Source: Nitrosopumilus sp. (GTDB lineage Archaea; Thermoproteota; Nitrososphaeria; Nitrososphaerales; Nitrosopumilaceae). Taken from it: DNA of 64,000 nucleotides. A program made the translations under genes and the position numbers. Positions within the stretch are counted from its first letter, which is position 1. Every line of letters begins with the position of its first letter. Under the pieces are notes generated by a model. That model searched no databases. It had not been told where the DNA came from and saw only the letters and a program-made list of their open reading frames with translations. The stretch is from contig CBDBLO010000002.1 of the NCBI GenBank assembly GCA_965207075.1, positions 2,080,001 through 2,144,000 of the forward strand. Direction: 5' to 3'. Of the stretch, positions 1-64,000 are shown in pieces.

Positions 1-365
1 TTGTTATTTGTACTTGCACACATAATACCGATGTTTTTAATTCCAAGACTGGTAGCTCGATCAAAAACTGATAAGATGTCTGTGTTGTTTCCTCCAGCAG
101 TAATGATCATTATGGAACAGTCACTACTAATATTATCATATCCTAAAAATTCGAGTGGAGTTAGGTATTTTGAGATGGTTCCGGTCCTTTGGTGTAGTAA
201 CGACGCGAAAGTTGCAGACGAGAGAGATCCGCCAGATCCTATCACGTACAATGGCATCTTTTTAGAACGTCTTACGAACTCTGTGATCTTGTCTATGGGA
301 GTTGTCAATGCCCAGTTATAAACATCGGGAATCATTTTAAGATCTCTTGTATATGATCGTCCCAA
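1..365 (-). CDS. SIS (sugar-isomerase) domain protein, runs off the left edge (5' part only)
   Basis: Manual translation from TTG at 365 (alternative ATG at 401): MGRSYTRDLKMIPDVYNWALTTPIDKITEFVRRSKKMPLYVIGSGGSLSSATFASLLHQ...IMIITAGGNNTDILS. VIGSGGS and ITAGGNN resemble SIS phosphosugar loops. Absent from the ORF track because there is no stop in the window. Confidence 0.7.
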   Translation of the reverse strand, partial: MGRSYTRDLKMIPDVYNWALTTPIDKITEFVRRSKKMPLYVIGSGGSLSSATFASLLHQRTGTISKYLTPLEFLGYDNISSDCSIMIITAGGNNTDILSVFDRATSLGIKNIGIMCASTNN

Positions 366-1134
366 GCTAGCTCTACCATCTTTAGATCCACTGGCTAGCA
401 TAAAGGTTTGTTTATGGATATAGTCAAACTAAAAGCTAAGTCGGTCTAACAAACCCTATCGATTAGGTTAGAGGATGTCAAGGAGGACAGATGGGCAGAT
501 TCGCCTCCAAGAATAGATCCGGTACTGGAAAGATGATGCAGTTGGGCAAAGAGACACCAAGTTCGTTTCTCGCGGGTACTCCTCCAGCGTACAACCTTAG
601 ATCCGCCCACATGGCGCGACGAACTGTCGATGCTGTTCCGCCTGCGTCAGGCGGAAATGTGCAACAACAAGGAACAAGGCGCTGCATACGCCTGATCCTA
701 CCGTACAGTCTTGCGCATTCGCGATGTGATGGGATCGAACTCCGGAAACACCGTGTAACAGGTATTGTCTGTGAGACACATCTTCTGCATACGAATAACC
801 TGTCTGCTTCAAGGCGCATACAAGGATGTACAAGCTGCCAATCTCAAATCAGAAGGATAGTCGACAGCAGGCGCCATGTCGCTAGCAAGACGGCGATCGG
901 CCGGTGCCTTCTGACACAGACTCTCCGTGGTCGCCTCACTGCAGCTCAGATAGCCGCCTTCTATTGTAGGCTAGCATGCCTGACGTCTCAATCCATCTCT
1001 TGTAGAGTTCGAATCGAAAGTAATTCAAACTCTACCAGCAGGGTTAAATGCCAAATCATCCCCAACCCATACGTTGACAGGCACGGGTTCAGGCGGCAAA
1101 GTTCGAATTAAAACCGATTCGCATAAGACGGAAA
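1..1134. mobile_element. Probable end of an island integrated at the 3' end of tRNA-Val
   Basis: Visibly more AT-rich than the core and abuts the 3' end of tRNA-Val. No att duplicate is visible in the window. Confidence 0.5.
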
Positions 1135-1209
1135 TGGGCCCACGGGGATTTGAACCCCGGATCTTCGCCGTGTAAGGGCGACGTCATAACCGAGCTGGAC
1201 TATGAGCCC
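1135..1209 (-). tRNA. tRNA-Val(TAC)
   Basis: GGGCTCA/TGGGCCC-A acceptor stem, anticodon arm TCGCC-CTTACAC-GGCGA, T-loop TTCAAAT. TATA-like ATTTAAAT at 1233-1240. Confidence 0.95.
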
Positions 1210-1368
1210 AAGGGCAGACGTTGCCAAAATCCATTTAAATCTTGAGTGGAGGCCAGCCCTTGCGCGTAGCAGCTGCCTCCCTAGGTTCCTGACGGCCGGT
1301 TGGCAGTGGTTACAGATGGGGCGGCCAAAGAAGCTAGAAATTCATGTATGCAAAAAGAGGATGCGGTC

Positions 1369-2439
1369 ATGTCAGACAAGAGAATCAGCTTCTTCACAAG
1401 CCCCATAGGCCTCGGGCACGCCACGCGCGACGCGGCGATCTCGGCGCATCTAGGGTCGGGCGTCAGCTTTACGACCGGCGGCGGCGCGGCGCGTCTGCTT
1501 GCGGGCGCCGTGGAGTCAGTCCGCGACGAGTACAGGCCCCCGAGGTTCGAGGTCGACGGGAACGGCAAGCTCAGAAACCCCGCAAGATGGCTGTGGAGAT
1601 ACTACCGGTACTACAAAGACTGCAAGAGAATCGCATCCCAGATCATCGCACGCGAGAACCCGGACATGGTGGTGAGCGACGAGGACTTTGCATCGGTTGC
1701 CGTGGCACTGGAGATGGGAATCAAGACGATCCTAATTACCGACATACTGCAGACCAGCTTTACTGAGGGCTGGCCCGGCACCGCCATCGAGGGGAGGATG
1801 AACAGGGCCATGCGCGAGATGATGGAAAAATGCGACGCCGTGATAATGCCGGAGACCGGCCACAGTACTGGAAACGTGTTCAGAGTAGGCCCCATAACGA
1901 GAAGTCCGAGCAGAACAAGGGAGGAGATCCGCCGAGCCTGCGGGTTTGAGAAGAAGATCGTGCTGGTGTCAGTCGGCGGCACGGACGCGGGAGCCTTTCT
2001 GATCGACCGCGTGCTGGATGCCATGGCCGAAGTTGATCGCGGTGGGGGCGGGGGCGGCACGGAGACGGTAATAGTTTCCGGGCCCTCGATTGCAGTCGCG
2101 GCCGCAGGAAGAAAAGAGGTTCGCGGCCGCAATGCCAGGGTCATGGGGTACGTGGACAACCTCCACGAGCTGATCCTAGCAGCAGACGTGCTGGTCTCGC
2201 TTGCCGGGCGCTCGACCATTGACGAGGCGGAGGCGGCAGGCACGCCGTCCGTGTTCATCCCGATCGCAGGCCACTTTGAGCAGGAGGCAAACGCGGCAAG
2301 GCTCGGGTTTGCGGCATCCGACATTGACAGGCTTGCAGAAATCATAGGCGCAAAGCTTGACGAGCCGCGCAGGCCGGCCGTGGACGCGGCCGGGGCCGTG
2401 GACGCGGCCAAGCTGATTGCATCTGTTGCCGCCGGATAG
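1369..2439 (+). CDS. GT28/MurG-like glycosyltransferase
   Basis: GLGHATR N-terminal motif, VSVGGTDAG, LAGRSTIDEA and HFEQEANA of the GT28 C-domain. Start taken at MSDKR. Confidence 0.8.
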   Translation: MSDKRISFFTSPIGLGHATRDAAISAHLGSGVSFTTGGGAARLLAGAVESVRDEYRPPRFEVDGNGKLRNPARWLWRYYRYYKDCKRIASQIIARENPDMVVSDEDFASVAVALEMGIKTILITDILQTSFTEGWPGTAIEGRMNRAMREMMEKCDAVIMPETGHSTGNVFRVGPITRSPSRTREEIRRACGFEKKIVLVSVGGTDAGAFLIDRVLDAMAEVDRGGGGGGTETVIVSGPSIAVAAAGRKEVRGRNARVMGYVDNLHELILAADVLVSLAGRSTIDEAEAAGTPSVFIPIAGHFEQEANAARLGFAASDIDRLAEIIGAKLDEPRRPAVDAAGAVDAAKLIASVAAG

Positions 2440-2532
2440 GCAGCGGCCCGCCGCCGTATCCGCGCCACCGCGCCCCCGGGCTTGCAGCCCACCGGTGATC
2501 AACATATAGATGGACTGTCCGCATACCCTGTC

Positions 2533-3972
2533 ATGGCAGGGAAGAGGCTGGTCATAGCAAAGTTTGGCGGCAGCGCGCTCGGCCCCGACGGCGTGCACAT
2601 ACCAAGGATAGTCGAGCGCATAAGGGAGCTGAAGCGTGACGCGGACACCAAGGTGGTCGCGGTGTTCTCGGCCCCCCTCACCGCCAACCAAGACGGCACC
2701 ATACGCTCGCTGACTGACATCGTACTAGAGCAGGGCAGAAACGCCGAATCAGGGGCAGAGTACTCGCTTGATACGGTCACGGACGCGTACGCCGCGCTGA
2801 TGCGCGACAACCTGCGCGGGGCCGCGGCCGAGACTGCAGACGCGTGCGGCGGCATCGCCGAAGAGGGCCTTGCAAGGACCCGGGAGGCGCTAGAGGAGGC
2901 GCGCACGGAGAGGAGGTTCGAGGGCGAGGTCAGGTCAAGGGCGCTCGCGTTCTCCGGCGAGGTACTAATGTCGCACATAATGAAGCACATACTGGCGCAC
3001 AACGGCATCAGGTCGGACTCCGTCGAGCTGGACGACTGGCCCATCATCACCGACAGCAACATCGAGTCGTCGAACTTTCTTGCCGAGGAGTCAAGGAAGC
3101 GCCTGGGGCCCATGGAGGCGATGCTCGAGGCAAACGACGCGGTCTCGATCGGCGGCTTTATCGGCCGCACCACGGACGGCACGATCACCACGTACGAGCG
3201 CGGCGGCACCGACCGCACTGCGGCCGACGTCGCCATACTGTTCCACAAGGAATACGACACCAGCATCGACTTTGAAAAGGACAGCTCCGTGGTCTCCGCG
3301 GACCCCAAGATAGTAAAGGACGACCTCAGCGAGGTGCCCCAGCTGTCGTACAACGAGGCCAGGCTCGCGGGTATGTTCGGGATGAAGATACTAGACCCGA
3401 TCGCGATCAAGGAGATAGTGGAGAACGGGGCGGATGTTCCCATCATCATAACGAACCTGAACCGCCCGGAGAAGACCACCACCATCACGAGGGCGCTGGA
3501 TCCCGACGGGTCCTCGAGCCCGATCAAGATGGTCACGGGCAAGTCAAACTGCGCCATATTCAGGATAGAAAAGGCCGCGATGGAGAGGCTGCTCACGTCG
3601 CTTGAAAACGACAAGAGGTACAGCGAGTTTGTCATACTGTCCCCGTATACGAAGGACGGAACCGAGTTCGGGCGCATGCTGTTCCTGGACGCCGACTACA
3701 TCAGGCGCAACGAGAAATACTTTATGGCATTCGACTCGCTTGCCACCATAACGTACAACCGCGGGGTAGTCACGCTGATCGGCGACGAGATGTGGCGCGC
3801 GCAGCAGGTCGCGTCAAGGGCCAGCGCGTGCGTCGGTTCGGCGGGGCTCAACATACTGAACATGGACGCGCAGGAGGAGACGTCGAGGATAATCATCGTA
3901 ATAGAGGACGCGGCCGACAACGTCGCAAGGGCCATCGCGTCGATACACGGCGAGATAGTGGCCGCGGGCTAG
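2533..3972 (+). CDS. lysC: Aspartate kinase
   Basis: AKFGGS, TYERGGTDRTA, SADPKIV, LSYNEA and a C-terminal ACT-like region. Confidence 0.9.
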   Translation: MAGKRLVIAKFGGSALGPDGVHIPRIVERIRELKRDADTKVVAVFSAPLTANQDGTIRSLTDIVLEQGRNAESGAEYSLDTVTDAYAALMRDNLRGAAAETADACGGIAEEGLARTREALEEARTERRFEGEVRSRALAFSGEVLMSHIMKHILAHNGIRSDSVELDDWPIITDSNIESSNFLAEESRKRLGPMEAMLEANDAVSIGGFIGRTTDGTITTYERGGTDRTAADVAILFHKEYDTSIDFEKDSSVVSADPKIVKDDLSEVPQLSYNEARLAGMFGMKILDPIAIKEIVENGADVPIIITNLNRPEKTTTITRALDPDGSSSPIKMVTGKSNCAIFRIEKAAMERLLTSLENDKRYSEFVILSPYTKDGTEFGRMLFLDADYIRRNEKYFMAFDSLATITYNRGVVTLIGDEMWRAQQVASRASACVGSAGLNILNMDAQEETSRIIIVIEDAADNVARAIASIHGEIVAAG

Positions 3973-4001
3973 CGCGCAGCCGCCCGCAACCGGATTAGTA
4001 T

Positions 4002-4090
4002 TGGCGTTAACGGTTTCCCGTTACCGCCATCAAGGGTTTGTTCTTGGGCCTGTATCATGATTCAGCCCGGGCGTTACCCTTAACACGCTT
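4002..4090 (-). ncRNA. Candidate structured small RNA
   Basis: Minus-strand helix TTAAGGGT/ACCCTTGA enclosing GGGCTG..CAGGCCC, followed by hairpin TGGCG-G-TAACGG-GAAA-CCGTTA-A-CGCCA. TATA-like boxes at 4112-4117 and 4127-4132. Confidence 0.4.
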
Positions 4091-4146
4091 GACATATGTT
4101 GTACGTCTGAGTATTTATGGCTGATCTATATAGATCGGGTCTGGAT

Positions 4147-4365
4147 CTAGCTCCTCTCAGCCACGTACCAGATTATGATGCCGGCGCCTATTATGGCATA
4201 CCACTTGAAGTTGGAGCGGTGCGCGAACACGCTGGGCGAGCCCATCTCGCTGCCGCTCTGCGCCACTCTGATGCGGCGCATCTCAAAGGCCTGGCCCACG
4301 AGCCCCGCCACAAGCAGCGCGATTGCGACAAACCCCAGCGTCCAGTCCACGCATTCCGTACGCAT
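4147..4365 (-). CDS. Small two-TM membrane protein
   Basis: Hydrophobic helices WTLGFVAIALLVAGLVG and WYAIIGAGIIIWYV. Start uncertain. Confidence 0.7.
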   Translation of the reverse strand: MRTECVDWTLGFVAIALLVAGLVGQAFEMRRIRVAQSGSEMGSPSVFAHRSNFKWYAIIGAGIIIWYVAERS

Positions 4366-4534
4366 ACGTAAGATTTCTAGCTTGGGGTTGTTCGGCGGAG
4401 CCCAAGACCCGAGGCCGTAACACTGCAGATCGGCACGGTGTCGTCCCAGGTCCCGCCCGCGCGCGGCGCCACCGTCCGGCGGCCCCCGCAACGCGGCGTG
4501 CATTCTTTAAATTAGCATGCATTTTGGCCCCGCT

Positions 4535-5449
4535 ATGAAAGAGTCCGGCAAGATATGGATGAACGGCAAGCTGGTGCCGTTTGCCGATGCAAAGGTGCAC
4601 GTCCTGACGCACGCGCTGCACTACTCGACGTCGGTGTTCGAGGGGATCAGGTGCTATAACACGCCGGAGGGCCCCGCCATATTCAGGCTGGATGACCACG
4701 TGGACAGGATGTTCCGCTCCGCAAAGATGTACTCGATGAAGATTAGATATACCAAGGGCCAGATTGCAGACGCCATAATCGACACGGTGCGCGCATGCAG
4801 GCTCAAGGAGTGCTATATCAGGCCCCTGGCATACTACGGGTACGGCGAGATGGGGCTCACCCCCACAAAGAACAAGGTGGACGTCTCCATATCCTGCTGG
4901 CCCTGGAAGATGGGCGAGTCGAAGGCAGGCAAGTTCTCAGGGGCAAGGTGCATGGTGTCGAGCTGGACTAGGATCGACCCGAGGGCGCAGCCCGTGCAGG
5001 CAAAGGCGGCCGCCAACTATTCCAACGCCGCGCTCGCAAGGGTCGAGGCACTGGAGAACGGCTACGACGAGGCCATCATGCTCAACGGAGACGGGAGGGT
5101 CGCAGAAGGCAGCGCGGAGAACATCTTCATATGCACGGACGGGCGCATACTGACGCCCCCGCTCTCGACCGGGTGCCTCAGCGGGATCACCAGGGACAGC
5201 GTCATAAAGATAGCCGCGGCCGACGGCATCGACATATCAGAGTATGATCTGTACAGGGCCGACCTGTACACGGCCGACGAGATATTCATGACGGGCACGG
5301 CCGCCGAGGTAAAGTCCGTCACGCAGGTCGACCGCACTAGAATAGGGAGCGGCAGGATGGGCCGCGTCACAAAGGCGCTGCAAAAGTCGTTCGTGGGCGC
5401 CGCCATGGGCAAGGACAAGAGGTTCAGGCAGTGGCTCACGTTCATCTGA
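4535..5449 (+). CDS. ilvE: Branched-chain amino acid aminotransferase
   Basis: HALHYSTSVFEGIRCY, AKAAANY (PLP lysine), EGSAENIF, LSGITR, FMTGTAAEV. Confidence 0.95.
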   Translation: MKESGKIWMNGKLVPFADAKVHVLTHALHYSTSVFEGIRCYNTPEGPAIFRLDDHVDRMFRSAKMYSMKIRYTKGQIADAIIDTVRACRLKECYIRPLAYYGYGEMGLTPTKNKVDVSISCWPWKMGESKAGKFSGARCMVSSWTRIDPRAQPVQAKAAANYSNAALARVEALENGYDEAIMLNGDGRVAEGSAENIFICTDGRILTPPLSTGCLSGITRDSVIKIAAADGIDISEYDLYRADLYTADEIFMTGTAAEVKSVTQVDRTRIGSGRMGRVTKALQKSFVGAAMGKDKRFRQWLTFI

Positions 5450-5558
5450 CTGCGCCGGCCTGAACTAATTGAGACTCACGTCCAAGGCGCCGCCCGTCCG
5501 GACCTCCCCCCAGCGCCAGAGATTAATGGTTTTTTAATCAGGCGGCACCACACCATGC

Positions 5559-5723
5559 GTGGACTGCGCCGAGAATGACAGCGACGGGGTGTGCTGGTTC
5601 TGCAAGAAGGGAAGGCACGCAGAGTGCATGGTGGAGATCCCGATGGCGGGCAGGTCAGGCGACGGCGGGCCCCACGACTGCACGTTTGACACGGTAATGG
5701 CAAAGTGCTGCTGCAAGCACTGA
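5559..5723 (+). CDS. Small Cys/His-rich putative metal-binding protein (54 aa)
   Basis: GTG start: MDCAENDSDGVCWFCKKGRHAECMVEIPMAGRSGDGGPHDCTFDTVMAKCCCKH. TTTTTAAT about 25 nt upstream. Below the ORF-track size cutoff. Confidence 0.65.
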   Translation: MDCAENDSDGVCWFCKKGRHAECMVEIPMAGRSGDGGPHDCTFDTVMAKCCCKH

Positions 5724-5765
5724 GCGCGCGAGGCGGCACTGGAAAGGGGGGGGGCTGCGAGAGGC

Positions 5766-6380
5766 ATGGACGGATCACCGCGGTACCGCGGCAGGTATGA
5801 CGAGAATTTCTGGGACGAGTACGCCAGATCAAACGAGTCAAGGTACGATGCGGGGTTTGCAGGCAGGGTGGCGTACACGGCCGGCGAGCTGCGCTGCGCA
5901 AGCGTGCTCGAGGTGGGGTGCGGGACCGGCGTCGACCTCAGGCTGGTGCCAGACGGAGTGCACGTATTCGGGCTCGACCCCAACCACGTGGCAGTCGGGG
6001 CCGCAAGGGAGGGCGTGCGGTCCGGGTGCTTTGCAAGGGGGATGATTACCGACATGCCGTATGCGGACTCGTCGATAGACCTGGTGTTCACGCACAGGCT
6101 GCTGAACTATCTTGACGAGGATACGCTGGCAGGCGGGATGCGCGAGATGCACAGGGTGGCAAGAAAGCACGTGATGAGCTGCGAGTGGTCCGGCGCCACG
6201 GAGGGCGCGATGGACGGGCGCCGCACCCTGCGGAACATGGCAGAAAGGTGGGCGGGCATGGGCGCAGAGGTCATGGCAGACGCCCTCGTGTATGATGCGG
6301 CGGCGGCGGCGGCAGAACACGGGGCTGACCCGCCCGCAGAGACGGCCGAGACCAGAATGACGCTCGTGCGGGTCTCATAG
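5766..6380 (+). CDS. Class I SAM-dependent methyltransferase
   Basis: VLEVGCGTG, FGLDPN, DSSIDLVFT motifs. Confidence 0.85.
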   Translation: MDGSPRYRGRYDENFWDEYARSNESRYDAGFAGRVAYTAGELRCASVLEVGCGTGVDLRLVPDGVHVFGLDPNHVAVGAAREGVRSGCFARGMITDMPYADSSIDLVFTHRLLNYLDEDTLAGGMREMHRVARKHVMSCEWSGATEGAMDGRRTLRNMAERWAGMGAEVMADALVYDAAAAAAEHGADPPAETAETRMTLVRVS

Positions 6381-7274
6381 GCGGCGGCTGTGTTGCCTGC
6401 CCACGACCTTGGATGCCACCGACGCGGCGTCCGCGGCGGCCCCCACGTTGTGCGTCCTGATGATGTCGGCCCCCCGCATCACCGCGACCGCCTCCGCGGC
6501 GGCCGTCCCGTACGCGCGGTCCGCCACGTCCGCGCGCCCCGTGACTGCGCCCAGAAACGACTTGTTTGACACGGATACCACTACGGGCATCGCCTTTTTG
6601 GCCCTGATGGAGGCAAGGCCGTCCAGCACGGCCGCGTCCCGCGACACCCAGTCAGTCGATCCCATCCTGGTGTAAAGCGGGCCGCCGGCCCTCTTGCGAA
6701 AGAATCCTATCGACGGATCTACCGCTATCCGCGACGCGGGAATGCCCGCCTTCGAGGCGATCTTGAGGCTCTCGGCAAGCAGGCGCCGCGCGTCGCGCAC
6801 ATAGTCCCGCGCCGGGGCCGCCACCCGCCTGCCGGGGCCGCCGTACGAGCATACCACTACAGACGCGCGGTGGCGCCGCGCCGTTCCGGCCATCCCCGCG
6901 TCATGCTTGAGCCCGGACACGTCGTTGACTATGACGGCCCCCGCCTCCAGCGCCCTTTTTGCCACCGCGGCCCTGCACGTGTCGACGGATATGGGCAGGT
7001 TGCACCCGTCCTGTACGGCGCCCACCGCCCTGAGGACGCGGTCCGACTCCTCGCGCTCGGATACCCCGGTCTCCAGATATGGCGCGGTGGACATGCCGCC
7101 CACGTCCACGTAGTGGCCGCCCTCGTCCTCTATCGACTTTGCCCTGTCCCTGATGGCGCGCCTCGTGATATACACGGAACCCCCGTAGAACGACTCCGGG
7201 CTGGCGTTCACCACACCCATTACGCGCACCGGGCTGCCGGGACCCGCGCGAATGCCCCCGATCACACTGGTCAC
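6375..7274 (-). CDS. folP: Dihydropteroate synthase
   Basis: VMGVVNASPESF, DVGGMST, ISVDT, NDVSG, DPSIGF, SNKSFLG, IIRTHNV. Confidence 0.9.
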   Translation of the reverse strand: MTSVIGGIRAGPGSPVRVMGVVNASPESFYGGSVYITRRAIRDRAKSIEDEGGHYVDVGGMSTAPYLETGVSEREESDRVLRAVGAVQDGCNLPISVDTCRAAVAKRALEAGAVIVNDVSGLKHDAGMAGTARRHRASVVVCSYGGPGRRVAAPARDYVRDARRLLAESLKIASKAGIPASRIAVDPSIGFFRKRAGGPLYTRMGSTDWVSRDAAVLDGLASIRAKKAMPVVVSVSNKSFLGAVTGRADVADRAYGTAAAEAVAVMRGADIIRTHNVGAAADAASVASKVVGRQHSRRL

Positions 7275-7319
7275 AACGGTTTATCAACGCACGGCATAAT
7301 TGAACCATGTGATGCTGTG

Positions 7320-8171
7320 ATGGACGGCGCGGCGGTAGAGAAGGAGGAGGAGGAGGAGGAAACGGAAGCGACAACGGCATGGCAGGACATGTACAACGCG
7401 ATACTGGCCGACTTTGCGTATGACACCGCAAGGGACGACAAAAGCGCCCGCATGCTTGACCACATATTGGATGAGGCGGGCATGCCCGACGCATACCCCG
7501 CGCTGCGCAGGATGATCGAAGGAAATACCGTGCTGGTGGCCGGCTCGGGGCCCTCCCTTGACGAGTCGCTTGATACCCTTGCAAGGCACGCGGACACGGC
7601 CGTCCTGATCGCCGCGGACACGGCCGCGAAACCCCTCGTGGACCGCGGCATCATGCCGCACGTCATCGTAACCGACCTGGACGGAGACGTCGAGTGCCAT
7701 GCGGAGGCCTCCGAGAAGGGGGCCGCCATAATAGCGCACGCCCACGGGGACAACATGCACATGCTGCACCATGTCAGAAGGTTTCGCGCATGCATGGGGA
7801 CGACCCAGGCGGGCCCCGTCGGACGCATAAGGAACCTGGGCGGGTTTACCGACGGGGACAGGGCCGTGTTTGCGGCCGACCACTTTGGCGCGGGCCGGAT
7901 CATTCTGTTTGGCATGGACCTCGACGGGGAGGAGGTGGGCAGGCACTCCAGGACCGCCGCGTCCGACCGCGCCACGAAGGCAAAAAAGCTGCTAAAGGCA
8001 AGGGAGCTGCTGGAGGTGTGGCTTGCCGGCCGGCCCAGGCGGGGCCGCCGCCTGTACACCGCATCCGACTGCCGCATAGCGGGGTTTGAGAGCATCACAT
8101 ACAGTGATGTGGACAGGCTTCTGGCGCCCGGCGCGGGTGGCCGCAGGGGGCCCGCGCGCCCGGAGGAGTGA
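7320..8171 (+). CDS. mptE: 6-hydroxymethyl-7,8-dihydropterin pyrophosphokinase (DUF115)
   Basis: GSGPSL, IVTDLDG, HAHGDN, GGFTDGDRA, LFGMD. Divergent from folP. Confidence 0.85.
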   Translation: MDGAAVEKEEEEEETEATTAWQDMYNAILADFAYDTARDDKSARMLDHILDEAGMPDAYPALRRMIEGNTVLVAGSGPSLDESLDTLARHADTAVLIAADTAAKPLVDRGIMPHVIVTDLDGDVECHAEASEKGAAIIAHAHGDNMHMLHHVRRFRACMGTTQAGPVGRIRNLGGFTDGDRAVFAADHFGAGRIILFGMDLDGEEVGRHSRTAASDRATKAKKLLKARELLEVWLAGRPRRGRRLYTASDCRIAGFESITYSDVDRLLAPGAGGRRGPARPEE

Positions 8172-8280
8172 CGCCGGGCGCGAGCGCTGCGGCGGAAGAG
8201 GAGGAAGGGAAGAGGAACCGCGCTGCGCGCCGCGGCGGCACTAGAATGAGTTTAATATCCGTCGGCCCCCCTTTCATTCC

Positions 8281-8988
8281 ATGAAGCTCTCCGAGGACGA
8301 GGTAAGGGACGTCATATCCATACAGAAGAGAATTGCAGGAAAGATAGAGGCGCACCAAAAGGAGATCAGGCTGCTTGAGCGCAATTACGAGATACTTGAA
8401 AAGATCGTCACGGAATCCAGCTTTACGAGCGCGGCGGATCTGCTGGGCGATGGCAGCAGCAGTAGCAGTAGCGGTGACGGCGCGAACTCGGAGACTGGTA
8501 ACGCAGACGGTGCGGAGGCCGCAGACTCGGCAGCGGCAGCGCAACCGCACGAGGCGCCAGATGCGGCACCAGAGAACGCCGCGCCGGAGCAGCCGTCCGG
8601 CAGCGGCACTGTCATCACCGACAGCGGCACGGGCAAGCCCCTGGCCGACGTGCAGCGGACGCAGGACCGCATCAGCATCATTATAGCAGAGGGACTGCAG
8701 GGCCTGGCCGAGGACGTGCCCCCGTTCCGCTCGTTCTTCATAGACAGGATACTGGGCGGCATGCAGAAGGGCGACGCCGAAAGGGTGCGCAGCGGCTCGC
8801 TGCAGGAGCACGAGTCCATAAGCTACGAGATAGACGCCGACCCCGGGACGGGGCGCCTCAGGCGCATACTGATCAAGAACTACGGGGACGAGCGGCGCGC
8901 AAGCGAGATCCTGAGCACGGCGGGATGGTCGTTTTCCAGGATGCTCGAGAGGGAGGAGGCCGCGGCCGCGGCGCAGCCGGGCAGATGA
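8281..8988 (+). CDS. Hypothetical protein (N-terminal coiled coil, low-complexity linker)
   Basis: Host-like codon usage. TTTAATA upstream. Ends 6 nt before guaA. Confidence 0.75.
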   Translation: MKLSEDEVRDVISIQKRIAGKIEAHQKEIRLLERNYEILEKIVTESSFTSAADLLGDGSSSSSSGDGANSETGNADGAEAADSAAAAQPHEAPDAAPENAAPEQPSGSGTVITDSGTGKPLADVQRTQDRISIIIAEGLQGLAEDVPPFRSFFIDRILGGMQKGDAERVRSGSLQEHESISYEIDADPGTGRLRRILIKNYGDERRASEILSTAGWSFSRMLEREEAAAAAQPGR

Positions 8989-8994
8989 TGCGCC

Positions 8995-10527
8995 GTGACT
9001 GACAGGATCACCGTGCTTGACTTTGGCTCCCAGTACAGCCACCTCATATGCAGGAGGATCAGGGACCTCTCGGTGTACGCGGAGCTCGTCCCGTACGACA
9101 TTACGGCAGAGGAGCTGGCCCGGCACGACCCAAAGGGGATAATACTGTCGGGGGGGCCCGCAAGCGTCAGCGACACTGACGCGCCTATCCCGGAGGACGC
9201 CGTCTTCGAGTCCGGGCTGCCGATACTCGGCATATGCTACGGGCACCAGCTTATAGTGCACAGGTACGGCGGCCGCGTAAAGCGCGCGAACCGCGAGTAC
9301 GGCTCCTCCACCCTCACAGTCGACGGCGGCGGCTCGGACCTGCTGGGCGGCATTGGCGGCTCGGTCAGGGCCTGGATGAGCCACGGGGACGAGGCGGAGC
9401 AGGTCCCGCGGAACTTTGAGGTCATAGGCCACACGGAAAACTCCAAGGCCGCCGCGATCGCCTCAAGGGACGGGCCGCCCGTATACGGGATACAGTTCCA
9501 CCCGGAGGTGGCGCACACGGAGCAGGGCTCGCGGATACTGGAGAACTTTGTCCTCAACGTATGCAAGGCAGGCCGGGACTGGACGATGTCAAGGTTCGTG
9601 GAGGAGGCAGTCGGCAGGATATCAGACATCGAGGGGAACGTGCTGTGCGGCGTCAGCGGGGGCGTGGACTCGACCGTAGCTGCCGTCCTCATACACAGGG
9701 CCATAGGAAACAGGCTAAAGTGCGTCTTTGTGGACAACGGGCTCCTGCGGGAGGGCGAGTCGCGGGAGATTACGGGCATATTCCGGGACAACTTTGGCAT
9801 GAACTTTGAGGCCGTGGACGCGGCGCAAAAATTCCTCGGCAAGCTCAGGGGGGTGGCAGACCCGGAGGCAAAGCGCAAGATAGTGGGCGAGGAGTTTGTA
9901 AGGGTGTTCAGCGACTTTGCAAGGAGCCGCGGCCCGTTCAGGTGGCTTGCCCAGGGGACGCTGTACCCGGACGTGATTGAGAGCGGCGTCTCAAAGGGCC
10001 CCGCCTCGGTCATAAAGTCCCACCACAACGTCGGGGGCCTGCCCGAGTGGCTGGACCTGGAGGTCCTGGAGCCGCTCCGCGACCTGTACAAGGACGAGGT
10101 CAGGGAGGTGGCTCGCATACTCGGGGTGCCCCGGAGCATCTACATGCGGCACCCGTTTCCGGGGCCCGGGCTGGCGGTCCGCATAATGGGCGAGGTGACG
10201 CCAGAAAAGCTTGAGATTGCGCGCGTGGCAGGCAAGATAGTGGAGGACGAGCTGGAGCAGGCGGGGCTCTACTCGGAGGTCTGGCAGGCGTACGCGGCAG
10301 TCGGGGACGACAGGGCAGTCGGCGTGGTGGGCGACGGGCGGGTGTACGGCAACATCGTGATGATAAGGGTGGTGAGCTCCACTGACGCGATGACGGCGGA
10401 CTGGACCAGGCTGCCGCACGACCTGCTGGAGAGGATGAGCAACCGCATAACAAACGAGATAGACAACGTGACCTGGGTCTCGTACGCGGTATCAAGCAAG
10501 CCGCCGGCGACCATAGAGCCGCAGTGA
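8995..10527 (+). CDS. guaA: GMP synthase (glutamine-hydrolysing)
   Basis: LDFGSQY, GICYGHQ, QFHPEV, SGGVDS, IKSHHNVGG, KPPATIE. Confidence 0.97.
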   Translation: MTDRITVLDFGSQYSHLICRRIRDLSVYAELVPYDITAEELARHDPKGIILSGGPASVSDTDAPIPEDAVFESGLPILGICYGHQLIVHRYGGRVKRANREYGSSTLTVDGGGSDLLGGIGGSVRAWMSHGDEAEQVPRNFEVIGHTENSKAAAIASRDGPPVYGIQFHPEVAHTEQGSRILENFVLNVCKAGRDWTMSRFVEEAVGRISDIEGNVLCGVSGGVDSTVAAVLIHRAIGNRLKCVFVDNGLLREGESREITGIFRDNFGMNFEAVDAAQKFLGKLRGVADPEAKRKIVGEEFVRVFSDFARSRGPFRWLAQGTLYPDVIESGVSKGPASVIKSHHNVGGLPEWLDLEVLEPLRDLYKDEVREVARILGVPRSIYMRHPFPGPGLAVRIMGEVTPEKLEIARVAGKIVEDELEQAGLYSEVWQAYAAVGDDRAVGVVGDGRVYGNIVMIRVVSSTDAMTADWTRLPHDLLERMSNRITNEIDNVTWVSYAVSSKPPATIEPQ

Positions 10528-10552
10528 CGGCCGGGCGTCCAAAGGGCGGCGG

Positions 10553-11242
10553 CTACCACACCACGTGCACCAGATCCGACAGGTTGCGCCTGGGCTTGGG
10601 GTACTTTGCCTGCCTCGGATACCCGACGCACAGCACCGAGGACGGGACCAGGTCGGTGCCCAGGGCGTCCATCACCTTCTGCTCGTCAAGCATGCCTATC
10701 CATATGGAGCTGAGTCCCAGGGCCTGGGCCGCGAGCTGCGAGTAACCCGCGGCCAGCGTGGCGTCCTGTATTGCAAACTTTCTGAGTATGTAGTCCGGAA
10801 AGTCGAACTTTACCCGCGCGGGGTTCTTGCAGAACACCAAAACGAGCGGGGCGTCCACGTACGGCTGGTTGTTGCACGCGGCCACCAATTTCCGCTTTGT
10901 GTCCGGCCCGCGCACCAGGAATATCTCGAACCCCTGGTAGTTTCCCGCAGTCGGGGCCGTGTCGGCGGCAGCTATTATCCTGTCGACCTTCTCGGGCTCG
11001 ACTGGACGGTCTGCAAACTTTCGCGTGGAGCGGCGCGCGGCCATCACCGCAAACAGGTCCGTGTCGACCGGGACGGCGCCCCCCGGCGACGGCCTTTGCT
11101 GCAGTATGGAGTTGAGCAGCTGGTTTCTGACCGCGGGATCGGGCCTCGCCGCGTCGCCCGCATCCGCCGGTACCCGCGGCTTGTACCCGGCCGGGTATAT
11201 CATGCCCCTCTTCTCGTTCTCCTCCTCAAACGTGTCTGCCAT
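10553..11242 (-). CDS. Nitroreductase family protein
   Basis: RRSTRKF, APTAGNYQ, ALGLSSIWIG, LCVGYP, KPRR. Confidence 0.88.
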   Translation of the reverse strand: MADTFEEENEKRGMIYPAGYKPRVPADAGDAARPDPAVRNQLLNSILQQRPSPGGAVPVDTDLFAVMAARRSTRKFADRPVEPEKVDRIIAAADTAPTAGNYQGFEIFLVRGPDTKRKLVAACNNQPYVDAPLVLVFCKNPARVKFDFPDYILRKFAIQDATLAAGYSQLAAQALGLSSIWIGMLDEQKVMDALGTDLVPSSVLCVGYPRQAKYPKPRRNLSDLVHVVW

Positions 11243-11295
11243 ACGTGGGAGCGGGGCCCTTGACTATTAAGCGTGAGCGGCCGCCGCGCGGGCAA

Positions 11296-11868
11296 CTATA
11301 CGCCGGCCCAGCGCGTGCAGTCAAAGCCCTCCTCCATACGGGGCATCTCAAGCATCCCGCACTGCCTACGCAGTATGTGGTCGGGGACCCTGTCACTGCC
11401 CGTGCGCGCGCGGTTGCGCTCCAGCGCCAAGGCAACGTCCGTAAAGTATACGGCCGTGACCGTGGCCCCGTACTGCCGCGCCATCAGTATGTAGGGCCAG
11501 CGTATCGTACTTGTGAGGTTCGTGTCGTCTATCACGACGTCCCTGCCTGCCCCGAGCGCGTCGGCCATCTGCATATATTCCCGCTTCCGGTTGCGGCTGC
11601 CCTGCTCCCTGCTGAGGGAGCCGCGGTATTCTCTACCGGCCGGATTGGGGGGCATTCCGTACGGTTGCTGTCCGAGGTTCAGCGGTTCCTCCTGCTGGTA
11701 CCTCTCCAGCAATGTGGTCCTGTCGCCGCGCTTGAGCGTTTTGTTGTTGATGTCAAGCGATATGTGCGCGTGGCCGGACAGCTCCTTCCTGACATAGGTG
11801 GTCTTGCCGCTGCCCGGCACGCCGACCATTATCACCACCTCTTGCCGCTTCATGGGGGGCGCTGCCAC
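11296..11868 (-). CDS. AAA_33 / polynucleotide-kinase-like P-loop kinase
   Basis: MVGVPGSGKTT, VVIDDTNL, ALERNRAR, VPDHILRR. Confidence 0.8.
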   Translation of the reverse strand: MAAPPMKRQEVVIMVGVPGSGKTTYVRKELSGHAHISLDINNKTLKRGDRTTLLERYQQEEPLNLGQQPYGMPPNPAGREYRGSLSREQGSRNRKREYMQMADALGAGRDVVIDDTNLTSTIRWPYILMARQYGATVTAVYFTDVALALERNRARTGSDRVPDHILRRQCGMLEMPRMEEGFDCTRWAGV

Positions 11869-11959
11869 CGGCAGGAGATATTGCTTGTGGCCGCACCGTT
11901 GTTTGGTTGTGCGGTGGTGCCGGTGGTGCCGGTGGTGCCGGTGGTGCCAGCGTCACACG

Positions 11960-12880
11960 TCATATCAGACAGGCGCCTATCACGCCTGCCGAGTCGCCCA
12001 GCCTGTTCCTCAGTATCGGCACGTCCGACGCCAGGCTGGAAAACACGTTTCTCCGGACGGACTCTGCGCCCGCGCCATACCAGACGTCCATGTTTGAGAG
12101 GCCCCCTCCCATGACTATGGCGTCCGGGTCCAGTATGTCGACCACGTTTGCAAGGGCCAGGCCAAAGTTTTCGATTGCCTCTTCAAGCCACGCGCGCGCA
12201 CCCTCCAGGCCGCGCGCGTCACCTGCCAGGCCGCCGTCCTGCGTGACGTACCGGGCTATCTGCGGCATGCCCGCCGCGCGCCCCGTCATCTGGGCCCACC
12301 CGGACTCTAGCGCGGGCCCGCTCAGGTACGTCTCGACGCACCCGCTCCTGCCGCAGTAGCACCGGTTGCCCCCCGCATGAAGCGTGTGGTGCCCCCACTC
12401 CCCGGCAATGCCGCTTGCGCCGCGGTGTATCCTCCTGCCGATCACTATCCCGCCGCCGACGCCGGTCCCCATTATCACGCCAAACACCACGTCGTGCCCG
12501 GAGCCGGCGCCCATCACCGACTCGGCCAGCGCAAAGCAGTTGGCGTCGTTCTCTACGGCAATATCGTCGCGGCGCAGCGCCTCCCGTATGTCACGGCGCA
12601 GCGGCCTGTCCCTGAGGGACGGCGTGTTGCTGTTCGCGATGAGTTTGTCGGGGCCGTACTCGGTGCCGGGCGTGCAGACGCCTATGTGATCCACGGAGCC
12701 GAGGCCGCCGGGCAGCCCGTCGGCCGCGCGCTCGACCAGAGACGTAATGGCGCCCACGATCCCGGCATAGTCGCCCGGGGTCGGCACCCTCTCCCTCCTC
12801 GCTATGCGGGATTGCCCGTCAAGCAGCACCGCCTCGGTCTTCGTGCCGCCCAGATCCACGCCTATCCTGTACCGGTCCAT
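11960..12880 (-). CDS. ROK-family sugar kinase (fructokinase-like)
   Basis: GVDLGGTK, ENDANCFALAE, MGTGVGGG, GEWGH, CYCGRSGCVETY, LGDSAGVIGA. Confidence 0.9.
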   Translation of the reverse strand: MDRYRIGVDLGGTKTEAVLLDGQSRIARRERVPTPGDYAGIVGAITSLVERAADGLPGGLGSVDHIGVCTPGTEYGPDKLIANSNTPSLRDRPLRRDIREALRRDDIAVENDANCFALAESVMGAGSGHDVVFGVIMGTGVGGGIVIGRRIHRGASGIAGEWGHHTLHAGGNRCYCGRSGCVETYLSGPALESGWAQMTGRAAGMPQIARYVTQDGGLAGDARGLEGARAWLEEAIENFGLALANVVDILDPDAIVMGGGLSNMDVWYGAGAESVRRNVFSSLASDVPILRNRLGDSAGVIGACLI

Positions 12881-13036
12881 CTGATGCCGTATGCAGGACG
12901 CGTGTTATGATTTTTCCCATATGCAGTATGCGCGCACATGCAGGGGCCGGCGATACGGACATCCCGTTTGGAAGAATGACTCTGTCCTGGTGCAGGTTGC
13001 GTTCAGGCGACAAGACTAGGAAGCCGCGCACTGAAT

Positions 13037-14668
13037 CTACATCGGGGGCGGTCCGCCGCCGGCGCCGCCGCCCGGAGGCCCGGACACGGCGATAACGTCG
13101 TCGATTCTCAGGATCATACACGCCGCCTCAGTCGCGGACTTTATTATCTGCTCCTTTACTGCCACGGGCTCCACGATGCTCTTCTTTAGCATGTCGGCGA
13201 TCTCCGTGTTGCGCGCGTCGATCCCGGTCCACTTGTTGCCCTGGCCCTGGCGCGCCCTGAGGGTGGCCATGGTGTCTATCGGGTCCATCCCCGCGTTCTC
13301 GGCGATCGTAAGCGGTATCGACTCCAAAGCCTCTGCGAACTTTTTGACTGCAAGCTGCTCCCTCCCGTCAAAGCTGTCGGCCCACGTCTTCAGCTGGGCC
13401 GCCGCGTACGCCTCGGGCGCCCCGCCGCCTGCCACTATGGCGGGCTTTTCAATCACGTCCTTTGTCACCATCAAGGCGTCATGTATGGAGCGGTCCACCT
13501 CGTCTACGACCCTCTGCGAGCCGCCGCGTATCAGCAGGGACACGGAGCGCGCGTCCTTGCATCCCTCTATGAAGACCCACTTGTCCGACTCGACCTTTTT
13601 CTGCTGCACCACGTCGGCCGCGCCCAGGTCATCTGGGGACAGGTCGTCGATGTTGCTTATGACCCGCCCGCCTGATGCCTTTGCAAGCTTTGTCATGTCG
13701 CTCTCCTTTACGCGCCGGACCGCCATCATGCCGTGCTTTGCCAGATAGTGCTGGGCGATATCGTCAATGCCCTTTTGGCAGATCACCACGCTGGCGCCCG
13801 CCTGCCTTATCTTCTCAATCATCTCCTTTAGCATGCGGTTCTCCTCCTCCAAGAACATCTGCATCTGGGCAGGATCGGTTATCCTGATCTCCGAGCTCAT
13901 CTCGGTCTTTTCAATCTCGAGCGCCGTGTCCACCAGGGCTATCTTTGCGCCCTCGACCTTTGAGGGCATTCCGCTGTGGACGATCTCCTTGTCAAGTATG
14001 ATCCCCTTTACAATCTGGGTGTCGTGTATGGAGCCGCCGGCCTTTTTCTCCACCTTTATGTTGTCCAGGTCGACTGTAGTGCTGCCGTCCTTTGTCTTTG
14101 TGGCCACGCTCAGCACGGCGTCGACCACCACGCCGGCAAGCTCCTCGCTGTCCTCGGATATCAGCTTGGACTCCATGCTTGTCTTTGCAACCTTTAGCAG
14201 CTCTGCCCTGTCGCCGGGGCTGATCTTCTCGGACACCTGGCCGTATACCTCCAACGTCTTCTCGGCGGCCTCCTGGAAGCCCTCCACGATGGTCGAGGAG
14301 TGGACGTCCTTTTTGAGCAGATCCTCGGCGGCGGCCAAAAGCGCGCCCGCGAACACCACGGAGGACGTGGTGCCGTCTCCCACCTCGTTGTCCACGGTCT
14401 TTGATATCTCCACTATCATCTTGGCGGCCGGATGCTGCACGTCTATCTCCTTTAGTATCGTGGCGCCGTCGTTTGTGATCGTGACGTCCCCGAGCGAGTC
14501 GACCAGCATCTTGTCCAGGCCCCTGGGGCCCAGGCTGCTCTTTACCAGGTCCGCGACCAGCTTTGCCGCCGTAATGTTGTTCTGCTGGGCGTCGCGGCCC
14601 TTTTGCTGCAGGGCGCTCTCCTTTAGTACGAGTACCGGTCCGTTCGGGCCCTGCTGTATAGATGCCAT
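13037..14668 (-). CDS. ths: Thermosome (group II chaperonin) subunit
   Basis: SSLGPRGLDKML, ITNDGATIL, GDGTTS, GGGAPE, ILRIDDVI. Start MASIQQG. Confidence 0.97.
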   Translation of the reverse strand: MASIQQGPNGPVLVLKESALQQKGRDAQQNNITAAKLVADLVKSSLGPRGLDKMLVDSLGDVTITNDGATILKEIDVQHPAAKMIVEISKTVDNEVGDGTTSSVVFAGALLAAAEDLLKKDVHSSTIVEGFQEAAEKTLEVYGQVSEKISPGDRAELLKVAKTSMESKLISEDSEELAGVVVDAVLSVATKTKDGSTTVDLDNIKVEKKAGGSIHDTQIVKGIILDKEIVHSGMPSKVEGAKIALVDTALEIEKTEMSSEIRITDPAQMQMFLEEENRMLKEMIEKIRQAGASVVICQKGIDDIAQHYLAKHGMMAVRRVKESDMTKLAKASGGRVISNIDDLSPDDLGAADVVQQKKVESDKWVFIEGCKDARSVSLLIRGGSQRVVDEVDRSIHDALMVTKDVIEKPAIVAGGGAPEAYAAAQLKTWADSFDGREQLAVKKFAEALESIPLTIAENAGMDPIDTMATLRARQGQGNKWTGIDARNTEIADMLKKSIVEPVAVKEQIIKSATEAACMILRIDDVIAVSGPPGGGAGGGPPPM

Positions 14669-14743
14669 GCTTCGGATCCGGATGCAAGAAGTCCCCTTTT
14701 TTAATATTACTTGGTGGAGTCCCCCCTTGGAATGCACGCCACG

Positions 14744-16603
14744 CTACGCGTCGCCATAGCGAAGGGGATCGACGCGCCTGCCTTCGGTGACGTGCACCAT
14801 GCCGCCTGCTGTCATCCTGACCAAGGGCAGCGCCAGAAACGGCAGGAAGAGGGGCACCAGCACGGGCCTCTCAAACCGGCACCCAGCGTCGGACATCGCG
14901 CCGTTTACCTGCTCAAACTGCTCTAGCACGGTATCAAAGGGGGCGGTGGATACTATCCCCGCAAACTGCAGGGGCATGGACGCGACAATCCTGCCGTTGC
15001 GCGATACTGCCACCCCGCCGTTGTTTCTAGTCAGGTGGTTCGCGGCTGCCGCCATCTCCGCGTCGTTTGATCCTATGACGATCATGTCGTTCTCATGAAA
15101 GCTCCAGGTGCTTGCAAACGCCCCGACGTCCCCGCCGAGCCCCTCTAGGAACCCCACGGAGCGCCTGCCCCTGGTGCCTCCTCCTCCTCTTCCGCCGCCG
15201 CCGCGTACGCGGTCAAAGGCGGCCACCTTCCACACATCGGCCGCGTCCGGGTGCGGCACGACCCGCCCGTCGCCGTCACATGCAACCGGGGCCGTGCCCA
15301 ACCCCGTTATGATCTCAGTCTTCAGCACGATGGTGTTGGCCGACGTGGCGCGGCCCCTCCCCGCGCGCACCGCAAAGTCCGACGCCGAGAGCCTGGGGGT
15401 CCTCACGGTGCGCCGTATCCATGCCGGCGTCCTCCTTGCGGGGACGTCCACAACGAGGCGGCCCTTTGAGACCACCGTCCTGCCGCCGACCATCACGGTC
15501 TCCGGCCGGAACGACGAGTGGTCGCCCTTTCTCATCACGAGTATGTCCGCAAGCCTGCCCGGGGCGATGCCGCCAAGGTCGCGGCCCATCATATAGTAGT
15601 CAAACACGTTTCTTGTCGCCATTGTAACGGCGTCGACCGGGCGTATGCCGAGCCGGACTGCCTCCCTGACGCAGTGGTCTATGTGCCCGAACTCCCTGAT
15701 TGCGGCCGGATCAAGCCCGTCGGAGCAGAACATCAGCCTCTCAAGGTAGGGCCCGTGAGATATGACCTCCCTGACGATCCCCTCAAGGTCGCGGCGTATG
15801 GAGCCCTCGCGTATCATGACCCACATCCCGAGCCGCAGCCGCTCTATTGCCTGCTCAAAGTTTATCGGCTCGTGGCACGATATTATGCCCGACGCGACGT
15901 ACGCGGCCAGCTTTTTTCCGGAGGCGCCCGCCGTGTGCCCGTTTATGATGCAGTGCTGCCGCGTCATGTCCGATATGGAGCGCATGGTCCGGGGGTCCCG
16001 CTCGGTCACCTTTGTCCACGAGAACACCTCGCCCATTCCAAGCACGTCCGGGTTGCGGCGCACGGCCGCCCCCTGCCTTGCATGCATGGCGCCACTGCCG
16101 CGCCTGCTGAACCTGGGATCGACTGGCAGGCCGCCCGGCACGGTCTGGAATATGCGGATTGGCAGGCCGCGCCCCGCGCGCAGGAACTCCTCAAAGCCCC
16201 CGTGCCCGGCCACGCTTACCACGTCTATGGGATCCGAGAACAGCGAGGTGACGCCGCACAGCAGCGCCTCCTTGGCGAACTCCGCGGGCATTACGAACTG
16301 GTCGATGTGGATGTGCGGGTCCGCGTACCCGGGCGCGACGCGCCTGCCGCCCAGATCGACGGTGGCGGTGCGGGGGCCCCGGGTGTGGGACGCGTCGTGT
16401 CCCACGTACGAGATGCGGTCGCCGTATACGGAGATCTGCATGTCGTGCAGGATCTCGCCGGTGTACACAGAGTATATGGAGCAGTTTTCAAGTATGGTGT
16501 CGGCCGGCTCGTCCCCCATGGCGGCCGCTATGACAAGGCCGGTGGCGTCTGCCGGGTCGCGCGGCGCGCGGGGGGACGGCGATGCAGTGGCGGCGGTGGC
16601 CAT
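14744..16603 (-). CDS. ade: Adenine deaminase
   Basis: PGYADPHIHID, INGHTAG, SCHE, REGS, FCSDG, IAPGRLADI. Confidence 0.88.
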   Translation of the reverse strand: MATAATASPSPRAPRDPADATGLVIAAAMGDEPADTILENCSIYSVYTGEILHDMQISVYGDRISYVGHDASHTRGPRTATVDLGGRRVAPGYADPHIHIDQFVMPAEFAKEALLCGVTSLFSDPIDVVSVAGHGGFEEFLRAGRGLPIRIFQTVPGGLPVDPRFSRRGSGAMHARQGAAVRRNPDVLGMGEVFSWTKVTERDPRTMRSISDMTRQHCIINGHTAGASGKKLAAYVASGIISCHEPINFEQAIERLRLGMWVMIREGSIRRDLEGIVREVISHGPYLERLMFCSDGLDPAAIREFGHIDHCVREAVRLGIRPVDAVTMATRNVFDYYMMGRDLGGIAPGRLADILVMRKGDHSSFRPETVMVGGRTVVSKGRLVVDVPARRTPAWIRRTVRTPRLSASDFAVRAGRGRATSANTIVLKTEIITGLGTAPVACDGDGRVVPHPDAADVWKVAAFDRVRGGGGRGGGGTRGRRSVGFLEGLGGDVGAFASTWSFHENDMIVIGSNDAEMAAAANHLTRNNGGVAVSRNGRIVASMPLQFAGIVSTAPFDTVLEQFEQVNGAMSDAGCRFERPVLVPLFLPFLALPLVRMTAGGMVHVTEGRRVDPLRYGDA

Positions 16604-16724
16604 GCGTCACATGCGCGCCGCATCTATTTATTTTCAATACGCGTGGCGCCGTCGCGTCGCAGCAGCAGCCCCCGCCGCGCACGACGATCCAATGCTTAAA
16701 TTACGGGCGAGGAGGCGCACCTGC

Positions 16725-17006
16725 ATGAACATCCCCAAGGTGATTCGCAAGTACTGCGCCAAGTGCAAGACGCACACGGAGCAAAAGGTCTCCATATACA
16801 AGGCGGGCAAGAGGCGCGGTTCGGCAAGGGGCGAGCGCAGGCACGCCGAGCGGAAGCGGGGGTACGGGGGCCAGAAGTTCCCCAAGCTGGCAAAGCCTGC
16901 CAAGGTGACAAAAAAGGTAACTCCCATACTGATGTGCACCACGTGCAAGAAGAAGTTCAACAAGCCGGGTATACGCATCAAGAAATTCGAGTTGGTGGCG
17001 GCATAA
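16725..17006 (+). CDS. rpl44e: 50S ribosomal protein L44e
   Basis: MNIPKVIRKYCAKCKTHT, GYGGQKFP, CTTC. Confidence 0.95.
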   Translation: MNIPKVIRKYCAKCKTHTEQKVSIYKAGKRRGSARGERRHAERKRGYGGQKFPKLAKPAKVTKKVTPILMCTTCKKKFNKPGIRIKKFELVAA

Positions 17007-17254
17007 TGAAGAAGGATCACGTGGACATACCGGCGCCCTCCAGCAGGTTTTACAAGGTTGAATGCACCGACTGCAACGAGCAGCAGGTGGTATACTCGCA
17101 CGCAACCACCCGCGTGTTCTGCAACCAGTGCGGCAACCCGCTTGCGTCGTCGTCAGGCTCAAAGGCGCGCATCGTGGGGGGGCACGTAAAGGGGGCAGTA
17201 GACCACATAGCCGAGATCCCGGCCGCGGCCGGGGCGGAGCCGGCATCCGAGTGA
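17006..17254 (+). CDS. rps27e: 30S ribosomal protein S27e
   Basis: PSSRFYKVECTDCNEQQVVYSHA, CNQCG. TAATG overlap with rpl44e. Confidence 0.95.
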   Translation: MKKDHVDIPAPSSRFYKVECTDCNEQQVVYSHATTRVFCNQCGNPLASSSGSKARIVGGHVKGAVDHIAEIPAAAGAEPASE

Positions 17255-17255
17255 G

Positions 17256-18104
17256 TCACGGCATCTCGATGCCCGACCGCCGCATGTGCTGCGCCAGACG
17301 ATCATAGTCCTGTATGGTGTTCAGCGTGAACGCGATGCGGTGGTCGTCCACTATGGCGTGCCGCTGCGGGACCGCACCATGCGCGCCCGGCTCCATGACG
17401 GCAGGGTCGACCAGCGAGACCCCGGTATAGCAGCACACGGTGCCGTCCACCACAACCTCGTACTCGAGGCTCATTCCCCACAGTCCGGCGTACTCCCTTG
17501 ACGTTACTATGCTGGTCCAGGCGCCGCGCGCATAGCGGGCGGATACGGATGCGACGACGCCGCGATCCAAGAGCGGCATGTCTCCGGATACCACGAGTAC
17601 GCCGTCGTGGATTCCGCGATGCCGGCGCTGCAGCATATGGCGCATGGCGTAGCCAAGATCCTCAGAGTATCCGGCCCCGGCAGAGTCCACTATGTGTATG
17701 GAGCCGTCGTCGGCGTCGTCGTCGTCATCATCATCATCATCATCAGCGTCGTCGTCATCGGTGTTATCATCATCAGCGTCGTCGTCGTCGTCGCCGCTGT
17801 TATGGTATTTATCCCACAACATCTTTCTTGTGAGGGGGGCGTTGTCCTGAGACACCACCGCGACTACGGTGTCTATCTGGTCGGAGCCCAGCAGCACGTC
17901 TATCACGTGCGAGACCACGGGCTTTGACGCCCCTGTATCGGACGCGGCGGGCGAGCTGACAGGCAGCAGCAGCTTTTCGTCCCATGTAGCGCGGTCGGCC
18001 GCATGCGGTGATGATTCCGGCGGAGGCTCATCGTTTTTGGCGGCGGCTGCAGCTGAGGCGGCCATCCGGCTGCCCCTGCCTCCGGCCATCACCACCCCAA
18101 TCAT
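17256..18104 (-). CDS. cobY: Adenosylcobinamide-phosphate guanylyltransferase (with poly-Asp insert)
   Basis: MAGGRGSRM, EKLLL, GYSEDL, VSGDMPLL, TLNTIQD. ATGA-coupled to cobS. Confidence 0.8.
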   Translation of the reverse strand: MIGVVMAGGRGSRMAASAAAAAKNDEPPPESSPHAADRATWDEKLLLPVSSPAASDTGASKPVVSHVIDVLLGSDQIDTVVAVVSQDNAPLTRKMLWDKYHNSGDDDDDADDDNTDDDDADDDDDDDDDDADDGSIHIVDSAGAGYSEDLGYAMRHMLQRRHRGIHDGVLVVSGDMPLLDRGVVASVSARYARGAWTSIVTSREYAGLWGMSLEYEVVVDGTVCCYTGVSLVDPAVMEPGAHGAVPQRHAIVDDHRIAFTLNTIQDYDRLAQHMRRSGIEMP

Positions 18105-18913
18105 AGCGACACGAACACCGCCAGCGAGGCTATCCTGACTATGTCGTTTGCGGCCCCAAACACGTCCCCCGTCACGCCGCCAAAGCTGCGCCCGGCAAGC
18201 CCCGCCATGGCCGCGGGCGCCAGCACGCACACGGCGAGCATGGCAAGCCCGGGCACCAGTCCGCCCAGTATGACAAGTATCGGGACTGTCATGGCCGCCG
18301 ACGCGGCCACCTTGCGCCCGTCCTTCATGGCCTCGGCAAAGATGGCGCCCGAGCCGCCGCCCGGGGCGGGGCGCCCCGCATACGCCATTACGACCATCGA
18401 GAACTTTGCGGCGACCTCTGCAAGCACGAGGCCAATCACTATACGCATGACGCCATCGTCGCCGCCGCCGCCGCCAAGCATCGATATCGTGATTATCAGG
18501 CCTGCCACGCACAGCACTATTGCGGCCGTCCCGGCCGTCCCGGTGGACTTGTCCTTCATTGCGTCCCGCCTGCGGCTGCGCGTCCCCCTTGCCATCAGCC
18601 CGTCTGCAAAGTCGGCCAGCCCGTCCGTGTGGTGCAGGCCCGTTATGACGAGTAGCGCGGCCGCGGTCACGAGCCCGGCGAGCAGCGGCTCCAGTCCGGC
18701 AACCGCAAGCAGTACCCATGCAAGCAGTCCCGCAAGCAGCCCGATTACGCAGCCCGCAATCGGGAACAGGTGCATGCTTCTCGCCGCGCCGTACAGGCCG
18801 GCGTGCGCGGAGTCCGCCCCGGCTGCGCGTACACTAGGGCGCACCGGGATTATGCTCAGAAACGCAAAGACGGATGCAAGCCCGCCCGCCGTGCTCGTAG
18901 CCGAGGCAGTCAT
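18101..18913 (-). CDS. cobS: Cobalamin synthase
   Basis: FLSIIP, TGLHHTDGLADFADG, MKDKSTG, FGGVTGDVFGA. Confidence 0.92.
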   Translation of the reverse strand: MTASATSTAGGLASVFAFLSIIPVRPSVRAAGADSAHAGLYGAARSMHLFPIAGCVIGLLAGLLAWVLLAVAGLEPLLAGLVTAAALLVITGLHHTDGLADFADGLMARGTRSRRRDAMKDKSTGTAGTAAIVLCVAGLIITISMLGGGGGDDGVMRIVIGLVLAEVAAKFSMVVMAYAGRPAPGGGSGAIFAEAMKDGRKVAASAAMTVPILVILGGLVPGLAMLAVCVLAPAAMAGLAGRSFGGVTGDVFGAANDIVRIASLAVFVSL

Positions 18914-19135
18914 TGCAGACCGTCACCGCGCCCCCGCATCATCCCGATGCCGCGACCGTCGAGGATGCCACGGCCGTCATTATCGTCGGTATCACCATAA
19001 TCTACGTAACCACCGTATATGTAACCATCATGTATGTAGCCATAGTCCATGTAACCGCCGCCGCCGCCGCCGCCGCCGTGGTCACCGCGGCCCTCCGCCA
19101 CATGCCCCAACAGACCCTTCACAGCCATGCCCGCA

Positions 19136-20188
19136 TCACGCCCCGCCCGCGCCAAGCATCATGCCCGCCACTGCACCCGACGCCACCCCGGCCGGGACGA
19201 CCACCCCGGCCGCAAACACCAGGACGGTTGCCTTCATCAGCGACACGGCGCGCCTCACGTCGCGGGTGCTCGGGGCCCGCCCGCCGCTGCACAGGACGTA
19301 ATGCCCCTCCTTTTCAAGCCGGACGTTGAGCGCCCCGGCAAGGGCTGCCATGGGGTATCCGGAGTTCCTGCTTGCAGTCGAGCCACCGTCCCGGACCATC
19401 GACCGGAGGGCCCCCCTCCAGTCATACCCGAGCGCTGCGGACGCGACCACCATCGCGATGCCGGTGAGCCGGGCGGGGGCGTAGTTCAGCACGGTGTCGG
19501 CGTGGGCCGCAAACCACCCGAGCCTGCCGAGCATCTCGCCCCGGTATCCGGCCATCGAGTCCGCGGTGTTTACTATGCGGTGCGCAAACGCGCCGGGCAG
19601 CCCGAACAGCCCGTAATAGAACAGCGAGCCCGTCGCGCCGTCGACGGTGTTCTCGCCGATGCTCTCAAGCACCCCCGATATGACATGCTCCTCGTCAAGC
19701 GATCCCGTCTTCCTCTTCACTATCATCGACAGGCTGGACCTCGCGCCCGCCACCCCGCCCTCGCCCTCAAGCGACTCGACTACGGCATAGGCGTGCTCCT
19801 GCATGCCGCGCACCGCGATGGTGCATTTCAAGAGCACGCAGCACGCCGCCACGAGCACGGCCGCATATACGTACTGCGCGGGATCCGCGGTGGTTCCAGC
19901 CGCCACCCCGGCGCCGCCCCAGCCAAGGGCTGCAAGGGCGTGCCCCGCCGCATGGTGCAGCGGCAAGAGCAATGCCACGGCGGCGCACGCGGGCGCCGCC
20001 ACTGCCGCCACGCCCCCGAGCCTCTGGGCCCAAAACCCGCGCCCGGCAGAAAACGAGATCATCCTTGCCATCAGGCCGCCCGCCCAGGCGGTGGGGTGGT
20101 ACCGGTTCCTTGGATCCCCCAGCGCCATGTCGATTGCAACTGCCCCGAACACGACAAGCCCGAGGTGCAGCACTGCATACTCCATCAT
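19136..20188 (-). CDS. cbiB: Adenosylcobinamide-phosphate synthase CbiB
   Basis: GDPRNRYHP, ESIGENTVDG, NTADSMAGY, SRNSGYPMAALAGAL. Confidence 0.92.
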   Translation of the reverse strand: MMEYAVLHLGLVVFGAVAIDMALGDPRNRYHPTAWAGGLMARMISFSAGRGFWAQRLGGVAAVAAPACAAVALLLPLHHAAGHALAALGWGGAGVAAGTTADPAQYVYAAVLVAACCVLLKCTIAVRGMQEHAYAVVESLEGEGGVAGARSSLSMIVKRKTGSLDEEHVISGVLESIGENTVDGATGSLFYYGLFGLPGAFAHRIVNTADSMAGYRGEMLGRLGWFAAHADTVLNYAPARLTGIAMVVASAALGYDWRGALRSMVRDGGSTASRNSGYPMAALAGALNVRLEKEGHYVLCSGGRAPSTRDVRRAVSLMKATVLVFAAGVVVPAGVASGAVAGMMLGAGGA

Positions 20189-20207
20189 AGCCCCGCCATC
20201 CCGCCTG

Positions 20208-21071
20208 TCACTCCCCCTCAGATATCATCTTAACTACCGCGTCCACATCCACGCTGTCCCTCACGCGGCCCGCAAGCCTGTCCAGCTCCGCCTGAAACCC
20301 GGGCGGCGGCTCCCCCGAGTCCCACCGGGGGGATCCGGGGCGCCTGTCAAGCGAGTCCTCGTCGGGTATGCCCATGCCGTCTATCATCGGGACGGTGCCC
20401 ACGACGGGCACGCCGGTCACGTCGCGGAGGACGGCGTACCCGGGCTCCAGTATGGACGCGTCGCCGCGGAACTTGTTGAGTATGAACCCGCGGACCAGCC
20501 GGGCGTCGTCTTCGGGGAGCAGGCTCATGGTCCCGGCAAGCGATGCGAACGCGCCCCCCCTGTCCACGTCGCACGTGATCAGCACGGGCGCGTCGCCTGC
20601 CATGTGGGCCATCCTCATGTTTGCAATGTCATATTTGGCAAGGTTGACCTCGGCGGGGGAACCCGCGCCCTCGAGCACCACCACCTCGAACCTCTCCATC
20701 AGGGACCGCAGCGCCCTTGACGCGGCTGCCAGCCCGTCACCGAGGGCAAACCCGTCATAGTACGAGGATGCGTCCATCACGCCGCGCATCGTGCCGTTGA
20801 CGTACACGGCGCTCGTGCCGTCCCCCCTGGGCTTTAGCAGTATCGGGTTCATCTCGTGCGTTATGTCGCAGCGGGCCGCGGCCGCCTGCACTGCCTGCGC
20901 CGACGCGACCTCCAGGCGCCCGCCGGGCGCCACATACGAGTACCGTGACATGTTCTGCGACTTGAACGGGGCCACCGCGTACCCCATGTCGGAAAGTATC
21001 CTGCACAGCGCGGCCGCGATCACGCTCTTGCCCGCGCCCGACGAGGTTCCCTGCACCATTATGTTCCTCAT
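20208..21071 (-). CDS. cbiP: Cobyric acid synthase, synthetase domain only (287 aa)
   Basis: MVQGTSSGAGKS, PFKSQNMS, EGAGSPAEVNL, NKFRGD, IPDEDSL. No glutaminase domain. Confidence 0.88.
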   Translation of the reverse strand: MRNIMVQGTSSGAGKSVIAAALCRILSDMGYAVAPFKSQNMSRYSYVAPGGRLEVASAQAVQAAAARCDITHEMNPILLKPRGDGTSAVYVNGTMRGVMDASSYYDGFALGDGLAAASRALRSLMERFEVVVLEGAGSPAEVNLAKYDIANMRMAHMAGDAPVLITCDVDRGGAFASLAGTMSLLPEDDARLVRGFILNKFRGDASILEPGYAVLRDVTGVPVVGTVPMIDGMGIPDEDSLDRRPGSPRWDSGEPPPGFQAELDRLAGRVRDSVDVDAVVKMISEGE

Positions 21072-22198
21072 CGCATGATATCCTCCAGCGCGTCGGCAAG
21101 CATTCTGTTCTCCCTGCGCCTCTTTATGGCGATCCTGACGTGGTGGCCGTCAAGGCCCGCAAAGTCAGAGCAGTCCCTCACGAGCATCCCCCTCCCGGCA
21201 AGCAGCCCCTGCAGGCGCGGCGCCCCGAGCCTCGTCCTCACCAGGACAAAGTTCGCGTCCGTGTCACGGCACTCGACGCCCGGTATCTTCGACAGCCTCC
21301 CCTGCACGTACCGCAGCTCGGCCCGCACTACATCGCGCGTCCTCCCGAGGATGCCGCGCGCGTCACTGAGGGCCGCCACGCCGGCCGCCTCGGCCAGACA
21401 GCTGACGCTCCACGGCACCGTCGTCTTCCGTATGACGTCCGCCACGTCGCGGGGGGCGGCCGCGTATCCGACGCGCATGCCGGGCAGCCCGAACGACTTT
21501 GTCAGGGAGCGCAGCACCACGAGGTTGCCATACTTCTCCTTCCGCACGTACGGCATGACCGACTCGCGCGGGTTGCGGGACATCTCGATGAAGCACTCGT
21601 CGACCAGCACGTGGCACGAGCCCGCGGAGGCCGCCGCGTCAAGTACCTCCCGCACCTGCCTCCTCGTCAGCAGCTCCCCGGTGGGGTTGTTGGGGTTGCA
21701 CAAAAACACCATGCCGTTGTCCGGCACCCTTCTTACGAGCCCGTCAATGTCGGTGGGGGACAGCCACGCATCCTTCTTCTTCTTCTTCTTCTTCTTCTTC
21801 TTCTGCCCCGCGTGGCGCACGATCCCCGAGCCGCCGTGGTACATGCGCACCGCCGCCTCGTACTCGCCAAAGGTCGGGGCGCACACTAGTGTTCTTCCCC
21901 CGCCAAAGGCGTGCGCGGCGGCGTATATGATCTCCACCGCGCCGTTTCCGGCCACCAGATTCGAGCGCGGCAGCCCCGTATACCGCGACAGGGCCCCCAG
22001 CAGGGCGCCGGATCCGGGATCTGGGTACTCGGAGACCGTGCGGGCGGCCCCCCTGATCGCGCGCACCACCGCGGGCGGGGTCCCAAGCGGCGTGATGCTC
22101 GAGCTGAAGTCGACCACATCGGATCCCGCCCTGTACGCCAGCCGGCCGCCGTGCCTTACGGCAACGTGTCCGGCTATGCGGGGTGATACGCGGCCCAT
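21068..22198 (-). CDS. cobD: L-threonine-O-3-phosphate decarboxylase (with poly-Lys insert)
   Basis: HGG, DFSSSITPLG, GNGAVE, CNPNNPTG, DECF, SLTKSFGLPGMRVGY. First gene of the cob cluster; start uncertain. Confidence 0.85.
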   Translation of the reverse strand: MGRVSPRIAGHVAVRHGGRLAYRAGSDVVDFSSSITPLGTPPAVVRAIRGAARTVSEYPDPGSGALLGALSRYTGLPRSNLVAGNGAVEIIYAAAHAFGGGRTLVCAPTFGEYEAAVRMYHGGSGIVRHAGQKKKKKKKKKKDAWLSPTDIDGLVRRVPDNGMVFLCNPNNPTGELLTRRQVREVLDAAASAGSCHVLVDECFIEMSRNPRESVMPYVRKEKYGNLVVLRSLTKSFGLPGMRVGYAAAPRDVADVIRKTTVPWSVSCLAEAAGVAALSDARGILGRTRDVVRAELRYVQGRLSKIPGVECRDTDANFVLVRTRLGAPRLQGLLAGRGMLVRDCSDFAGLDGHHVRIAIKRRRENRMLADALEDIMR

Positions 22199-22293
22199 GC
22201 CATGGTGGTGGCGTGGATGGTATAGTGTCTTTTGGAGTGCGGGCATGCGGGCGGCTAAAGGATTATTAAAAGAAAACATCCCCCGCGTACACA

Positions 22294-23400
22294 ATGGAAG
22301 AGCAGCGGCAGCAGCCCCCGGATGGCAGAAAGAAGCGGGTGGCCATAATAGGCGTCACGGGCTCCGTCGGACAGGAGTTCGTCCAGTCCCTGGAGAACCA
22401 CCCGTGGTTTGAGGTCACGCAGATTGCCGCGTCAGAGCGCTCTGCCGGCAAGAACTATCTGGACGCCATAAGGAACGCGGGCGGCATCATAGCGTGGGAC
22501 GTCGAGGGCCCGATACCGGAGTACATCAAGTCGATGACGGTGCGCTCCATAGACGAGATCGACACGTCAAGCCTGGACCTAGTATTCTCCGCAGTAGAGT
22601 CGCAGGCGGCCCGCGACATCGAGACCAAGATGGCGGCCCTGCTGCCGGTCGTATCGACCAGCTCGGCGTACAGGTACGAGGAGGACGTTCCCATACTCAT
22701 ACCTGGCATCAACGACGCCCAGTCCGACCTGCTCGACGTGCAGAGCAAGAACCGCGGCTGGAACGGATGGGTGGCCCCGCTTCCCAACTGCACCACCACG
22801 GGCCTGGCAATCACGCTAAAGCCGTTATATGACAAGTACGGCGTCGACCGCGTCATGATGACCTCGATGCAGGCCATATCCGGCGGCGGCAAGACCGGCG
22901 TCTCTGCGATGGGCATCACCGACAACATCCTGCCGTGGATTCCCAAGGAGGAGGAAAAGGTAAAGCGCGAGACCCGCAAGATACTGGGCACCCTCAACGG
23001 GGAGAAGATAGAGGACGCGGACGTTTTGATAAGCTGCACGTGCACCAGGGTGCCCGTAATCGACGGGCACACGGAGTCCGTGTTCGTGGAGACCAAGAGC
23101 GAGATCGACCCCCAGCGCGCAAAGCAGGCATACGACGACTACAACAGGGAGGTGTCAATCGACGGGCTGCCGTCGGCGCCCGACGAGTACTATGCGTTCC
23201 ACGAGGATCCGACCAGGCCGCAGCCCCGCATGGAGCGCTCGGTGGGCGGCGGCATGACCACCACCATCGGCAGGGTCGAAAAGGAGGAGCTGTTCGAGAA
23301 CGGCCTAAAGTACGTGCTGTTCTCGCACAACAAAAAGATGGGGTCGGCCAAGGGGGCCGTCCTGCTGGCAGAGATGCTGTACAAGAAGGGCAAGATCTGA
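22294..23400 (+). CDS. asd: Aspartate-semialdehyde dehydrogenase
   Basis: IIGVTGSVGQ, PNCTT, QAISGGG, RVPVIDGH, HNKKMGSA. Confidence 0.95.
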   Translation: MEEQRQQPPDGRKKRVAIIGVTGSVGQEFVQSLENHPWFEVTQIAASERSAGKNYLDAIRNAGGIIAWDVEGPIPEYIKSMTVRSIDEIDTSSLDLVFSAVESQAARDIETKMAALLPVVSTSSAYRYEEDVPILIPGINDAQSDLLDVQSKNRGWNGWVAPLPNCTTTGLAITLKPLYDKYGVDRVMMTSMQAISGGGKTGVSAMGITDNILPWIPKEEEKVKRETRKILGTLNGEKIEDADVLISCTCTRVPVIDGHTESVFVETKSEIDPQRAKQAYDDYNREVSIDGLPSAPDEYYAFHEDPTRPQPRMERSVGGGMTTTIGRVEKEELFENGLKYVLFSHNKKMGSAKGAVLLAEMLYKKGKI

Positions 23401-23505
23401 CCCGCCGCGCGTCGCGTGCCTTTGATCCCGCCATTGCCGGCGTTTCCAGGCGCAGGCAACTCACAAAACTTATAATCGCATCCAAGGCATCCAAGCAGGG
23501 TTTCA

Positions 23506-24942
23506 TTGGCGGAGTTCAGGGAGGGACTGACATTTGACGACGTCCTGCTGGTTCCCAAGTACTCTGACATAACAAGCAGGTCGCAGACCGACCTTACCAC
23601 GAAACTTTCGCGCAACATAACGCTGAACATGCCGTTTGTGAGCGCCAACATGGACACCGTAACGGAGTCTGCAATGGCAGTCGCCATGTCCAGGGCGGGC
23701 GGGATAGGGATAATACACCGCTTCCTGTCCATAGCGGACCAGACAGAGGAGGTGCTCAGGGCAAAGCGCTCGGGCAGCGTCATGATAGAGCACCCCTATA
23801 CCATATCGGCCGACAGGACGGTGCAAGAAGCCCGCGAGTACTCGGAGGACAAGCAGGTGTCCGGGCTGCTCGTCCTTGACAAGGACACGGGGAGGCTGGA
23901 GGGCATCATCACGGGGCGCGACATACTCTTTGCGGATCCTGCCGACAGGGTCCGCGACGTGATGACCAAGGACGTGGTGACGGCGGGCCCCGGGGTGGGG
24001 CTGGAGGAGGCAAAGAGGATACTACACGACAACCGCATAGAAAAGCTCCCCATACTGGACGAGAAGGATGTAGTGTGCGGGCTTGTCACGTCCCGCGACA
24101 TAATCAACACGTCGGACTATCCAAACATGTCAGTAGACGGCAAGGGCAGGCCCCTCGTCGGGGCGGCAGTCGGCGTAAAGGGAGACTTTATGGAGAGGGG
24201 CGAGGCCCTGCTGGGGGCGGGCGCCGACGTCCTGGTGGTGGACATAGCGCACGGCCACAGCGAGAACGCGATGGGCACGGTGCGCAACATCAAGAGGGCG
24301 TTCCCCGACTGCGAGCTGATCGCCGGAAACGTGGCCACCGCGCAGGGCGCCCAGGACCTGATAAAGGCCGGCGTCGACGCCGTAAAGGTCGGGGTGGGCT
24401 CCGGCTCGATATGCATCACCAGGGTGATTACGGGATCCGGCGTGCCGCAGCTGACCGCGGTGATCGACTGCGCCAAGGTGGGGCGGGAGAACGACGTCCC
24501 GATAATATCAGACGGGGGCACCCGCACGTCCGGCGACGCCACAAAGGCGCTCGCTGCAGGGGCCTCCTCGGTGATGGTGGGCAGCATGCTGGGGGGAACC
24601 GACGAGTCCCCGGGGACGGTCCTGACAAAGAACGGCAAGAGGTTCAAGGTGTACAGGGGCATGGCGTCGCTGGCCGCGTCCATAGGGCGCAAGTCAAAGG
24701 AGACAGGATACGTGTCGCTTGACGACGACCTCAACGACTACGTGGCAGAAGGGGTGGAGGCGATGGTGCCCTACAAGGGGGGCGTCACGGACATACTAAA
24801 GCAGCTTGCGGGTGGGCTGCGCTCCGGGCTGAGCTACTGCGGGGCGCACACCATACCGCAGATGCAGCAGAACGCCGAGTTTGTCAAGATGTCAAGGGCC
24901 GGGTTTGCGGAGAGCAACCCGCACGACGTCTCGCTTATGTGA
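23506..24942 (+). CDS. guaB: IMP dehydrogenase
   Basis: LTFDDVLLVP, SANMDTVTE, CBS pair, GVGSGSICIT, YRGMAS, EGVEA. Confidence 0.97.
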   Translation: MAEFREGLTFDDVLLVPKYSDITSRSQTDLTTKLSRNITLNMPFVSANMDTVTESAMAVAMSRAGGIGIIHRFLSIADQTEEVLRAKRSGSVMIEHPYTISADRTVQEAREYSEDKQVSGLLVLDKDTGRLEGIITGRDILFADPADRVRDVMTKDVVTAGPGVGLEEAKRILHDNRIEKLPILDEKDVVCGLVTSRDIINTSDYPNMSVDGKGRPLVGAAVGVKGDFMERGEALLGAGADVLVVDIAHGHSENAMGTVRNIKRAFPDCELIAGNVATAQGAQDLIKAGVDAVKVGVGSGSICITRVITGSGVPQLTAVIDCAKVGRENDVPIISDGGTRTSGDATKALAAGASSVMVGSMLGGTDESPGTVLTKNGKRFKVYRGMASLAASIGRKSKETGYVSLDDDLNDYVAEGVEAMVPYKGGVTDILKQLAGGLRSGLSYCGAHTIPQMQQNAEFVKMSRAGFAESNPHDVSLM

Positions 24943-25011
24943 TGCTTGGATGCCGGAACTTGGCGCCGGCGCCTGCCAATCTTTTTATCTTGAAGCGGCC
25001 GGATCACACGC

Positions 25012-25479
25012 ATGTGGTCAAAGATTACGATCATCGGCGTGGTCGTCGGCAGCGTAATCATAGGGATAGGCGCCACGGCCCTCGTCATGCACCTGGGCCC
25101 CATCACGGTTACGGAGGAGTACACCGTCCTGCCAGGTGAGTCGGTGTCGTACCTCATCCCGGCGCCCGAGAACACGGCCCAGACTATGGGCATAACCGGC
25201 GACCGCTTCAACGTCACGCTGTCGAGCCCCGGCGGCGGGCTGCAGATCCCGAACGCGGAATACCGCGGCCCTACCACCCTGTCGTGGACGCACGCAGAGT
25301 CCGGCGACACCACCATACGCATCAAGAACACCGGCGGCGGCGACCTGCAGATAAACCCGGTCATCGTGAGAAGCTCGGACCCCATATGGATCGCGTTCGA
25401 CTTTATGGTGATCATATCCGGGATCATAATCATAGGGTTCAGCATGGGCTTTGCGACCAGAAGGCCCAAGGGGTTCTGA
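25012..25479 (+). CDS. Hypothetical membrane-anchored protein
   Basis: N- and C-terminal TM helices around a beta-rich domain. Confidence 0.75.
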   Translation: MWSKITIIGVVVGSVIIGIGATALVMHLGPITVTEEYTVLPGESVSYLIPAPENTAQTMGITGDRFNVTLSSPGGGLQIPNAEYRGPTTLSWTHAESGDTTIRIKNTGGGDLQINPVIVRSSDPIWIAFDFMVIISGIIIIGFSMGFATRRPKGF

Positions 25480-26415
25480 TCACTCGACGGGGGGCGGCGC
25501 GGCGGACGGGTACGACCCGAGCACGCGCACGGACGAGTCGCTGCATATCCTCTCCAGCATGCCGGCTATCCGGGGGTTTTCCGCATGCCCCTCAAAGTCG
25601 ACGTAAAAGTTGTACTCCCACGCGTTTCCGCGTGTGGGCCTCGACTCTATCTTTGTCATGTTGACGTCGTTCTCGTAAAAATTCTTGATGACGCGGTAGA
25701 GCGAGCCCGGCTCGTGCTTTAGGGAGAGTATTATCGAGGTCTTGTACGTGGTGGTGGTGCCGCCCGCGCCGGGCGCGGGCGCCAGGCCCGACGTGTCACG
25801 GCCGCGCGCGGCCAGTATCAGGAACCTCGTGTAGTTGCTCGAGTTGTCCGCGATGTCCTCCGCGATTACGGGCACCCCGTACAGCTCGGCCGCCTCCCTG
25901 CTTGCGATCCCGGCAACCTCCCGGTCCTTTGCGTCCTTGACGTTCTTGATGCTGCCCGCCGTGTCGTACGCGGGGACCGCCCTCATCTTGCGCCCCTCAA
26001 GGAACCTCCTGCACTGCCCCAGGGCCTGCGGGTGCGACCACACCTGCCTTACGTCGGAGATCCGGCCGTACCCTATGAGGCAGTGCCTTATACGGTGGTG
26101 CATCTCGCCGGCGGCCACGAGCGGGGTGGAGGTGAGCAGGTCGTAGCTCTCGCCGACGCTTCCCTCTATCGAGTTCTCCACCGGCAGTATGGTATAGTCA
26201 GTGTCGCCGTCGACCGTGCTGCCTATCGCCGCCGCAAAGGTGAGGTGCGGCACGGTTTCCACCACCTTCTTTCCCGCAAAGAATGATGCCGCCGCCGCCT
26301 CGCTGTACGCGCCGTGCTCGCCCGGGAACGAGACCCGGATCGTGCCGCTGTTGCTGTTGTCGGTGGCATTGTCGGCGGCGTCAACAGAGGACGTGGCGCG
26401 CTCACCCCGAGGCAT
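25480..26415 (-). CDS. pheA: Prephenate dehydratase
   Basis: GEHGAYSE, PVENSIEGSV, SHPQALGQC, NYTRF, TKIESRP, FYVDFEGH. Confidence 0.93.
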   Translation of the reverse strand: MPRGERATSSVDAADNATDNSNSGTIRVSFPGEHGAYSEAAAASFFAGKKVVETVPHLTFAAAIGSTVDGDTDYTILPVENSIEGSVGESYDLLTSTPLVAAGEMHHRIRHCLIGYGRISDVRQVWSHPQALGQCRRFLEGRKMRAVPAYDTAGSIKNVKDAKDREVAGIASREAAELYGVPVIAEDIADNSSNYTRFLILAARGRDTSGLAPAPGAGGTTTTYKTSIILSLKHEPGSLYRVIKNFYENDVNMTKIESRPTRGNAWEYNFYVDFEGHAENPRIAGMLERICSDSSVRVLGSYPSAAPPPVE

Positions 26416-27028
26416 CGCTGCCGCCCTTTGCGCCGCGCGGGGCGGGGTCGGCTGCCGGCCCCAGGCTTACAAAGTCGCCGTTGTTGAGCCTGTTTGAGAG
26501 CTTGCGCTCGTCTATCCACGAGCATTCCGTGCATTTGATTACGTCCCGAAGCGGTACGACGGAGCCGCCGCACTTGCGGCATTTTGTAAACACGACGCCG
26601 AGCTCGGGCGCGCTCATCGTACTGTGTATGGCGCCGTTGAGGCTTCCGAGTATCTTCAGGGCGACCACGTCCCCCACGAGCGCCACGTTCTTTCTGCGTA
26701 TGTTGCGCGTGGAGCATATGCACTCGACCTTTGAGGTCGTCGGCCTGCCGTTGATGTAGTCGATGCGGATTGCCATCATGGAGGACATCACGGCCGCTAC
26801 CGTGCCTATCACGGCGTCGCCCTTCCTGGGAACGGAGAACACCCGGGGGTGCCTGATGCTTGCCGTCCACGTCTCGCGGTCTATGATCTTTTCGCCGACC
26901 GTGGCGGCCCTTACCATGTCGCCGTCATCAAACGTGTTCGCGCCGGCCTCGTACTCCTCTATGGAGGCTATGCCGTCGCCGGGAAGTATCACAGATGCAC
27001 TCTCCGTTGTAGTTGCCGCTGCAGCCAT
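26402..27028 (-). CDS. csl4: Exosome subunit Csl4
   Basis: ILPGDGIASIEEY, S1 domain, ELGVVFTKCRKCG...CTEC..ERKLS. Start uncertain. Confidence 0.88.
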   Translation of the reverse strand: MAAAATTTESASVILPGDGIASIEEYEAGANTFDDGDMVRAATVGEKIIDRETWTASIRHPRVFSVPRKGDAVIGTVAAVMSSMMAIRIDYINGRPTTSKVECICSTRNIRRKNVALVGDVVALKILGSLNGAIHSTMSAPELGVVFTKCRKCGGSVVPLRDVIKCTECSWIDERKLSNRLNNGDFVSLGPAADPAPRGAKGGSDASG

Positions 27029-27169
27029 GCGGCCGCTTGGGACAGTATGATTATAATTGTTTGTCGTCATCATCGGCGGCGGGAGAGGAGTGGACCGATC
27101 TCGGGCCGGTTCAGGCGGCCTCCGGCCGGCCTCAGAATCAATATAATCGGCATATATGCGAGACGAGTC

Positions 27170-28300
27170 ATGAAAGCCCTGGTATACGACAGGTACGCCG
27201 AGAATGACGACTTTGCGTCGATCCTCAACGTCAGGGACGTCCCCGACCCGGAGCCGGGCCCCCGCGACGTGGTGTTCAGGGTGGAGGCGGCCGCCCTCAA
27301 CTACGACGACATCTGGGGCATGAGGGGCAAGCCCCTGGCAGTGCCGCTGCCCCACATATCAGGCAGCGACGCGGCGGGCATAGTGACGGCGGTGGGCCCC
27401 GACGTCAAGACCGTAAAGCCGGGGGACAGGATAGTCTCGCACGGGAACCTGTCGTGCCGCACCTGCAAAAGGTGCACGGGCGGAAGGGAGTACGACTGCA
27501 GGAACAGGCGCATCTGGGGCTTTGAGACCGGCCCGCTGTGGGGCGGGTACTGCGAGTACTCGAGGCTGCCAGAGTCAAACGCGGTCCCGATACCGGACGG
27601 CGTCACGTACGACGACGCGGCCGCGGCCTCGATGACGCTCCTGACCTCGTGGCACATGCTGGTGGGCAGGGCGGCAGTGCGCCCGGGCCAGATAGTGCTG
27701 GTGATGGGCGGGGCCTCGGGGGTCGGAAGCTACGGCATACAGATCGCAAAGCTGTTCGGGTGCCGCGTCATTGCGACTGCAAGCGCCGAGAAGCTCGGCA
27801 GGCTCCTGGAGCTCGGGGCCGACCACGCGGTGGACCACCGCAGGGAGGACTGGCACAGGGAGGTGCGCCGCATCGCGGGCGGCATGCCAAAGCAGAACGG
27901 GGAGCCGCCGGGAGTCGACGTGATATTCGAGCACGTCGGGGGCTCGCACTGGAAAAAGGAGCTCGGGCTGCTCAACTACGGGGGGACCATAGTCACCACA
28001 GGGGCCACCACCGGGTACGACGCGCCGACCGACCTGAGGCACATATTCTTCAAGGGGATAAGCATACTGGGCTCGACGCAGGGGACCAGGGCCGAGCTTG
28101 AGCGGGGGCTGTACTGGATGTCCAGAAAAAAGATACGCTCGATGATAGACTCTGTGTTTCCGCTCGACGACGCGGCCAGCGCGCACCGGAGGATGCTGGA
28201 AGGCAGGGGGCTGTTTGGGAAGATCCTGATAAAGCCGCACATGCGCCAGACGTCGGCGCCCCGCCCCGGACTCCGCCCCGAGCCAGAGCCTGGCGGCTAG
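27170..28300 (+). CDS. Zn-binding (MDR) dehydrogenase
   Basis: LPHISGSDAAG, CRTCKRCTGG..C, GGASGVG, FGKILI. Confidence 0.9.
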   Translation: MKALVYDRYAENDDFASILNVRDVPDPEPGPRDVVFRVEAAALNYDDIWGMRGKPLAVPLPHISGSDAAGIVTAVGPDVKTVKPGDRIVSHGNLSCRTCKRCTGGREYDCRNRRIWGFETGPLWGGYCEYSRLPESNAVPIPDGVTYDDAAAASMTLLTSWHMLVGRAAVRPGQIVLVMGGASGVGSYGIQIAKLFGCRVIATASAEKLGRLLELGADHAVDHRREDWHREVRRIAGGMPKQNGEPPGVDVIFEHVGGSHWKKELGLLNYGGTIVTTGATTGYDAPTDLRHIFFKGISILGSTQGTRAELERGLYWMSRKKIRSMIDSVFPLDDAASAHRRMLEGRGLFGKILIKPHMRQTSAPRPGLRPEPEPGG

Positions 28301-28349
28301 CCGGACTTGTCAGCAGGCTCGCGCCGGGACGGCGGCGGCGGCGGCGGTG

Positions 28350-29360
28350 TCACAGCCAGTGCGGAACCTGCATGTAGTCCTCGTCGGCCTGCCCGCCGCG
28401 GATTATCCGGAGCAGCATCCTGGCCTGCGGGGTGGACAGGACGGGCCTGTCAAACTTGTTGTCAGTCGATATGCGGGGGCATGCCACCTGCACGAACGCG
28501 TCCACCCCCCGTATGTTGGCCAGCCGCTCGTTTGTGATGTCGGTCATGGCAAACAGGTGCACCTTTCTGCCCTCGCCCTCCAGCTCCCTCTTGATCTTTA
28601 GCGCGAACGTCTTTGAGAGCTGCCCCTCCTTGAGGCCCACTATGACCCCGAACGTCCTGGCCTCGGCTGCCTTGTACACGGCAAGGGTCGCCCTGCGTTT
28701 CAGCTTCTGGGCAAACTCGGATACCTCACGCACCTCGCCAAAGTACGGGTCAAGCACGTAGGTGGGCAGCCCGGTGGCAAGCGCGATTCCCGCCGCGTGA
28801 AAGTTGCTCTGCCCCAGAAACACGTGCGCGTCAGCGGCGCCGCCAGCTGCCGCCTCTCGGGCGGGATAGAACTCGCACCCGAACACCTGGCCGTCGTTGA
28901 GCTGCCCGGAGCCCCCGCCGATCACCACGTTAACGCCGCCCTCCTCGAGCATCTTCTTGACGCGGCCCAGCTGGTGCAGGTGCTGGCTGTCCGTCACGAG
29001 GGACGCGGTCATGCCCCGCAGCTTCTCGGCGCACTTGGAGGCGACTGAGTCAAACGATACGTCGTCAAACGCGTCTATCAGTATGGTGTTCTCGCTGCCC
29101 GGAATGGTCTCGGAGTTTATCGTGTGCCCGATGTTAAAGTGGATCTCGGCGCCGAGCGTCCTTGCCCCGTTGGAGTTCAGGTCGCAGGTGCCCCACGTGG
29201 TGTCGGCCATGACGTACGCGGGTATGCCAAACTCCGCCGTTATGCGCTCCGCGGCGTCCTGCACCTGCGGCAGCATCCCGTCGGGGCCGTTCAGCGAGAC
29301 TGACGCGGGGCGCCTGTCCCGTATTACGCGGAAGATCCTGTCGAGGTCTACGGATATCAT
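28350..29360 (-). CDS. dph2: Diphthamide biosynthesis protein Dph2
   Basis: WGTCD, GQVFGCEF, FHAAG, KEGQ, VACPRIS. Confidence 0.92.
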   Translation of the reverse strand: MISVDLDRIFRVIRDRRPASVSLNGPDGMLPQVQDAAERITAEFGIPAYVMADTTWGTCDLNSNGARTLGAEIHFNIGHTINSETIPGSENTILIDAFDDVSFDSVASKCAEKLRGMTASLVTDSQHLHQLGRVKKMLEEGGVNVVIGGGSGQLNDGQVFGCEFYPAREAAAGGAADAHVFLGQSNFHAAGIALATGLPTYVLDPYFGEVREVSEFAQKLKRRATLAVYKAAEARTFGVIVGLKEGQLSKTFALKIKRELEGEGRKVHLFAMTDITNERLANIRGVDAFVQVACPRISTDNKFDRPVLSTPQARMLLRIIRGGQADEDYMQVPHWL

Positions 29361-29459
29361 GCGGTACGCACCGCCCGTATTAATTTAAAGGAATGCCGCG
29401 GGCGGCGCCTCGGCTGCTGCCACAACAACCTAAATGATGCGCCTCCCCCAGCTCTGGCG

Positions 29460-30836
29460 ATGGGCTCGGATGTCACTCTCAACGTGGGGTTTGACGACAC
29501 GGACTCGCGCGCGGGGATGTGCACCACGTACCTCGCGTACGTGATTGCGGGGTCGCTCCGGAAGGGGGGCGCGGCAGAGTTTCTTGACTATCCGAGGCTG
29601 GTCAGGTTCAACCCCAACGTCCCGTGGAAGACGCGGGGAAACGGCGCGGTGTCCATGCGCATCAGGACAGGCGATCCCGGGCGCGTCAAGGACGAGATAC
29701 GCAGGACCGTGTTCGAGCACGCGGACGTCGCGCGCGGCGCAAACCCCGGACTGGTGTTCTGGGAGGGGGACGACGTGCCGGAGCCGCTTGCCGGGTTCGG
29801 CCGGCTGGCGCTCTGGCAGCTCATAGGCAGGGCGGACGCCAGGGGCTTTGCAAGGGACAACGGCCTGGAGATCCACTACATGGGGAACGGCCAGGGGCTG
29901 GTCGGGGCCATCGGCTCCACCGGATACCAGTGGGACGACCACACGATGGAGCTGCTCTCGTACCGCCGCGCCGAGATGTGCGGGACCAGGCGCGTCGTGT
30001 CGCCTGCAAGCGTAAAAAGCATGCAGGATCGCACGTTTCCCAACACGTTCAACAGCTATGACAAGAGGAGCGGCCGGGTGCTGATCACGCCGCGGGGGCC
30101 GGACCCCGTGTTTTACGGGATACGCGGCGAGGACGCCGCCTCGCTTGTGGCCGCCTCGCGTATGATCAGGAGCGACGAGTCCCCGCTGGGGTACATGATC
30201 TTCCGAACGAACCAGGGGACGGGCGCGCACCTGCGCAACGAGCTGACGGAGGAGTACATGAGGCCCTTTGCGTCCGGGTGGATACGCGGTGCTGTGACCG
30301 ACAGTCCCATAGTGGAGCGCGGCGGGCACGTGTTCTTCGAGGTGGAATCGGGCGGGCGGCGGCGGCGGCGGCAGCAGCAACGGCGGCAACTGAGAGTCAG
30401 GTGCGCCGTGTACAAACCCACCGGGATGACGGGCGTGGCCCGCCGCCTCGTGGCCGGCGACGAGGTGCGCGTGGGAGGCGGCGTCCGGAAGGCCTCAAGG
30501 GGCCGCCAGAGGGTGCTCAACGCAGAGTACATCGAGGTCGTATCGCTTGCCGACGACTCGTACCTCGCAAACCCCGCGTGCCCCGCATGCGGCAAGAGGA
30601 TGAAGTCAAAGGGGGTGGGCCAGGGATTCGAGTGCGCCAGGTGCGAGGACAGCCGCGCGGCGTCAAAGGTGGAGGTAAGAAAGAAGCGCGCGGTGAGGAC
30701 AGGGCTGCACATTCCGGACGCGGGGGCCCAGCGCCACCTGACCAGGCCCGTACAGAGGCTGGAGAGGCGGAACCGCGCGGGGGCGCCCGACCGCGGCCTC
30801 GAGTGGCTCCACGTTTATGATAATAGCGGGGAGTAG
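29460..30836 (+). CDS. tiaS: tRNA(Ile2) agmatidine synthetase
   Basis: GFDDTDS, GMCTTY, PNVPWKTRGNG, TNQGT, GGHV, CPACGKRMKSKG, RHLTRP. Confidence 0.93.
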   Translation: MGSDVTLNVGFDDTDSRAGMCTTYLAYVIAGSLRKGGAAEFLDYPRLVRFNPNVPWKTRGNGAVSMRIRTGDPGRVKDEIRRTVFEHADVARGANPGLVFWEGDDVPEPLAGFGRLALWQLIGRADARGFARDNGLEIHYMGNGQGLVGAIGSTGYQWDDHTMELLSYRRAEMCGTRRVVSPASVKSMQDRTFPNTFNSYDKRSGRVLITPRGPDPVFYGIRGEDAASLVAASRMIRSDESPLGYMIFRTNQGTGAHLRNELTEEYMRPFASGWIRGAVTDSPIVERGGHVFFEVESGGRRRRRQQQRRQLRVRCAVYKPTGMTGVARRLVAGDEVRVGGGVRKASRGRQRVLNAEYIEVVSLADDSYLANPACPACGKRMKSKGVGQGFECARCEDSRAASKVEVRKKRAVRTGLHIPDAGAQRHLTRPVQRLERRNRAGAPDRGLEWLHVYDNSGE

Positions 30837-30913
30837 ACTTGAACTACTGATCTGCGGGTTATGAGCCCGCCGGGATGACCTAGCCCTCAAGTGTCTGACT
30901 TCCCCACCCCGCT
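30824..30913 (-). tRNA. Initiator tRNA-Met(CAT) with an approximately 15-nt D-arm insertion (putative non-canonical intron)
   Basis: A1-T72 acceptor AGCGGGG/CCCCGCT-A, GCGGG-CTCATAA-CCCGC anticodon arm, T-loop TTCAAGT, 90 nt in total. TATATA at 30937-30942. Confidence 0.9.
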
Positions 30914-31019
30914 AGAGAATGGCGGCACCCGCGCCGTATATACGCCTTTCAATACGAGCGTCCGCGGCCCGGAGTTTGTGCACACACTGGGGGCCCGCCC
31001 GCAGACGTGCCCGACTGCT

Positions 31020-31070
31020 GCAGCAGTAGCAGTAGCAGTAGCAGTAGCAGTAGTAGCAGTAGTAGTAGTA
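31020..31070. repeat. GCAGTA/GTA microsatellite
   Basis: Tandem GCAGTA and GTA units are directly visible. Confidence 0.9.
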
Positions 31071-31313
31071 GGACGGCGACGGCGCGCAGAACCGTCCGAG
31101 CCCCCAAGCAGCCATCCCGCACCGCCCGCCTCTGAAACTATGGGAGAGACGGGTCGGCCTGCCAGGCCCCTGACGGTTCGATGCCCGCAGCAGGAATAAG
31201 GAACGCGTCACCGGGGGCGGCAGGCATTTGTGCCATTCTGTCACAAGGCCGGGGGCAGTGACGGGGGCGGCTGCAACCGACAAGTTAAAAGAGAATGACG
31301 CGTAACATACCAC

Positions 31314-31634
31314 GTGGCAAAGCAGGAGGTCAGGACGGTAAACGGCAAAAAGTATCTGTACTATACGCACTACCAGAAGAGCGACAGGATAGTGGTGTAC
31401 TGCGGCCCCGCCCACCGGACCGACGCAAAGCTAAAGGCCGCAAAGTTGGAGATGAAGCAGACGGCAAAGTCAGTCAAGGAGTTACAGGCCAGGCGCAGGG
31501 AGCTAAAGGCGGACATAGCAAGGCTTACTTCTGCTGCAAAGTCAGAGGGGGCCAAGAAGGGCGCAGGCAGCAGCAGCGGCAGCGGCAACGGCCGCCGCCG
31601 GACAAAGAAGAGGCCCAAGGCGGCCAGACGGTAG
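31314..31634 (+). CDS. Small basic hypothetical protein (KKYLYY..YCGP motif plus coiled coil)
   Basis: MAKQEVRTVNGKKYLYYTHYQKSDRIVVYCGPA. TTAAAA about 25 nt upstream. Confidence 0.7.
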   Translation: MAKQEVRTVNGKKYLYYTHYQKSDRIVVYCGPAHRTDAKLKAAKLEMKQTAKSVKELQARRRELKADIARLTSAAKSEGAKKGAGSSSGSGNGRRRTKKRPKAARR

Positions 31635-31685
31635 TGCGGGCATTCCCAACCAAGAGATAATTAGCAGGCACGATCTGCAGCTGTA

Positions 31686-32846
31686 ATGGACAAAAGGATC
31701 CAGATCGCGGCGGTTGCCGGGGCAATCGCGTTCTCCGTAATGGTGCTCTCGTCCCCGGCCGACCCGCTGCCGCTGCCGGATCCGGCCGCAATGTCGGGGC
31801 GGGAAGACGGCGACACGCTGTCAGTGTCGGCCGCGTCGTCCGTATCCACGCTTGCAACCGGCCTCGAAAAGCCACGCGCCATTGCCATACACGGGGATCG
31901 CGTATTTGTGACCGAAAAGGCGGGCGCAGTCCGCGTCGTGCAGAACGGCACCCTCCTGGAGCAGCCGCTTGCCGCGTTCCGCGCGGCCGACACCTTTGGC
32001 GGGGGGCTGCTCGGGATTGCAGTGCACCCCGACTTTGATGAGAACCACTACCTGTACGTGTACCTCACGTACGTACGGCAGGACGGCGCCGGGGCGCAGG
32101 ACGGCGCCGCCACGCTGTGGAACAAGGTGGTGCGCATCACAGAGGCCGACAGCAGGCTGGCCGACGCGACGGACATAATCGACGGCATCCCCGGCTCAAA
32201 GTTCACAAACGGCGGCTTTGTAAAGTTCGGCCCCGACGGCAAGCTGTACGTCGGGACGGGCACCGTATCTGGCGCGTCCCACCTGCCGCGCGACGCCGGC
32301 TCGCTTGCCGGCAAGATACTGCGCATAAACGGCGACGGAACCATACCGGAGGACAACCCGTTTGGCCCGGACTCGGCCGTGTACTCGGTGGGGCACCGCA
32401 ACCCGCAGGGGATCGCGTGGGACGGCGACGGGGTCATGTACGTCGCAGAGCACGGGCCCGAGAAGAACGACGAGATCAACATAATCACCCCCGGCGCCGA
32501 CTACGGGTGGCCCGACCGCGAGTGCTCCGGTGACGAGGACGGCGCGGGCGCGGCCGTCCTGTGCTACGACCCGAGCATAGAGCCGGGCGGAATCGCGTTT
32601 TACGACCACGACAGGCTGGGGCTGGACCAGCCGTTTGTGATGACGTCGCTGAGGGCGTCCAACCTGTACCAGATCGACTTTGAGGAGGGGCTGCCGTCCC
32701 AGCAGACCATACTGAGCGGCGCGGGGCGCATAAGGGACGTCGCGGTGCACCCGGAGGACGGCAGCGTGTACGTAATAACGTCAAACACGGACGGCAAGGG
32801 CTTTGCAGGCCCTGATGATGACAGGCTTATACATATCAAGAGGTGA
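31686..32846 (+). CDS. PQQ-dependent sugar dehydrogenase (GSDH family), exported
   Basis: Signal/TM, GLEKP, GLLGIAVHPDF, FGPDGKLY, GKILRI, GHRNPQG, DEINII, GRIRDV. Confidence 0.9.
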   Translation: MDKRIQIAAVAGAIAFSVMVLSSPADPLPLPDPAAMSGREDGDTLSVSAASSVSTLATGLEKPRAIAIHGDRVFVTEKAGAVRVVQNGTLLEQPLAAFRAADTFGGGLLGIAVHPDFDENHYLYVYLTYVRQDGAGAQDGAATLWNKVVRITEADSRLADATDIIDGIPGSKFTNGGFVKFGPDGKLYVGTGTVSGASHLPRDAGSLAGKILRINGDGTIPEDNPFGPDSAVYSVGHRNPQGIAWDGDGVMYVAEHGPEKNDEINIITPGADYGWPDRECSGDEDGAGAAVLCYDPSIEPGGIAFYDHDRLGLDQPFVMTSLRASNLYQIDFEEGLPSQQTILSGAGRIRDVAVHPEDGSVYVITSNTDGKGFAGPDDDRLIHIKR

Positions 32847-34222
32847 CGGCTTGCATGGGAAGAGAGGGGGAGGGCGCCGGCTCGCCGCCGCCATCACTAT
32901 CAACGTCGTCAGCAACAACGCCGTCGACACCATCATCATCCTCATCATCGGCCATACCAAGATTCTTTGAAAAGACGCGCGGCGAGCGGCTGGGCGCAAT
33001 ATCCGACGCCGCCGGCCTCGGCGCCGAGGACGCCGAGGCCCTAAGGGATGCGTCCGGCGGCCTCGCCTTCGAGCAGGCCGACAACATGGTGGAGAACGCC
33101 ATCGGCACGCTTGCCACGCCCCTGGGGGTCGCCACCAACTTCGTGGTAAACGGCAGGGACGTCCTGGTCCCGATGGCCATAGAGGAGCCCTCCGTGATCG
33201 CCGCCGCGTCAAAGGGGGCAAAGGCGGCCCGCGTGGGCGGCGGGTTTCGCGCAGTATCGTCGGAGGCATACAGCATAGGCCAGATACAGCTCTTGGACGT
33301 GGCCGACACGGACGCGGCCGTCCGCAGGATAGCCGAGAGGTCGGAGGACATAATCGCGCTCGCAAACACGAAGAGCTCGACACTCTCCAAGATGGGCCGC
33401 GGCGCAAAGGAGGTATCGTGCCGCGTCGCGGACGCGCCGTCGGGAAGAATGCTGATTGCCGAGCTGCTGATAGACGTGGGGGACGCGATGGGCGCCAACA
33501 TTACAAACAGCATGTGCGAGGCAGTGGCGCCACTCTTGGAGGACATATGCGGGGGCAAGGGCGCACGCGCCCTGCTGCGCATACTCTCAAACTACTCCAC
33601 GCGCCGCACGGTCAGGGCCCAGGCCACGTTCCCGCAGGATACAGTGGGGGGGCCCGGTGTGGTAAGCGACATGATATCGGCCTTTGAGTTTGCAGACTGC
33701 GACGTGTACCGCGCCGTCACGCACAACAAGGGCGTGATGAACGGCATCATAGCAGTCGCGAACGCGACGGGGCAGGACGGCAGGGCGATAGAGGCGGCCG
33801 CCCACGCGTACGCGTGCAGGACGGGCAGGTACCGCTCGCTCACGCAGTGGGGCAGGAACGACAGCGGCGACCTGGTCGGCACGATAGAGCTGCCCATGTC
33901 AGTCGGCGTGGTGGGCGGCGTGGTTACCGTACACCCCGTCGCAAGGGCGTGCATGCGCATACTGGGGGCAGGGTCGGCCGGCGAGCTTGCCTGCATAATG
34001 GCGTCTGCGGGGCTGGCCCAGAACTATGCGGCCATGCGGGCGCTTGCCACCGACGGCATACAAAAGGGGCACATGCGGCTGCATGCAAGGAACCTGGCAG
34101 TCGCCGCAGGGGCCGGTCCGGGCGAGGTGGACAGGGTGGTCCGCGAGATGGTGGCGGGGGGCGCTGTCTCGATGCAGGGGGCAAGGGACATACTAGGCTC
34201 GGGGCGGCGGGCCGCGGAGTGA
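32843..34222 (+). CDS. hmgA: HMG-CoA reductase (class II)
   Basis: ENAIG, PMAIEEPSVIAA, DAMGAN, RILSN, THNKG, GIQKGHMRLH. Confidence 0.93.
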   Translation: MTACMGREGEGAGSPPPSLSTSSATTPSTPSSSSSSAIPRFFEKTRGERLGAISDAAGLGAEDAEALRDASGGLAFEQADNMVENAIGTLATPLGVATNFVVNGRDVLVPMAIEEPSVIAAASKGAKAARVGGGFRAVSSEAYSIGQIQLLDVADTDAAVRRIAERSEDIIALANTKSSTLSKMGRGAKEVSCRVADAPSGRMLIAELLIDVGDAMGANITNSMCEAVAPLLEDICGGKGARALLRILSNYSTRRTVRAQATFPQDTVGGPGVVSDMISAFEFADCDVYRAVTHNKGVMNGIIAVANATGQDGRAIEAAAHAYACRTGRYRSLTQWGRNDSGDLVGTIELPMSVGVVGGVVTVHPVARACMRILGAGSAGELACIMASAGLAQNYAAMRALATDGIQKGHMRLHARNLAVAAGAGPGEVDRVVREMVAGGAVSMQGARDILGSGRRAAE

Positions 34223-34325
34223 CGGTGGCAGTGGCAGCGGCAGCGGCAGCGGCAGTTTCCACCGCACGGCGCGCGCAACTGCAGGAAAGCTACTAGATTA
34301 TAAGCGCCCGCATGAGATACCACGC

Positions 34326-35318
34326 ATGGCGCCAAGGAAGGCAGCGCAGGTGCGCTTTGCGATTCCAAAGGGCTCGCTTGAGGCGGCCACGTTCAAGCTG
34401 CTCGAGAGGGCCTGGACCAAGGTCAACCGCAAGGACCGCACGTACCGCGTCTATCTTGACGACCCCGGCATCATAGTCAAGATGCTCAGGCCCCAGGAGA
34501 TCCCAAACATGGTGGCGGAGGGGCTCTACGACGTGGGCATAACCGGCCGCGACTGGGTGGGGGAGACCGACTCGGACGTGGATCCCGTGCTTGACCTCGA
34601 GTACGGCCGCATCAGGCTCGTGGTGGCGTTTCCAGACAAGTACCGCTACGCGACGCTTGACGCCATGGTGGCAGACTATGCCAAAAAGAAGAGGACGCTG
34701 CGCATATCCTCCGAGTACCTCACTACGGCGTCCGAGTTCATCAGGAGGCTTCCCTCGTACAAAAAGCACTACGGCTCAAAGAAGCCGCTCGTGGTCACCC
34801 CGTGGGTCCGGCTCGGGTCCAACCACATGGTGCAGATACACCTGTCGTTCGGGGCGACGGAGGCAAAGCCGCCGGAGGAGATGGACTGCATAATAGACGT
34901 GACCGAGACCGGCACGACCCTGCGCCAGAACAAGCTAAAGATTGCCGACGAGATACTGACGTCGTCGGCGCACCTGATTGCAAACAGGGACTCGCTTGCC
35001 GACGCGGCAAAGCGGGAGAAGATATACGACATCATCACGCTTCTGCGGGGGGCGGTGCACGGCGTAAAGTACCTGCACCTGTACCTCAACGTCGAGGAGA
35101 AGAACCTGAAGAGGCTGCTCGGGGAGATGCCGTCGCTCAAGAAGCCGACTGTCAGCAGCCTGAGCGAGCCGGGGTGGTTTGGAATCAACACCATAATACC
35201 AAAAGAAGAGTTCCACAGGCTGATACCGGTCCTCAGAAGGACGGCGCAGGGGCTGGTGGTCCACGAGCCGCGCCAGATACTGGAGCTCGAAGAGATAAAG
35301 CGCGATGAGGAGAATTGA
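34326..35318 (+). CDS. hisG: ATP phosphoribosyltransferase
   Basis: AIPKGSL, RPQEIP, GITGRDW, GATEAKPP, DVTETGTTL. Confidence 0.95.
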   Translation: MAPRKAAQVRFAIPKGSLEAATFKLLERAWTKVNRKDRTYRVYLDDPGIIVKMLRPQEIPNMVAEGLYDVGITGRDWVGETDSDVDPVLDLEYGRIRLVVAFPDKYRYATLDAMVADYAKKKRTLRISSEYLTTASEFIRRLPSYKKHYGSKKPLVVTPWVRLGSNHMVQIHLSFGATEAKPPEEMDCIIDVTETGTTLRQNKLKIADEILTSSAHLIANRDSLADAAKREKIYDIITLLRGAVHGVKYLHLYLNVEEKNLKRLLGEMPSLKKPTVSSLSEPGWFGINTIIPKEEFHRLIPVLRRTAQGLVVHEPRQILELEEIKRDEEN

Positions 35319-36736
35319 TCCGCGTCATCACACAACGAAGGGGGGCGGACCCGGCGGGGTTTGCGGCCCGGCTCGTGCGGGACGGGCAGGGGCGACGCGC
35401 GGGGCCCGACCTCGCGCGCGTGCGCTCCATAGTGCGAAGCGTACGAGAGGGGGGTGACGCGGCGCTCTACCGCCATGAGAGGAGGTTCGGCGGGCTCTCG
35501 GACGGCAGCGTGCCCCTCCGGCTCTCGGAGTCAGAGATCAGATCCGCATACGGGATGGTACCCAAGCCGCAGCACGCGGCGATAAGGGAGGCGGCCGCGC
35601 GGCTGGCCGCGCTGGAGAGGCGCACCATGAGAAAGCTCAAGGGGAAGGTCGAGACGGTCCACGGGCGGCCCCCGGCCAGCGCCACGGTGTCGCGCAGGTT
35701 TGCCCCCATCGACAGCGTGGGGTGCTACATACCAGGCGGACTTGCAAGGTACCCGTCCTCGGCGGTAATGTCCATAGTGCCCGCCGCCGTGGCAGGCGTG
35801 CCGAGGATAGTCGCGGTCTCGCCCGTGTCCTCCTTCCCGCCCCCTTCCGACTCCGACTCCACGCCCACGCACGGCGGGGCGCCCGCGGCCGGCCGCATGA
35901 TCGACCCGCTTACGGTGGTGGCCGCCGACATGTGCGGGGCCACTGAGATATACCGCGCGGGGGGCGCCCAGGCCGTGGCGGCCCTTGCGTACGGCACAGA
36001 GTCCATCCCCCGCGTGGAGAAGATAGTGGGCCCCGGCGGCGCGTACGTGACCGCCGCAAAGTCGCTGGTCTCAGCAGACGCGGGGATCGACATGCTGGCA
36101 GGGCCCACCGAGCTTGGCATACTGGCAGACGCGGACGCGCCGCCGCGGCTAGTCGCCCTGGACCTCGTGTCCCAGGCCGAGCACAGCGAGGATACGCAGT
36201 GCTACCTGATAACCGACTCCGCCGCACTGGCGCGCCGCGTCAACGGCATCCTGGATGACCTGGTGCCGGGCCTCGAGCGCGGCCCGCTGATATCAAAGAG
36301 CCTGTCGAGAAACGGGTTCATCGCGGTGGTGAGAAGCATGGAGGACGGGGCCGCAGTGGCCCACGCGCTGGCGCCGGAGCACCTGGAGATAATGATGTCC
36401 AAGGGCGCGGCCCGGGCCGAGTCCTCTGTCACGTCGCCGGGGCTGGTACTGGTCGGGCGCAACTCGCCGTCCGCTGCAAGCGACTACCTGCTTGGCTCAA
36501 ACCACGTCCTGCCGACCAACCGGACCGGGGCAGTACGCGGCTCCCTCTCGGTGCTTGACTACCTCAAGGTGCACACCACAGTCAGGTCCACGAGGGGCGC
36601 GCTACGCGGGATTGACGGCATGATGAGGGAGCTTACGCACGCAGAGGGGCTGGTCAACCACTACGAGGCCGTGCGCGGCAGGCTAAAGCCCAAGGGTGCG
36701 GGGGCAGGGCGCCGGCGCCGGCGTCGGCGCGCATGA
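35315..36736 (+). CDS. hisD: Histidinol dehydrogenase
   Basis: GCYIPGG, GGAQAVAALAYGT, DMLAGPTE, SQAEH, APEHLE, GSNHVLPT. Confidence 0.95.
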   Translation: MIRVITQRRGADPAGFAARLVRDGQGRRAGPDLARVRSIVRSVREGGDAALYRHERRFGGLSDGSVPLRLSESEIRSAYGMVPKPQHAAIREAAARLAALERRTMRKLKGKVETVHGRPPASATVSRRFAPIDSVGCYIPGGLARYPSSAVMSIVPAAVAGVPRIVAVSPVSSFPPPSDSDSTPTHGGAPAAGRMIDPLTVVAADMCGATEIYRAGGAQAVAALAYGTESIPRVEKIVGPGGAYVTAAKSLVSADAGIDMLAGPTELGILADADAPPRLVALDLVSQAEHSEDTQCYLITDSAALARRVNGILDDLVPGLERGPLISKSLSRNGFIAVVRSMEDGAAVAHALAPEHLEIMMSKGAARAESSVTSPGLVLVGRNSPSAASDYLLGSNHVLPTNRTGAVRGSLSVLDYLKVHTTVRSTRGALRGIDGMMRELTHAEGLVNHYEAVRGRLKPKGAGAGRRRRRRRA

Positions 36737-36814
36737 CGGCGGCATTGCGGCGGCGGCGGCAGCAAGCAGCGGCAATGCAGAAACATCATAATAGAGCGAA
36801 AAAACGGGACGTTT

Positions 36815-38059
<1,245 letters not shown>

Positions 38060-38063
38060 TTCG

Positions 38064-39110
38064 TTGGCGGGGGACGGCGACGGCGGCAACAGCGGCAACG
38101 GTAGCACGACCACCAAGGCAGCGCCGGCCGACTATGACGCCATACGGGACGTGACCCGGGACGCCGACTGCATCGTGTTTGACTGCGACGGGGTGCTGGT
38201 GGACGTGTCGGGCTCCTACCACCGCGCCATACAGCAGACTGTAGAATACATGACCGGCAGGATAGCCTCGGAGCTTGCCATCCCCGACATGCCCGCGCAC
38301 CACGCGGTGTCAAGGCACACGGTGGAGAGGTTCAAGAACACGGGGCTCTTCAACGACGAGACCGACGTGTCGTGCGCCATAACACTGGCGGCCGTAATGC
38401 CGCACCTGGCAGGAGGCTGCACGTACGGGTCGGCAATCGACATGGCAGTAAAAAGCTCCAGTTCCGACGGGATCGCCTCAGTCATAAGGCACATGCGGGA
38501 CTATGCGGGAATGTCCCGCGCCGCGGAGCTCCTGGACCACCCGTCGCCGGACAGAGGGGGGCTGCTGTGCCGCGTCTTTGACGAGAAGTTCTACGGCTCG
38601 GACATATACAAGGGGCGCGGTGGCAGGCCGCTGCTCGGAAACGAGGCAGGGCACATCAGGTGCGACGATGTCATCGTGACGGACGCGGTCATGGAGGCGC
38701 TGTCAGGCAGGTTCGGCAAGAGCATATCGATGGTGACGGGCCGCGGGCTGCAGGCGGCCAGGTACACGCTTGAGCCCGTCATGGGGTGGTTCGACCTGGG
38801 GAACTCTGCCTTTCTTGAGGACGAGCCGCGGGAGCACGCAAAGCCCAACCCCGAGAGGCTCGACGACTGCATAAGGGGCATGGGTTGCAGAAGGGCCATA
38901 TACGTGGGGGACTCCGCCGAGGACGCTGCGATGGCAAGGGACGCCGAGTCCGACGTCGTATTCTGCGGCATCACGGGGACGGGCGTCAATCCCGACGAGC
39001 GGCGCAGGATCCTGGAGCGCGCGGCCGGGGCGGGCATCCCGTACTTTACGCTTGGCTCCGTACTGGAGATTCCAAAGGCATTAAATCTAGAGGGGCAGAT
39101 ACATGTGTGA
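38064..39110 (+). CDS. HAD-family hydrolase, probable histidinol-phosphatase
   Basis: [26 protein letters not shown]. Lies between hisC and hisB. Confidence 0.8.
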
Positions 39111-39781
39111 TGCCCTCCGCTCAAGGCGCCGATAACAATGATGATAATGATGACGGCGGCGCAGCAACAATAGCAACGGCAAGAAGAAGAAGCGCCACCG
39201 AGGAGCGCGCCACGGGGGAGACCCGCGTATCCGCCTCGGTCAGCCTGGACGGGGACGGCGCCGCTTCGGTCAGCACCGGGCTCAGCTTTCTTGACCACCT
39301 GCTTGTATCCCTTGCAAAGCACTCCATGATCGACATGACAGTAAAAGCCGAGTCGCTTGACGGCATAAAGCACCACCTTATAGAGGACACGGCCATAACT
39401 GTCGGCGCGGCAATAGACAAGGCCCTGGGGGACAGGGCCGGCATAGCGCGCTTCGGTCACGCGTCGGTCCCGCTTGACGAGTCGCTTGCCGAGTCCACCA
39501 TAGACCTGGTGCGCCGCCCGTACGTGAGGGTGTCGCTCGCGCTAAAGCCGTCGGGCCAAAACCCCGCAATCGAGGACATGCCACAGGAGGACGTAGAACA
39601 CTTTTTCCAGTCGCTGCTAGACAACATAGCGGCCTGCATACACCTGGACGTCAGATACGGCCAAAACGACCACCACAAGGCCGAGGCCGCCGTCAAGTCG
39701 CTGGCCGTCTCGCTCAGGGCCGCGCTGGCAATAGATACAAAACGGGCCGGAGGGGCGCCAAGCACGAAGGGTTCCATGTAG
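39110..39781 (+). CDS. hisB: Imidazoleglycerol-phosphate dehydratase
   Basis: [37 protein letters not shown]. Confidence 0.95.
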
Positions 39782-40492
39782 ATGACGCGCGTCGCCATAT
39801 TCGACTACGGGGCAGGCAACATATTCAGCCTGAAAAACTCGCTTGAGCGCGAGGGCGCAACGGCAGACGTCATACGCGACTTTGCAGCGCGGCCCGGGGG
39901 GGACGGTGACCGTCGTCGCGGCGACGGCGGCGGCGACGGCGGCAGCAACGCCGCGGCGGACACCGCCAGGCACTACGACGGGCTGCTGCTTCCCGGCGTC
40001 GGAAACTTTGACCCCGCAATGAAGGCGGTCACACGCGACCCGGACAGCAGGTTCTCAGACTACGTGGGGCACGGCATGCCCGTCCTTGGGATATGCCTCG
40101 GGATGGAGATGTTCTTTGCACGGAGCCAGGAGGGATCCGAGCCCGGGCTTGGCGTCATGTCCGGCGATGTGGCCTCCCTGCCGGACACGATGAAGGTGCC
40201 GCACATGGGGTGGAACAGCCTCCAGATAAGGAGGAGGGGCCGCCTGCTGGAGGGCGTGGAGGACGGCGCGTGGGTGTACTTTGTGCACTCGTACATGGCC
40301 AGGCTGCCGGCAACGCCCCCTCCGGGAGGGACTGCCGGCGACGTGGTGACTGCCGAGTCCTCGTACAACGACATCGTAATACCGGCCGCCGTCGAGTACA
40401 GGAACTATCTCGGGACGCAGTTCCACCCCGAAAAGTCGGGCCCCGTCGGAAGGCAGATGATCCGGAACTTTCTGGGGGTGTGCCGCAGGTAA
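39782..40492 (+). CDS. hisH: Imidazole glycerol phosphate synthase, glutaminase subunit
   Basis: DYGAGN, LPGVGNF, GICLG, PHMGWN, YFVHSY, QFHPEKS. Confidence 0.95.
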   Translation: MTRVAIFDYGAGNIFSLKNSLEREGATADVIRDFAARPGGDGDRRRGDGGGDGGSNAAADTARHYDGLLLPGVGNFDPAMKAVTRDPDSRFSDYVGHGMPVLGICLGMEMFFARSQEGSEPGLGVMSGDVASLPDTMKVPHMGWNSLQIRRRGRLLEGVEDGAWVYFVHSYMARLPATPPPGGTAGDVVTAESSYNDIVIPAAVEYRNYLGTQFHPEKSGPVGRQMIRNFLGVCRR

Positions 40493-41310
40493 TGGCCGAC
40501 AGCCCAGGGGCGGCAGGGGGGCGGCGGCGCGCCATAAAGGTGATCCCGGCAGTCGACATCATGGACGGCAAGGTAGTCAGGCTCTACAGGGGCGACCCCA
40601 ACAGGAAGACCGTATACGGCGACAGCCCGGCCGAGGCTGCGCGCCGGTGGGAGTCGGAGGGCGCCGACATGCTGCACGTGGTGGACCTGGACGCCACGCT
40701 GGGCTCCGGGAGCAACGCGGACGCAGTCCGCGGCGTCGTGGACGCGGTCTCCATACCAGTGCAGGTGGCGGGAGGGCTGCGCACTGTGCGGGCCGCGGTG
40801 GACGCGGCCGGGGCCGGCGCCGACCGGATAGTGGTCGGGACGCTTGCGTTCTCCGACAGGGAGTCGCTTGCCGCGCTGGTGCGGGAGCTGGGCCCGCAGC
40901 GCGTGGTGGTCTCCGCGGATCACCTGGACGGCCGCATCGTAACGCGCGGGTGGCAGAGCAACACCGGGCTTGACATGATCGAGTCCGTCGCGTCGCTGCA
41001 TCGCGAGGTAGGGGTCACCCAGTACCTGCTGACAAGCGTCGGCCGGGACGGCACACTGCAGGGCCCCGACACGTCGTACATGGGCAGGGCCTGCCAGATA
41101 TCCGGCGGCATCGACGTCATTGCAAGCGGCGGCATATCGCACGAGCGCGACGTCGCGGCCGTGGGGGACGCGGGGGCGTGGGGCGTCATACTGGGGCGCG
41201 CGCTGTACGACGGAAAGATAACCATACCGGCCGCCAAGAGGATGGCGCGGGGCGGCCCCGCAACGGACGGAAATGGGGAGGAAGAGGAGGGCGACCCGCA
41301 ACGGCCCTGA
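40492..41310 (+). CDS. hisA: ProFAR isomerase
   Basis: [44 protein letters not shown]. Confidence 0.95.
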
Positions 41311-42182
41311 CAAAGCGCATAATCCCGTGCCTTGACGTCAAGGATGGCAGGGTGGTAAAGGGGACCAGGTTCGTGGAGATCAGGGACGCGGGCGACCCGG
41401 TCGCGCTGGCCAAGCGGTACAGCGACGAGGGGGCCGACGAGCTCGTGTTCCTGGACATTACCGCGTCAGACGAGAGGCGCAAGACCATCCGGGAGCTGGT
41501 GCGCGGGGTGGCGTCCGTAATAGACATCCCGTTTACCGTCGGCGGCGGCGTCTCGACGATGGAGGATGCCCGCAACATACTGCTGAGCGGCGCAGACAAG
41601 GTCGGGATCAACACGGGCGCCATAAACAACCCGCCGATCATAACCGAGATGATGGGCCTGTTTGGGCGGCAGTGCGTCGTGGTCGCAATAGACGCGAAGA
41701 GAAACTACGGGGAGCCCGCGGACCGCGGGCGCAGCGGCGAGGGCTCCGCTGACGGCGGGGGCGGGGGCTCCGCTGACGGCGTGGGCGGGAGCGGCCCGCC
41801 GGTCATGCTGGAGGATGACAGCGGCCGCCGGTTCTGGTTTGAGGTGCACACGTACGGGGGCAAGAAGGGCACCGGCGTGGACGCCATACGGTGGGCAAGA
41901 AGGGCCCAGGGGCTCGGCGCAGGCGAGATACTGCTGACCAGCATGGACAGGGACGGCACAAAGGACGGCTACGACCACGAGCTCACCAGGCGCGTGGTGG
42001 ACGCGGTCTCCATTCCCGTGATAGCGTCCGGCGGCTGCGGGCATCCCGGCGACATGGCCGACGTCTTTGGGGCGACCGGCGTGGACGCGGCGCTGGCAGC
42101 CTCCATATTCCACTACCAAGAGTACGGCGTGTCCGGCGTAAAGCGGATCCTCAGGGACAAAGGCATTCCTGTAAGGTTATAA
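41301..42182 (+). CDS. hisF: Imidazole glycerol phosphate synthase, cyclase subunit (start apparently ACG or CTG)
   Basis: [46 protein letters not shown]. Confidence 0.93.
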
Positions 42183-42205
42183 GATGCGCACGCTGCGTGG
42201 GCGCA

Positions 42206-42541
42206 GTGGCCCAGATCGACATTGACGCAATCGACTTTGAGAAGGGCGGCGGGCTCGTCCCCGTTATAGTACAGGACGCGGACACGCGGGAGGTGCTGAC
42301 CCTTGCATACGCAAACCGCGAGTCGCTCGGGCTCGCGGCCAGCACGGGCAGGTCGTGGTTCTACAGCCGCTCAAGGGACAAGCTCTGGATGAAGGGCGAG
42401 GAGTCGGGAAACGTCCAGGACGTCAGCGAGATACTGGTGGACTGCGACTCTGACGCGATCATATACCTGGTCAAGCCGGCGGGGCCCGCGTGCCACAAGG
42501 GGGAGCGCGCGTGCTTTCACAACAGGCTTGCAAGACAGTAA
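42206..42541 (+). CDS. hisI: Phosphoribosyl-AMP cyclohydrolase
   Basis: GLVPVIVQD, YSRSR, LWMKGEESG, DCDSD, ACHKG..CF. Confidence 0.93.
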   Translation: MAQIDIDAIDFEKGGGLVPVIVQDADTREVLTLAYANRESLGLAASTGRSWFYSRSRDKLWMKGEESGNVQDVSEILVDCDSDAIIYLVKPAGPACHKGERACFHNRLARQ

Positions 42542-42594
42542 CGGCCTAGGGCACATGGGCGCACCACACCTGCCGAGTCGGAGAGCCGCACGGG

Positions 42595-43143
42595 CTATTG
42601 CCCCGGGTCGCCGGCCGGCGGACCCTGCAAGTCCACGACGTCCGTCTCGGCGCCGGGGGCGAACTCGTCGACCACCTCGAAGAATATCTCGTCGTTGTTT
42701 ATCCCCTCAAACCATATCATCCACTGCCCCACCAGCTGGTCCTCCTCGTAGAGGCCCTTGATTGCAGACGTGTCCGGCCTGAAGTAGAACTTTGCCACCT
42801 CGCGCTCGGACCCGTCGTACGCCCTCTCCAAAAAGATCTTGCCCTCCGGGCTTGCCACCCTGACTATCACCTGCTGGCCCGGGGTCAGCGTCCCTGCAAA
42901 GAACACGTCCTCGCCGAGCCTGTACGCCTCCTTGTTGATTCCAAAGGCGCCTGCCGTGTTCCAGACCTCCTCTGGCTCGTCCGGCTGCTCCGAGCCGCCC
43001 CTCACATAGTCCGACAGCGGGTTGTCCAGTATGAACCGCTCAGTGTCGGCTCTGTGCTCATCGTAGTCCGACAGGCTGGACGCCAAGAACATACCGCCAA
43101 CTATACCAACCGCCGCGAGTCCTATTATGATCTTGCCTATCAT
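42595..43143 (-). CDS. Hypothetical exported/membrane-anchored protein
   Basis: N-terminal TM helix followed by an acidic beta-rich domain. Confidence 0.75.
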   Translation of the reverse strand: MIGKIIIGLAAVGIVGGMFLASSLSDYDEHRADTERFILDNPLSDYVRGGSEQPDEPEEVWNTAGAFGINKEAYRLGEDVFFAGTLTPGQQVIVRVASPEGKIFLERAYDGSEREVAKFYFRPDTSAIKGLYEEDQLVGQWMIWFEGINNDEIFFEVVDEFAPGAETDVVDLQGPPAGDPGQ

Positions 43144-43545
43144 TTACAGTGGTACGGCAACGCCATCTTATAATTATTGAGCATGGGCTCTCCCAAAAGC
43201 CCGCCCTCCCGCCGCGCCATAACTCACGGGACAAACAGCTCGACGCCGGCACGCGGCCGACGGCTCAACGCGGCCGACCCAAACACAGGAACAGCCAAGC
43301 GGCAAGTGGCGCCGTCAGCGATTTCCCTCCCTCCTCCCCCTACCCCCCCCCCAGACTCACAAGCGCGGGCCGCGGTGACATCTGGGGCATCGCGGCGCCG
43401 TCCGGCGCGCACCGCATGTTTCGGGCCATCCCCGGACGGCGCACACGCGCAGCCGGCAGCAAACCCATGACGGAGCCGCACGGCGTCCGAACCGCCCTGC
43501 GCCGCAGTTATTCGACGTTTGTACCAAAATCCAACCGCTAAACCC

Positions 43546-43552
43546 TTAAATA
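43546..43552 (+). promoter_or_regulatory. TATA box of the oxidase operon
   Basis: TTAAATA about 30 nt before ATG 43583, within GC-rich intergenic DNA. Confidence 0.5.
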
Positions 43553-43582
43553 GAAATCTGAAACCACGTGAGTCAATTACTG

Positions 43583-43855
43583 ATGAGGGGCATGCTTGGA
43601 ATATCCTTGGTACTGATAGCAGTAGCGGCGGCAGTGGCGATCATACCGGCCGCCGGCGTCGCGCTTGCGGCCGGCGACGAGCCCGGCGAGTACATCGACC
43701 GCCGCGTGCTCATCTGGAACCTGTTCTTTAGGATGATGACAGTCGCGTTCACGGTCGGGGCAGTCGTATCCGGCACGATAATCTGGCAGGTGTGGCGCTT
43801 CCGTGAGTCGCACCCCAAGGCAAAGCCTACTCCGTACGAGGGGACTGACTGGTAG
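43583..43855 (+). CDS. Heme-copper oxidase subunit II, TM part (split coxB)
   Basis: IWNLFFRMMTVAFTVGAVVSG..WRFRES. Abuts the cupredoxin half. Confidence 0.8.
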   Translation: MRGMLGISLVLIAVAAAVAIIPAAGVALAAGDEPGEYIDRRVLIWNLFFRMMTVAFTVGAVVSGTIIWQVWRFRESHPKAKPTPYEGTDW

Positions 43856-44290
43856 ATGGCCGGACATCACTCAAACTGGCCCGAGTGGATATACATCGGG
43901 ATCGTGGTGGCGCTCATGACATGGGTCGGGGCCGAGGCCTGGGAGGTCGAGCGCCTCATCGAGCACGTCCCGGCCGACGCGGAGATCATAAAGGTGACGG
44001 GGCAGCAGTGGTTCTGGACCTTTGAGCACGAGGACGGCACAAAGGAGATAGGCGAGCTGCACCTGGAGGCGGGCAAGGCCTACAAGTTCGAGGTGGTGGC
44101 CACTGACGTCATACACTCGTTTAACATACACGACTACGTGGTGCTGATAGACGCGGTCCCGGGCAGGGTGAACACGGTGTGGTTTGCGCCCGACGAGCCG
44201 GGCGTGCACGACATACAGTGCCGCGAGTACTGCGGGCTGATACACTACAACATGCGCGGCACGCTGTACGTGGAGGAGCCGTCGTCATGA
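43856..44290 (+). CDS. coxB: Heme-copper oxidase subunit II, CuA domain
   Basis: GQQWFW, DVIHSF, DAVPG, CREYCGLIHYNM. Confidence 0.93.
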   Translation: MAGHHSNWPEWIYIGIVVALMTWVGAEAWEVERLIEHVPADAEIIKVTGQQWFWTFEHEDGTKEIGELHLEAGKAYKFEVVATDVIHSFNIHDYVVLIDAVPGRVNTVWFAPDEPGVHDIQCREYCGLIHYNMRGTLYVEEPSS

Positions 44291-44399
44291 CGCGGAGAGG
44301 ATGTGGGATGGGGACGAGCATTGACATTATGATCAACATACGGGCCGGGCGTCCGGCCGATGCCACCGATTATAATGTGGCGGGAGGTGCACACGCATC

Positions 44400-45926
44400 A
44401 TGGTTCTAGAGCTGCAAAAGCCGCGCCCCATATGGCAGATAATGTTCTCGACCCACCACACCGACGTGGGGCTCCTGTACCTCATAACGTCCCTGGCGTT
44501 CCTGTTCCTGGGCGGAGCGCTGGCGCTCGCAATCAGGGCGGAGCTGTTCCTGCCGGGGGCCCAGATCATAGGCGACGCGATGACGTTCAACCGCATATTC
44601 ACAGTCCACGGCACCACGCTGATCTTTTTGTTCATCATACCCTTCGCGTCTGCAGTCGGCAACTACTTTGTCCCGATAATGGTCAGGTACAAGGACATGG
44701 CGTACCCAAAGCTCAACGCGATCGCGTTCTGGATGATACCTCCCTCCGGCGCCCTGATATGGCTCGGCTTTGCGGACTTTACGTGGTACGCGACTCCCCC
44801 CTACTCGATAATCAGCGCCCCGGGGCCGGCTGCCGACATGTGGATATTCGGCCTCAAGATCCTTGGCGTATCCTCCGTGCTGGGCGCGATAAACTTCGTC
44901 GTCACCATACTAAAGTGCAAGCATCCGGACATGTCGATAGGGCAGGTCCCGCTGCTGGCGTGGTCCTTCCTCTCCTCGTCGCTCATCATACTGGTCGCAA
45001 TCCCGACCTTTGCGGCCGCGCTGCTGATGCTGCTCACCGACCGCCTCGGCGTGAGCGGCTTCTTCAACCCCGCGCTCGGCGGCGACCCGATAGCGTACGC
45101 GCACCTGTTCTGGTTCACTTTCCACCCCGAGGTGTACGTGCTTGTGATCCCGGCGATCGGGATGATGTACGAGATAATACCGAGGTTCTCCAGGAGGCCG
45201 ATCTACAGCTACAGCTCCGGGGTGTTCGCGTTCGTCCTTCTGTCGATAGTCGGGTTCTCCTCGTGGGCCCACCACATGTACGCGACGGGCATGTCGTTTA
45301 CCGAAAAGACCGTGTTCATGGTCGGCACGCTGGCGGCGGTTCCCGCGTCTGCCATGCACGTGTTCAACTTTATCGCCACTATGTGGAACGGCCGCATCAG
45401 GTTCTCCACCCCCATGATGTGGGCAGTCGGCGGGATCGCGCTCTTCTTCTCGGCGGGTGCCGGCGGCGTCGTCAACAGCGCAATGCCGCTGGACTTTACC
45501 ACGCACGACACCTACTGGGTGGTCGGACACTTCCACCTCTTTGTGATGGGTACCATAGCGTTCGGGTCCATCGGGTACCTCTACTACATGTTCCCGTACG
45601 TGACCGGAAGGATGTACAACGAGACGATGGGCAAGATACACTTTGTAATGTCGTTCATCGGCACCATCCTGGTGTTCTTTACGCAGCACGTGCTCGGGCT
45701 GTACGGGATGCCGCGGCGCATATTTGACTACCCGCCCATACCGGAGTGGATCGCGATGAACCAGATCGCGTCGATAGGGGCTATGATAATCGGGGTCAGC
45801 ATGGTGGTGTTCCTGGCAAACATGATACACAGCTCCGCAAAGGGCGAGCCGGCAAACACGGACGACCCGTTCGGCGTGGGCGGCAGGTACTATTACCCGT
45901 TTGAGGCAAAGAACCCCTCGCATTGA
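44400..45926 (+). CDS. coxA: Heme-copper oxidase subunit I
   Basis: TVHG, FWFTFHPEVY, WAHHMY, HDTYWVVGHFH, GMPRR. Confidence 0.97.
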   Translation: MVLELQKPRPIWQIMFSTHHTDVGLLYLITSLAFLFLGGALALAIRAELFLPGAQIIGDAMTFNRIFTVHGTTLIFLFIIPFASAVGNYFVPIMVRYKDMAYPKLNAIAFWMIPPSGALIWLGFADFTWYATPPYSIISAPGPAADMWIFGLKILGVSSVLGAINFVVTILKCKHPDMSIGQVPLLAWSFLSSSLIILVAIPTFAAALLMLLTDRLGVSGFFNPALGGDPIAYAHLFWFTFHPEVYVLVIPAIGMMYEIIPRFSRRPIYSYSSGVFAFVLLSIVGFSSWAHHMYATGMSFTEKTVFMVGTLAAVPASAMHVFNFIATMWNGRIRFSTPMMWAVGGIALFFSAGAGGVVNSAMPLDFTTHDTYWVVGHFHLFVMGTIAFGSIGYLYYMFPYVTGRMYNETMGKIHFVMSFIGTILVFFTQHVLGLYGMPRRIFDYPPIPEWIAMNQIASIGAMIIGVSMVVFLANMIHSSAKGEPANTDDPFGVGGRYYYPFEAKNPSH

Positions 45927-45961
45927 TGATGATGATGATGATGATGGTAGTGTGGTAAGAG

Positions 45962-46963
45962 ATGGCAGACGGCAGAAGCAGCGGGACGCAGCAGCAGGTG
46001 TACATGACCACGCCGGCCAGGACCGGCAAGATGATGGCCATAATGCTGGGCATATGCATAGTTGGAGGCGCCATCTTCTTCGGGATGTGGGACTATTGGA
46101 TATCCGAGCCGGCCCCGATCGTGGCGATAATGGCGGCCTCCACCGCGGCGCCCGTCGCGGAGCAGGCGGAGCAGACGGGCCAAACCATAACCTCGGACCT
46201 AGTCTTCATCGAGGCTGACGACTTTATCACGATGGCCTTCAACGCGCTGCCCGGCGAGGAGGGCAACAACCCGACCATAAACATGAACGTGGGCGACAAG
46301 GTCGTGTTCAACGTGGTAAGCGACGGCATCTCGCTGCACGCGTTTGGCGTCACGCAGGAGGAGGAGGGCACCGCTGGCATCATACCCGGCACCGAGATCG
46401 GCAGCCCCAACAGCCCGATGCTGAAGGGGGACAGCGGCACCGCTGAGTTCGTGGCCGGCGAGGAGGGCACCTACTATTACATATGCACGGTCCCCGGGCA
46501 CAGGGCACAGGGCATGGAGGGCACCATTGTGGTGGGCCCCGCGCCCGAGTCTGGGGACGGCGGCAGCGGAGGAGGAGGAGGAGAGGCGGCCCCCCCGACC
46601 GGCATATCGCACGAGTTTGAGTTTGACTATGTAGAGTCCGACGACTTTAGGACGTTCGGGTTCAACGGGCTTGAGGGCGAGGAGGGGGCAAACCCCGAGA
46701 TTGTGGTCAACTCCGGCGACGAGATTACGGTCACCACGGTCAACGTGGGCGTCTCGTTCCACTCGTTCGGGGTGGTGGCAGACCCCGCCGACTTTGCAAA
46801 CGTGCTGTGGGGCTCGGAGATAGGGTCCATGACAAGCCCGCTTAAGAACGGCGAGAGCGGCTCAGTCACGTTCACGGCCGGGGCGCCGGGCAAGTACTAT
46901 TACATCTGTACCGTTCCAGGCCACGCCCTGCAGGGGATGCAGGGGGTCCTGACTGTCGAGTAG
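45962..46963 (+). CDS. Membrane-anchored tandem blue-copper (cupredoxin) protein
   Basis: Two YYYICTVPGH....M type-1 Cu sites, each with an upstream H (LHAF, FHSF). Confidence 0.9.
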   Translation: MADGRSSGTQQQVYMTTPARTGKMMAIMLGICIVGGAIFFGMWDYWISEPAPIVAIMAASTAAPVAEQAEQTGQTITSDLVFIEADDFITMAFNALPGEEGNNPTINMNVGDKVVFNVVSDGISLHAFGVTQEEEGTAGIIPGTEIGSPNSPMLKGDSGTAEFVAGEEGTYYYICTVPGHRAQGMEGTIVVGPAPESGDGGSGGGGGEAAPPTGISHEFEFDYVESDDFRTFGFNGLEGEEGANPEIVVNSGDEITVTTVNVGVSFHSFGVVADPADFANVLWGSEIGSMTSPLKNGESGSVTFTAGAPGKYYYICTVPGHALQGMQGVLTVE

Positions 46964-46965
46964 CC

Positions 46966-47595
46966 TTGGCTGCCATAAAGTACCTTGCACTATCGAGCAT
47001 GATCGTGCTGTACTCGCTCATGTTCCTTGGCGGGTACATATCGGCCGCGGGCCTGGGGCTCACGTGCCCCGAGTGGCCGCTGTGCCCGGACGGCATAATG
47101 CCCTCAGAAGAATACCTGATAGAATGGATACACAGGCTGGCCGCCGCCACCACGGGCGCGCTCGTGGTCGCCACCATGATCGCCGGCTTCCTGCACAGGG
47201 GGGCCGATGCCAAGATCAGGGTCACGAGCTCGCTTGCGACCGTCTTTGTCATAGTCCAGATCACGCTCGGGGCGCTCGTCATCGACCTAAAGCTGCACGC
47301 CGTCCTGGTCGCGATACACCTGGGGATAGGGATACTGCTGTTTGCAATGGTGCTGCTGACGACGCTGTTTGCGTTCCGCATACAGTCGCCCGCAAAGGCC
47401 GTTGCGCATGGCCGCAGCGGTGGTAGCGGTAGCAGCAACGGCAACAATAGCAGCAGTGACGACAACTATGGCACTGGCGACAGTGGCGATAGCAGCAACG
47501 GCAACGCCAACCGCAACGGCCGCGGACTACGCCGGAACTCCGGCGGCGGCGCCAAGATGATGCAGGATGCCGCAACGGCGGACGTTGCGCACTGA
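46966..47595 (+). CDS. ctaA: Heme A synthase (short CtaA/COX15)
   Basis: GLTCPEWPLC, EWIHR, QITLG, IHLG. Ser/Asn/Gly low-complexity tail. Confidence 0.88.
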   Translation: MAAIKYLALSSMIVLYSLMFLGGYISAAGLGLTCPEWPLCPDGIMPSEEYLIEWIHRLAAATTGALVVATMIAGFLHRGADAKIRVTSSLATVFVIVQITLGALVIDLKLHAVLVAIHLGIGILLFAMVLLTTLFAFRIQSPAKAVAHGRSGGSGSSNGNNSSSDDNYGTGDSGDSSNGNANRNGRGLRRNSGGGAKMMQDAATADVAH

Positions 47596-47663
47596 CTAGG
47601 TACTGGAGGGACGACGACGACGGCCGCCGCCGCCGCCGGCCCCGCACGCATACCACATACAGA

Positions 47664-48293
47664 TCACCGGCCAAACGGAGGATGCCTGCCGCCGGCCCCG
47701 CCGTCTCCTCCCCCCTCTCGCCGCCGCCATCGCCGCTGCATCTTCGGAAGGTAGATGTACGCCATCACGCCTGCAAAGCAGAACGCCCCGACTGTAATGG
47801 ATATGATAAAGATGTACCCAAACGGGCTCTGCGTGCCCATGTTGAACGTATACGTGGTTACCCCGGGCTTGTCCACCATGTCATAGAGGTCCACCTTTAC
47901 GATGTGGTTTCCCTGATACCGCCACGTGTGCCCAAAGTCCCAGTGCCCCCCCTCTATGGCCGTGGGCGGGACCGCGTCCACCTGCTGCCCGTTGTAAAAG
48001 AACCTGATTCCCATCGTGAACCTGTCTACCTCCTCAAAGTCCGTGTCGGTCACCCGGACCAGAAACATCGACGGCTCGTCGATCTGGGGAAACTCGGGGG
48101 CCGTCGCAACCTGCACCCTGTACCCCGCCATAAACTCCTCGGCCGAGTTGAACATGGAGTGCCCCGACGCCTCCTGCGCGCCCGGCACCAAGGCGCACGC
48201 CGCGCACAGCAGAGCGATCGCGGCCACGCCCCGGACGAGGGCGGACCCCGGGGCCTTCTTCTTCTGCCGCCCTCCCGCCGGTTTTGTCATCAT
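47664..48293 (-). CDS. Hypothetical exported protein with C-terminal anchor
   Basis: Signal peptide ending A-S-G|H-S, C-terminal TM helix. Confidence 0.75.
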   Translation of the reverse strand: MMTKPAGGRQKKKAPGSALVRGVAAIALLCAACALVPGAQEASGHSMFNSAEEFMAGYRVQVATAPEFPQIDEPSMFLVRVTDTDFEEVDRFTMGIRFFYNGQQVDAVPPTAIEGGHWDFGHTWRYQGNHIVKVDLYDMVDKPGVTTYTFNMGTQSPFGYIFIISITVGAFCFAGVMAYIYLPKMQRRWRRREGGGDGGAGGRHPPFGR

Positions 48294-48346
48294 ACTCTGG
48301 GATCGTCTTCAAAAGCTTTAAATCCTTATTGGCAAGAGTCGGATCG

Positions 48347-48958
48347 TTGACACTTGTCACGAAATCCACCGAGATAAAGGTGCCAGTCGACAGCGTCTTT
48401 ACCTATTTTGCGCGGCCCGAGCACGTCTCGGATCAGATGAAGAGCGAGACGGTGGGCATGACCGTGATCCCCATGGACATCAAGGAGGGGATGGGGGTCG
48501 GAACCACGTTTCGCGTGATAGGCGACTTTGGAGGCAAGCGGCTGGAATGGGACTGCGAGACCACCGAGTTTGTGCGCAACAAGCGCATATCCGCAGAGCA
48601 GACTGAGGGCCCGTTCAAGAAATGGGCCATCACAAACGAGTTTGAGGAGCTCGGGGCCAACCTGACCAGGGTTACCATGTCAGTGGACTATGAGATGCCC
48701 TTTGGCCCGCTGGGCGCCATCCTGAACAAGGCAAAGTTTGCAAAGTCCGCCGAGAGGGGCATGGAGACGGCCCTGTACAGCGTCCGCGGACTCTTGGAGG
48801 GCAACGGCTCGATTCCCGTATACATCACGCTTGACGCGTATCAAAAGCTGCTCGAGGAGAAGAAAAAGATGAACGACGTGCCGGTCTCCACCGCGCTGAC
48901 GGCCATCATACAAAAGTACAACCAGATAGAGCAGAAAGAGCTTGCCGTCACAGGATAG
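48347..48958 (+). CDS. SRPBCC/cyclase family protein
   Basis: STEIKVPVDSVF, EGPFKKW, VDYEMPFGPLG. TTTAAAT upstream of the TTG start. Confidence 0.85.
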   Translation: MTLVTKSTEIKVPVDSVFTYFARPEHVSDQMKSETVGMTVIPMDIKEGMGVGTTFRVIGDFGGKRLEWDCETTEFVRNKRISAEQTEGPFKKWAITNEFEELGANLTRVTMSVDYEMPFGPLGAILNKAKFAKSAERGMETALYSVRGLLEGNGSIPVYITLDAYQKLLEEKKKMNDVPVSTALTAIIQKYNQIEQKELAVTG

Positions 48959-49093
48959 GCAGCGCCGTGCGTTTCTGACGTTTTCAAACCGCGAGCATCT
49001 AGCCCGCTTGCGACGCCCGTGTCCCGCCTCCGGCGTCCCGCGCCCCGGCGGATCTGAAGATTATAATAGTAATTTTGCGCCGTCCGTAACGGT

Positions 49094-49167
49094 GGGTCTA
49101 TGGCGCAGCCAGGTAGCGCTCAGGACTCTTAATCCTGCTGTCGTGGGTTCGAATCCCTCTAGACCCG
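49094..49167 (+). tRNA. tRNA-Lys(CTT)
   Basis: GGGTCTA/TAGACCC-G acceptor, CAGGA-CTCTTAA-TCCTG anticodon arm, TTCGAAT T-loop. TTATAATA upstream. Confidence 0.95.
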
Positions 49168-49337
49168 CTACTATACCGGTACTCTTTTGGGCTCCGGTAA
49201 GTGGAAAGAATGATCACAGGTAGGAAGGAAAGGCCCGAAAGGCGAAAACCGGGGGAGGGGTGTCACGGCGGCGCGCAGGGGCGCGGGACTCGCCCTTCCA
49301 CAGGGGCTTTTATGGGATCGGGGGTGTGCGTCCGACC

Positions 49338-50639
49338 ATGATTAAGATTACAAAAGAGGAGTTGAGGGACGGTGGGTCTGCCGCATCATGTACCGAGCCC
49401 CTCGACCTGTTCTGGCAGGGCATCAGGGCCGAGGAGACCCGCAAGACATACACGCGCACGCTCAGGCGCCTGCTGTGCGGCGCGCTGGAGGAGGTGCTGG
49501 AGGGCACGTTTGAGGAGCGCGCGGCGCAGCTTGTGCGGCTGGGAAAGGACGACCCGAACCGCACGCTGAACCTCGTGCTGCGCATATCAGGAAAGATTCG
49601 GGCGAGGAGCTCGCTGCCGCACGACCACCCGGACTACTTTAACCCGTCGGGCGTCCCCAACTACTTCAAGCCGCTCAAAAAGCTGTTCGACATGAACGGC
49701 GTTTCAATGCCGTGGAAGCGCATCTACTCGACGTTCCCCGAGTCCGACAACATCACGGAATCGCGGGGATGGACCCGGGGGGAGATACAGTCCATGCTCC
49801 GGTTTGCCAAGGGGTCGGCCGACAGGGCCGTCATACTGGTCGCCGCCAGTTCGGGCATAAGGGCCGGGGGGTTTGAGCTGCTGCGGTGGTCGGATCTCAG
49901 GCCGATATACCGCGCCGCTGCCGGCGGGGGCGGTAGCAGTGACGATGGGAACAGAAGCAGCAGCGACGTCCTCAGCTTTGAGCATGGTGGAGGCGACGGC
50001 ACTGCGGCGGAGCCGGTCTGCGCCATGCTTACCGTATACGCCCGCACAAACGCAAGCTATCCGGCGTTCGTCACGCCGGAGGCGTACGCGGCGGTAATGG
50101 ATTACCGGGGCGTGTGGGCCTCGGAGATCGGCAGGCCCCCGGAGCCCGGCGATCCCATCTTCAAGAGGGCCGGAAGCCTGCCCGCAAAGGCCACCACCCC
50201 GCTGATAAAGAGGAGGATCGAGAAGGTGGCCGGCGCGGCGGGCCTGCGCGCCTCCGGCAGAAAGTCCCGCAACCTGTTTGACGTGCCCATAATGAACGGC
50301 TTCCGCCGGTTCTGGAACAAGGCGTGCAAGGAGTCCTCCTCGAGGGAGTCGCCCCTGTCGTCCCTGATAAGAAAGGAGTACATGATGGGGCATGTCGGCC
50401 TGGTGAGCCTGGACCGCAACTACTTCAAGACGCACGTGATGGAGCTTGCAGAAGAGTACCTGCAGTCGGTGCCGCACCTGACCATAGACGACGCGGTCAG
50501 GCTGCGGCTGGCAAACGCGAGGCAGTCGGAGAGGATAGGGCTGCTGGAGGATGAAAAGGACAGGGAGATTGCAAAGCTGCGCCTCATGGTCGAGCAGCTT
50601 GCGGGCAGGATCGAGTCCTACTCCTCCCGGGGGATCTGA
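49338..50639 (+). CDS. Tyrosine recombinase/integrase
   Basis: SSGIRAGG (R), NGFRRF (HxxR variant with N), MMGH, DRNY (Y). C-terminal coiled coil. Confidence 0.9.
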   Translation: MIKITKEELRDGGSAASCTEPLDLFWQGIRAEETRKTYTRTLRRLLCGALEEVLEGTFEERAAQLVRLGKDDPNRTLNLVLRISGKIRARSSLPHDHPDYFNPSGVPNYFKPLKKLFDMNGVSMPWKRIYSTFPESDNITESRGWTRGEIQSMLRFAKGSADRAVILVAASSGIRAGGFELLRWSDLRPIYRAAAGGGGSSDDGNRSSSDVLSFEHGGGDGTAAEPVCAMLTVYARTNASYPAFVTPEAYAAVMDYRGVWASEIGRPPEPGDPIFKRAGSLPAKATTPLIKRRIEKVAGAAGLRASGRKSRNLFDVPIMNGFRRFWNKACKESSSRESPLSSLIRKEYMMGHVGLVSLDRNYFKTHVMELAEEYLQSVPHLTIDDAVRLRLANARQSERIGLLEDEKDREIAKLRLMVEQLAGRIESYSSRGI

Positions 50640-50669
50640 GGTTTTTATGCGCCCCGCGGCACTGGCCGC

Positions 50670-50810
50670 ATGGACAGTAAGACATGCCCCGTATGTTTGC
50701 GCGCCTTGGACCTGCATTCTGACGCGGAGGTCATCGCCTGCGCACGCGCCTTGACATCCCGCACGCACGCGGAAAAACCGCGCCAGACCGCGCAGGAATT
50801 CACGCACTGA
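50670..50810 (+). CDS. Small CxxC-H-C zinc-finger protein (46 aa)
   Basis: MDSKTCPVCLRALDLHSDAEVIACARALT... TTTTTAT about 25 nt upstream. Below the track cutoff. Confidence 0.6.
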   Translation: MDSKTCPVCLRALDLHSDAEVIACARALTSRTHAEKPRQTAQEFTH

Positions 50811-50945
50811 TCGACGTAGGCGCCAAGTCCCGCCGGGTACTGCTTCCAATTCGTGATACGCGGCCTTGCGAGACGGCGATACCGTACTTGGATCGTACTA
50901 TGTGAAGTATGCGCGCACTTAAAAGGGGGCAGATCGCAATGGAGA

Positions 50946-51029
50946 CGGCGGCCGGGGGATTCGAACCCCCATGCGCTTGCGCGCGGCGATTCAGGAGATC
51001 GCTGCCAAACCGGGTATGGCGTAGCTGCC
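50946..51029 (-). tRNA. Atypical tRNA-like gene: long variable arm, G73, anticodon CCT
   Basis: GGCAGCT AC GCCA TACCCGGTT TGGC A GCGAT CTCCTGA ATCGC C GCGC GCAA GCGC AT GGGGG TTCGAAT CCCCC GGCCGCC G (84 nt). Confidence 0.7.
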
Positions 51030-51148
51030 ACCTATTCCCTACGGGCGTGCTGCGCTTTTATCCGTAACTTTCCAAGGTGAGGCTTCCAATTCGTGATACG
51101 CGGGCGGCGGTCTCGATCTTTTATATGGATCTGGGGTCTGGAGATCGC

Positions 51149-51610
51149 ATGGGCTACAAGAAGGGAGACTTGTGCCCCAAGTGCGAGAGCGGCATATTAG
51201 TCGTAGGTGGCGAGGTAACAGTATCCGGGGAGGACGGCGACGAGTGGTCTCGGAAGATCATCCTAAGGTGCCCCAACTGTGACCAGCGTCCTCTTTCCGT
51301 CGAGCTCGAAGGCCTTGTTAGGAACCGGGAACACGTGGCGCCAAAGGTGGACTTTGTCAGATTTGAGGAGATGTGCGAGCTCCTGCTCAAGTTCCTTAAA
51401 GAATCTGACGGATGGCTCCTGCTGGATGCCATAGTGTCACAGTGCTTTACGGGCAAAAAGGGCAAAGACGGGAGGCTGTTCCTGTCAGACCGGGAGGACT
51501 GGAACACGGTGAAAGGCATAGTGGTGTATTTCGAGCTTGACGGGCGGTTGGAATCCAGGCCGCACAACGGCAATCCGGAGCTGAGAGAGTACAAGTGGAA
51601 GATACCATGA
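51149..51610 (+). CDS. Zn-ribbon protein with possible winged-helix C-domain
   Basis: CPKC...CPNC. TTTTATAT about 25 nt upstream. Confidence 0.75.
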   Translation: MGYKKGDLCPKCESGILVVGGEVTVSGEDGDEWSRKIILRCPNCDQRPLSVELEGLVRNREHVAPKVDFVRFEEMCELLLKFLKESDGWLLLDAIVSQCFTGKKGKDGRLFLSDREDWNTVKGIVVYFELDGRLESRPHNGNPELREYKWKIP

Positions 51611-51662
51611 ATCCGTGATACGCAGATCGCAGGCGGGGGAAAGGAGAGATCGCAAGACTTGA

Positions 51663-51971
51663 TCAACTCCAACCCAAAACCGCCATGATACTGGCTATGG
51701 ATCCCGCGACTGCCAGCAGGTAGATGATGTACTGGAGGAGCGGGCTGATTTTGCGTATGTCTTCGGAGAAGATGTCGATGTCCGGGTGTGTTTCGCTGTA
51801 CTTGGCCAGCGCTCGCCTGAAGGCCTTCTGGTTCCTTGTCCTCCGTTCCCACTTGTAGTGGTTGTGCCTCGGGGCTACCTGCACCTGTGCGATGGTCAGG
51901 CCTTCCACCTTCAACAGGCGTTCAAGCTCATCGCACATGGCTTGATCCAGGGCCTTGTCCTTCAGGGACAT
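51663..51971 (-). CDS. Hypothetical protein with C-terminal TM helix
   Basis: MSLKDKALDQ...LLQYIIYLLAVAGSIASIMAVLGWS. Confidence 0.6.
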   Translation of the reverse strand: MSLKDKALDQAMCDELERLLKVEGLTIAQVQVAPRHNHYKWERRTRNQKAFRRALAKYSETHPDIDIFSEDIRKISPLLQYIIYLLAVAGSIASIMAVLGWS

Positions 51972-52009
51972 GCGTAGACGCACGTTGGATGGTGAGCAGC
52001 GCCTTTTGC

Positions 52010-52252
52010 TTAATTTTTGATAGGAAACTCGACCGTCTGGACCTTGTTCCTGCACCTTTCGAAAATTTCCCTGGCGATCTTTTCCGACTGTTTTTCATCG
52101 TCAATGCTGATCTTTGCAGACAAGTCGAAGGAGGGCGAGTTTGGCAGATCCTTGAGGCTTACAAACCCCATCTTTTTCAAGGTCTCCTTGACGCTTGGAC
52201 ACGCCTGGCTCTCATTGCAAAGTATCCGAAACTCATATTCCATTTCCATCAC
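52010..52252 (-). CDS. Small hypothetical protein (possible ferredoxin-like fold)
   Basis: 80 aa with an alternating beta/alpha pattern. Confidence 0.55.
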   Translation of the reverse strand: MMEMEYEFRILCNESQACPSVKETLKKMGFVSLKDLPNSPSFDLSAKISIDDEKQSEKIAREIFERCRNKVQTVEFPIKN

Positions 52253-52472
52253 TATTCCTATGATCCCGGGCTACTCCGGGATGAAGGGGTCATACGTGGT
52301 GCAGGGCGAGCACTGGCCCGGCGAGCACCAGCTTGAGGCCGAGGTGTACAGGCACGGCTATCTTGCAAAGTCCTATTATTCGGAACCGTTTACGCTGGAA
52401 TGAGCGTGGCTTCTAATACCTCTTCATTTTTCAAAGGTTTTTGCTTCTGTGAGAGGAAGGGGAGGTGATAAG

Positions 52473-52844
52473 ATGGAAGACGAAACTGCAACGGATGACT
52501 TTGTGAGCCATTTCAAAGATCTAATCAAGAACCTAGACCTACACAAAGGCAAAATCGTTTATCACGACGGAATGGTAGGCATTGGAATCAATGTTCGCGA
52601 CAGCCTTTCAAAAATAAGCAAGGATGACGGAGACCACATAGACGAATGCGTAGTCGAGATGAATGAAAAAATCAAAGATCTAGGTGCTTCAGCAAGACAG
52701 GTTTCGGGCAACTATAACGACATGCCCACCCGTCTCGAATGCGTGATAAGGGCTGGCCACATACGCGATCTGGCAGACACGATAATAGAGCGTGCTGGTG
52801 CCGTGCCAACGGAAGAATACGTGCCCAGCACCGGTACTCCCTAG
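52473..52844 (+). CDS. Hypothetical helical protein
   Basis: Strong SD-like GGAGGTGA at 52461-52468 before the ATG. Confidence 0.65.
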   Translation: MEDETATDDFVSHFKDLIKNLDLHKGKIVYHDGMVGIGINVRDSLSKISKDDGDHIDECVVEMNEKIKDLGASARQVSGNYNDMPTRLECVIRAGHIRDLADTIIERAGAVPTEEYVPSTGTP

Positions 52845-52993
52845 TTCCTACTCTGACTGCTACGACGCTCCATTTCGAGCTCACGTTCCCTGTTTCTTTT
52901 TTCCCTTTCTTCCCTGTTTGGGAACCCAAGGGCGTCAAACAGGTTGTCAATGGCTTCTTCTACGTCATAGCCGACACGAGGTTTTTGACTCAT
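52841..52993 (-). CDS. Small charged protein (50 aa)
   Basis: MSQKPRVGYDVEEAIDNLFDALGFPNREEREKRNRERELEMERRSSQSRN. Lies downstream of the inverted 26-bp site. Confidence 0.5.
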   Translation of the reverse strand: MSQKPRVGYDVEEAIDNLFDALGFPNREEREKRNRERELEMERRSSQSRN

Positions 52994-53094
52994 TGTTTCG
53001 CCCACCCCGTGCCTGCGTTTCCGAGAAGATCGCGCCGCGTATCACGAATTGGAAGCAGTGCCTCCCGCCGCGCTCTTTATAAAGTTCCAACATA

Positions 53095-54046
53095 GTTACC
53101 CGCAAACTTTCATAGAACTCTATGAAAGTTTGCGGGTAACCTCCGCGGCACCACATGCACATGGGCAGGAAGTCAGGCAGTGGGCGCCAAGTGCCTCGGG
53201 CTTGGCTGGCGCACGGATGGCGGGCCTGCCGCATGCCCGCCGTAGGCGGGACGGGCTGGCGGGATCCGGGGCGCAGCGCGTGTCAGGAGGCGGCTGCCGC
53301 CGCCGACGATGATCAAGCAGGAAGCGAGCGTTGCGATGCAGGTACGCCCCGTCGCCACCGCCATACCCGCAAACAATCATAGAGCTCTATGACAGTTTGC
53401 GGGTATCTGCCGCATGCCCGCGGGCGCCCGTGCAGGCCGCCGCAGGTGCGGAACCAGCCTCTCCCGTGACGGGCGTATCTGCTAGAAGGTGACAAAGAAA
53501 TCTGACATTCTGCACGTTTGCCACCGTCCGCCCCGGCCTGCCCGCAACCTGCCCCGTATGCTTGCGGCATCAGACGCTAGGTTCACTGTGGTACACTTTA
53601 ACAGCGGGAGGCAGGGCGAGCCAGCGGGACCCGGGGCGCAGCATGTGCTCGGAGGTGGCTGCTGCTGCTGCCGGCTATGGTCAAGTCGGAAACGGTGTTC
53701 CGACGCAGGTACGCTCTCCTCCCCTCCCTCCCTCCCTCCCTCCCCCCCCCCCCGACGCCGCCGACTGTTACCCGCAAACCGTCATAGAATTCTATGACAC
53801 TTTGCGGGTAACTGCCGCATGCCCGTAGCACCGCACGCACACGAGCAGGAAGTCAGGCAGTGGGCGCCAAGTGCTTCCGGCCCTGGCCGGCGTACGGACG
53901 GCGGGCCTGCCGCATGCCCGCGGGCGCCCATGCAGGCCGCCGCAGGTGCGGAACCAGCCTCTCCCGTGACGGGCGTATCTGCTAGAAGGTGACAAAGAAA
54001 TCTGACATTCTGCACGTTTGCCACCGTCCGCCCCGGCCTGCCCGCA
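53095..54046. repeat. Three 44-46-bp palindromes within duplicated non-coding blocks
   Basis: Palindromes at 53095-53140, 53363-53406 and 53767-53812. 140-bp duplication 53407-53546 = 53907-54046 with one mismatch. 30-bp identity 53165-53194 = 53845-53874. Confidence 0.92.
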
Positions 54047-54205
54047 TTCCCGCTACCGGGGCTCCATGCGGCAACCGGAAGGCGAAGCCCCACCCCTCCC
54101 ACGTCAGGGCAGTGTCACATGCGGCTCTCGGGCTCAAGGGTGTAGCAGATCTACGACCAGCTTTCAGGCGAGGAAAAGCGCGGGGTTCAGCTCACCGGGT
54201 TGCGG

Positions 54206-54511
54206 TCATTTGAGCCGGAGGCGCTCCAGCTTGCTCTTACCGGCAGCCGTACCCCGGCCGCCGGGCTTTTTGGACCTGTCCTTGGCCATCATCTCCGCTA
54301 CGGCCCTCGCGTACTTGTCGGGGCCTGCAGAGTCGGGCGTACTGTCACCCAAGACGCTCAGGGGGCTTATCACAATCTCCCCGTCCCTGACCCGGAACCT
54401 GACGCTCTGTCCTTTGTTGATCCCTGCCCTTTCTGCTATGATCCGTGGTATTGTCAGTATGAATGATCCCCGGTTTAGCTGCATTCTGCGCTCGATTATT
54501 TTCTCTTCCAT
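54206..54511 (-). CDS. AbrB/MazE/SpoVT-family DNA-binding protein
   Basis: RRMQLNRGSFILTIPRIIAERAGINKGQSVRFRVRDGEIVISP. Confidence 0.85.
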   Translation of the reverse strand: MEEKIIERRMQLNRGSFILTIPRIIAERAGINKGQSVRFRVRDGEIVISPLSVLGDSTPDSAGPDKYARAVAEMMAKDRSKKPGGRGTAAGKSKLERLRLK

Positions 54512-54525
54512 GACCATTGATGCGC

Positions 54526-56011
54526 AATTCTGTTTCCTAATTCCGCCGTGGGCATCCGCCCCTGCGGCTTTGAGGCAGGCATGCGTTAATTTGTTCAATA
54601 AAATTTGACAAAACGGCCAAAGGGCGCTCATGCAGGCGTTGAAATGCTTATGGCGAAAGTCAGACACGATGTATCCCACATCTGCGTGCCCAGACAGACG
54701 CCAACGCCTGTTCGCGGCGTCGGCATTTAACCATGACTCGATCCCCCCTCCGGGCGCCTGCCGGGGCGGCGCGGCGCGGCCAGCCCGGGGGAATTCGGCG
54801 TACTGGAGGGGGCGGAGCCGCCCATGAGCCGGACGCGGGGCGCCGCAGCGGCGGGAACGGACAACGAAAAGTACGTCAGGCGCGGCGCGGACCTGTTCAT
54901 AGAGTATGATCCAGGGTGGGAGGATGACGTGGGGCGCGCAAACGAGGGCAAGGTCGGCGCCCCGTACCGGTACGCGGAGACGCTCATCATGCTGGCCGCC
55001 GCCTTCAGGGGCGCGCTGGGGATCCGGTACAGACAGCTCGAGGGGATGGTCGGGAAGATGGTAGGCGGATCCAACACGCCCGCATACAGCCAGCTGTACA
55101 AGCGGATCAACAGGCTTGACGCGGACATCCGCCGGAACCCGGACGGGATGGTGACGGTGTCGGACAGGAAGGGGTCGCGGATGCTGGCGCTCGACGCAAG
55201 CGGGCTCAAGCAGCACAACAGGGGCGAGTGGATGAGGGCCAAGTGGAGGGTTAGGCGGGGCTTTGTAAAGATGCACGTGCTGGTCGACACGGAGACCATG
55301 AAGATACTCGCGCTGGAGGTCACGGACGATGCCGTGGGGGACTCGACCATGTTCGAGTCGCTGCTCGGACAGGTAGTGGACGCGGGCGGCGCGCGGCACA
55401 CGGAGCCGCCCGCCGCGCCACGTTCCGGCGGCGGCCCGAGATACGAAAACCTTCTCGCGTCCGGCATCCCCCCGCTCGCGTCATTCTTCCCGGGCGCCCC
55501 CCGGAACCGGGCCGCGCCCGACCTCCTGCTTGGCGACGCCGCGTACGGATCAAGGAAGAACGTGGCCGCGTGCGCGCGGGCAGGGGTGACCCCTGGCATT
55601 GCACACACCATCAACGTGACGGCGCGTGGCAGGGGATCCGGCGACGCGTGGGGCATATCCGTAAGGGACCAGATGGGCGGAAGCCCCGACGCGACGCGCC
55701 TGGACCTGATGGGCAGGGAGGAGAAGAGGGAGAACCAGGCGTACTGGAAGGCCCGCATAGGCTACGGCCACCGCTGGATCGCGGAGGCCGTGTTTTCGGT
55801 ATTCAAGCGCCTGTTCGGCGAGCACCTGATGGCCCTCAAGTGGGAGAACATCGTGCAGGAGATAAGGCTCAAGGTGATCCAGTACAACAAGTGGAGGGAT
55901 GAGTCGATAGCGCGCGAGGCGGGAGGCGGGACTTTCTGATGGTGTGACGACCATGTCGTCGTCCGATAGGAATCCAACAGGCACCCAGACGGCGAATTAG
56001 GAAACAGAATT
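54526..56011 (+). mobile_element. IS5-family insertion sequence (IS903/ISH1-like), 1486 bp
   Basis: Perfect 18-bp TIRs AATTCTGTTTCCTAATTC (54526-54543 and 55994-56011). 8-bp TSD TGATGCGC (54518-54525 and 56012-56019). Confidence 0.92.
54824..55939 (+). CDS. IS5-family DDE transposase
   Basis: ALDASGLK, GEW, KMHVLVD, GDAAY, YGHRWIAEAVFSVFKRLFG. Confidence 0.92.
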   Translation: MSRTRGAAAAGTDNEKYVRRGADLFIEYDPGWEDDVGRANEGKVGAPYRYAETLIMLAAAFRGALGIRYRQLEGMVGKMVGGSNTPAYSQLYKRINRLDADIRRNPDGMVTVSDRKGSRMLALDASGLKQHNRGEWMRAKWRVRRGFVKMHVLVDTETMKILALEVTDDAVGDSTMFESLLGQVVDAGGARHTEPPAAPRSGGGPRYENLLASGIPPLASFFPGAPRNRAAPDLLLGDAAYGSRKNVAACARAGVTPGIAHTINVTARGRGSGDAWGISVRDQMGGSPDATRLDLMGREEKRENQAYWKARIGYGHRWIAEAVFSVFKRLFGEHLMALKWENIVQEIRLKVIQYNKWRDESIAREAGGGTF

Positions 56012-56041
56012 TGATGCGCCATATCTACTTAAGGGACAAAA

Positions 56042-56208
56042 ACCGGTAAAGCGTGTAAAGCGTGTAAAGCGCGCGTCCGGCCCACCGGTAAAGCGTGTAA
56101 AGCGCGCGTCCGGCCCACCGGTAAAGCGTGTAAAGCGCGCGTCCGGCCCACCGGTAAAGCGTGTAAAGCGCGCGTCCGGCCCACCGGTAAAACACGGAAA
56201 GCGCGCGT
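56042..56208. repeat. 33-bp tandem repeat, about 5 units
   Basis: ACCGGTAAAGCGTGTAAAGCGCGCGTCCGGCCC starting at 56042 (with one extra 9-mer), 56084, 56117, 56150 and a degenerate unit at 56183. Confidence 0.95.
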
Positions 56209-56761
56209 ACGATTTGGTGACACGCATGGAACGCCCCCTTTCGCATTAGTACTACACCTCAACGACAACCTGCGCTCTCCCACGCATGTCACACCCGAAG
56301 GGTGTCAAGCCGGCGCCCCTCCCCGCGGAGGTTGGAGTCTCACCAAACAAGCGCGCGTCTCTGCCCCCACTGGCGTCTCCAGACACCAAACCCATTGGGC
56401 GCGCGGTCTCTTACCAGCTCAATTGGCGCGATGGCTCCCTTCCGACTGTCGGCTCCTGAACGTCTCGGTGTCCGTCGCGCTCTAGGACGGCCGGGGAGTT
56501 CATTTCCTGTTTGGCCTCTCGTTCTCTCCATCCCTTAACCAATCACGGGCACAACAAAGCTTCAGAGATATAGTCCGGTCTGGCGTGTCCGATTCGATGG
56601 CCACTCTCAAGATCTCATCCGGGGCCAGCCCGCGCACTCCAGAGGTCCAAACCGTACGGTTCGCCGAGTCATGATGGAATCACAAGACGTTGGTTTGGTT
56701 GTTATGTACCTAGAGTAACGACAACTCTAATTCGGAAAACATCAGAGCCTATGGTGGAACG

Positions 56762-56843
56762 TGGCGCTGAGTGGGGGGTTTGAACCACGAGTACGCGAAT
56801 ACGTCCTCCACAGGAGAGTGTCCCAGCCAAGCGAGATCCCAGC
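56762..56843 (-). pseudogene. Possible degenerate tRNA-like relic
   Basis: GCTGGG/CTCAGC-G-CCA acceptor, GGTTCAAACC T-loop and CTCCTG loop. T and anticodon stems pair poorly. Confidence 0.3.
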
Positions 56844-57388
56844 AGTGTTTTAACAGGATAGCTTCCCATAGTGGCGGTCACCCCTTAAAATCACCAGCAT
56901 ACTCGGGCATAGCATCCTTCTTCTCCTAGCAACAGCCCACCGCCTTGTGGTTACGCAGGGGCATCCTATATGAAAGACGCGAACACGTCGGTACGTTCCT
57001 CCCAAAGATACCTCTCCAGTGACAGGATGGCAAACAGGCAAGAAGCTTTCCACATACGTCGTCAGACAAACGATCACCGACTTACAGACAGCATCACTAG
57101 TACAGCTAGAAATGAAAACAGAGCCTACTGGCCTAATTTGGCGTCCGTTTTCCCGTGATCTTCAATTCTTTGACTCATTCTCCGGACAGTCCGGATATGA
57201 GCGAGCTGATTCTACAACAGCGTATTCCTGTATCTCGTCAGAGCGCAACAATGTCAATCTCTTAGTCGCTAGGATTGGGGCATCAGTATGATTCCGACAT
57301 CGTCAGCCTTGTGTATACAGTAACGGTCAACTGTTCGTCCTAGAAGCGCACCTTGTCACTCTGGGATGATCGGGGTAATACTGTCATA

Positions 57389-57931
57389 TCATTTTGTTTT
57401 TTCATACACGTCCATGAGCCTTCCTGCGTTCATCAAATAGCTCACGCTATACTTTGAGCAGCACAGCCTCGTTCTCTTAAAGTCTGAGCGCTGGCGTAAT
57501 CCCTCCATGTATTCTGGAGGTATCTTGTATGCGTCGGTGATTATAACGCCACCGATCTTTAGAAACTTGAGCGCATCCAGAAATATCTTCTTCGGGTTAC
57601 GATGAATGTTGTTGATGACATTGACACATATCACTACGTCTGTTTCTTCCACGTGATCGCTGACATCTGAAGCATCCTTGGGTATGAACTCGTCCAGATT
57701 TGACCCTGCTGCCTCGCTCGAATAGGGGTCAATCCCGACCGCATGCACCTCGACACCTTTTGAAGAGAGGCACTCCTTGCACCCTGTGAGGGCCGTTCCG
57801 TCCGAGCATCCGATGTCAACTATGACGAGTCTGTCGTTTGCATGCGCAAAATGTTGGTAGATGTAGTTTGGTATGCCCAGCTCGTCATACCGAGTCCTCC
57901 ATGTTGTCTTGAGTCTGAACAAGTCCATCAA
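57389..57931 (-). CDS. Small class I SAM-dependent methyltransferase
   Basis: VDIGCSDG, VGIDP, DVVICVNV, LKIGG. ATGA overlap with the hsdR stop. Confidence 0.8.
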   Translation of the reverse strand: MMDLFRLKTTWRTRYDELGIPNYIYQHFAHANDRLVIVDIGCSDGTALTGCKECLSSKGVEVHAVGIDPYSSEAAGSNLDEFIPKDASDVSDHVEETDVVICVNVINNIHRNPKKIFLDALKFLKIGGVIITDAYKIPPEYMEGLRQRSDFKRTRLCCSKYSVSYLMNAGRLMDVYEKTK

Positions 57932-60900
57932 CTCCCAGCCCAGTTCTTTGCTATGACTTCTGCTTGGCTCAGAACGGTATCAGTGGCCTTCTTGGCCTTG
58001 TCGGGCGGATATTCGTACCTCTTCAGGATCTTCTTGACTTCCAGTCGGATTGCAGCCTGAACGCTTGCCTTTTGCGTCCAGTCTATTGTGACGTTCCTTC
58101 TTATCATGTCAGTCAGCTCCTTTGCAATCGACGCGAGTACCGCATCTCCCATGATCCTTACCGCGCTGTCACTGACCCCAAGCGCGTCATAAAACGCAAG
58201 CTCGTCCTCATCCAAGTCTAGCGTTCTGCCCCTGCCTCTCTCTTCCCGGATCTGCCTTGCAATCTTGATAAGCTCGTCTATGACCTCGCTTGTGCTGATT
58301 CTCTTGTCATTGTATCTTCTGATGGTATCCTCCAGCAAGTCGCGGAAGGATCTCCCCTTGACTATGTTCCTCTTTGAGTATATCCTAATCTTCTCCTCAA
58401 GTATCCTCCTGAGCGCCTCGCGCGCAAGATTCTTCTCGGGAGATTTCCTGATGTTTGAGAGGAAGACTTCCGACAATATTGACACCTCCGTACCAGGACT
58501 TCCCGCGTTGCCGATTATGTCGATTATCTCATCGGACACGATGGCCTTTGAGATTATCTGCTTTATCCCAACATCAAACCTCTCGCGGTCGGCGCCGCTG
58601 TATCCGGTGGTCTTTGTGACTGCCGCCTTTATGGCCTCGAAGAACCCCATCTCCTCTTTGATTCTCATGGCCTCCTCCCTCGGAAGTGCTATGGAGAACG
58701 CGCCGCGCAACAGGGCAAACTCCTTCTGGAACCTCTCCTTTGTGCCCGGCTCCCTCAGTATGTGATCTACCGCGCGGGACATGAACGGCACTCGCTTTTC
58801 AGGCCTGAGGTTGAAAAATTCCATGTAGTCAAACCCGTGGAACATGCACTTGACGACATCGTATTTTTCAAGCATTGCAGACACTGCGTCATCCTGCACG
58901 TTGGTTTGCTTGCCGCGGCCGCCGCTCCTCGTGTAATTTGACATGGCATTCTTTATCTCCCTGCTCATGTCCATATAATCGACAATCAGGCCCCCCTCCT
59001 TGCCCGGGTATACCCTGTTCACCCTTGCTATTGCCTGCATCAGGGTGTGGCCGTCCATCCATTTGTCCAGATACATAGTGTGGAGCGAGGGGGCGTCAAA
59101 CCCGGTAAGGAACATATCCCGTACTATGATGATCTTGTGCGCGCCCTTGGGATCCTTGAACCTGTCGCCGATGGCCCTCCTTTTTTGTTTGCTTCGTATG
59201 TGCTCCTGCCACGGTTCTGGATCGGACGCAGAGCCGGTAAACACTACCTTGATCAACCCCTTGTCGTCGTCCTTGTGGTACCAGTCGCGGCGCTGCTCGA
59301 CGATCTCGTCGTGCAGCTCAACGCATATCCTTCTAGACATGCAGACAATCATTGCCTTGCCCTCCAAGACGGAGCTCCTCTCTTCGTAGTGTCTTATAAT
59401 GTCGCCGGCGATCTTCTTGATGCGGGCAGGTGCTCCTACCAACTTCTCCATGCGGGACCACTCTTTCATTATTTCCTCCCTTTCGTCAGTCTCGCTTCCT
59501 TCAGTCACCCTTGCAAAGTCTTCATCAATGCGCGGGCGCTCTGTGGATCTTATGTCAACGGGCACAAACTTGTTCTGATAGTAGATTCTGACTGTGGATC
59601 CGTCCTCCACTGCCTGTTGCACATCGTAGATGTCTACATAGTCGCCAAATACGGTGGGAGTGGAACGGTCTTTTTGCTCGATCGGCGTGCCGGTAAACCC
59701 GATGAAGGATGCGTTGGGCAGGGCGTCCCTCAGGTATTTGGCAAGACCGTATGCGACTTGCGGCGCGTCGTTTCTGTTGACTATCTTGGCCGCGAACCCG
59801 TAATGGCTTCGGTGCGCCTCGTCTGCAATAACCACTATGTTGTCTCTTTCTGACACGGCGTGATGCTGGTCGCGGTTCTCCGGTAGAAACTTTTGGATGG
59901 TAGTAAACACGATCCCACCAGATGCGACGCTTAGCAGATCTGATAGATCCCTTCGCGCCTCGGCCTGCACGGGCTTTTGCCGCAGTATGTCTTGGCATCT
60001 GCCGAACGTGCCGAACAGCTGGGCGTCAAGGTCGTTTCTATCTGTGAGCACTACTATGGTGGGGTTGTCCATACCGCGGATCAACTTTCCCGCATAAAAC
60101 ACCATGGTTAGTGACTTTCCGGATCCCTGTGTGTGCCAGACCACGCCTGCCTTTTTCGTGTCGCCCCGCGCACTGATCGTGGACTGCAAAGCTTTGTTGG
60201 CCGCCCAGTACTGGTGGTAGGCTGCCATCTTTTTTGTTGTTTTTTCACCCTTCTCAAACACGATAAAATTCCGTATGATGTCCAAGAGCCTACTCTTCTC
60301 AAACATTCCGCGTAGTAGAACCTCAGTCTGAGAAAGTCCTCCGCCAGGTCTTGCACCGTCAATGGTCTTCCACTCCATGAATCTCTCCATGCCAGATGAC
60401 ATGGTTCCGGCCCTTGCCTGCATGCCATCGCTTATTGTGAGAATCTCGACATACCTGAACAGATCCGGAATTTTTTTCATGTACGTCTGGAGCTGGTTGT
60501 ATGCAGACCAGATGTCCGCCTTTTCATCTGCCAGATTCTTCAGTTCGAAGACTACCAGCGGGATACCGTTTACAAACAGTATAACGTCGGGCCTGCGCTC
60601 GTCATCTCCCTTTATGGTGAACTGGTTGACTGCTAGAAAGTCGTTGCTACGGATTTTGTCGTCGTCAAACTCAAAGAGCCATGTCTTTTCGTACCGCTCA
60701 CCGGATTCCGTCTTGACTGGGACGTCCACCCCGTCAACCAGCATCTTGTGAAATGATTCGTTATCGGTAATCGGGTGCTGGGAAGAGCTCCGCAGTACCT
60801 GCCTTATCGCATCTTCTACTGCAGGCCCGGGAATACCCGGATTAATTCTCTGCAGTGCGCCTCTTAGTCTGTCCACCAGCACCACTGTCTTGTAATCCTC

Positions 60901-61032
60901 GCGCAGCGCGGAATGGCCACCGGGCAGATATTCTTCGTTTTTTCCGCGTATTATTTCATAACCAAGTTCTTGTAAGACAGACAGAACATATTCTTCCACA
61001 TCCGCTTCTGAAATTGGTTTTTTCATTGCCAT
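57928..61032 (-). CDS. hsdR: Type I restriction endonuclease subunit R
   Basis: RPDVILFVNGIPLVVFELK, HTQGSGKS, DEAHRS, FTGTP, TGFDAP, QAIARVNR. Confidence 0.97.
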   Translation of the reverse strand: MAMKKPISEADVEEYVLSVLQELGYEIIRGKNEEYLPGGHSALREDYKTVVLVDRLRGALQRINPGIPGPAVEDAIRQVLRSSSQHPITDNESFHKMLVDGVDVPVKTESGERYEKTWLFEFDDDKIRSNDFLAVNQFTIKGDDERRPDVILFVNGIPLVVFELKNLADEKADIWSAYNQLQTYMKKIPDLFRYVEILTISDGMQARAGTMSSGMERFMEWKTIDGARPGGGLSQTEVLLRGMFEKSRLLDIIRNFIVFEKGEKTTKKMAAYHQYWAANKALQSTISARGDTKKAGVVWHTQGSGKSLTMVFYAGKLIRGMDNPTIVVLTDRNDLDAQLFGTFGRCQDILRQKPVQAEARRDLSDLLSVASGGIVFTTIQKFLPENRDQHHAVSERDNIVVIADEAHRSHYGFAAKIVNRNDAPQVAYGLAKYLRDALPNASFIGFTGTPIEQKDRSTPTVFGDYVDIYDVQQAVEDGSTVRIYYQNKFVPVDIRSTERPRIDEDFARVTEGSETDEREEIMKEWSRMEKLVGAPARIKKIAGDIIRHYEERSSVLEGKAMIVCMSRRICVELHDEIVEQRRDWYHKDDDKGLIKVVFTGSASDPEPWQEHIRSKQKRRAIGDRFKDPKGAHKIIIVRDMFLTGFDAPSLHTMYLDKWMDGHTLMQAIARVNRVYPGKEGGLIVDYMDMSREIKNAMSNYTRSGGRGKQTNVQDDAVSAMLEKYDVVKCMFHGFDYMEFFNLRPEKRVPFMSRAVDHILREPGTKERFQKEFALLRGAFSIALPREEAMRIKEEMGFFEAIKAAVTKTTGYSGADRERFDVGIKQIISKAIVSDEIIDIIGNAGSPGTEVSILSEVFLSNIRKSPEKNLAREALRRILEEKIRIYSKRNIVKGRSFRDLLEDTIRRYNDKRISTSEVIDELIKIARQIREERGRGRTLDLDEDELAFYDALGVSDSAVRIMGDAVLASIAKELTDMIRRNVTIDWTQKASVQAAIRLEVKKILKRYEYPPDKAKKATDTVLSQAEVIAKNWAGS

Positions 61033-62606
61033 GCCTCTGGTTGAATTCTAATTTTTCCTGACATCAGTTTCGATAACAAAAAATTTCGTTGTAACGTCAG
61101 CACATGTGACTCAAATGTGTTTCGTCGTATACGTTCGTCCCAAGTAGAGACATACGCTTCAAAGTGATTAACCAAGGTTCGAGGAGGTTCAACCATTGGC
61201 ATCATTTCGAGCTGGTTTTTAGTAATGGCCCCAAACACTGTTCCTATTTGGTCGTATTGTTTGAGATCCTGCTGCAAAGACCATGCCAGATAATAGGTAA
61301 AAGATCGTGAACCCGTTTTATGCCTAAGTGCTGCAACACCTCTGCCTATGCAGCACTTCTCCCAGGCCATGTTTATCGCCCCTACAGGGGCTCTAACGCT
61401 GACTAATGTATCGTCTGCATGAGCAATGCGAGTTGGTGCTGTGCAGTATTTTCTCTTTCTAGGATATCGCAGCCCAAAGTCCGTACTACCCTGAAAAAAT
61501 GGAAGGCCTTTGCATTCATCATTGTAAGTTTTACTTGGAGGCGATTGGCCCATGGTCAGATTGAGGCAATTTTTCACCACGTTTATTGTCCATACCTCAG
61601 GAATGTCACCCAGCTCCGAATCAGTCAATTGATCAGGGAATAAATCATAAAGATGACTAGGAAGGCCGGGCAAAGACTCTCCGGGTTGCCATCTCCCCTC
61701 CATCTTGGCACGGACAGGATCAAAGTCCACAAACCATGACTTGAACAATGCTCGCGCCATCACTTCAAGTGTTTCATTCATCTTGTGATTGAGATCTATT
61801 TTCGCATCTAATGTTCCTAGAATATGTGCAATGATTCGTTGTTTGTCCAAGGTGGGAATTGGCATGAGCCACTCTTTAAAAGATTTTGTTGTAATAGTTT
61901 GGAAGATAGTTCCATAAGTGAGGGATTCCATTTGTGATCGTGTACCTTTGAGCGCGTAGTAAAGATAGTCAGGAACTATACGTTCATTTGGAATAAGAGC
62001 ATAGCAAGTTTGATTGAAAGCCATTTCTTTGCCAAGTTGAGTTAATGCGCCAACAGTTCCACGTGAAGTAATAAGTATTGTATTCTTAGGCATGATCTTA
62101 GTAGAGCTTTTAGATACACCCATCTCAGTAATAGATTCTTGAGATTTGTACAAATACCTCGAGTTATTTTTAGCTATATCTTTTGCAGTTACCCATTGAA
62201 TATTTCCGTGCCAGTAGTCGGGCACACTACGACTTGGTGTGCCACCAATAATTGCGGTAGCGACTTCAGAAACAGGCATTTTGCTCCAATGTGTATTATT
62301 CGTTTCCACAGGAATTTTTTGCGCGTCTATGATTTTTTTAAATTTACTGTTGACAGCTTTAAGATCCACAACATCTACCGTGTAAGGAAGATCCGAATCA
62401 TCAAACTCAATACTTAGGTTTGTCATAGTATCGTGATCAATAGGTTGATCGCCCTCCACGGCAAGATCCAAATCAGAACCATCGTGTGTTGTCCATTTTG
62501 CCCTGCTTCCAAACACCCAAACACGGACATTGGATAGAAGATACTTGCGTAGTATGTTACATACTATCTCCAACTGACTTGGACTAATATCAACTGGACT
62601 AGTCAA
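61023..62606 (-). CDS. hsdS: MNT nucleotidyltransferase fused to type I specificity subunit S
   Basis: About aa 1-100: VFGSRA..DGSDLDL..DLPYTVDVVD. Then two TRDs (GGTPSR; MGQSP) with LDAKIDLN and FKSWFVDF conserved regions. Confidence 0.92.
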   Translation of the reverse strand: MTSPVDISPSQLEIVCNILRKYLLSNVRVWVFGSRAKWTTHDGSDLDLAVEGDQPIDHDTMTNLSIEFDDSDLPYTVDVVDLKAVNSKFKKIIDAQKIPVETNNTHWSKMPVSEVATAIIGGTPSRSVPDYWHGNIQWVTAKDIAKNNSRYLYKSQESITEMGVSKSSTKIMPKNTILITSRGTVGALTQLGKEMAFNQTCYALIPNERIVPDYLYYALKGTRSQMESLTYGTIFQTITTKSFKEWLMPIPTLDKQRIIAHILGTLDAKIDLNHKMNETLEVMARALFKSWFVDFDPVRAKMEGRWQPGESLPGLPSHLYDLFPDQLTDSELGDIPEVWTINVVKNCLNLTMGQSPPSKTYNDECKGLPFFQGSTDFGLRYPRKRKYCTAPTRIAHADDTLVSVRAPVGAINMAWEKCCIGRGVAALRHKTGSRSFTYYLAWSLQQDLKQYDQIGTVFGAITKNQLEMMPMVEPPRTLVNHFEAYVSTWDERIRRNTFESHVLTLQRNFLLSKLMSGKIRIQPEAWQ

Positions 62607-62615
62607 GTGATCTAT

Positions 62616-63197
62616 TCAACTCCTAGAAGTTTTATGCAAGTTTTTTGTAGATATATCAGCTTTGGAGCTTTTAGTTTTTTTAAGCTCAGCATTAAGATCG
62701 CGCAATCTGGATTCCAATTTGGTGATCTCGGATTCAATATCGTTCTTTGTTGGTCTCTTAGATATCGGAGATGGGACAGCGTGGCCATCCTGCAAACTAG
62801 ATAATACGTATTGCGCTTCGTGTAGAAATTCAGATGCAGCTTCAAAAACATATTGTGCTTTTTCTTCATCGTATGTGTGACTAGTAATTCCACGATTTTT
62901 TCGATACTGATCCCAAACAGAAACGTCTGATCGAATAAGATCCTTTTTGTATGCTTCACGAATAATGTCTTTGAAATTCATAGATGCAACTTCTGCAGGG
63001 TTAAACAATGCCATTCCCAAATGTCGCTTGATCATTTTAAGAGTTATTTCATACGTGAATTCAAAGGATTGTATAACGGCACTACGCATGTGTTTTTTGT
63101 GCTTTGGGCTTTTTTGAATTGTTTCATCATAATATGTATCGAGCGCGTCTGCAAGCTGAGCAATCGCTTTTTCCAGTGATGTAAGGTCAAGATTCAT
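62616..63197 (-). CDS. HEPN (HI0074-like) putative toxin
   Basis: IQSFEFTYE and RGITSHTYDE (Rx4HxY). Extra C-terminal coiled coil. Confidence 0.88.
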   Translation of the reverse strand: MNLDLTSLEKAIAQLADALDTYYDETIQKSPKHKKHMRSAVIQSFEFTYEITLKMIKRHLGMALFNPAEVASMNFKDIIREAYKKDLIRSDVSVWDQYRKNRGITSHTYDEEKAQYVFEAASEFLHEAQYVLSSLQDGHAVPSPISKRPTKNDIESEITKLESRLRDLNAELKKTKSSKADISTKNLHKTSRS

Positions 63198-63201
63198 GTA
63201 T

Positions 63202-64000
63202 TCACACCTTTTTCACATTAAATCCAAGGCTCTTTATGTTTTTGGTAATTGATGCATCCAGTTTCTTGGATTTCGATTGCAGCTCATTCCATTGCAATAC
63301 TAGCTGGCCCATTCTTTCTTCAAACGGTTCTTCGTCATCCAACTGCGAGCTTACACCTACGTAGCGTCCCGGAGTAAGAACATACCCATGCTTATGAATC
63401 TCATCCAACATGACACTCTTGCAAAATCCGACTACGTCCTTGTACCTGGATCTTTTATTGCGCCAAGAATGATATGTGTCGGCAATCTCTGCAATATCCT
63501 CGTTCGTCAGCTCCCTGTGCCGCCTATCCCTCATCGTACCCATGTTGCGGGCATCAATGAACAATACCTGCTTCTGACGGTTTCTGAACCGGTGGTTCTT
63601 TTTGTCTCTAGTTACAAACCACAGGCAGGCGGGAATCTGAGTGTTGTAGAACAGCTGGGAGGGCAGTGCGACCATGCAGTCCACCAGATCCTGCTCCACT
63701 ATATTTTTGCGTATTTCGCCCTCACCGCTCGTGTTAGAGGACATCGAGCCGTTGGACATTACGAATCCGGCCGTTCCGGTAGGTGATAAATGATGGATAA
63801 AGTGCTGAATCCATGCAAAGTTTGCGTTGCCAGCAGGTGGTATGCCATACACCCATCTGACATCATCCTGTAACAGGTGACCGTCCCAGTCACTGTCGTT
63901 GAACGGAGGATTGGCAAGTATGAAATCCGCCCTCAGATCCTTGTGCGCGTCGTTTACAAAGCTGCCCTGTCCATTCCACTTGATCATGTTGGATTCTATC
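63202..64000 (-). CDS. hsdM: Type I methyltransferase subunit M (3' part; begins beyond the window)
   Basis: [37 protein letters not shown]. Frame stays open to the edge. Confidence 0.95.

Follow-up and report, generated by a model that had tools for sequence, protein, structure and literature searches.

A serine-shaped tRNA gene with the anticodon CCU in a transposon-like element of an ammonia-oxidizing archaeon, and similar genes across its genus

The 64-kb stretch of Nitrosopumilus DNA analyzed here, hereafter the window (C2:2080001-2144000, from a genome of 2.23 Mb with 60% G+C), contains a gene that joins the long variable arm and discriminator of a serine tRNA to an arginine anticodon, CCU. 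It is a genuine tRNA gene of foreign origin, neither a chance fold nor a copy of a host tRNA, and genes of the same kind with various other anticodons recur in related genomes. We tentatively propose that it encodes a mobile-element tRNA which may be transcribed, may be charged by seryl-tRNA synthetase (SerRS) and could read AGG as serine.

The tRNA gene and its expression signals

50946-51029, minus strand: class-II (long variable arm) tRNA gene, 84 nt, Ser-type body, anticodon CCT, G37, G73 (from the sequence, ARAGORN and genus Ser and Leu models)
51056-51061, minus strand: TATA-like box ATAAAA, -32 to -27 from the mature 5' end
50921-50924, minus strand: TTTT run, 22-25 nt after G73, a putative archaeal terminator as read from the sequence

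The gene has a complete cloverleaf anatomy with a single mismatch. It comprises a 7-bp acceptor stem (GGCAGCU/GGCCGCC, with G1-C72, the mismatch A4·C69 and U7·G66), A at position 8 and C at position 9, a D arm (GCCA-UACCCGGUU-UGGC), an anticodon arm (GCGAU-CUCCUGA-AUCGC) whose 7-nt loop, CTCCTGA in the gene, provides U33, the anticodon CCT and G37, a 15-nt variable region (C, GCGC-GCAA-GCGC, AU) with a 4-bp stem, a T arm (GGGGG-UUCGAAU-CCCCC) with a 5-bp stem and a loop of the GTTCRAnYC form, and the discriminator G73, the acceptor and T stems being in the 7/5 arrangement. The preliminary description of this locus had listed an 84-nt cloverleaf with paired D, anticodon, variable and T stems, G73 and CCT, along with two deviations, A8 and an A4-C69 mismatch; all of these can be read directly in the sequence, and ARAGORN calls the gene as tRNA-Arg(cct) at 50944-51030 on the minus strand. 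On 2.56 Mb of shuffled sequence (the 64-kb window, dinucleotide-shuffled 40 times) the same program made one call. The minimum free energy fold is the cloverleaf, with a z-score of only -1.5 against shuffles of this G+C-rich sequence. The general tRNA model of Rfam (RF00005) does not list the gene at its gathering threshold of 29 bits, and in a permissive scan of 601 nt its tRNA match fell below 15.4 bits and was dropped beneath a 15.4-bit tmRNA T-arm match of the same clan; the tRNA-Ser genes of the host score 40.5-59.4 bits on RF00005.

The ATAAAA box noted in the preliminary description 27-32 nt upstream is indeed present, and it lies exactly where the A+T content peaks ahead of 44 trusted host tRNA genes. 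On the 3' side a TCTCCAT trailer precedes the TTTT run and resembles the trailers of host tRNA genes that lack an encoded CCA; CCA is not encoded in this gene, as in about half of the host tRNA genes. Four sequencing runs with a small share yielded only identical contig pieces of read length (about 150-200 nt), without variants, and have no bearing on expression.

The host genome contains archaeal tRNA introns, and as it also carries an archaeal amoA gene (E 1e-116) the host is an ammonia-oxidizing archaeon. It has a single copy of SerRS, with the N-terminal arm domain (Seryl_tRNA_N), and a tRNA-Arg(UCU) gene. Since it also possesses a class-I tRNA-Arg(CCU) elsewhere, the gene described here is an extra CCU gene.

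C2:118556-118650, minus strand: host class-I tRNA-Arg(CCU), with TATA box, D-loop intron, A20, A37 and GGGAUCGAAGCCC T arm

This host gene shares the anticodon with our candidate and differs from it in its class-I body, its D-loop intron, A20, A37 and its T arm, which is common to other host tRNA-Arg genes. ARAGORN misses the host gene with its D-loop insertion.

Two other interpretations of the sequence itself were rejected. The variable arm could be taken for a non-canonical intron of a housekeeping tRNA-Arg(CCU), but the host has that gene elsewhere, the arm fits serine geometry, and a length of about 10 nt would not suffice for a bulge-helix-bulge intron. No support was found for a peptide gene on the plus strand across the tRNA (50909-51067).

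A serine-type body

Covariance models were built from genes of the genus itself, one from 17 distinct tRNA-Ser (R1) and another from 23 tRNA-Leu (R2). The candidate aligns to R1 over model positions 1-84 without a gap and scores 67.3 bits, against 30.1 bits on R2. By comparison, host tRNA-Ser genes score 85.9-101 bits on R1 and 46.2-66 on R2, host tRNA-Leu genes 51.6-56.7 and 77.7-110.4, host tRNA-Arg(UCU) 46.5 and 36.2, and host tRNA-Arg(CCU) 26.7 and 19.7. The 67.3 bits of the candidate fall below the range of true tRNA-Ser on R1 (85.9-103), and its CCU lies outside the serine anticodons (NGA or GCU). In geometry it matches the genus tRNA-Ser throughout: D loop of 9 nt, variable region of 1 + 4/4/4 + 2 nt, T arm, 7/5 arrangement and G73. 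The Ser-type body that had been proposed is hence upheld by the gapless alignment, the margin over the leucine model, the arm geometry and the discriminator.

Serine identity is reported to reside in the long arm and not in the anticodon, with G73 as a strong and G30-C40 as a weaker determinant for both bacterial-type and archaeal SerRS, and in Haloferax LeuRS is blocked by G73 (review, PMC9976931). G30-C40 is present in all 17 genus tRNA-Ser genes, whereas the candidate has A30-U40. Besides this pair and CCU it differs from them at A8, U14, A15, U21, A26, C44 and U48.

Identity to the 17 tRNA-Ser genes is 54-67%, yet 24 of the 25 pairs of the candidate are standard, and at three of them (2-71, 6-67 and 30-40) both sides differ from all 17 genes with pairing kept; it is therefore not a recently decayed host gene. 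The preliminary argument that the preserved stems speak against random decay is supported by the same counts as regards decay from a host tRNA.

The tertiary core

Among the unpaired columns invariant in genus tRNA-Ser (n=20), the candidate departs at seven, 8, 14, 15, 21, 26, 44 and 48, and keeps the other 13. These seven are precisely the tertiary partners 8-14-21, 15-48 and 26-44 of the standard tRNA map. The changes are from U:A:A to A:U:U at 8/14/21, from G:C to A:U at 15/48, and from G·U to A·C at 26/44; we infer that these replacements would preserve the tRNA fold. A tally of positions 8 and 14 from 638 ARAGORN calls suffers from shifted gene boundaries and is left out of the results.

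A family of serine-shaped tRNAs with non-serine anticodons

R1 was used to scan 88 other genomes of the genus (E<=1e-10), and usually found five matches per genome, with 6-14 in 30 of them. In the host genome the five R1 matches are four tRNA-Ser genes and the candidate, with no second family member at E<=1e-10. All R1 matches were listed in 15 genomes, 14 of them picked for high counts and one with the usual count. In 12 of these 15 genomes we found 39 further long-arm, G73 genes with non-Ser anticodons, including CCT twice and TCT twice. We define the family by a full-length R1 match of 60-80 bits that exceeds the R2 score, together with G73, A38 and a non-Ser anticodon, all of which apply to the candidate (67.3 against 30.1 bits, G73, A38, CCU). 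Two further copies are weak, with scores of 38 bits. The other intermediate R1 matches are ordinary genes, namely tRNA-Leu(UAG) with A73, Gly, Thr, or a second Ser(GGA). In an alignment of 42 sequences, one of them the candidate, the anticodons are GAA (16), GAU (9), UAU (4), CAG (4), CCU (3), UAA (2), UCU (2), UGU (1) and AUC (1), which are those of Phe, Ile, Leu, Arg, Thr and Asp.

In every one of the 40 strong members the R1 score (60.9-79.1 bits) exceeds the R2 score (30.1-59.2), most of all in the five with arginine anticodons, where the difference is at least 28.6 bits. On R2, true Leu(UAG) genes reach 112.6-114.7, while their R1 scores of 61.7-66.1 overlap the family range of 60.9-79.1. 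The preliminary description had named covariation among homologs as a check on the gene, and the family shows strong compensatory covariation. The 42-sequence alignment was fitted to the model; its cells are paired in 96.8% of cases, whereas shuffles reach 66.5 +/- 1.0% and controls with slid partners 36-50%. Changes on both sides affect 22 of the 25 pairs, and double-change cells number 338 against 95 in shuffles. Outside the stems, A38 (42/42), G73 (41/42), U33 (41/42) and a canonical T loop are conserved. G37 occurs in 16 of the 42 sequences, so that the G37 of the candidate is a family trait.

Promoter-like signals occur in the family as well. All 13 members with flanks have a TATA-like box at about -31 to -24, and eight members of one genome (G788) have a conserved promoter common to all of them and a T6 run after the gene. 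The G788 members cluster in a 35-kb stretch that also contains four N6_N4 DNA methylases, an MmeI-like system and an Eco57I-like gene. For five further members the neighbors were examined, and these were transposase or integrase-core genes in three cases and housekeeping genes in two. Judged at the level of sequence, the anatomy, the family covariation and the promoters together show selection for the tRNA fold and for transcription.

Within this family the candidate is an outlier. It alone has A8, U14, A15 and A26 where the other 41 of 42 have U8, A14, G15 and G26, and its best identity to any member is 57%. It belongs with the family in kind, whether or not by common descent.

Close homologs of the candidate itself were sought in several ways. 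BLAST with 116 nt against 400 genomes of the phylum gave only T-arm and variable-arm matches to true tRNA-Ser and close homologs in 0/400; the whole element against 400 genomes of the taxonomic family returned no tRNA homolog, only a 92-nt partial match to the start of an ORF and one repeat copy, both in genome G717. An exact 25-mer of the candidate found nothing in viral contigs, a metagenome pattern search gave 53 matches of which 0/53 were followed by the T arm, and a genome-contig pattern search gave six matches with a long-arm CCU tRNA in 0/6. In its own genome the gene is single-copy and matches no host tRNA.

The carrier element and the surrounding island

50836-53062: transposon-like insertion, 2,227 bp, carrying the tRNA gene and five small ORFs; GC 53% against 60% in the genome
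50836-50864, plus strand: left terminal inverted repeat GGTACTGCTTCCAATTCGTGATACGCGGC, 29 nt, 28/29 match to the right end
53034-53062, minus strand: right terminal inverted repeat, 29 nt
50828-50835: 8-bp direct duplication TCCCGCCG abutting the left end
53063-53070: 8-bp direct duplication TCCCGCCG abutting the right end
51082-51103, plus strand: direct copy of the repeat core (22 nt) inside the element, 240 nt from the left end and just upstream of the TATA box of the ORF at 51149
51149-51610, plus strand: cargo ORF, 153 aa, two CxxC pairs (zinc-ribbon-like), orphan
51663-51974, minus strand: cargo ORF, 103 aa, orphan
52010-52252, minus strand: cargo ORF, 80 aa, without family match
52473-52844, plus strand: cargo ORF, 123 aa, one 57%-identical relative (P0004) on record
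49094-49168, plus strand: tRNA-Lys(CTT), likely attachment site of the surrounding island
49260-50639, plus strand: divergent tyrosine recombinase (integrase), 459 aa, 300 nt from the tRNA gene

The earlier placement of the gene on an island holds: it lies, between two direct copies of the repeat core, in a 2,227-bp element beside a tRNA-Lys-linked integrase. The element has the inverted ends and target-site duplication of a TIR transposon and lacks a transposase of its own; its ORFs show nothing above noise in Pfam, PHROG and NCBIfam, with no transposase, nuclease or toxin recognized. Homolog searches with the cargo proteins returned self-matches only, save for the 57% relative of one ORF; no relatives were found in viral contigs or in the 400 family genomes. 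The ORF at 51149-51610 has a partial N-terminal relative in genome G717. Presumably the element is mobilized in trans. A DDE insertion sequence at 54526-56012, which has an identical copy at C2:1514046, makes 8-bp duplications and has ends partly similar to those of the element, and it may supply the transposase.

About 13 copies of the repeat core (with at most two mismatches) are present in the genome, where they bound units of about 85 nt and also a 1.5-kb unit encoding a TnpB-like protein, and the core is found in 5 of 150 other genus genomes. No tRNA-like genes were found at other repeat-core sites, 16 loci having been scanned; two of these loci hold only ordinary tRNA-Val and tRNA-Met elsewhere within them. 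At the TnpB element, whose ends are similar, there is no target duplication. We rejected the candidate as part of a TnpB guide-RNA scaffold, as only the terminal repeat of about 20-25 nt is shared with the TnpB element and the short units.

The 459-aa integrase has 1075 relatives, with R201, R349 and Y388 invariant and H378 near-invariant; Pfam Phage_integrase is matched by 9 of 28 aligned relatives and not by the integrase itself, and a PDB sequence search with it gave nothing at E<0.35. The segment 49093-50830 is 92.6% identical to C2:1912212-1913937, which holds a tRNA-Lys(UUU) and an integrase paralog. The 2,227-bp insertion and such a tRNA are absent from this paralogous tRNA-Lys(TTT) locus, and no empty site for the insertion is available there, the locus diverging within 6 nt of the left end. 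Downstream of the element the G+C content is 39-54%, followed by a type I restriction subunit 7 kb from the tRNA gene. A 21-nt repeat of the tRNA-Lys 3' end lies 26 kb downstream; it is weak (E 0.03).

What the gene might do

On our preferred, still tentative, reading the candidate would be transcribed from its own TATA box and processed like the host tRNAs. The single standard SerRS of the host would recognize the long arm and G73 whatever the anticodon, and the product, Ser-tRNA(CCU), would compete weakly at AGG to give arginine-to-serine ambiguity. Charging by SerRS would be the simplest reading of an arm of serine geometry combined with G73. AGG, which the preliminary description had called common, accounts, in a rough collection of 692 long ORFs, for 34% of Arg codons and is the commonest of them, so efficient insertion of serine there would be costly. 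This cost, together with G37 beside U36, A30-U40 and the mismatch, argues for weak activity. Where G37 adjoins U36, t6A37 is ruled out. On account of the same three features and the rewired tertiary core, this copy is probably attenuated.

It is conceivable, if rather unlikely, that the gene yields an expressed tRNA-shaped RNA that works outside translation and is kept by mobile or defense islands, whether to divert anticodon nucleases or tRNA-modifying enzymes in the manner of a decoy or bait, or to act as a module in processing or regulation. With its rewired core the candidate loses the usual sites at 8, 15 and 26, and G37 follows U36. The setting also fits, given the transposon-like element 7 kb from a restriction subunit, the methylase, MmeI-like and Eco57I-like genes around the eight G788 members, and the transposase or integrase-core genes beside three of the five other members. 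However, the 2.2-kb element contains no recognizable nuclease or toxin gene, the remaining two of those five members sit beside housekeeping genes, and the family retains an anatomy suited to translation in U33, A38, G73 and the T loop.

We are similarly doubtful that the gene is an inactive relic, left from a family member that formerly functioned or from a tRNA of a virus or plasmid, and now drifting in a dead non-autonomous element. Such a history would accord with a single copy without a close homolog, with the A4·C69 mismatch and the very low general tRNA score, with the loss in this sequence alone of four positions invariant in the other 41, and with an element that has no transposase and whose ORFs are orphans. 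Drift is harder to reconcile with seven departures that fall into three tertiary sets and changed together while the other 13 invariant unpaired positions were kept, or with 24 of 25 pairs, a promoter-like box and a T run that are intact.

More ambitious, and in our estimation improbable, is the idea of a mobile, defense-island-linked family of serine-shaped missense tRNAs that, when expressed, are charged by SerRS and recode common sense codons, here AGG, to serine, and serve mobile elements or defense islands as a conditional weapon or addiction module, for instance by poisoning translation during infection, the co-changed core of the candidate hiding it from host enzymes and nucleases.

We give still less credence to an extra long-arm tRNA-Arg(CCU) charged by ArgRS through C35 and U36. 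The candidate does have C35 with U36, which together with G73 fits the bacterial arginine identity sets (PMC9976931), and phage contigs hold long-arm CCU tRNAs with D loops of the GGAUA form seen in tRNA-Arg (by eye). Against this, it lacks the class-I short variable loop of tRNA-Arg, its position 20 is U where all seven host tRNA-Arg genes have A20, in GGA(U/G)A, and its body scores as serine; as for Archaea, the table of that review gives the arginine determinants as not known (PMC9976931).

The suggestion in the preliminary description that the locus might be an integration target is unsupported, because the integrase is placed at tRNA-Lys and the gene itself is carried within a transposon-like element. 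An attachment site in place of a gene is very improbable, even though tRNA genes are frequent insertion sites of archaeal elements (PMC6563490) and an integrase is found at a distance of 300 nt. That integrase abuts tRNA-Lys(CTT), and its paralog is adjacent to tRNA-Lys(TTT) at a locus lacking such a tRNA. The gene has its full length, lies within an inverted-repeat element and matches no host tRNA, and no elements inserted into the candidate sequence were found in other genomes.

Relation to known class-II tRNAs with unexpected anticodons

The closest parallels to the candidate are the allo-tRNAs, which like it are of serine type with a long variable arm and carry anticodons of other amino acids, including those for AGA and AGG (Mukai et al. 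2017, PMC5389517; review PMC7609411). Their genes are often found close to mobile or toxin-antitoxin genes, and certain copies seem to be inactive, in both respects inviting comparison with the candidate (PMC5389517, PMC7609411). The known allo-tRNAs come from bacteria (Clostridia, Proteobacteria and Acidobacteria) and have 8/4 or 9/3 acceptor/T arrangements, unlike the archaeal candidate with its 7/5 arrangement and different tertiary core (PMC5389517). An 8/4 or 9/3 fold of the candidate was considered and rejected on reading the sequence, in which A8 is unable to pair with C65 and the T stem has 5 bp. The resemblance to allo-tRNAs that had been pointed out earlier thus stands in part: the comparison is a good one, given that the genus contains a whole family of such genes, but the candidate is not of the 8/4 or 9/3 form and is without G30-C40.

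A second parallel is provided by the nev-tRNAs of nematodes, which likewise combine class-II bodies with class-I anticodons and are present in many copies per genome (Hamashima et al. 2012, PMC3333845; review PMC4033280). What they are charged with depends on the body and not on the anticodon, and their expression is reported to be low (PMC3333845; PMC4033280). They differ in being eukaryotic and charged with leucine, whereas the candidate has G73 and a serine-like arm geometry (PMC4033280). Viral contigs in IMG/VR contain long-arm tRNA(CCU) of 85-88 nt, which resemble the candidate in class-II shape and in carrying CCU on mobile DNA; their sequences are unrelated to it, all having A37, most A73 and several a GGAUA D loop (by eye).

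The portions consulted of the reviews of allo- and nev-tRNAs (PMC7609411, PMC4033280) contain no archaeal class-II tRNAs with non-cognate anticodons, and those of the tRNAscan-SE 2.0 paper and of a survey of thaumarchaeal mobile elements (PMC6563490) make no mention of archaeal cases. A full-text literature search likewise returned no archaeal case, and the supplementary tRNA lists of PMC5389517 and PMC8450103 could hold some.

Implications

Class-II tRNAs with non-cognate anticodons are thus known from bacteria as allo-tRNAs and from nematodes as nev-tRNAs. Added here are 39 further such genes in one genus of ammonia oxidizers, with the canonical 7/5 arrangement, strong covariation, promoters of their own and recurrent positions beside transposases and restriction-modification genes. 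Should these genes have no role in translation, they would represent a hitherto unknown tRNA-shaped component of archaeal mobile and defense islands. If SerRS charges the family, its members would be natural devices for sense-codon ambiguity in Archaea, and, with defined sequences, a single host SerRS and defined codons, would offer ready test cases for the purpose of such tRNAs.

Long-arm tRNA genes in other genomes and on viral contigs

Long-arm tRNA genes with G73 are clustered in another of the genomes compared, G788, where eight strong and two weak examples lie inside 35 kb (G788:C2:190224-224186, loci L327 and L328), with the anticodons GAA (five), GAU (two) and CAG (one). Each tRNA gene of this cluster is preceded by a conserved TTATAAA promoter and followed by a T6 terminator. 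Between the genes lie four N6_N4 DNA methylases, an MmeI-like system and an Eco57I-like gene, together with a secretion ATPase and a DDE transposase. On viral contigs, the IMG/VR set comprised 80 loci (L021-L100) out of 111 pattern-matching stretches, and on these ARAGORN called tRNA-Arg(cct) 24 times. Most of these calls (21/24) are long-armed tRNAs of 85-88 nt whose loop reads CUCCUAA, and many of the contigs share one sequence type. Most of the viral tRNA-Arg(cct) genes have A73, and one, on L055, has G73 and an encoded CCA.

Mobile elements and repeats

In sequencing run X6 a 204-nt contig (over window 52988-53100) contains the right end of the tRNA element, the transposon-like insertion that carries the candidate Ser-shaped tRNA(CCU) gene, from 52988 onward, fused upstream to unrelated sequence, a junction which suggests that this end occurs in a different context in the X6 sample. 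Directly after the element come arrays of a palindromic unit of ~46 nt (AGTTACCCGCAAACTTTCATAGAAC...; window 53092-53943), also found at C2:1914206-1915936, 2062597-2063018 and 1945760-1945962 of the host genome. Further along (window 54526-56012) is an insertion sequence of 1,487 bp that encodes a DDE_Tnp_1 transposase and makes 8-bp target duplications. It recurs unchanged at C2:1514046-1515532 and with 88% identity at three further sites.

The family of inverted repeats that borders the tRNA element also flanks a 1.5-kb unit (G000:C2:639562-641077 and about 1472343; also present in G691, another genome compared) coding for a 455-aa TnpB-like protein with Cas12f-like TNB and OrfB_IS605 domains. 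The tnpB stop codon directly adjoins the inverted repeat, and no target duplication was seen. Palindromic units of ~85 nt built from the two inverted repeats, one single and two in tandem (G000:C2:1513955-1514038 and about 1517690-1517855), look like miniature transposable elements.

Host tRNA genes

The host's housekeeping tRNA-Arg(CCU) gene (G000:C2:118556-118650, minus strand) is missed by ARAGORN and has an insertion in the D loop that is probably a non-canonical intron. A 92-nt gene in the window (30823-30914, minus strand), called tRNA-Pro(agg) by ARAGORN, in fact has a CAU anticodon (Met or Ile2) and an insertion close to its 5' part; its Rfam match covers model positions 9-63 (29.4 bits). 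The tRNA-Arg(UCG) gene on the 45.9-kb contig C1 (G000:C1:26267-26343) is identical to that at C2:67307, and a 175-nt stretch spanning tRNA-Lys(CUU) and the sequence upstream of it is duplicated at G000:C2:8198-8372, in a copy that is 98.9% identical and ~64 kb off across the contig ends. Finally, intronless His-GTG, Thr-CGT and Cys-GCA genes stand 2-3 nt apart at G000:C2:1186525-1186747; as each duplicates an isoacceptor present elsewhere in the genome, the trio suggests a possible mobile-element tRNA array.

Follow-up and report, generated by a model that had tools for sequence, protein, structure and literature searches.

By its sequence, the 64,000-nucleotide stretch of Nitrosopumilus sp. 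DNA analyzed here (the window) contains, except for the 5' part of hsdM, a complete type I restriction-modification (R-M) operon (hsdM, hsdS, and hsdR) in which a HEPN gene lies between hsdM and hsdS and the specificity subunit HsdS begins with a minimal nucleotidyltransferase (MNT) domain. The reading that explains this best, and that we consider evenly poised between right and wrong, is that a type VII-like HEPN/MNT cassette lies between hsdM and hsdS and has its antitoxin, an adenylyltransferase, tethered to HsdS, and that an RNase is coupled in this way to R-M. Such an antitoxin would be hidden in the first 100 residues of proteins named only "restriction endonuclease subunit S" in databases.

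Results

The four genes are encoded on the minus strand in the order hsdM, HEPN, MNT::hsdS, and hsdR. The open reading frames and sequence of the window confirmed this order, which an earlier note had proposed, together with its gaps of 4 nt between hsdM and HEPN (63198 to 63201) and 9 nt between HEPN and MNT::HsdS (62607 to 62615); the hsdS stop lies in a 10-nt overlap with hsdR. Only the 3' part of hsdM (63202 to 64000, minus strand) falls inside the window, and the gene continues past its end; the full gene encodes 542 aa (7203 to 8831 of locus L004). Full-length HsdM matched PF02384 at 2e-112 (N6-adenine methyltransferase domain), PF12161 at 3.6e-26 (HsdM N-terminal domain), and the PADLOC model MTase_I at 1.1e-222, and an NPPF motif was seen in the translation. 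hsdR (57928 to 61032, minus strand) encodes 1,034 aa that scored 601.7 bits (1.9e-180) with TIGR00348, against a cut-off of 284.55, and 1071 bits with PADLOC REase_I. Matches to PF04313, PF18766, PF22679, and PF11867 were also obtained, and the N-terminal nuclease, SF2 motor, and C-terminal helical domain of a type I HsdR were all found. The island that carries the operon has transposases on its flanks and has no counterpart in any of 23 other genomes from this genus. Separately, an archaeal SSU rRNA is present in the genome (1459 bits).

The HEPN gene (62616 to 63197, minus strand) encodes a 193-aa member of the HI0074/NTase_sub_bind family, a predicted RNase toxin. PF08780 (1.3e-29) was the only Pfam match over the 193 aa, with no ABC-ATPase domain; TIGR01987 (HI0074) scored 84.5 bits, above its cut-off of 55.8, and a search with the PADLOC models gave zero matches. 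The nearest solved structure was PDB 1jog (E = 1.6e-22), with a Foldseek TM score of 0.92 for the AF2 model (pLDDT 86.7). As had been claimed, the Rx4HxY motif is intact: read by reverse complement, it is RGITSHTY at aa 102 to 109 (62871 to 62894, minus strand), and R102, H107, and Y109 are invariant across 44 aligned relatives. By analogy with the role of this Tyr in the available portions of PMC7641770 and PMC11586414, Tyr109 is the predicted AMPylation site. In the AF2 model, a C-terminal extension (aa 141 to 193; 62619 to 62777, minus strand) forms a flexible linker, a single long helix (aa 151 to 182), and a basic Lys/Ser-rich end. The extension is kept in 13 of 15 aligned relatives (58 to 80% identity); it is missing from the two shorter rows, P0284 and P0286, and from the ~140-aa relatives in other loci. 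When the HEPN core was sought in proteins of 339 to 2000 aa, 0 of 389 candidates matched, which is weak evidence that the toxin remains a separate, unfused protein.

MNT::HsdS (61023 to 62606, minus strand) is a 527-aa protein with a TTG start. Pfam, PDB, and AF2 comparisons place an HI0073-like MNT domain, a predicted adenylyltransferase antitoxin, at fusion aa 1 to 98 (62313 to 62606, minus strand). This domain matched PF18765 at 7.1e-12 and PF01909 at 3.1e-07, both over aa 18 to 98; its closest solved structure was PDB 1no5 (E = 4.1e-14 over aa 4 to 98), and its AF2 fold is alpha-beta-beta-alpha-beta-alpha (aa 9 to 96). It scored 38.7 bits with the NCBIfam MntA equivalog NF047752, below the cut-off of 60, which counts against the tethered-antitoxin reading. 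The GSx10DxD catalytic motif, likewise described beforehand as intact, was recovered by reverse complement as GSRAKWTTHDGSDLD at fusion aa 33 to 47 (62466 to 62510, minus strand). G33, S34, D45, and D47 do not vary among 37 fused proteins, and all 120 homologues among the matches listed, as well as 149 of 150 representatives, have the motif.

A junction of ~8 residues (aa 99 to 106; 62289 to 62312, minus strand), delimited by alignment and AF2, separates the MNT domain from the canonical HsdS N terminus at W107. Unfused HsdS relatives begin M-x(2-5)-W, and that W aligns with W107; at the junction the AF2 pLDDT falls to 67 to 81. HsdS proper (aa 107 to 527 plus the stop codon; 61023 to 62288, minus strand) comprises TRD1, a central helix, TRD2, and a C-terminal helix. 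It matched PF01420 at 1.8e-31 (aa 106 to 281) and PADLOC Specificity_I models at up to 1.8e-89 (covering aa 105 to 522), and its AF2 model has the two-TRD, two-helix layout of type I subunits, with helices at 253 to 293 and 476 to 516. The fused HsdS is the sole Methylase_S match in the genome; thus, if the R-M system is functional, it has to use the fused protein.

The fusion could in principle be an artifact, either of assembly or sequencing error or because HsdS is made from the ATG at 62279 (M110) with MNT as a separate product. TTG is uncommon as a start, and M110 lies near the domain boundary. Nevertheless, the stop-to-stop frame spans 530 aa without an internal stop. Logan contigs from two runs, X1 at depth 21.5 (study P1) and X2 at depth 329 (study P2), covered 61000 to 63300 with 0 differences and 0 gaps, and one of these runs may be the assembly's own source. 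The statement in the earlier note that no stop separates MNT from TRD1 thus held, and the contigs contained neither the stop nor the frameshift that might have split the two. HsdS synthesis solely from the internal ATG is also disfavored: M110 is unconserved, being I or V in close relatives, whereas conservation at fusion residues 4 to 7 is 90% or higher across 37 fused proteins, so that the TTG start is the supported reading. Furthermore, hundreds of independent fused homologues exist, and the RefSeq annotation of Zymomonas mobilis ATCC 10988 plasmid pZMOB01 has the same 527-aa fusion. An artifact is therefore already largely refuted, and we regard it as extremely improbable.

The domain profile searches and cross-genome survey that the earlier note had suggested indicate that the MNT::HsdS arrangement is widespread in bacteria and archaea. 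Among scored database proteins of fused length (289 to 923 aa), 431 of 503 matched the MNT domain (E ≤ 1e-3). PF18765 and PF01420 were both found on all 120 fused homologues among the matches listed, and among the nearest representatives at 50% identity, 86 of 150 were at least 400 aa long. A HEPN gene lies directly upstream of MNT::HsdS in 19/19 fused loci examined, and the next recognizable gene upstream is hsdM in 17 of them. Three distinct HEPN/MNT subtypes are each fused to HsdS, each with the matching HEPN subtype upstream, and the fusion is still kept where MNT identity among relatives drops to ~30%. Most instances are bacterial; the arrangement, which the earlier note had read as a possible guarded or addictive R-M system in an archaeon, is not archaea specific. 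pZMOB01 has the identical four-gene layout, also with stops and starts that overlap, whereas Acetobacter plasmids (e.g., Acetobacter ascendens pAP1447-1) carry an unfused five-gene operon, hsdM-HEPN-MNT-hsdS-hsdR, with a separate MNT of 105 aa. RefSeq gives the genes of these operons generic names only. A literature search for the fused and unfused hsdM-HEPN-MNT-hsdS-hsdR operons found no paper, and the MNT-HsdS fusion is apparently undescribed in the literature.

Rx4HxY was intact in 15 of the 19 HEPN partners and GSx10DxD in every MNT checked. In the other four, R, H, or Y is missing from the motif while the MNT motif is kept, which pure toxin-antitoxin logic does not predict. This pattern would suit a domesticated regulator, that is, a two-part nucleotidyltransferase in which HEPN binds the substrate, the role originally proposed for HI0074, and the target is an R-M component, a viral protein, or nucleic acid, for example to tune restriction. 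MNT-HEPN pairs have repeatedly been domesticated into regulatory nucleotidyltransferases (Anantharaman et al., available portion of PMC3710099), and the subclade that includes the window adds the conserved HEPN helix, a possible docking element. On the other hand, the invariant R102, H107, and Y109 are the signature of active, AMPylatable HEPN toxins, and the closest characterized relative, the Legionella pair, is a toxin neutralized by AMPylation (PMC11586414). We consider a domesticated regulator improbable.

To what extent the fusion matters is a separate question. In a tree of 151 MNT domains, which is poorly resolved, at least 19 changes between fused and stand-alone forms were counted, at least 7 of them forced by strongly supported branches alone. 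Such repeated switching weakens the case for an essential tether; judged from these sequences, the covalent tether, though common, is optional and appears dispensable in nature. These data bring in a reading that we hold to be possible while leaning against it: the pair may be an independent toxin-antitoxin or abortive-infection module in a type I cargo slot, fused incidentally and without cross-talk with restriction. The fusion would then have arisen, with near-neutral effect, as a by-product of stop and start codons that overlap, with MNT working alike fused or free. Since fusion takes one mutation, whereas fission takes a new stop, a start, and a ribosome site, fused forms would accumulate. 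Consistent with this, the unfused Acetobacter operon has the same gene order and overlapping stop and start codons, and at locus L031, which shares that order, a single in-frame stop divides MNT from HsdS. Moreover, free-standing HEPN-MNT pairs with no hsd gene within 6 to 8 kb occur both elsewhere in this archaeal family and on a Gemmobacter plasmid, and type I operons have slots that are filled by many unrelated defense genes (Payne et al., available portion of preprint 10.1101/2024.01.29.577857). Against an incidental passenger, most of the nearest relatives are fused: of 151 MNT domains, 98 have an HsdS part and 25 stand alone, although clustering at 50% identity overstates how many variable fused proteins there are. 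The fusion also persists across the divergence and the three subtypes described above, and the linker is short and the catalytic residues invariant. Mantel distance correlations over 15 loci gave r = 0.86 (P = 2e-4) for HEPN versus MNT and r = 0.04 (P = 0.38) for HEPN versus HsdM. These distances show the HEPN and MNT sequences co-diverging as one module, independently of HsdM; the same co-divergence would also follow from joint inheritance on one cassette.

Discussion

The tethered-antitoxin reading assumes that an MNT gene lost its stop codon, whereupon the enzyme would have been translated as the N-terminal domain of HsdS. By inference from characterized type VII HepT/MntA systems, this domain would use ATP to AMPylate Tyr109 in RGITSHTY of the HEPN dimer and keep the RNase silent. 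Because the antitoxin is part of the cell's only specificity subunit, its amount, stability, and location would follow HsdS and the M2S/R2M2S complex. Operon loss, host expression shut-off, or viral disturbance of the HsdS complex would then leave newly made HEPN unmodified, and the unmodified toxin would arrest translation, with either abortive infection or operon addiction as the outcome. The cassette and the 5' end of hsdS may move as a unit between R-M backbones. AMPylation, toxicity, and a guard or addiction role are assigned to HEPN/MNT::HsdS here by analogy. Type VII neutralization is enzymatic, a point against this reading as far as release of already AMPylated toxin is concerned.

A stricter, PrrC-like guard strikes us as rather unlikely. 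In that arrangement, MNT would hold the AMPylated HEPN dimer on M2S/R2M2S, and viral anti-restriction or operon loss would unleash the RNase. The triggers might be Ocr/ArdA-like DNA mimics or events in which HsdS is proteolyzed or displaced, and the extra conserved helix of the window's HEPN clade could provide a second docking point on the complex. If true, restriction would be backed by abortive infection in at least 11 bacterial lineages, as counted from record titles, and in ammonia-oxidizer-like archaea.

The fusion is a concrete physical link between a predicted suicide RNase and a restriction complex, and this makes the hypothesis of immunity-suicide coupling directly testable; natural fused (Zymomonas pZMOB01) and unfused (Acetobacter plasmids) examples exist for comparison. 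For annotation, it matters that an enzyme domain goes unannotated in hundreds of S subunits. The PADLOC model PDLC03138, which we take to be REBASE derived, already includes the MNT domain.

In type VII HepT/MntA systems, the GSX10DXD enzyme AMPylates the Rx4HxY Tyr, which blocks the RNase (available portions of PMC7641770 and PMC11586414); the earlier note had cited this chemistry correctly, as far as these sources go. Like the systems of Shewanella oneidensis, Aphanizomenon flos-aquae, and Legionella pneumophila, the locus has a small Rx4HxY HEPN beside a GSX10DXD MNT, and, as in Legionella, the MNT is short and without the alpha4 helix. Unlike in type VII systems, however, the predicted antitoxin is the N-terminal domain of HsdS inside an R-M operon, the HEPN belongs to PF08780/HI0074 rather than the DUF86 HepT family, and the MNT falls below the NCBIfam MntA cut-off. 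In most MNT-HEPN dyads the antitoxin comes first (available portion of PMC3710099), whereas the toxin comes first here and in all related loci, a further point against the tethered-antitoxin reading.

The HI0073/HI0074 pair of Haemophilus influenzae (1no5 and 1jog) provides the closest solved relatives of both parts and shares the RNITSHTY-type motif; the AMPylated HEPN/MNT pair of Legionella comes next. Membership of the window pair in the HI0074/HI0073 class is supported by these sequence matches. HI0073 presumably precedes HI0074 in gene order, and both are free-standing proteins, whereas MNT here is a domain of a 527-aa protein.

The MNT domain also matched the PADLOC candidates PDC-S09 at 2e-10 and PDC-M05A at 1.4e-3. 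The entries PDC-S09 and PDC-M05 comprise nucleotidyltransferase and HEPN genes counted as defense candidates for their position within BREX, DISARM, or type I R-M systems (guilt by embedding; available portion of 10.1101/2024.01.29.577857), and PDC-M05, a nucleotidyltransferase plus a HEPN protein, is archaea enriched (PMC12988326). They are catalogued as free genes, whereas MNT here is fused; the main text of the preprint (Payne et al.) contains no mention of MNT, nucleotidyltransferase, or HsdS. According to the available portion of PMC13000451, the isolated MNT domain is unstable and is stabilized by fusion, and FhepTA proteins are fused MNT-HEPN single chains. In FhepTA, MNT is tethered to its own toxin, whereas here its partner is an unrelated DNA-recognition subunit, leaving the toxin free.

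PrrC, in the EcoprrI type IC locus, is a HEPN-type RNase in a type I hsd operon that is kept latent via the R-M complex (available portions of PMC3506569 and PMC12707154). Together with RloC, it is the precedent for a HEPN RNase guarding restriction. We take prrC to lie between hsdS and hsdR. PrrC carries an ABC-ATPase domain; binding to EcoprrI, rather than an enzyme antitoxin, silences it, and the T4 Stp peptide activates it. By contrast, the HEPN described here is minimal, lies between hsdM and hsdS, and is accompanied by a dedicated nucleotidyltransferase.

Operon organization and continuity of the fused frame

The four operon genes follow one another on the minus strand, all in the same direction: hsdM (63202 to past the window end; 542 aa in full in L004, the window locus extended beyond that end), the HEPN open reading frame (ORF) (62616–63197; 193 aa), the MNT::HsdS ORF (61023–62606; 527 aa, TTG start), and hsdR (57928–61032). 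The successive gaps are 4 and 9 nt, and hsdS and hsdR overlap by 10 nt. The earlier note had proposed a profile search of both domains. Pfam and NCBIfam placed the HEPN ORF in the NTase_sub_bind/HI0074 family (PF08780, 1.3e-29; TIGR01987, 84.5 bits versus a cutoff of 55.8), while the 527-aa protein matched Polbeta/NTP_transf_2 at aa 18–98 and then Methylase_S at aa 106–281. Besides this one, the genome, which also contains an archaeal SSU rRNA, has no Methylase_S match. The motifs, checked on the reverse complement, are RGITSHTY (Rx4HxY; 62871–62894, minus strand; HEPN aa 102–109) and GSRAKWTTHDGSDLD (GSx10DxD; 62466–62510, minus strand; fusion aa 33–47). The MNT::HsdS frame is open over 530 codons, and Logan contigs from two sequencing runs of two studies, one run being possibly the source of the assembly, showed 0 differences and 0 gaps across 61000–63300; a stop or frameshift splitting MNT from HsdS is therefore absent from both runs' contigs. 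Since ORFs, domains, motifs, open frame, and contigs all agree, the gene order, the 4- and 9-nt gaps, both motifs, and the absence of a stop between MNT and TRD1 had been described correctly.

Further ORFs adjoin the operon. An ORF of 180 aa for a class I SAM-methyltransferase (Methyltransf_12/23/11; 57389–57931, minus strand), whose TTG start and the hsdR stop overlap by 4 nt, may be a fifth operon gene. Upstream of hsdM, just past the window end, lie a 369-aa Schlafen AlbA_2 protein (L004:9470–10579, minus strand) and a 104-aa ORF; by eye, similar genes seem to adjoin the HEPN cassette in two of the compared loci, L008 and L015.

Translation start, junction, and predicted fold of the fusion

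In frame, the TTG is preceded by only three codons. Among 37 fused proteins, P4, D6, and I7 are each conserved at ≥90%, and thus the N terminus is translated. The earlier note had raised the possibility that HsdS is made solely from the internal ATG at 62279; together with the conserved N-terminal residues, the replacement of the corresponding M110 by I or V in close relatives speaks against this. Unfused HsdS relatives start with M-x(2–5)-W, and because this W aligns with W107, the linker comprises only ~8 residues. The AF2 model of the fusion (pLDDT 84.2, pTM 0.71) contains a minimal nucleotidyltransferase fold at aa 9–96 without the alpha4 helix, followed by a complete HsdS composed of TRD1, a helix at aa 253–293, TRD2, and a helix at aa 476–516, with confidence falling at the junction.

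Gene context and abundance of related loci

A single-sequence scan of genome contigs found no relatives. An alignment-based scan, in which each species was represented by a single genome, yielded 80 loci, a mixed and biased sample that gives no prevalence because the scan patterns also matched the HsdS core. Sorting with HMMs built for this analysis revealed a continuous MNT::HsdS frame in 16 of the 80, each with an HI0074-type HEPN ORF directly upstream, and plain HsdS without HEPN or MNT in 57; three loci (L031, L034, and L075) carried HEPN and MNT with a separate or degenerate HsdS, and MNT lay elsewhere in four. When the window and two loci of the same archaeal family (L088 and L092) were added to the 16, HEPN preceded the fusion in 19/19 and hsdM was the next recognizable upstream gene in 17/19, so that the hsdM-HEPN-MNT::hsdS order, for which a survey across genomes had been suggested, recurs. 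The position of hsdR varies: it directly follows the fusion in some loci and is 1 to 4 kb away with intervening cargo in others.

Fusion aa 1–115 were also searched against 5.8 billion proteins with length limits of 289–923 aa, and 431 of the 503 candidates in this range matched at E≤1e-3; among the matches listed, 120/120 carried PF18765 and PF01420, and 120/120 the GS..DxD motif. Against 1.84 billion representatives, the MNT domain gave 3362 matches at E≤1e-3, of which 690 reached E≤1e-10. The best 150 of the 3362 comprised 86 proteins of ≥400 aa, 39 of 150–399 aa (mostly truncated fused forms and tandem MNTs, with one HEPN::MNT), and 25 of ≤149 aa. These counts are not a frequency, since proteins whose TRDs vary are over-represented when clusters are formed at 50% identity. 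Judged by record titles, the bacterial hosts in the alignment-based scan include Chloroflexota/Dehalococcoidia, Vicinamibacterales, Poribacteria, Latescibacterota, Rhodothermales, an Aldehydirespiratoraceae MAG, Kiloniella, Thermodesulfobacteriota, Gemmatimonadetes, Geobacteraceae, and WWE3.

In L008 (5641–6264), two MNT domains, of subtypes b and c, stand in tandem before HsdS. Seven database relatives (P0007, P0009, P0010, P0013, P0015, P0017, and P0061) are S subunits of 650–686 aa with candidate tandem MNTs, as judged from length and N-terminal sequence, with a PF22600 flag on three.

The HEPN-MNT pair as a unit

R102, H107, and Y109 are invariant across 44 aligned HEPN relatives. Beside fused HsdS, the full Rx4HxY motif is kept in 15 of 19 HEPNs, the exceptions being L008, with L in place of H, L042, with C in place of Y, and L035 and L054, which have lost the motif. 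GS..DxD is kept in every MNT domain examined. The HEPNs fall into three subtypes, each paired with a matching MNT subtype. Across 15 loci, pairwise HEPN and MNT distances were strongly correlated (r = 0.86, Mantel p = 2e-4), while those of HsdM correlated with neither HEPN (r = 0.04, p = 0.38) nor MNT (r = 0.15, p = 0.17). Thus, the cassette diverges and moves as a module independent of the methyltransferase, although the correlation is not proof of physical contact, since shared inheritance alone could yield it. A HEPN toxin fused to a larger protein was found in 0 of 389 candidates, a count of little weight.

The HEPN of the window carries a 53-aa C-terminal extension (62619–62777, minus strand), in which AF2 models a disordered linker followed by a helix (aa 151–182) and a basic end. 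In a 16-row HEPN alignment, 13 of 15 relatives (58–80% identity) keep the extension, whose conserved pattern centers on 'LESEI.KLQSRLRDL', and it is absent from two shorter rows (P0284 and P0286); the ~140-aa HEPNs of other fused loci are without it. Four tail-bearing relatives lie on contigs equal in length to contigs with fused HsdS matches, an agreement that is only suggestive, and the modeled tail could be a second docking element. Two other readings were discarded: a copy of the HsdM C-terminal helix, a likeness noted by eye, gave a BLASTP E of 80, and a tail unique to the window genome is contradicted by the 13 relatives. A weak match elsewhere in the genome (L003:1495–2382) proved to be the generic coiled-coil of a repeat protein. 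That 295-aa protein (contig C2 of genome G000, ~1.029 Mb) combines an N-terminal coiled-coil with near-identical Lys/Pro/Ala-rich repeats of ~30 aa.

Fused and unfused arrangements

The same fused operon occurs on plasmid pZMOB01 of Zymomonas mobilis ATCC 10988, where hsdM (30878–32470), an HI0074 family gene (3–392), a 527-aa 'restriction endonuclease subunit S' with an MNT match at its N-terminal start (389–1972), and hsdR (1969–5154) are found. Acetobacter accounts for 21 of the 26 plasmid records matched, and in Acetobacter ascendens pAP1447-1, hsdM, HEPN, a free 105-aa MNT, hsdS, and hsdR follow one another with overlapping stops and starts. In L031, MNT and HsdS are parted by one in-frame stop. 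The HEPN-MNT pair also occurs outside any R-M operon on a Gemmobacter plasmid, and in the archaeal family of the window, three loci have the pair without an hsd gene within 6–8 kb. A published hsdSp deletion in Z. mobilis ZM4 (PMC8432527) was considered as an addiction test and set aside, as pZM32 carries plain hsdRMS without HEPN or MNT.

A quick maximum-likelihood tree of 151 MNT domains (104 columns), itself poorly resolved, required at least 19 changes between fused and stand-alone forms, at least 7 of them forced by strongly supported branches alone. The MNT-HsdS boundary is therefore evolutionarily labile, which argues that the covalent link is not essential. Such lability also fits mutational bias, because fusion takes one mutation and fission several. 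Pure neutrality is opposed by the predominance of fused forms among the closest relatives and by their persistence through deep divergence and in three subtypes. Overall, a type VII-like HEPN/MNT cassette placed between hsdM and hsdS, its predicted antitoxin enzyme tethered to HsdS, is a real and recurrent architecture. Guard or addiction coupling to restriction would be an attractive idea, weakened by the existence of natural unfused variants.

Origin of the island

MNT matches at E≤1e-5 were present in 6 of 401 sampled genomes of the phylum and, at the same threshold and within this sample, in 0 of 23 other genomes of the genus. G+C content is 37–43% in the HEPN and MNT::hsdS segment (L004:5401–7200, window ~61400–63200) versus 47–55% in hsdM and hsdR, which suggests that the HEPN-MNT cassette and the 5' part of hsdS came from another donor than the R-M backbone. 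A DDE_Tnp_1 transposase (window 54824–55939, plus strand) and, past hsdM, a DDE_3 transposase (L004:14471–15478, minus strand) flank the island. Given this distribution, the G+C contrast, and the transposases, the R-M island looks horizontally acquired and mosaic.

In one sequencing run (X3), high-depth contigs break at window 61695–61745, within the HsdS central conserved region, and low-depth contigs of other organisms share ~40–50 nt with it. This is consistent with the region serving as a shared point of recombination at which TRDs or cassettes are swapped.

Relationship to characterized systems

HEPN toxins embedded in type I R-M loci, along with the PrrC precedent, are well described (PMC3506569, PMC3632139, PMC3710099, PMC12707154). 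A guilt-by-embedding preprint (Payne et al., 10.1101/2024.01.29.577857) drew 145 candidates from genes within BREX, DISARM, and type I R-M, with no mention of MNT, nucleotidyltransferase, or HsdS in its main text. No description of an MNT-HsdS fusion was found in the full-text literature, most subscription journals lying outside its coverage, and the architecture is apparently undescribed. Among PADLOC models, the HEPN had no match; the MNT domain matched candidate PDC-S09 (2e-10) and positions 2–92 of the Specificity_I model PDLC03138 (1.3e-19), and thus fused S subunits are already within such models, unremarked.

Sequence comparison places HI0074 (1jog, E 1.6e-22) and HI0073 (1no5, E 4.1e-14) nearest among solved structures; the HEPN toxin and MNT of Legionella pneumophila (8xdj, 8xeh) rank next, ahead of Shewanella MntA. 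The AF2 model of the HEPN (pLDDT 86.7) superimposes on 1jog with a TM of 0.92 and on the AMPylated Legionella HEPN with a TM of 0.81. In characterized pairs, the RX4HXY Tyr is AMPylated by MNT, whose GSX10DXD motif is needed for this (PMC7641770, PMC11586414). By analogy with these close relatives, toxin-antitoxin chemistry is a reasonable inference for the pair. The Legionella MNT likewise lacks the alpha4 helix (PMC11586414), as does the MNT domain fused to HsdS here.
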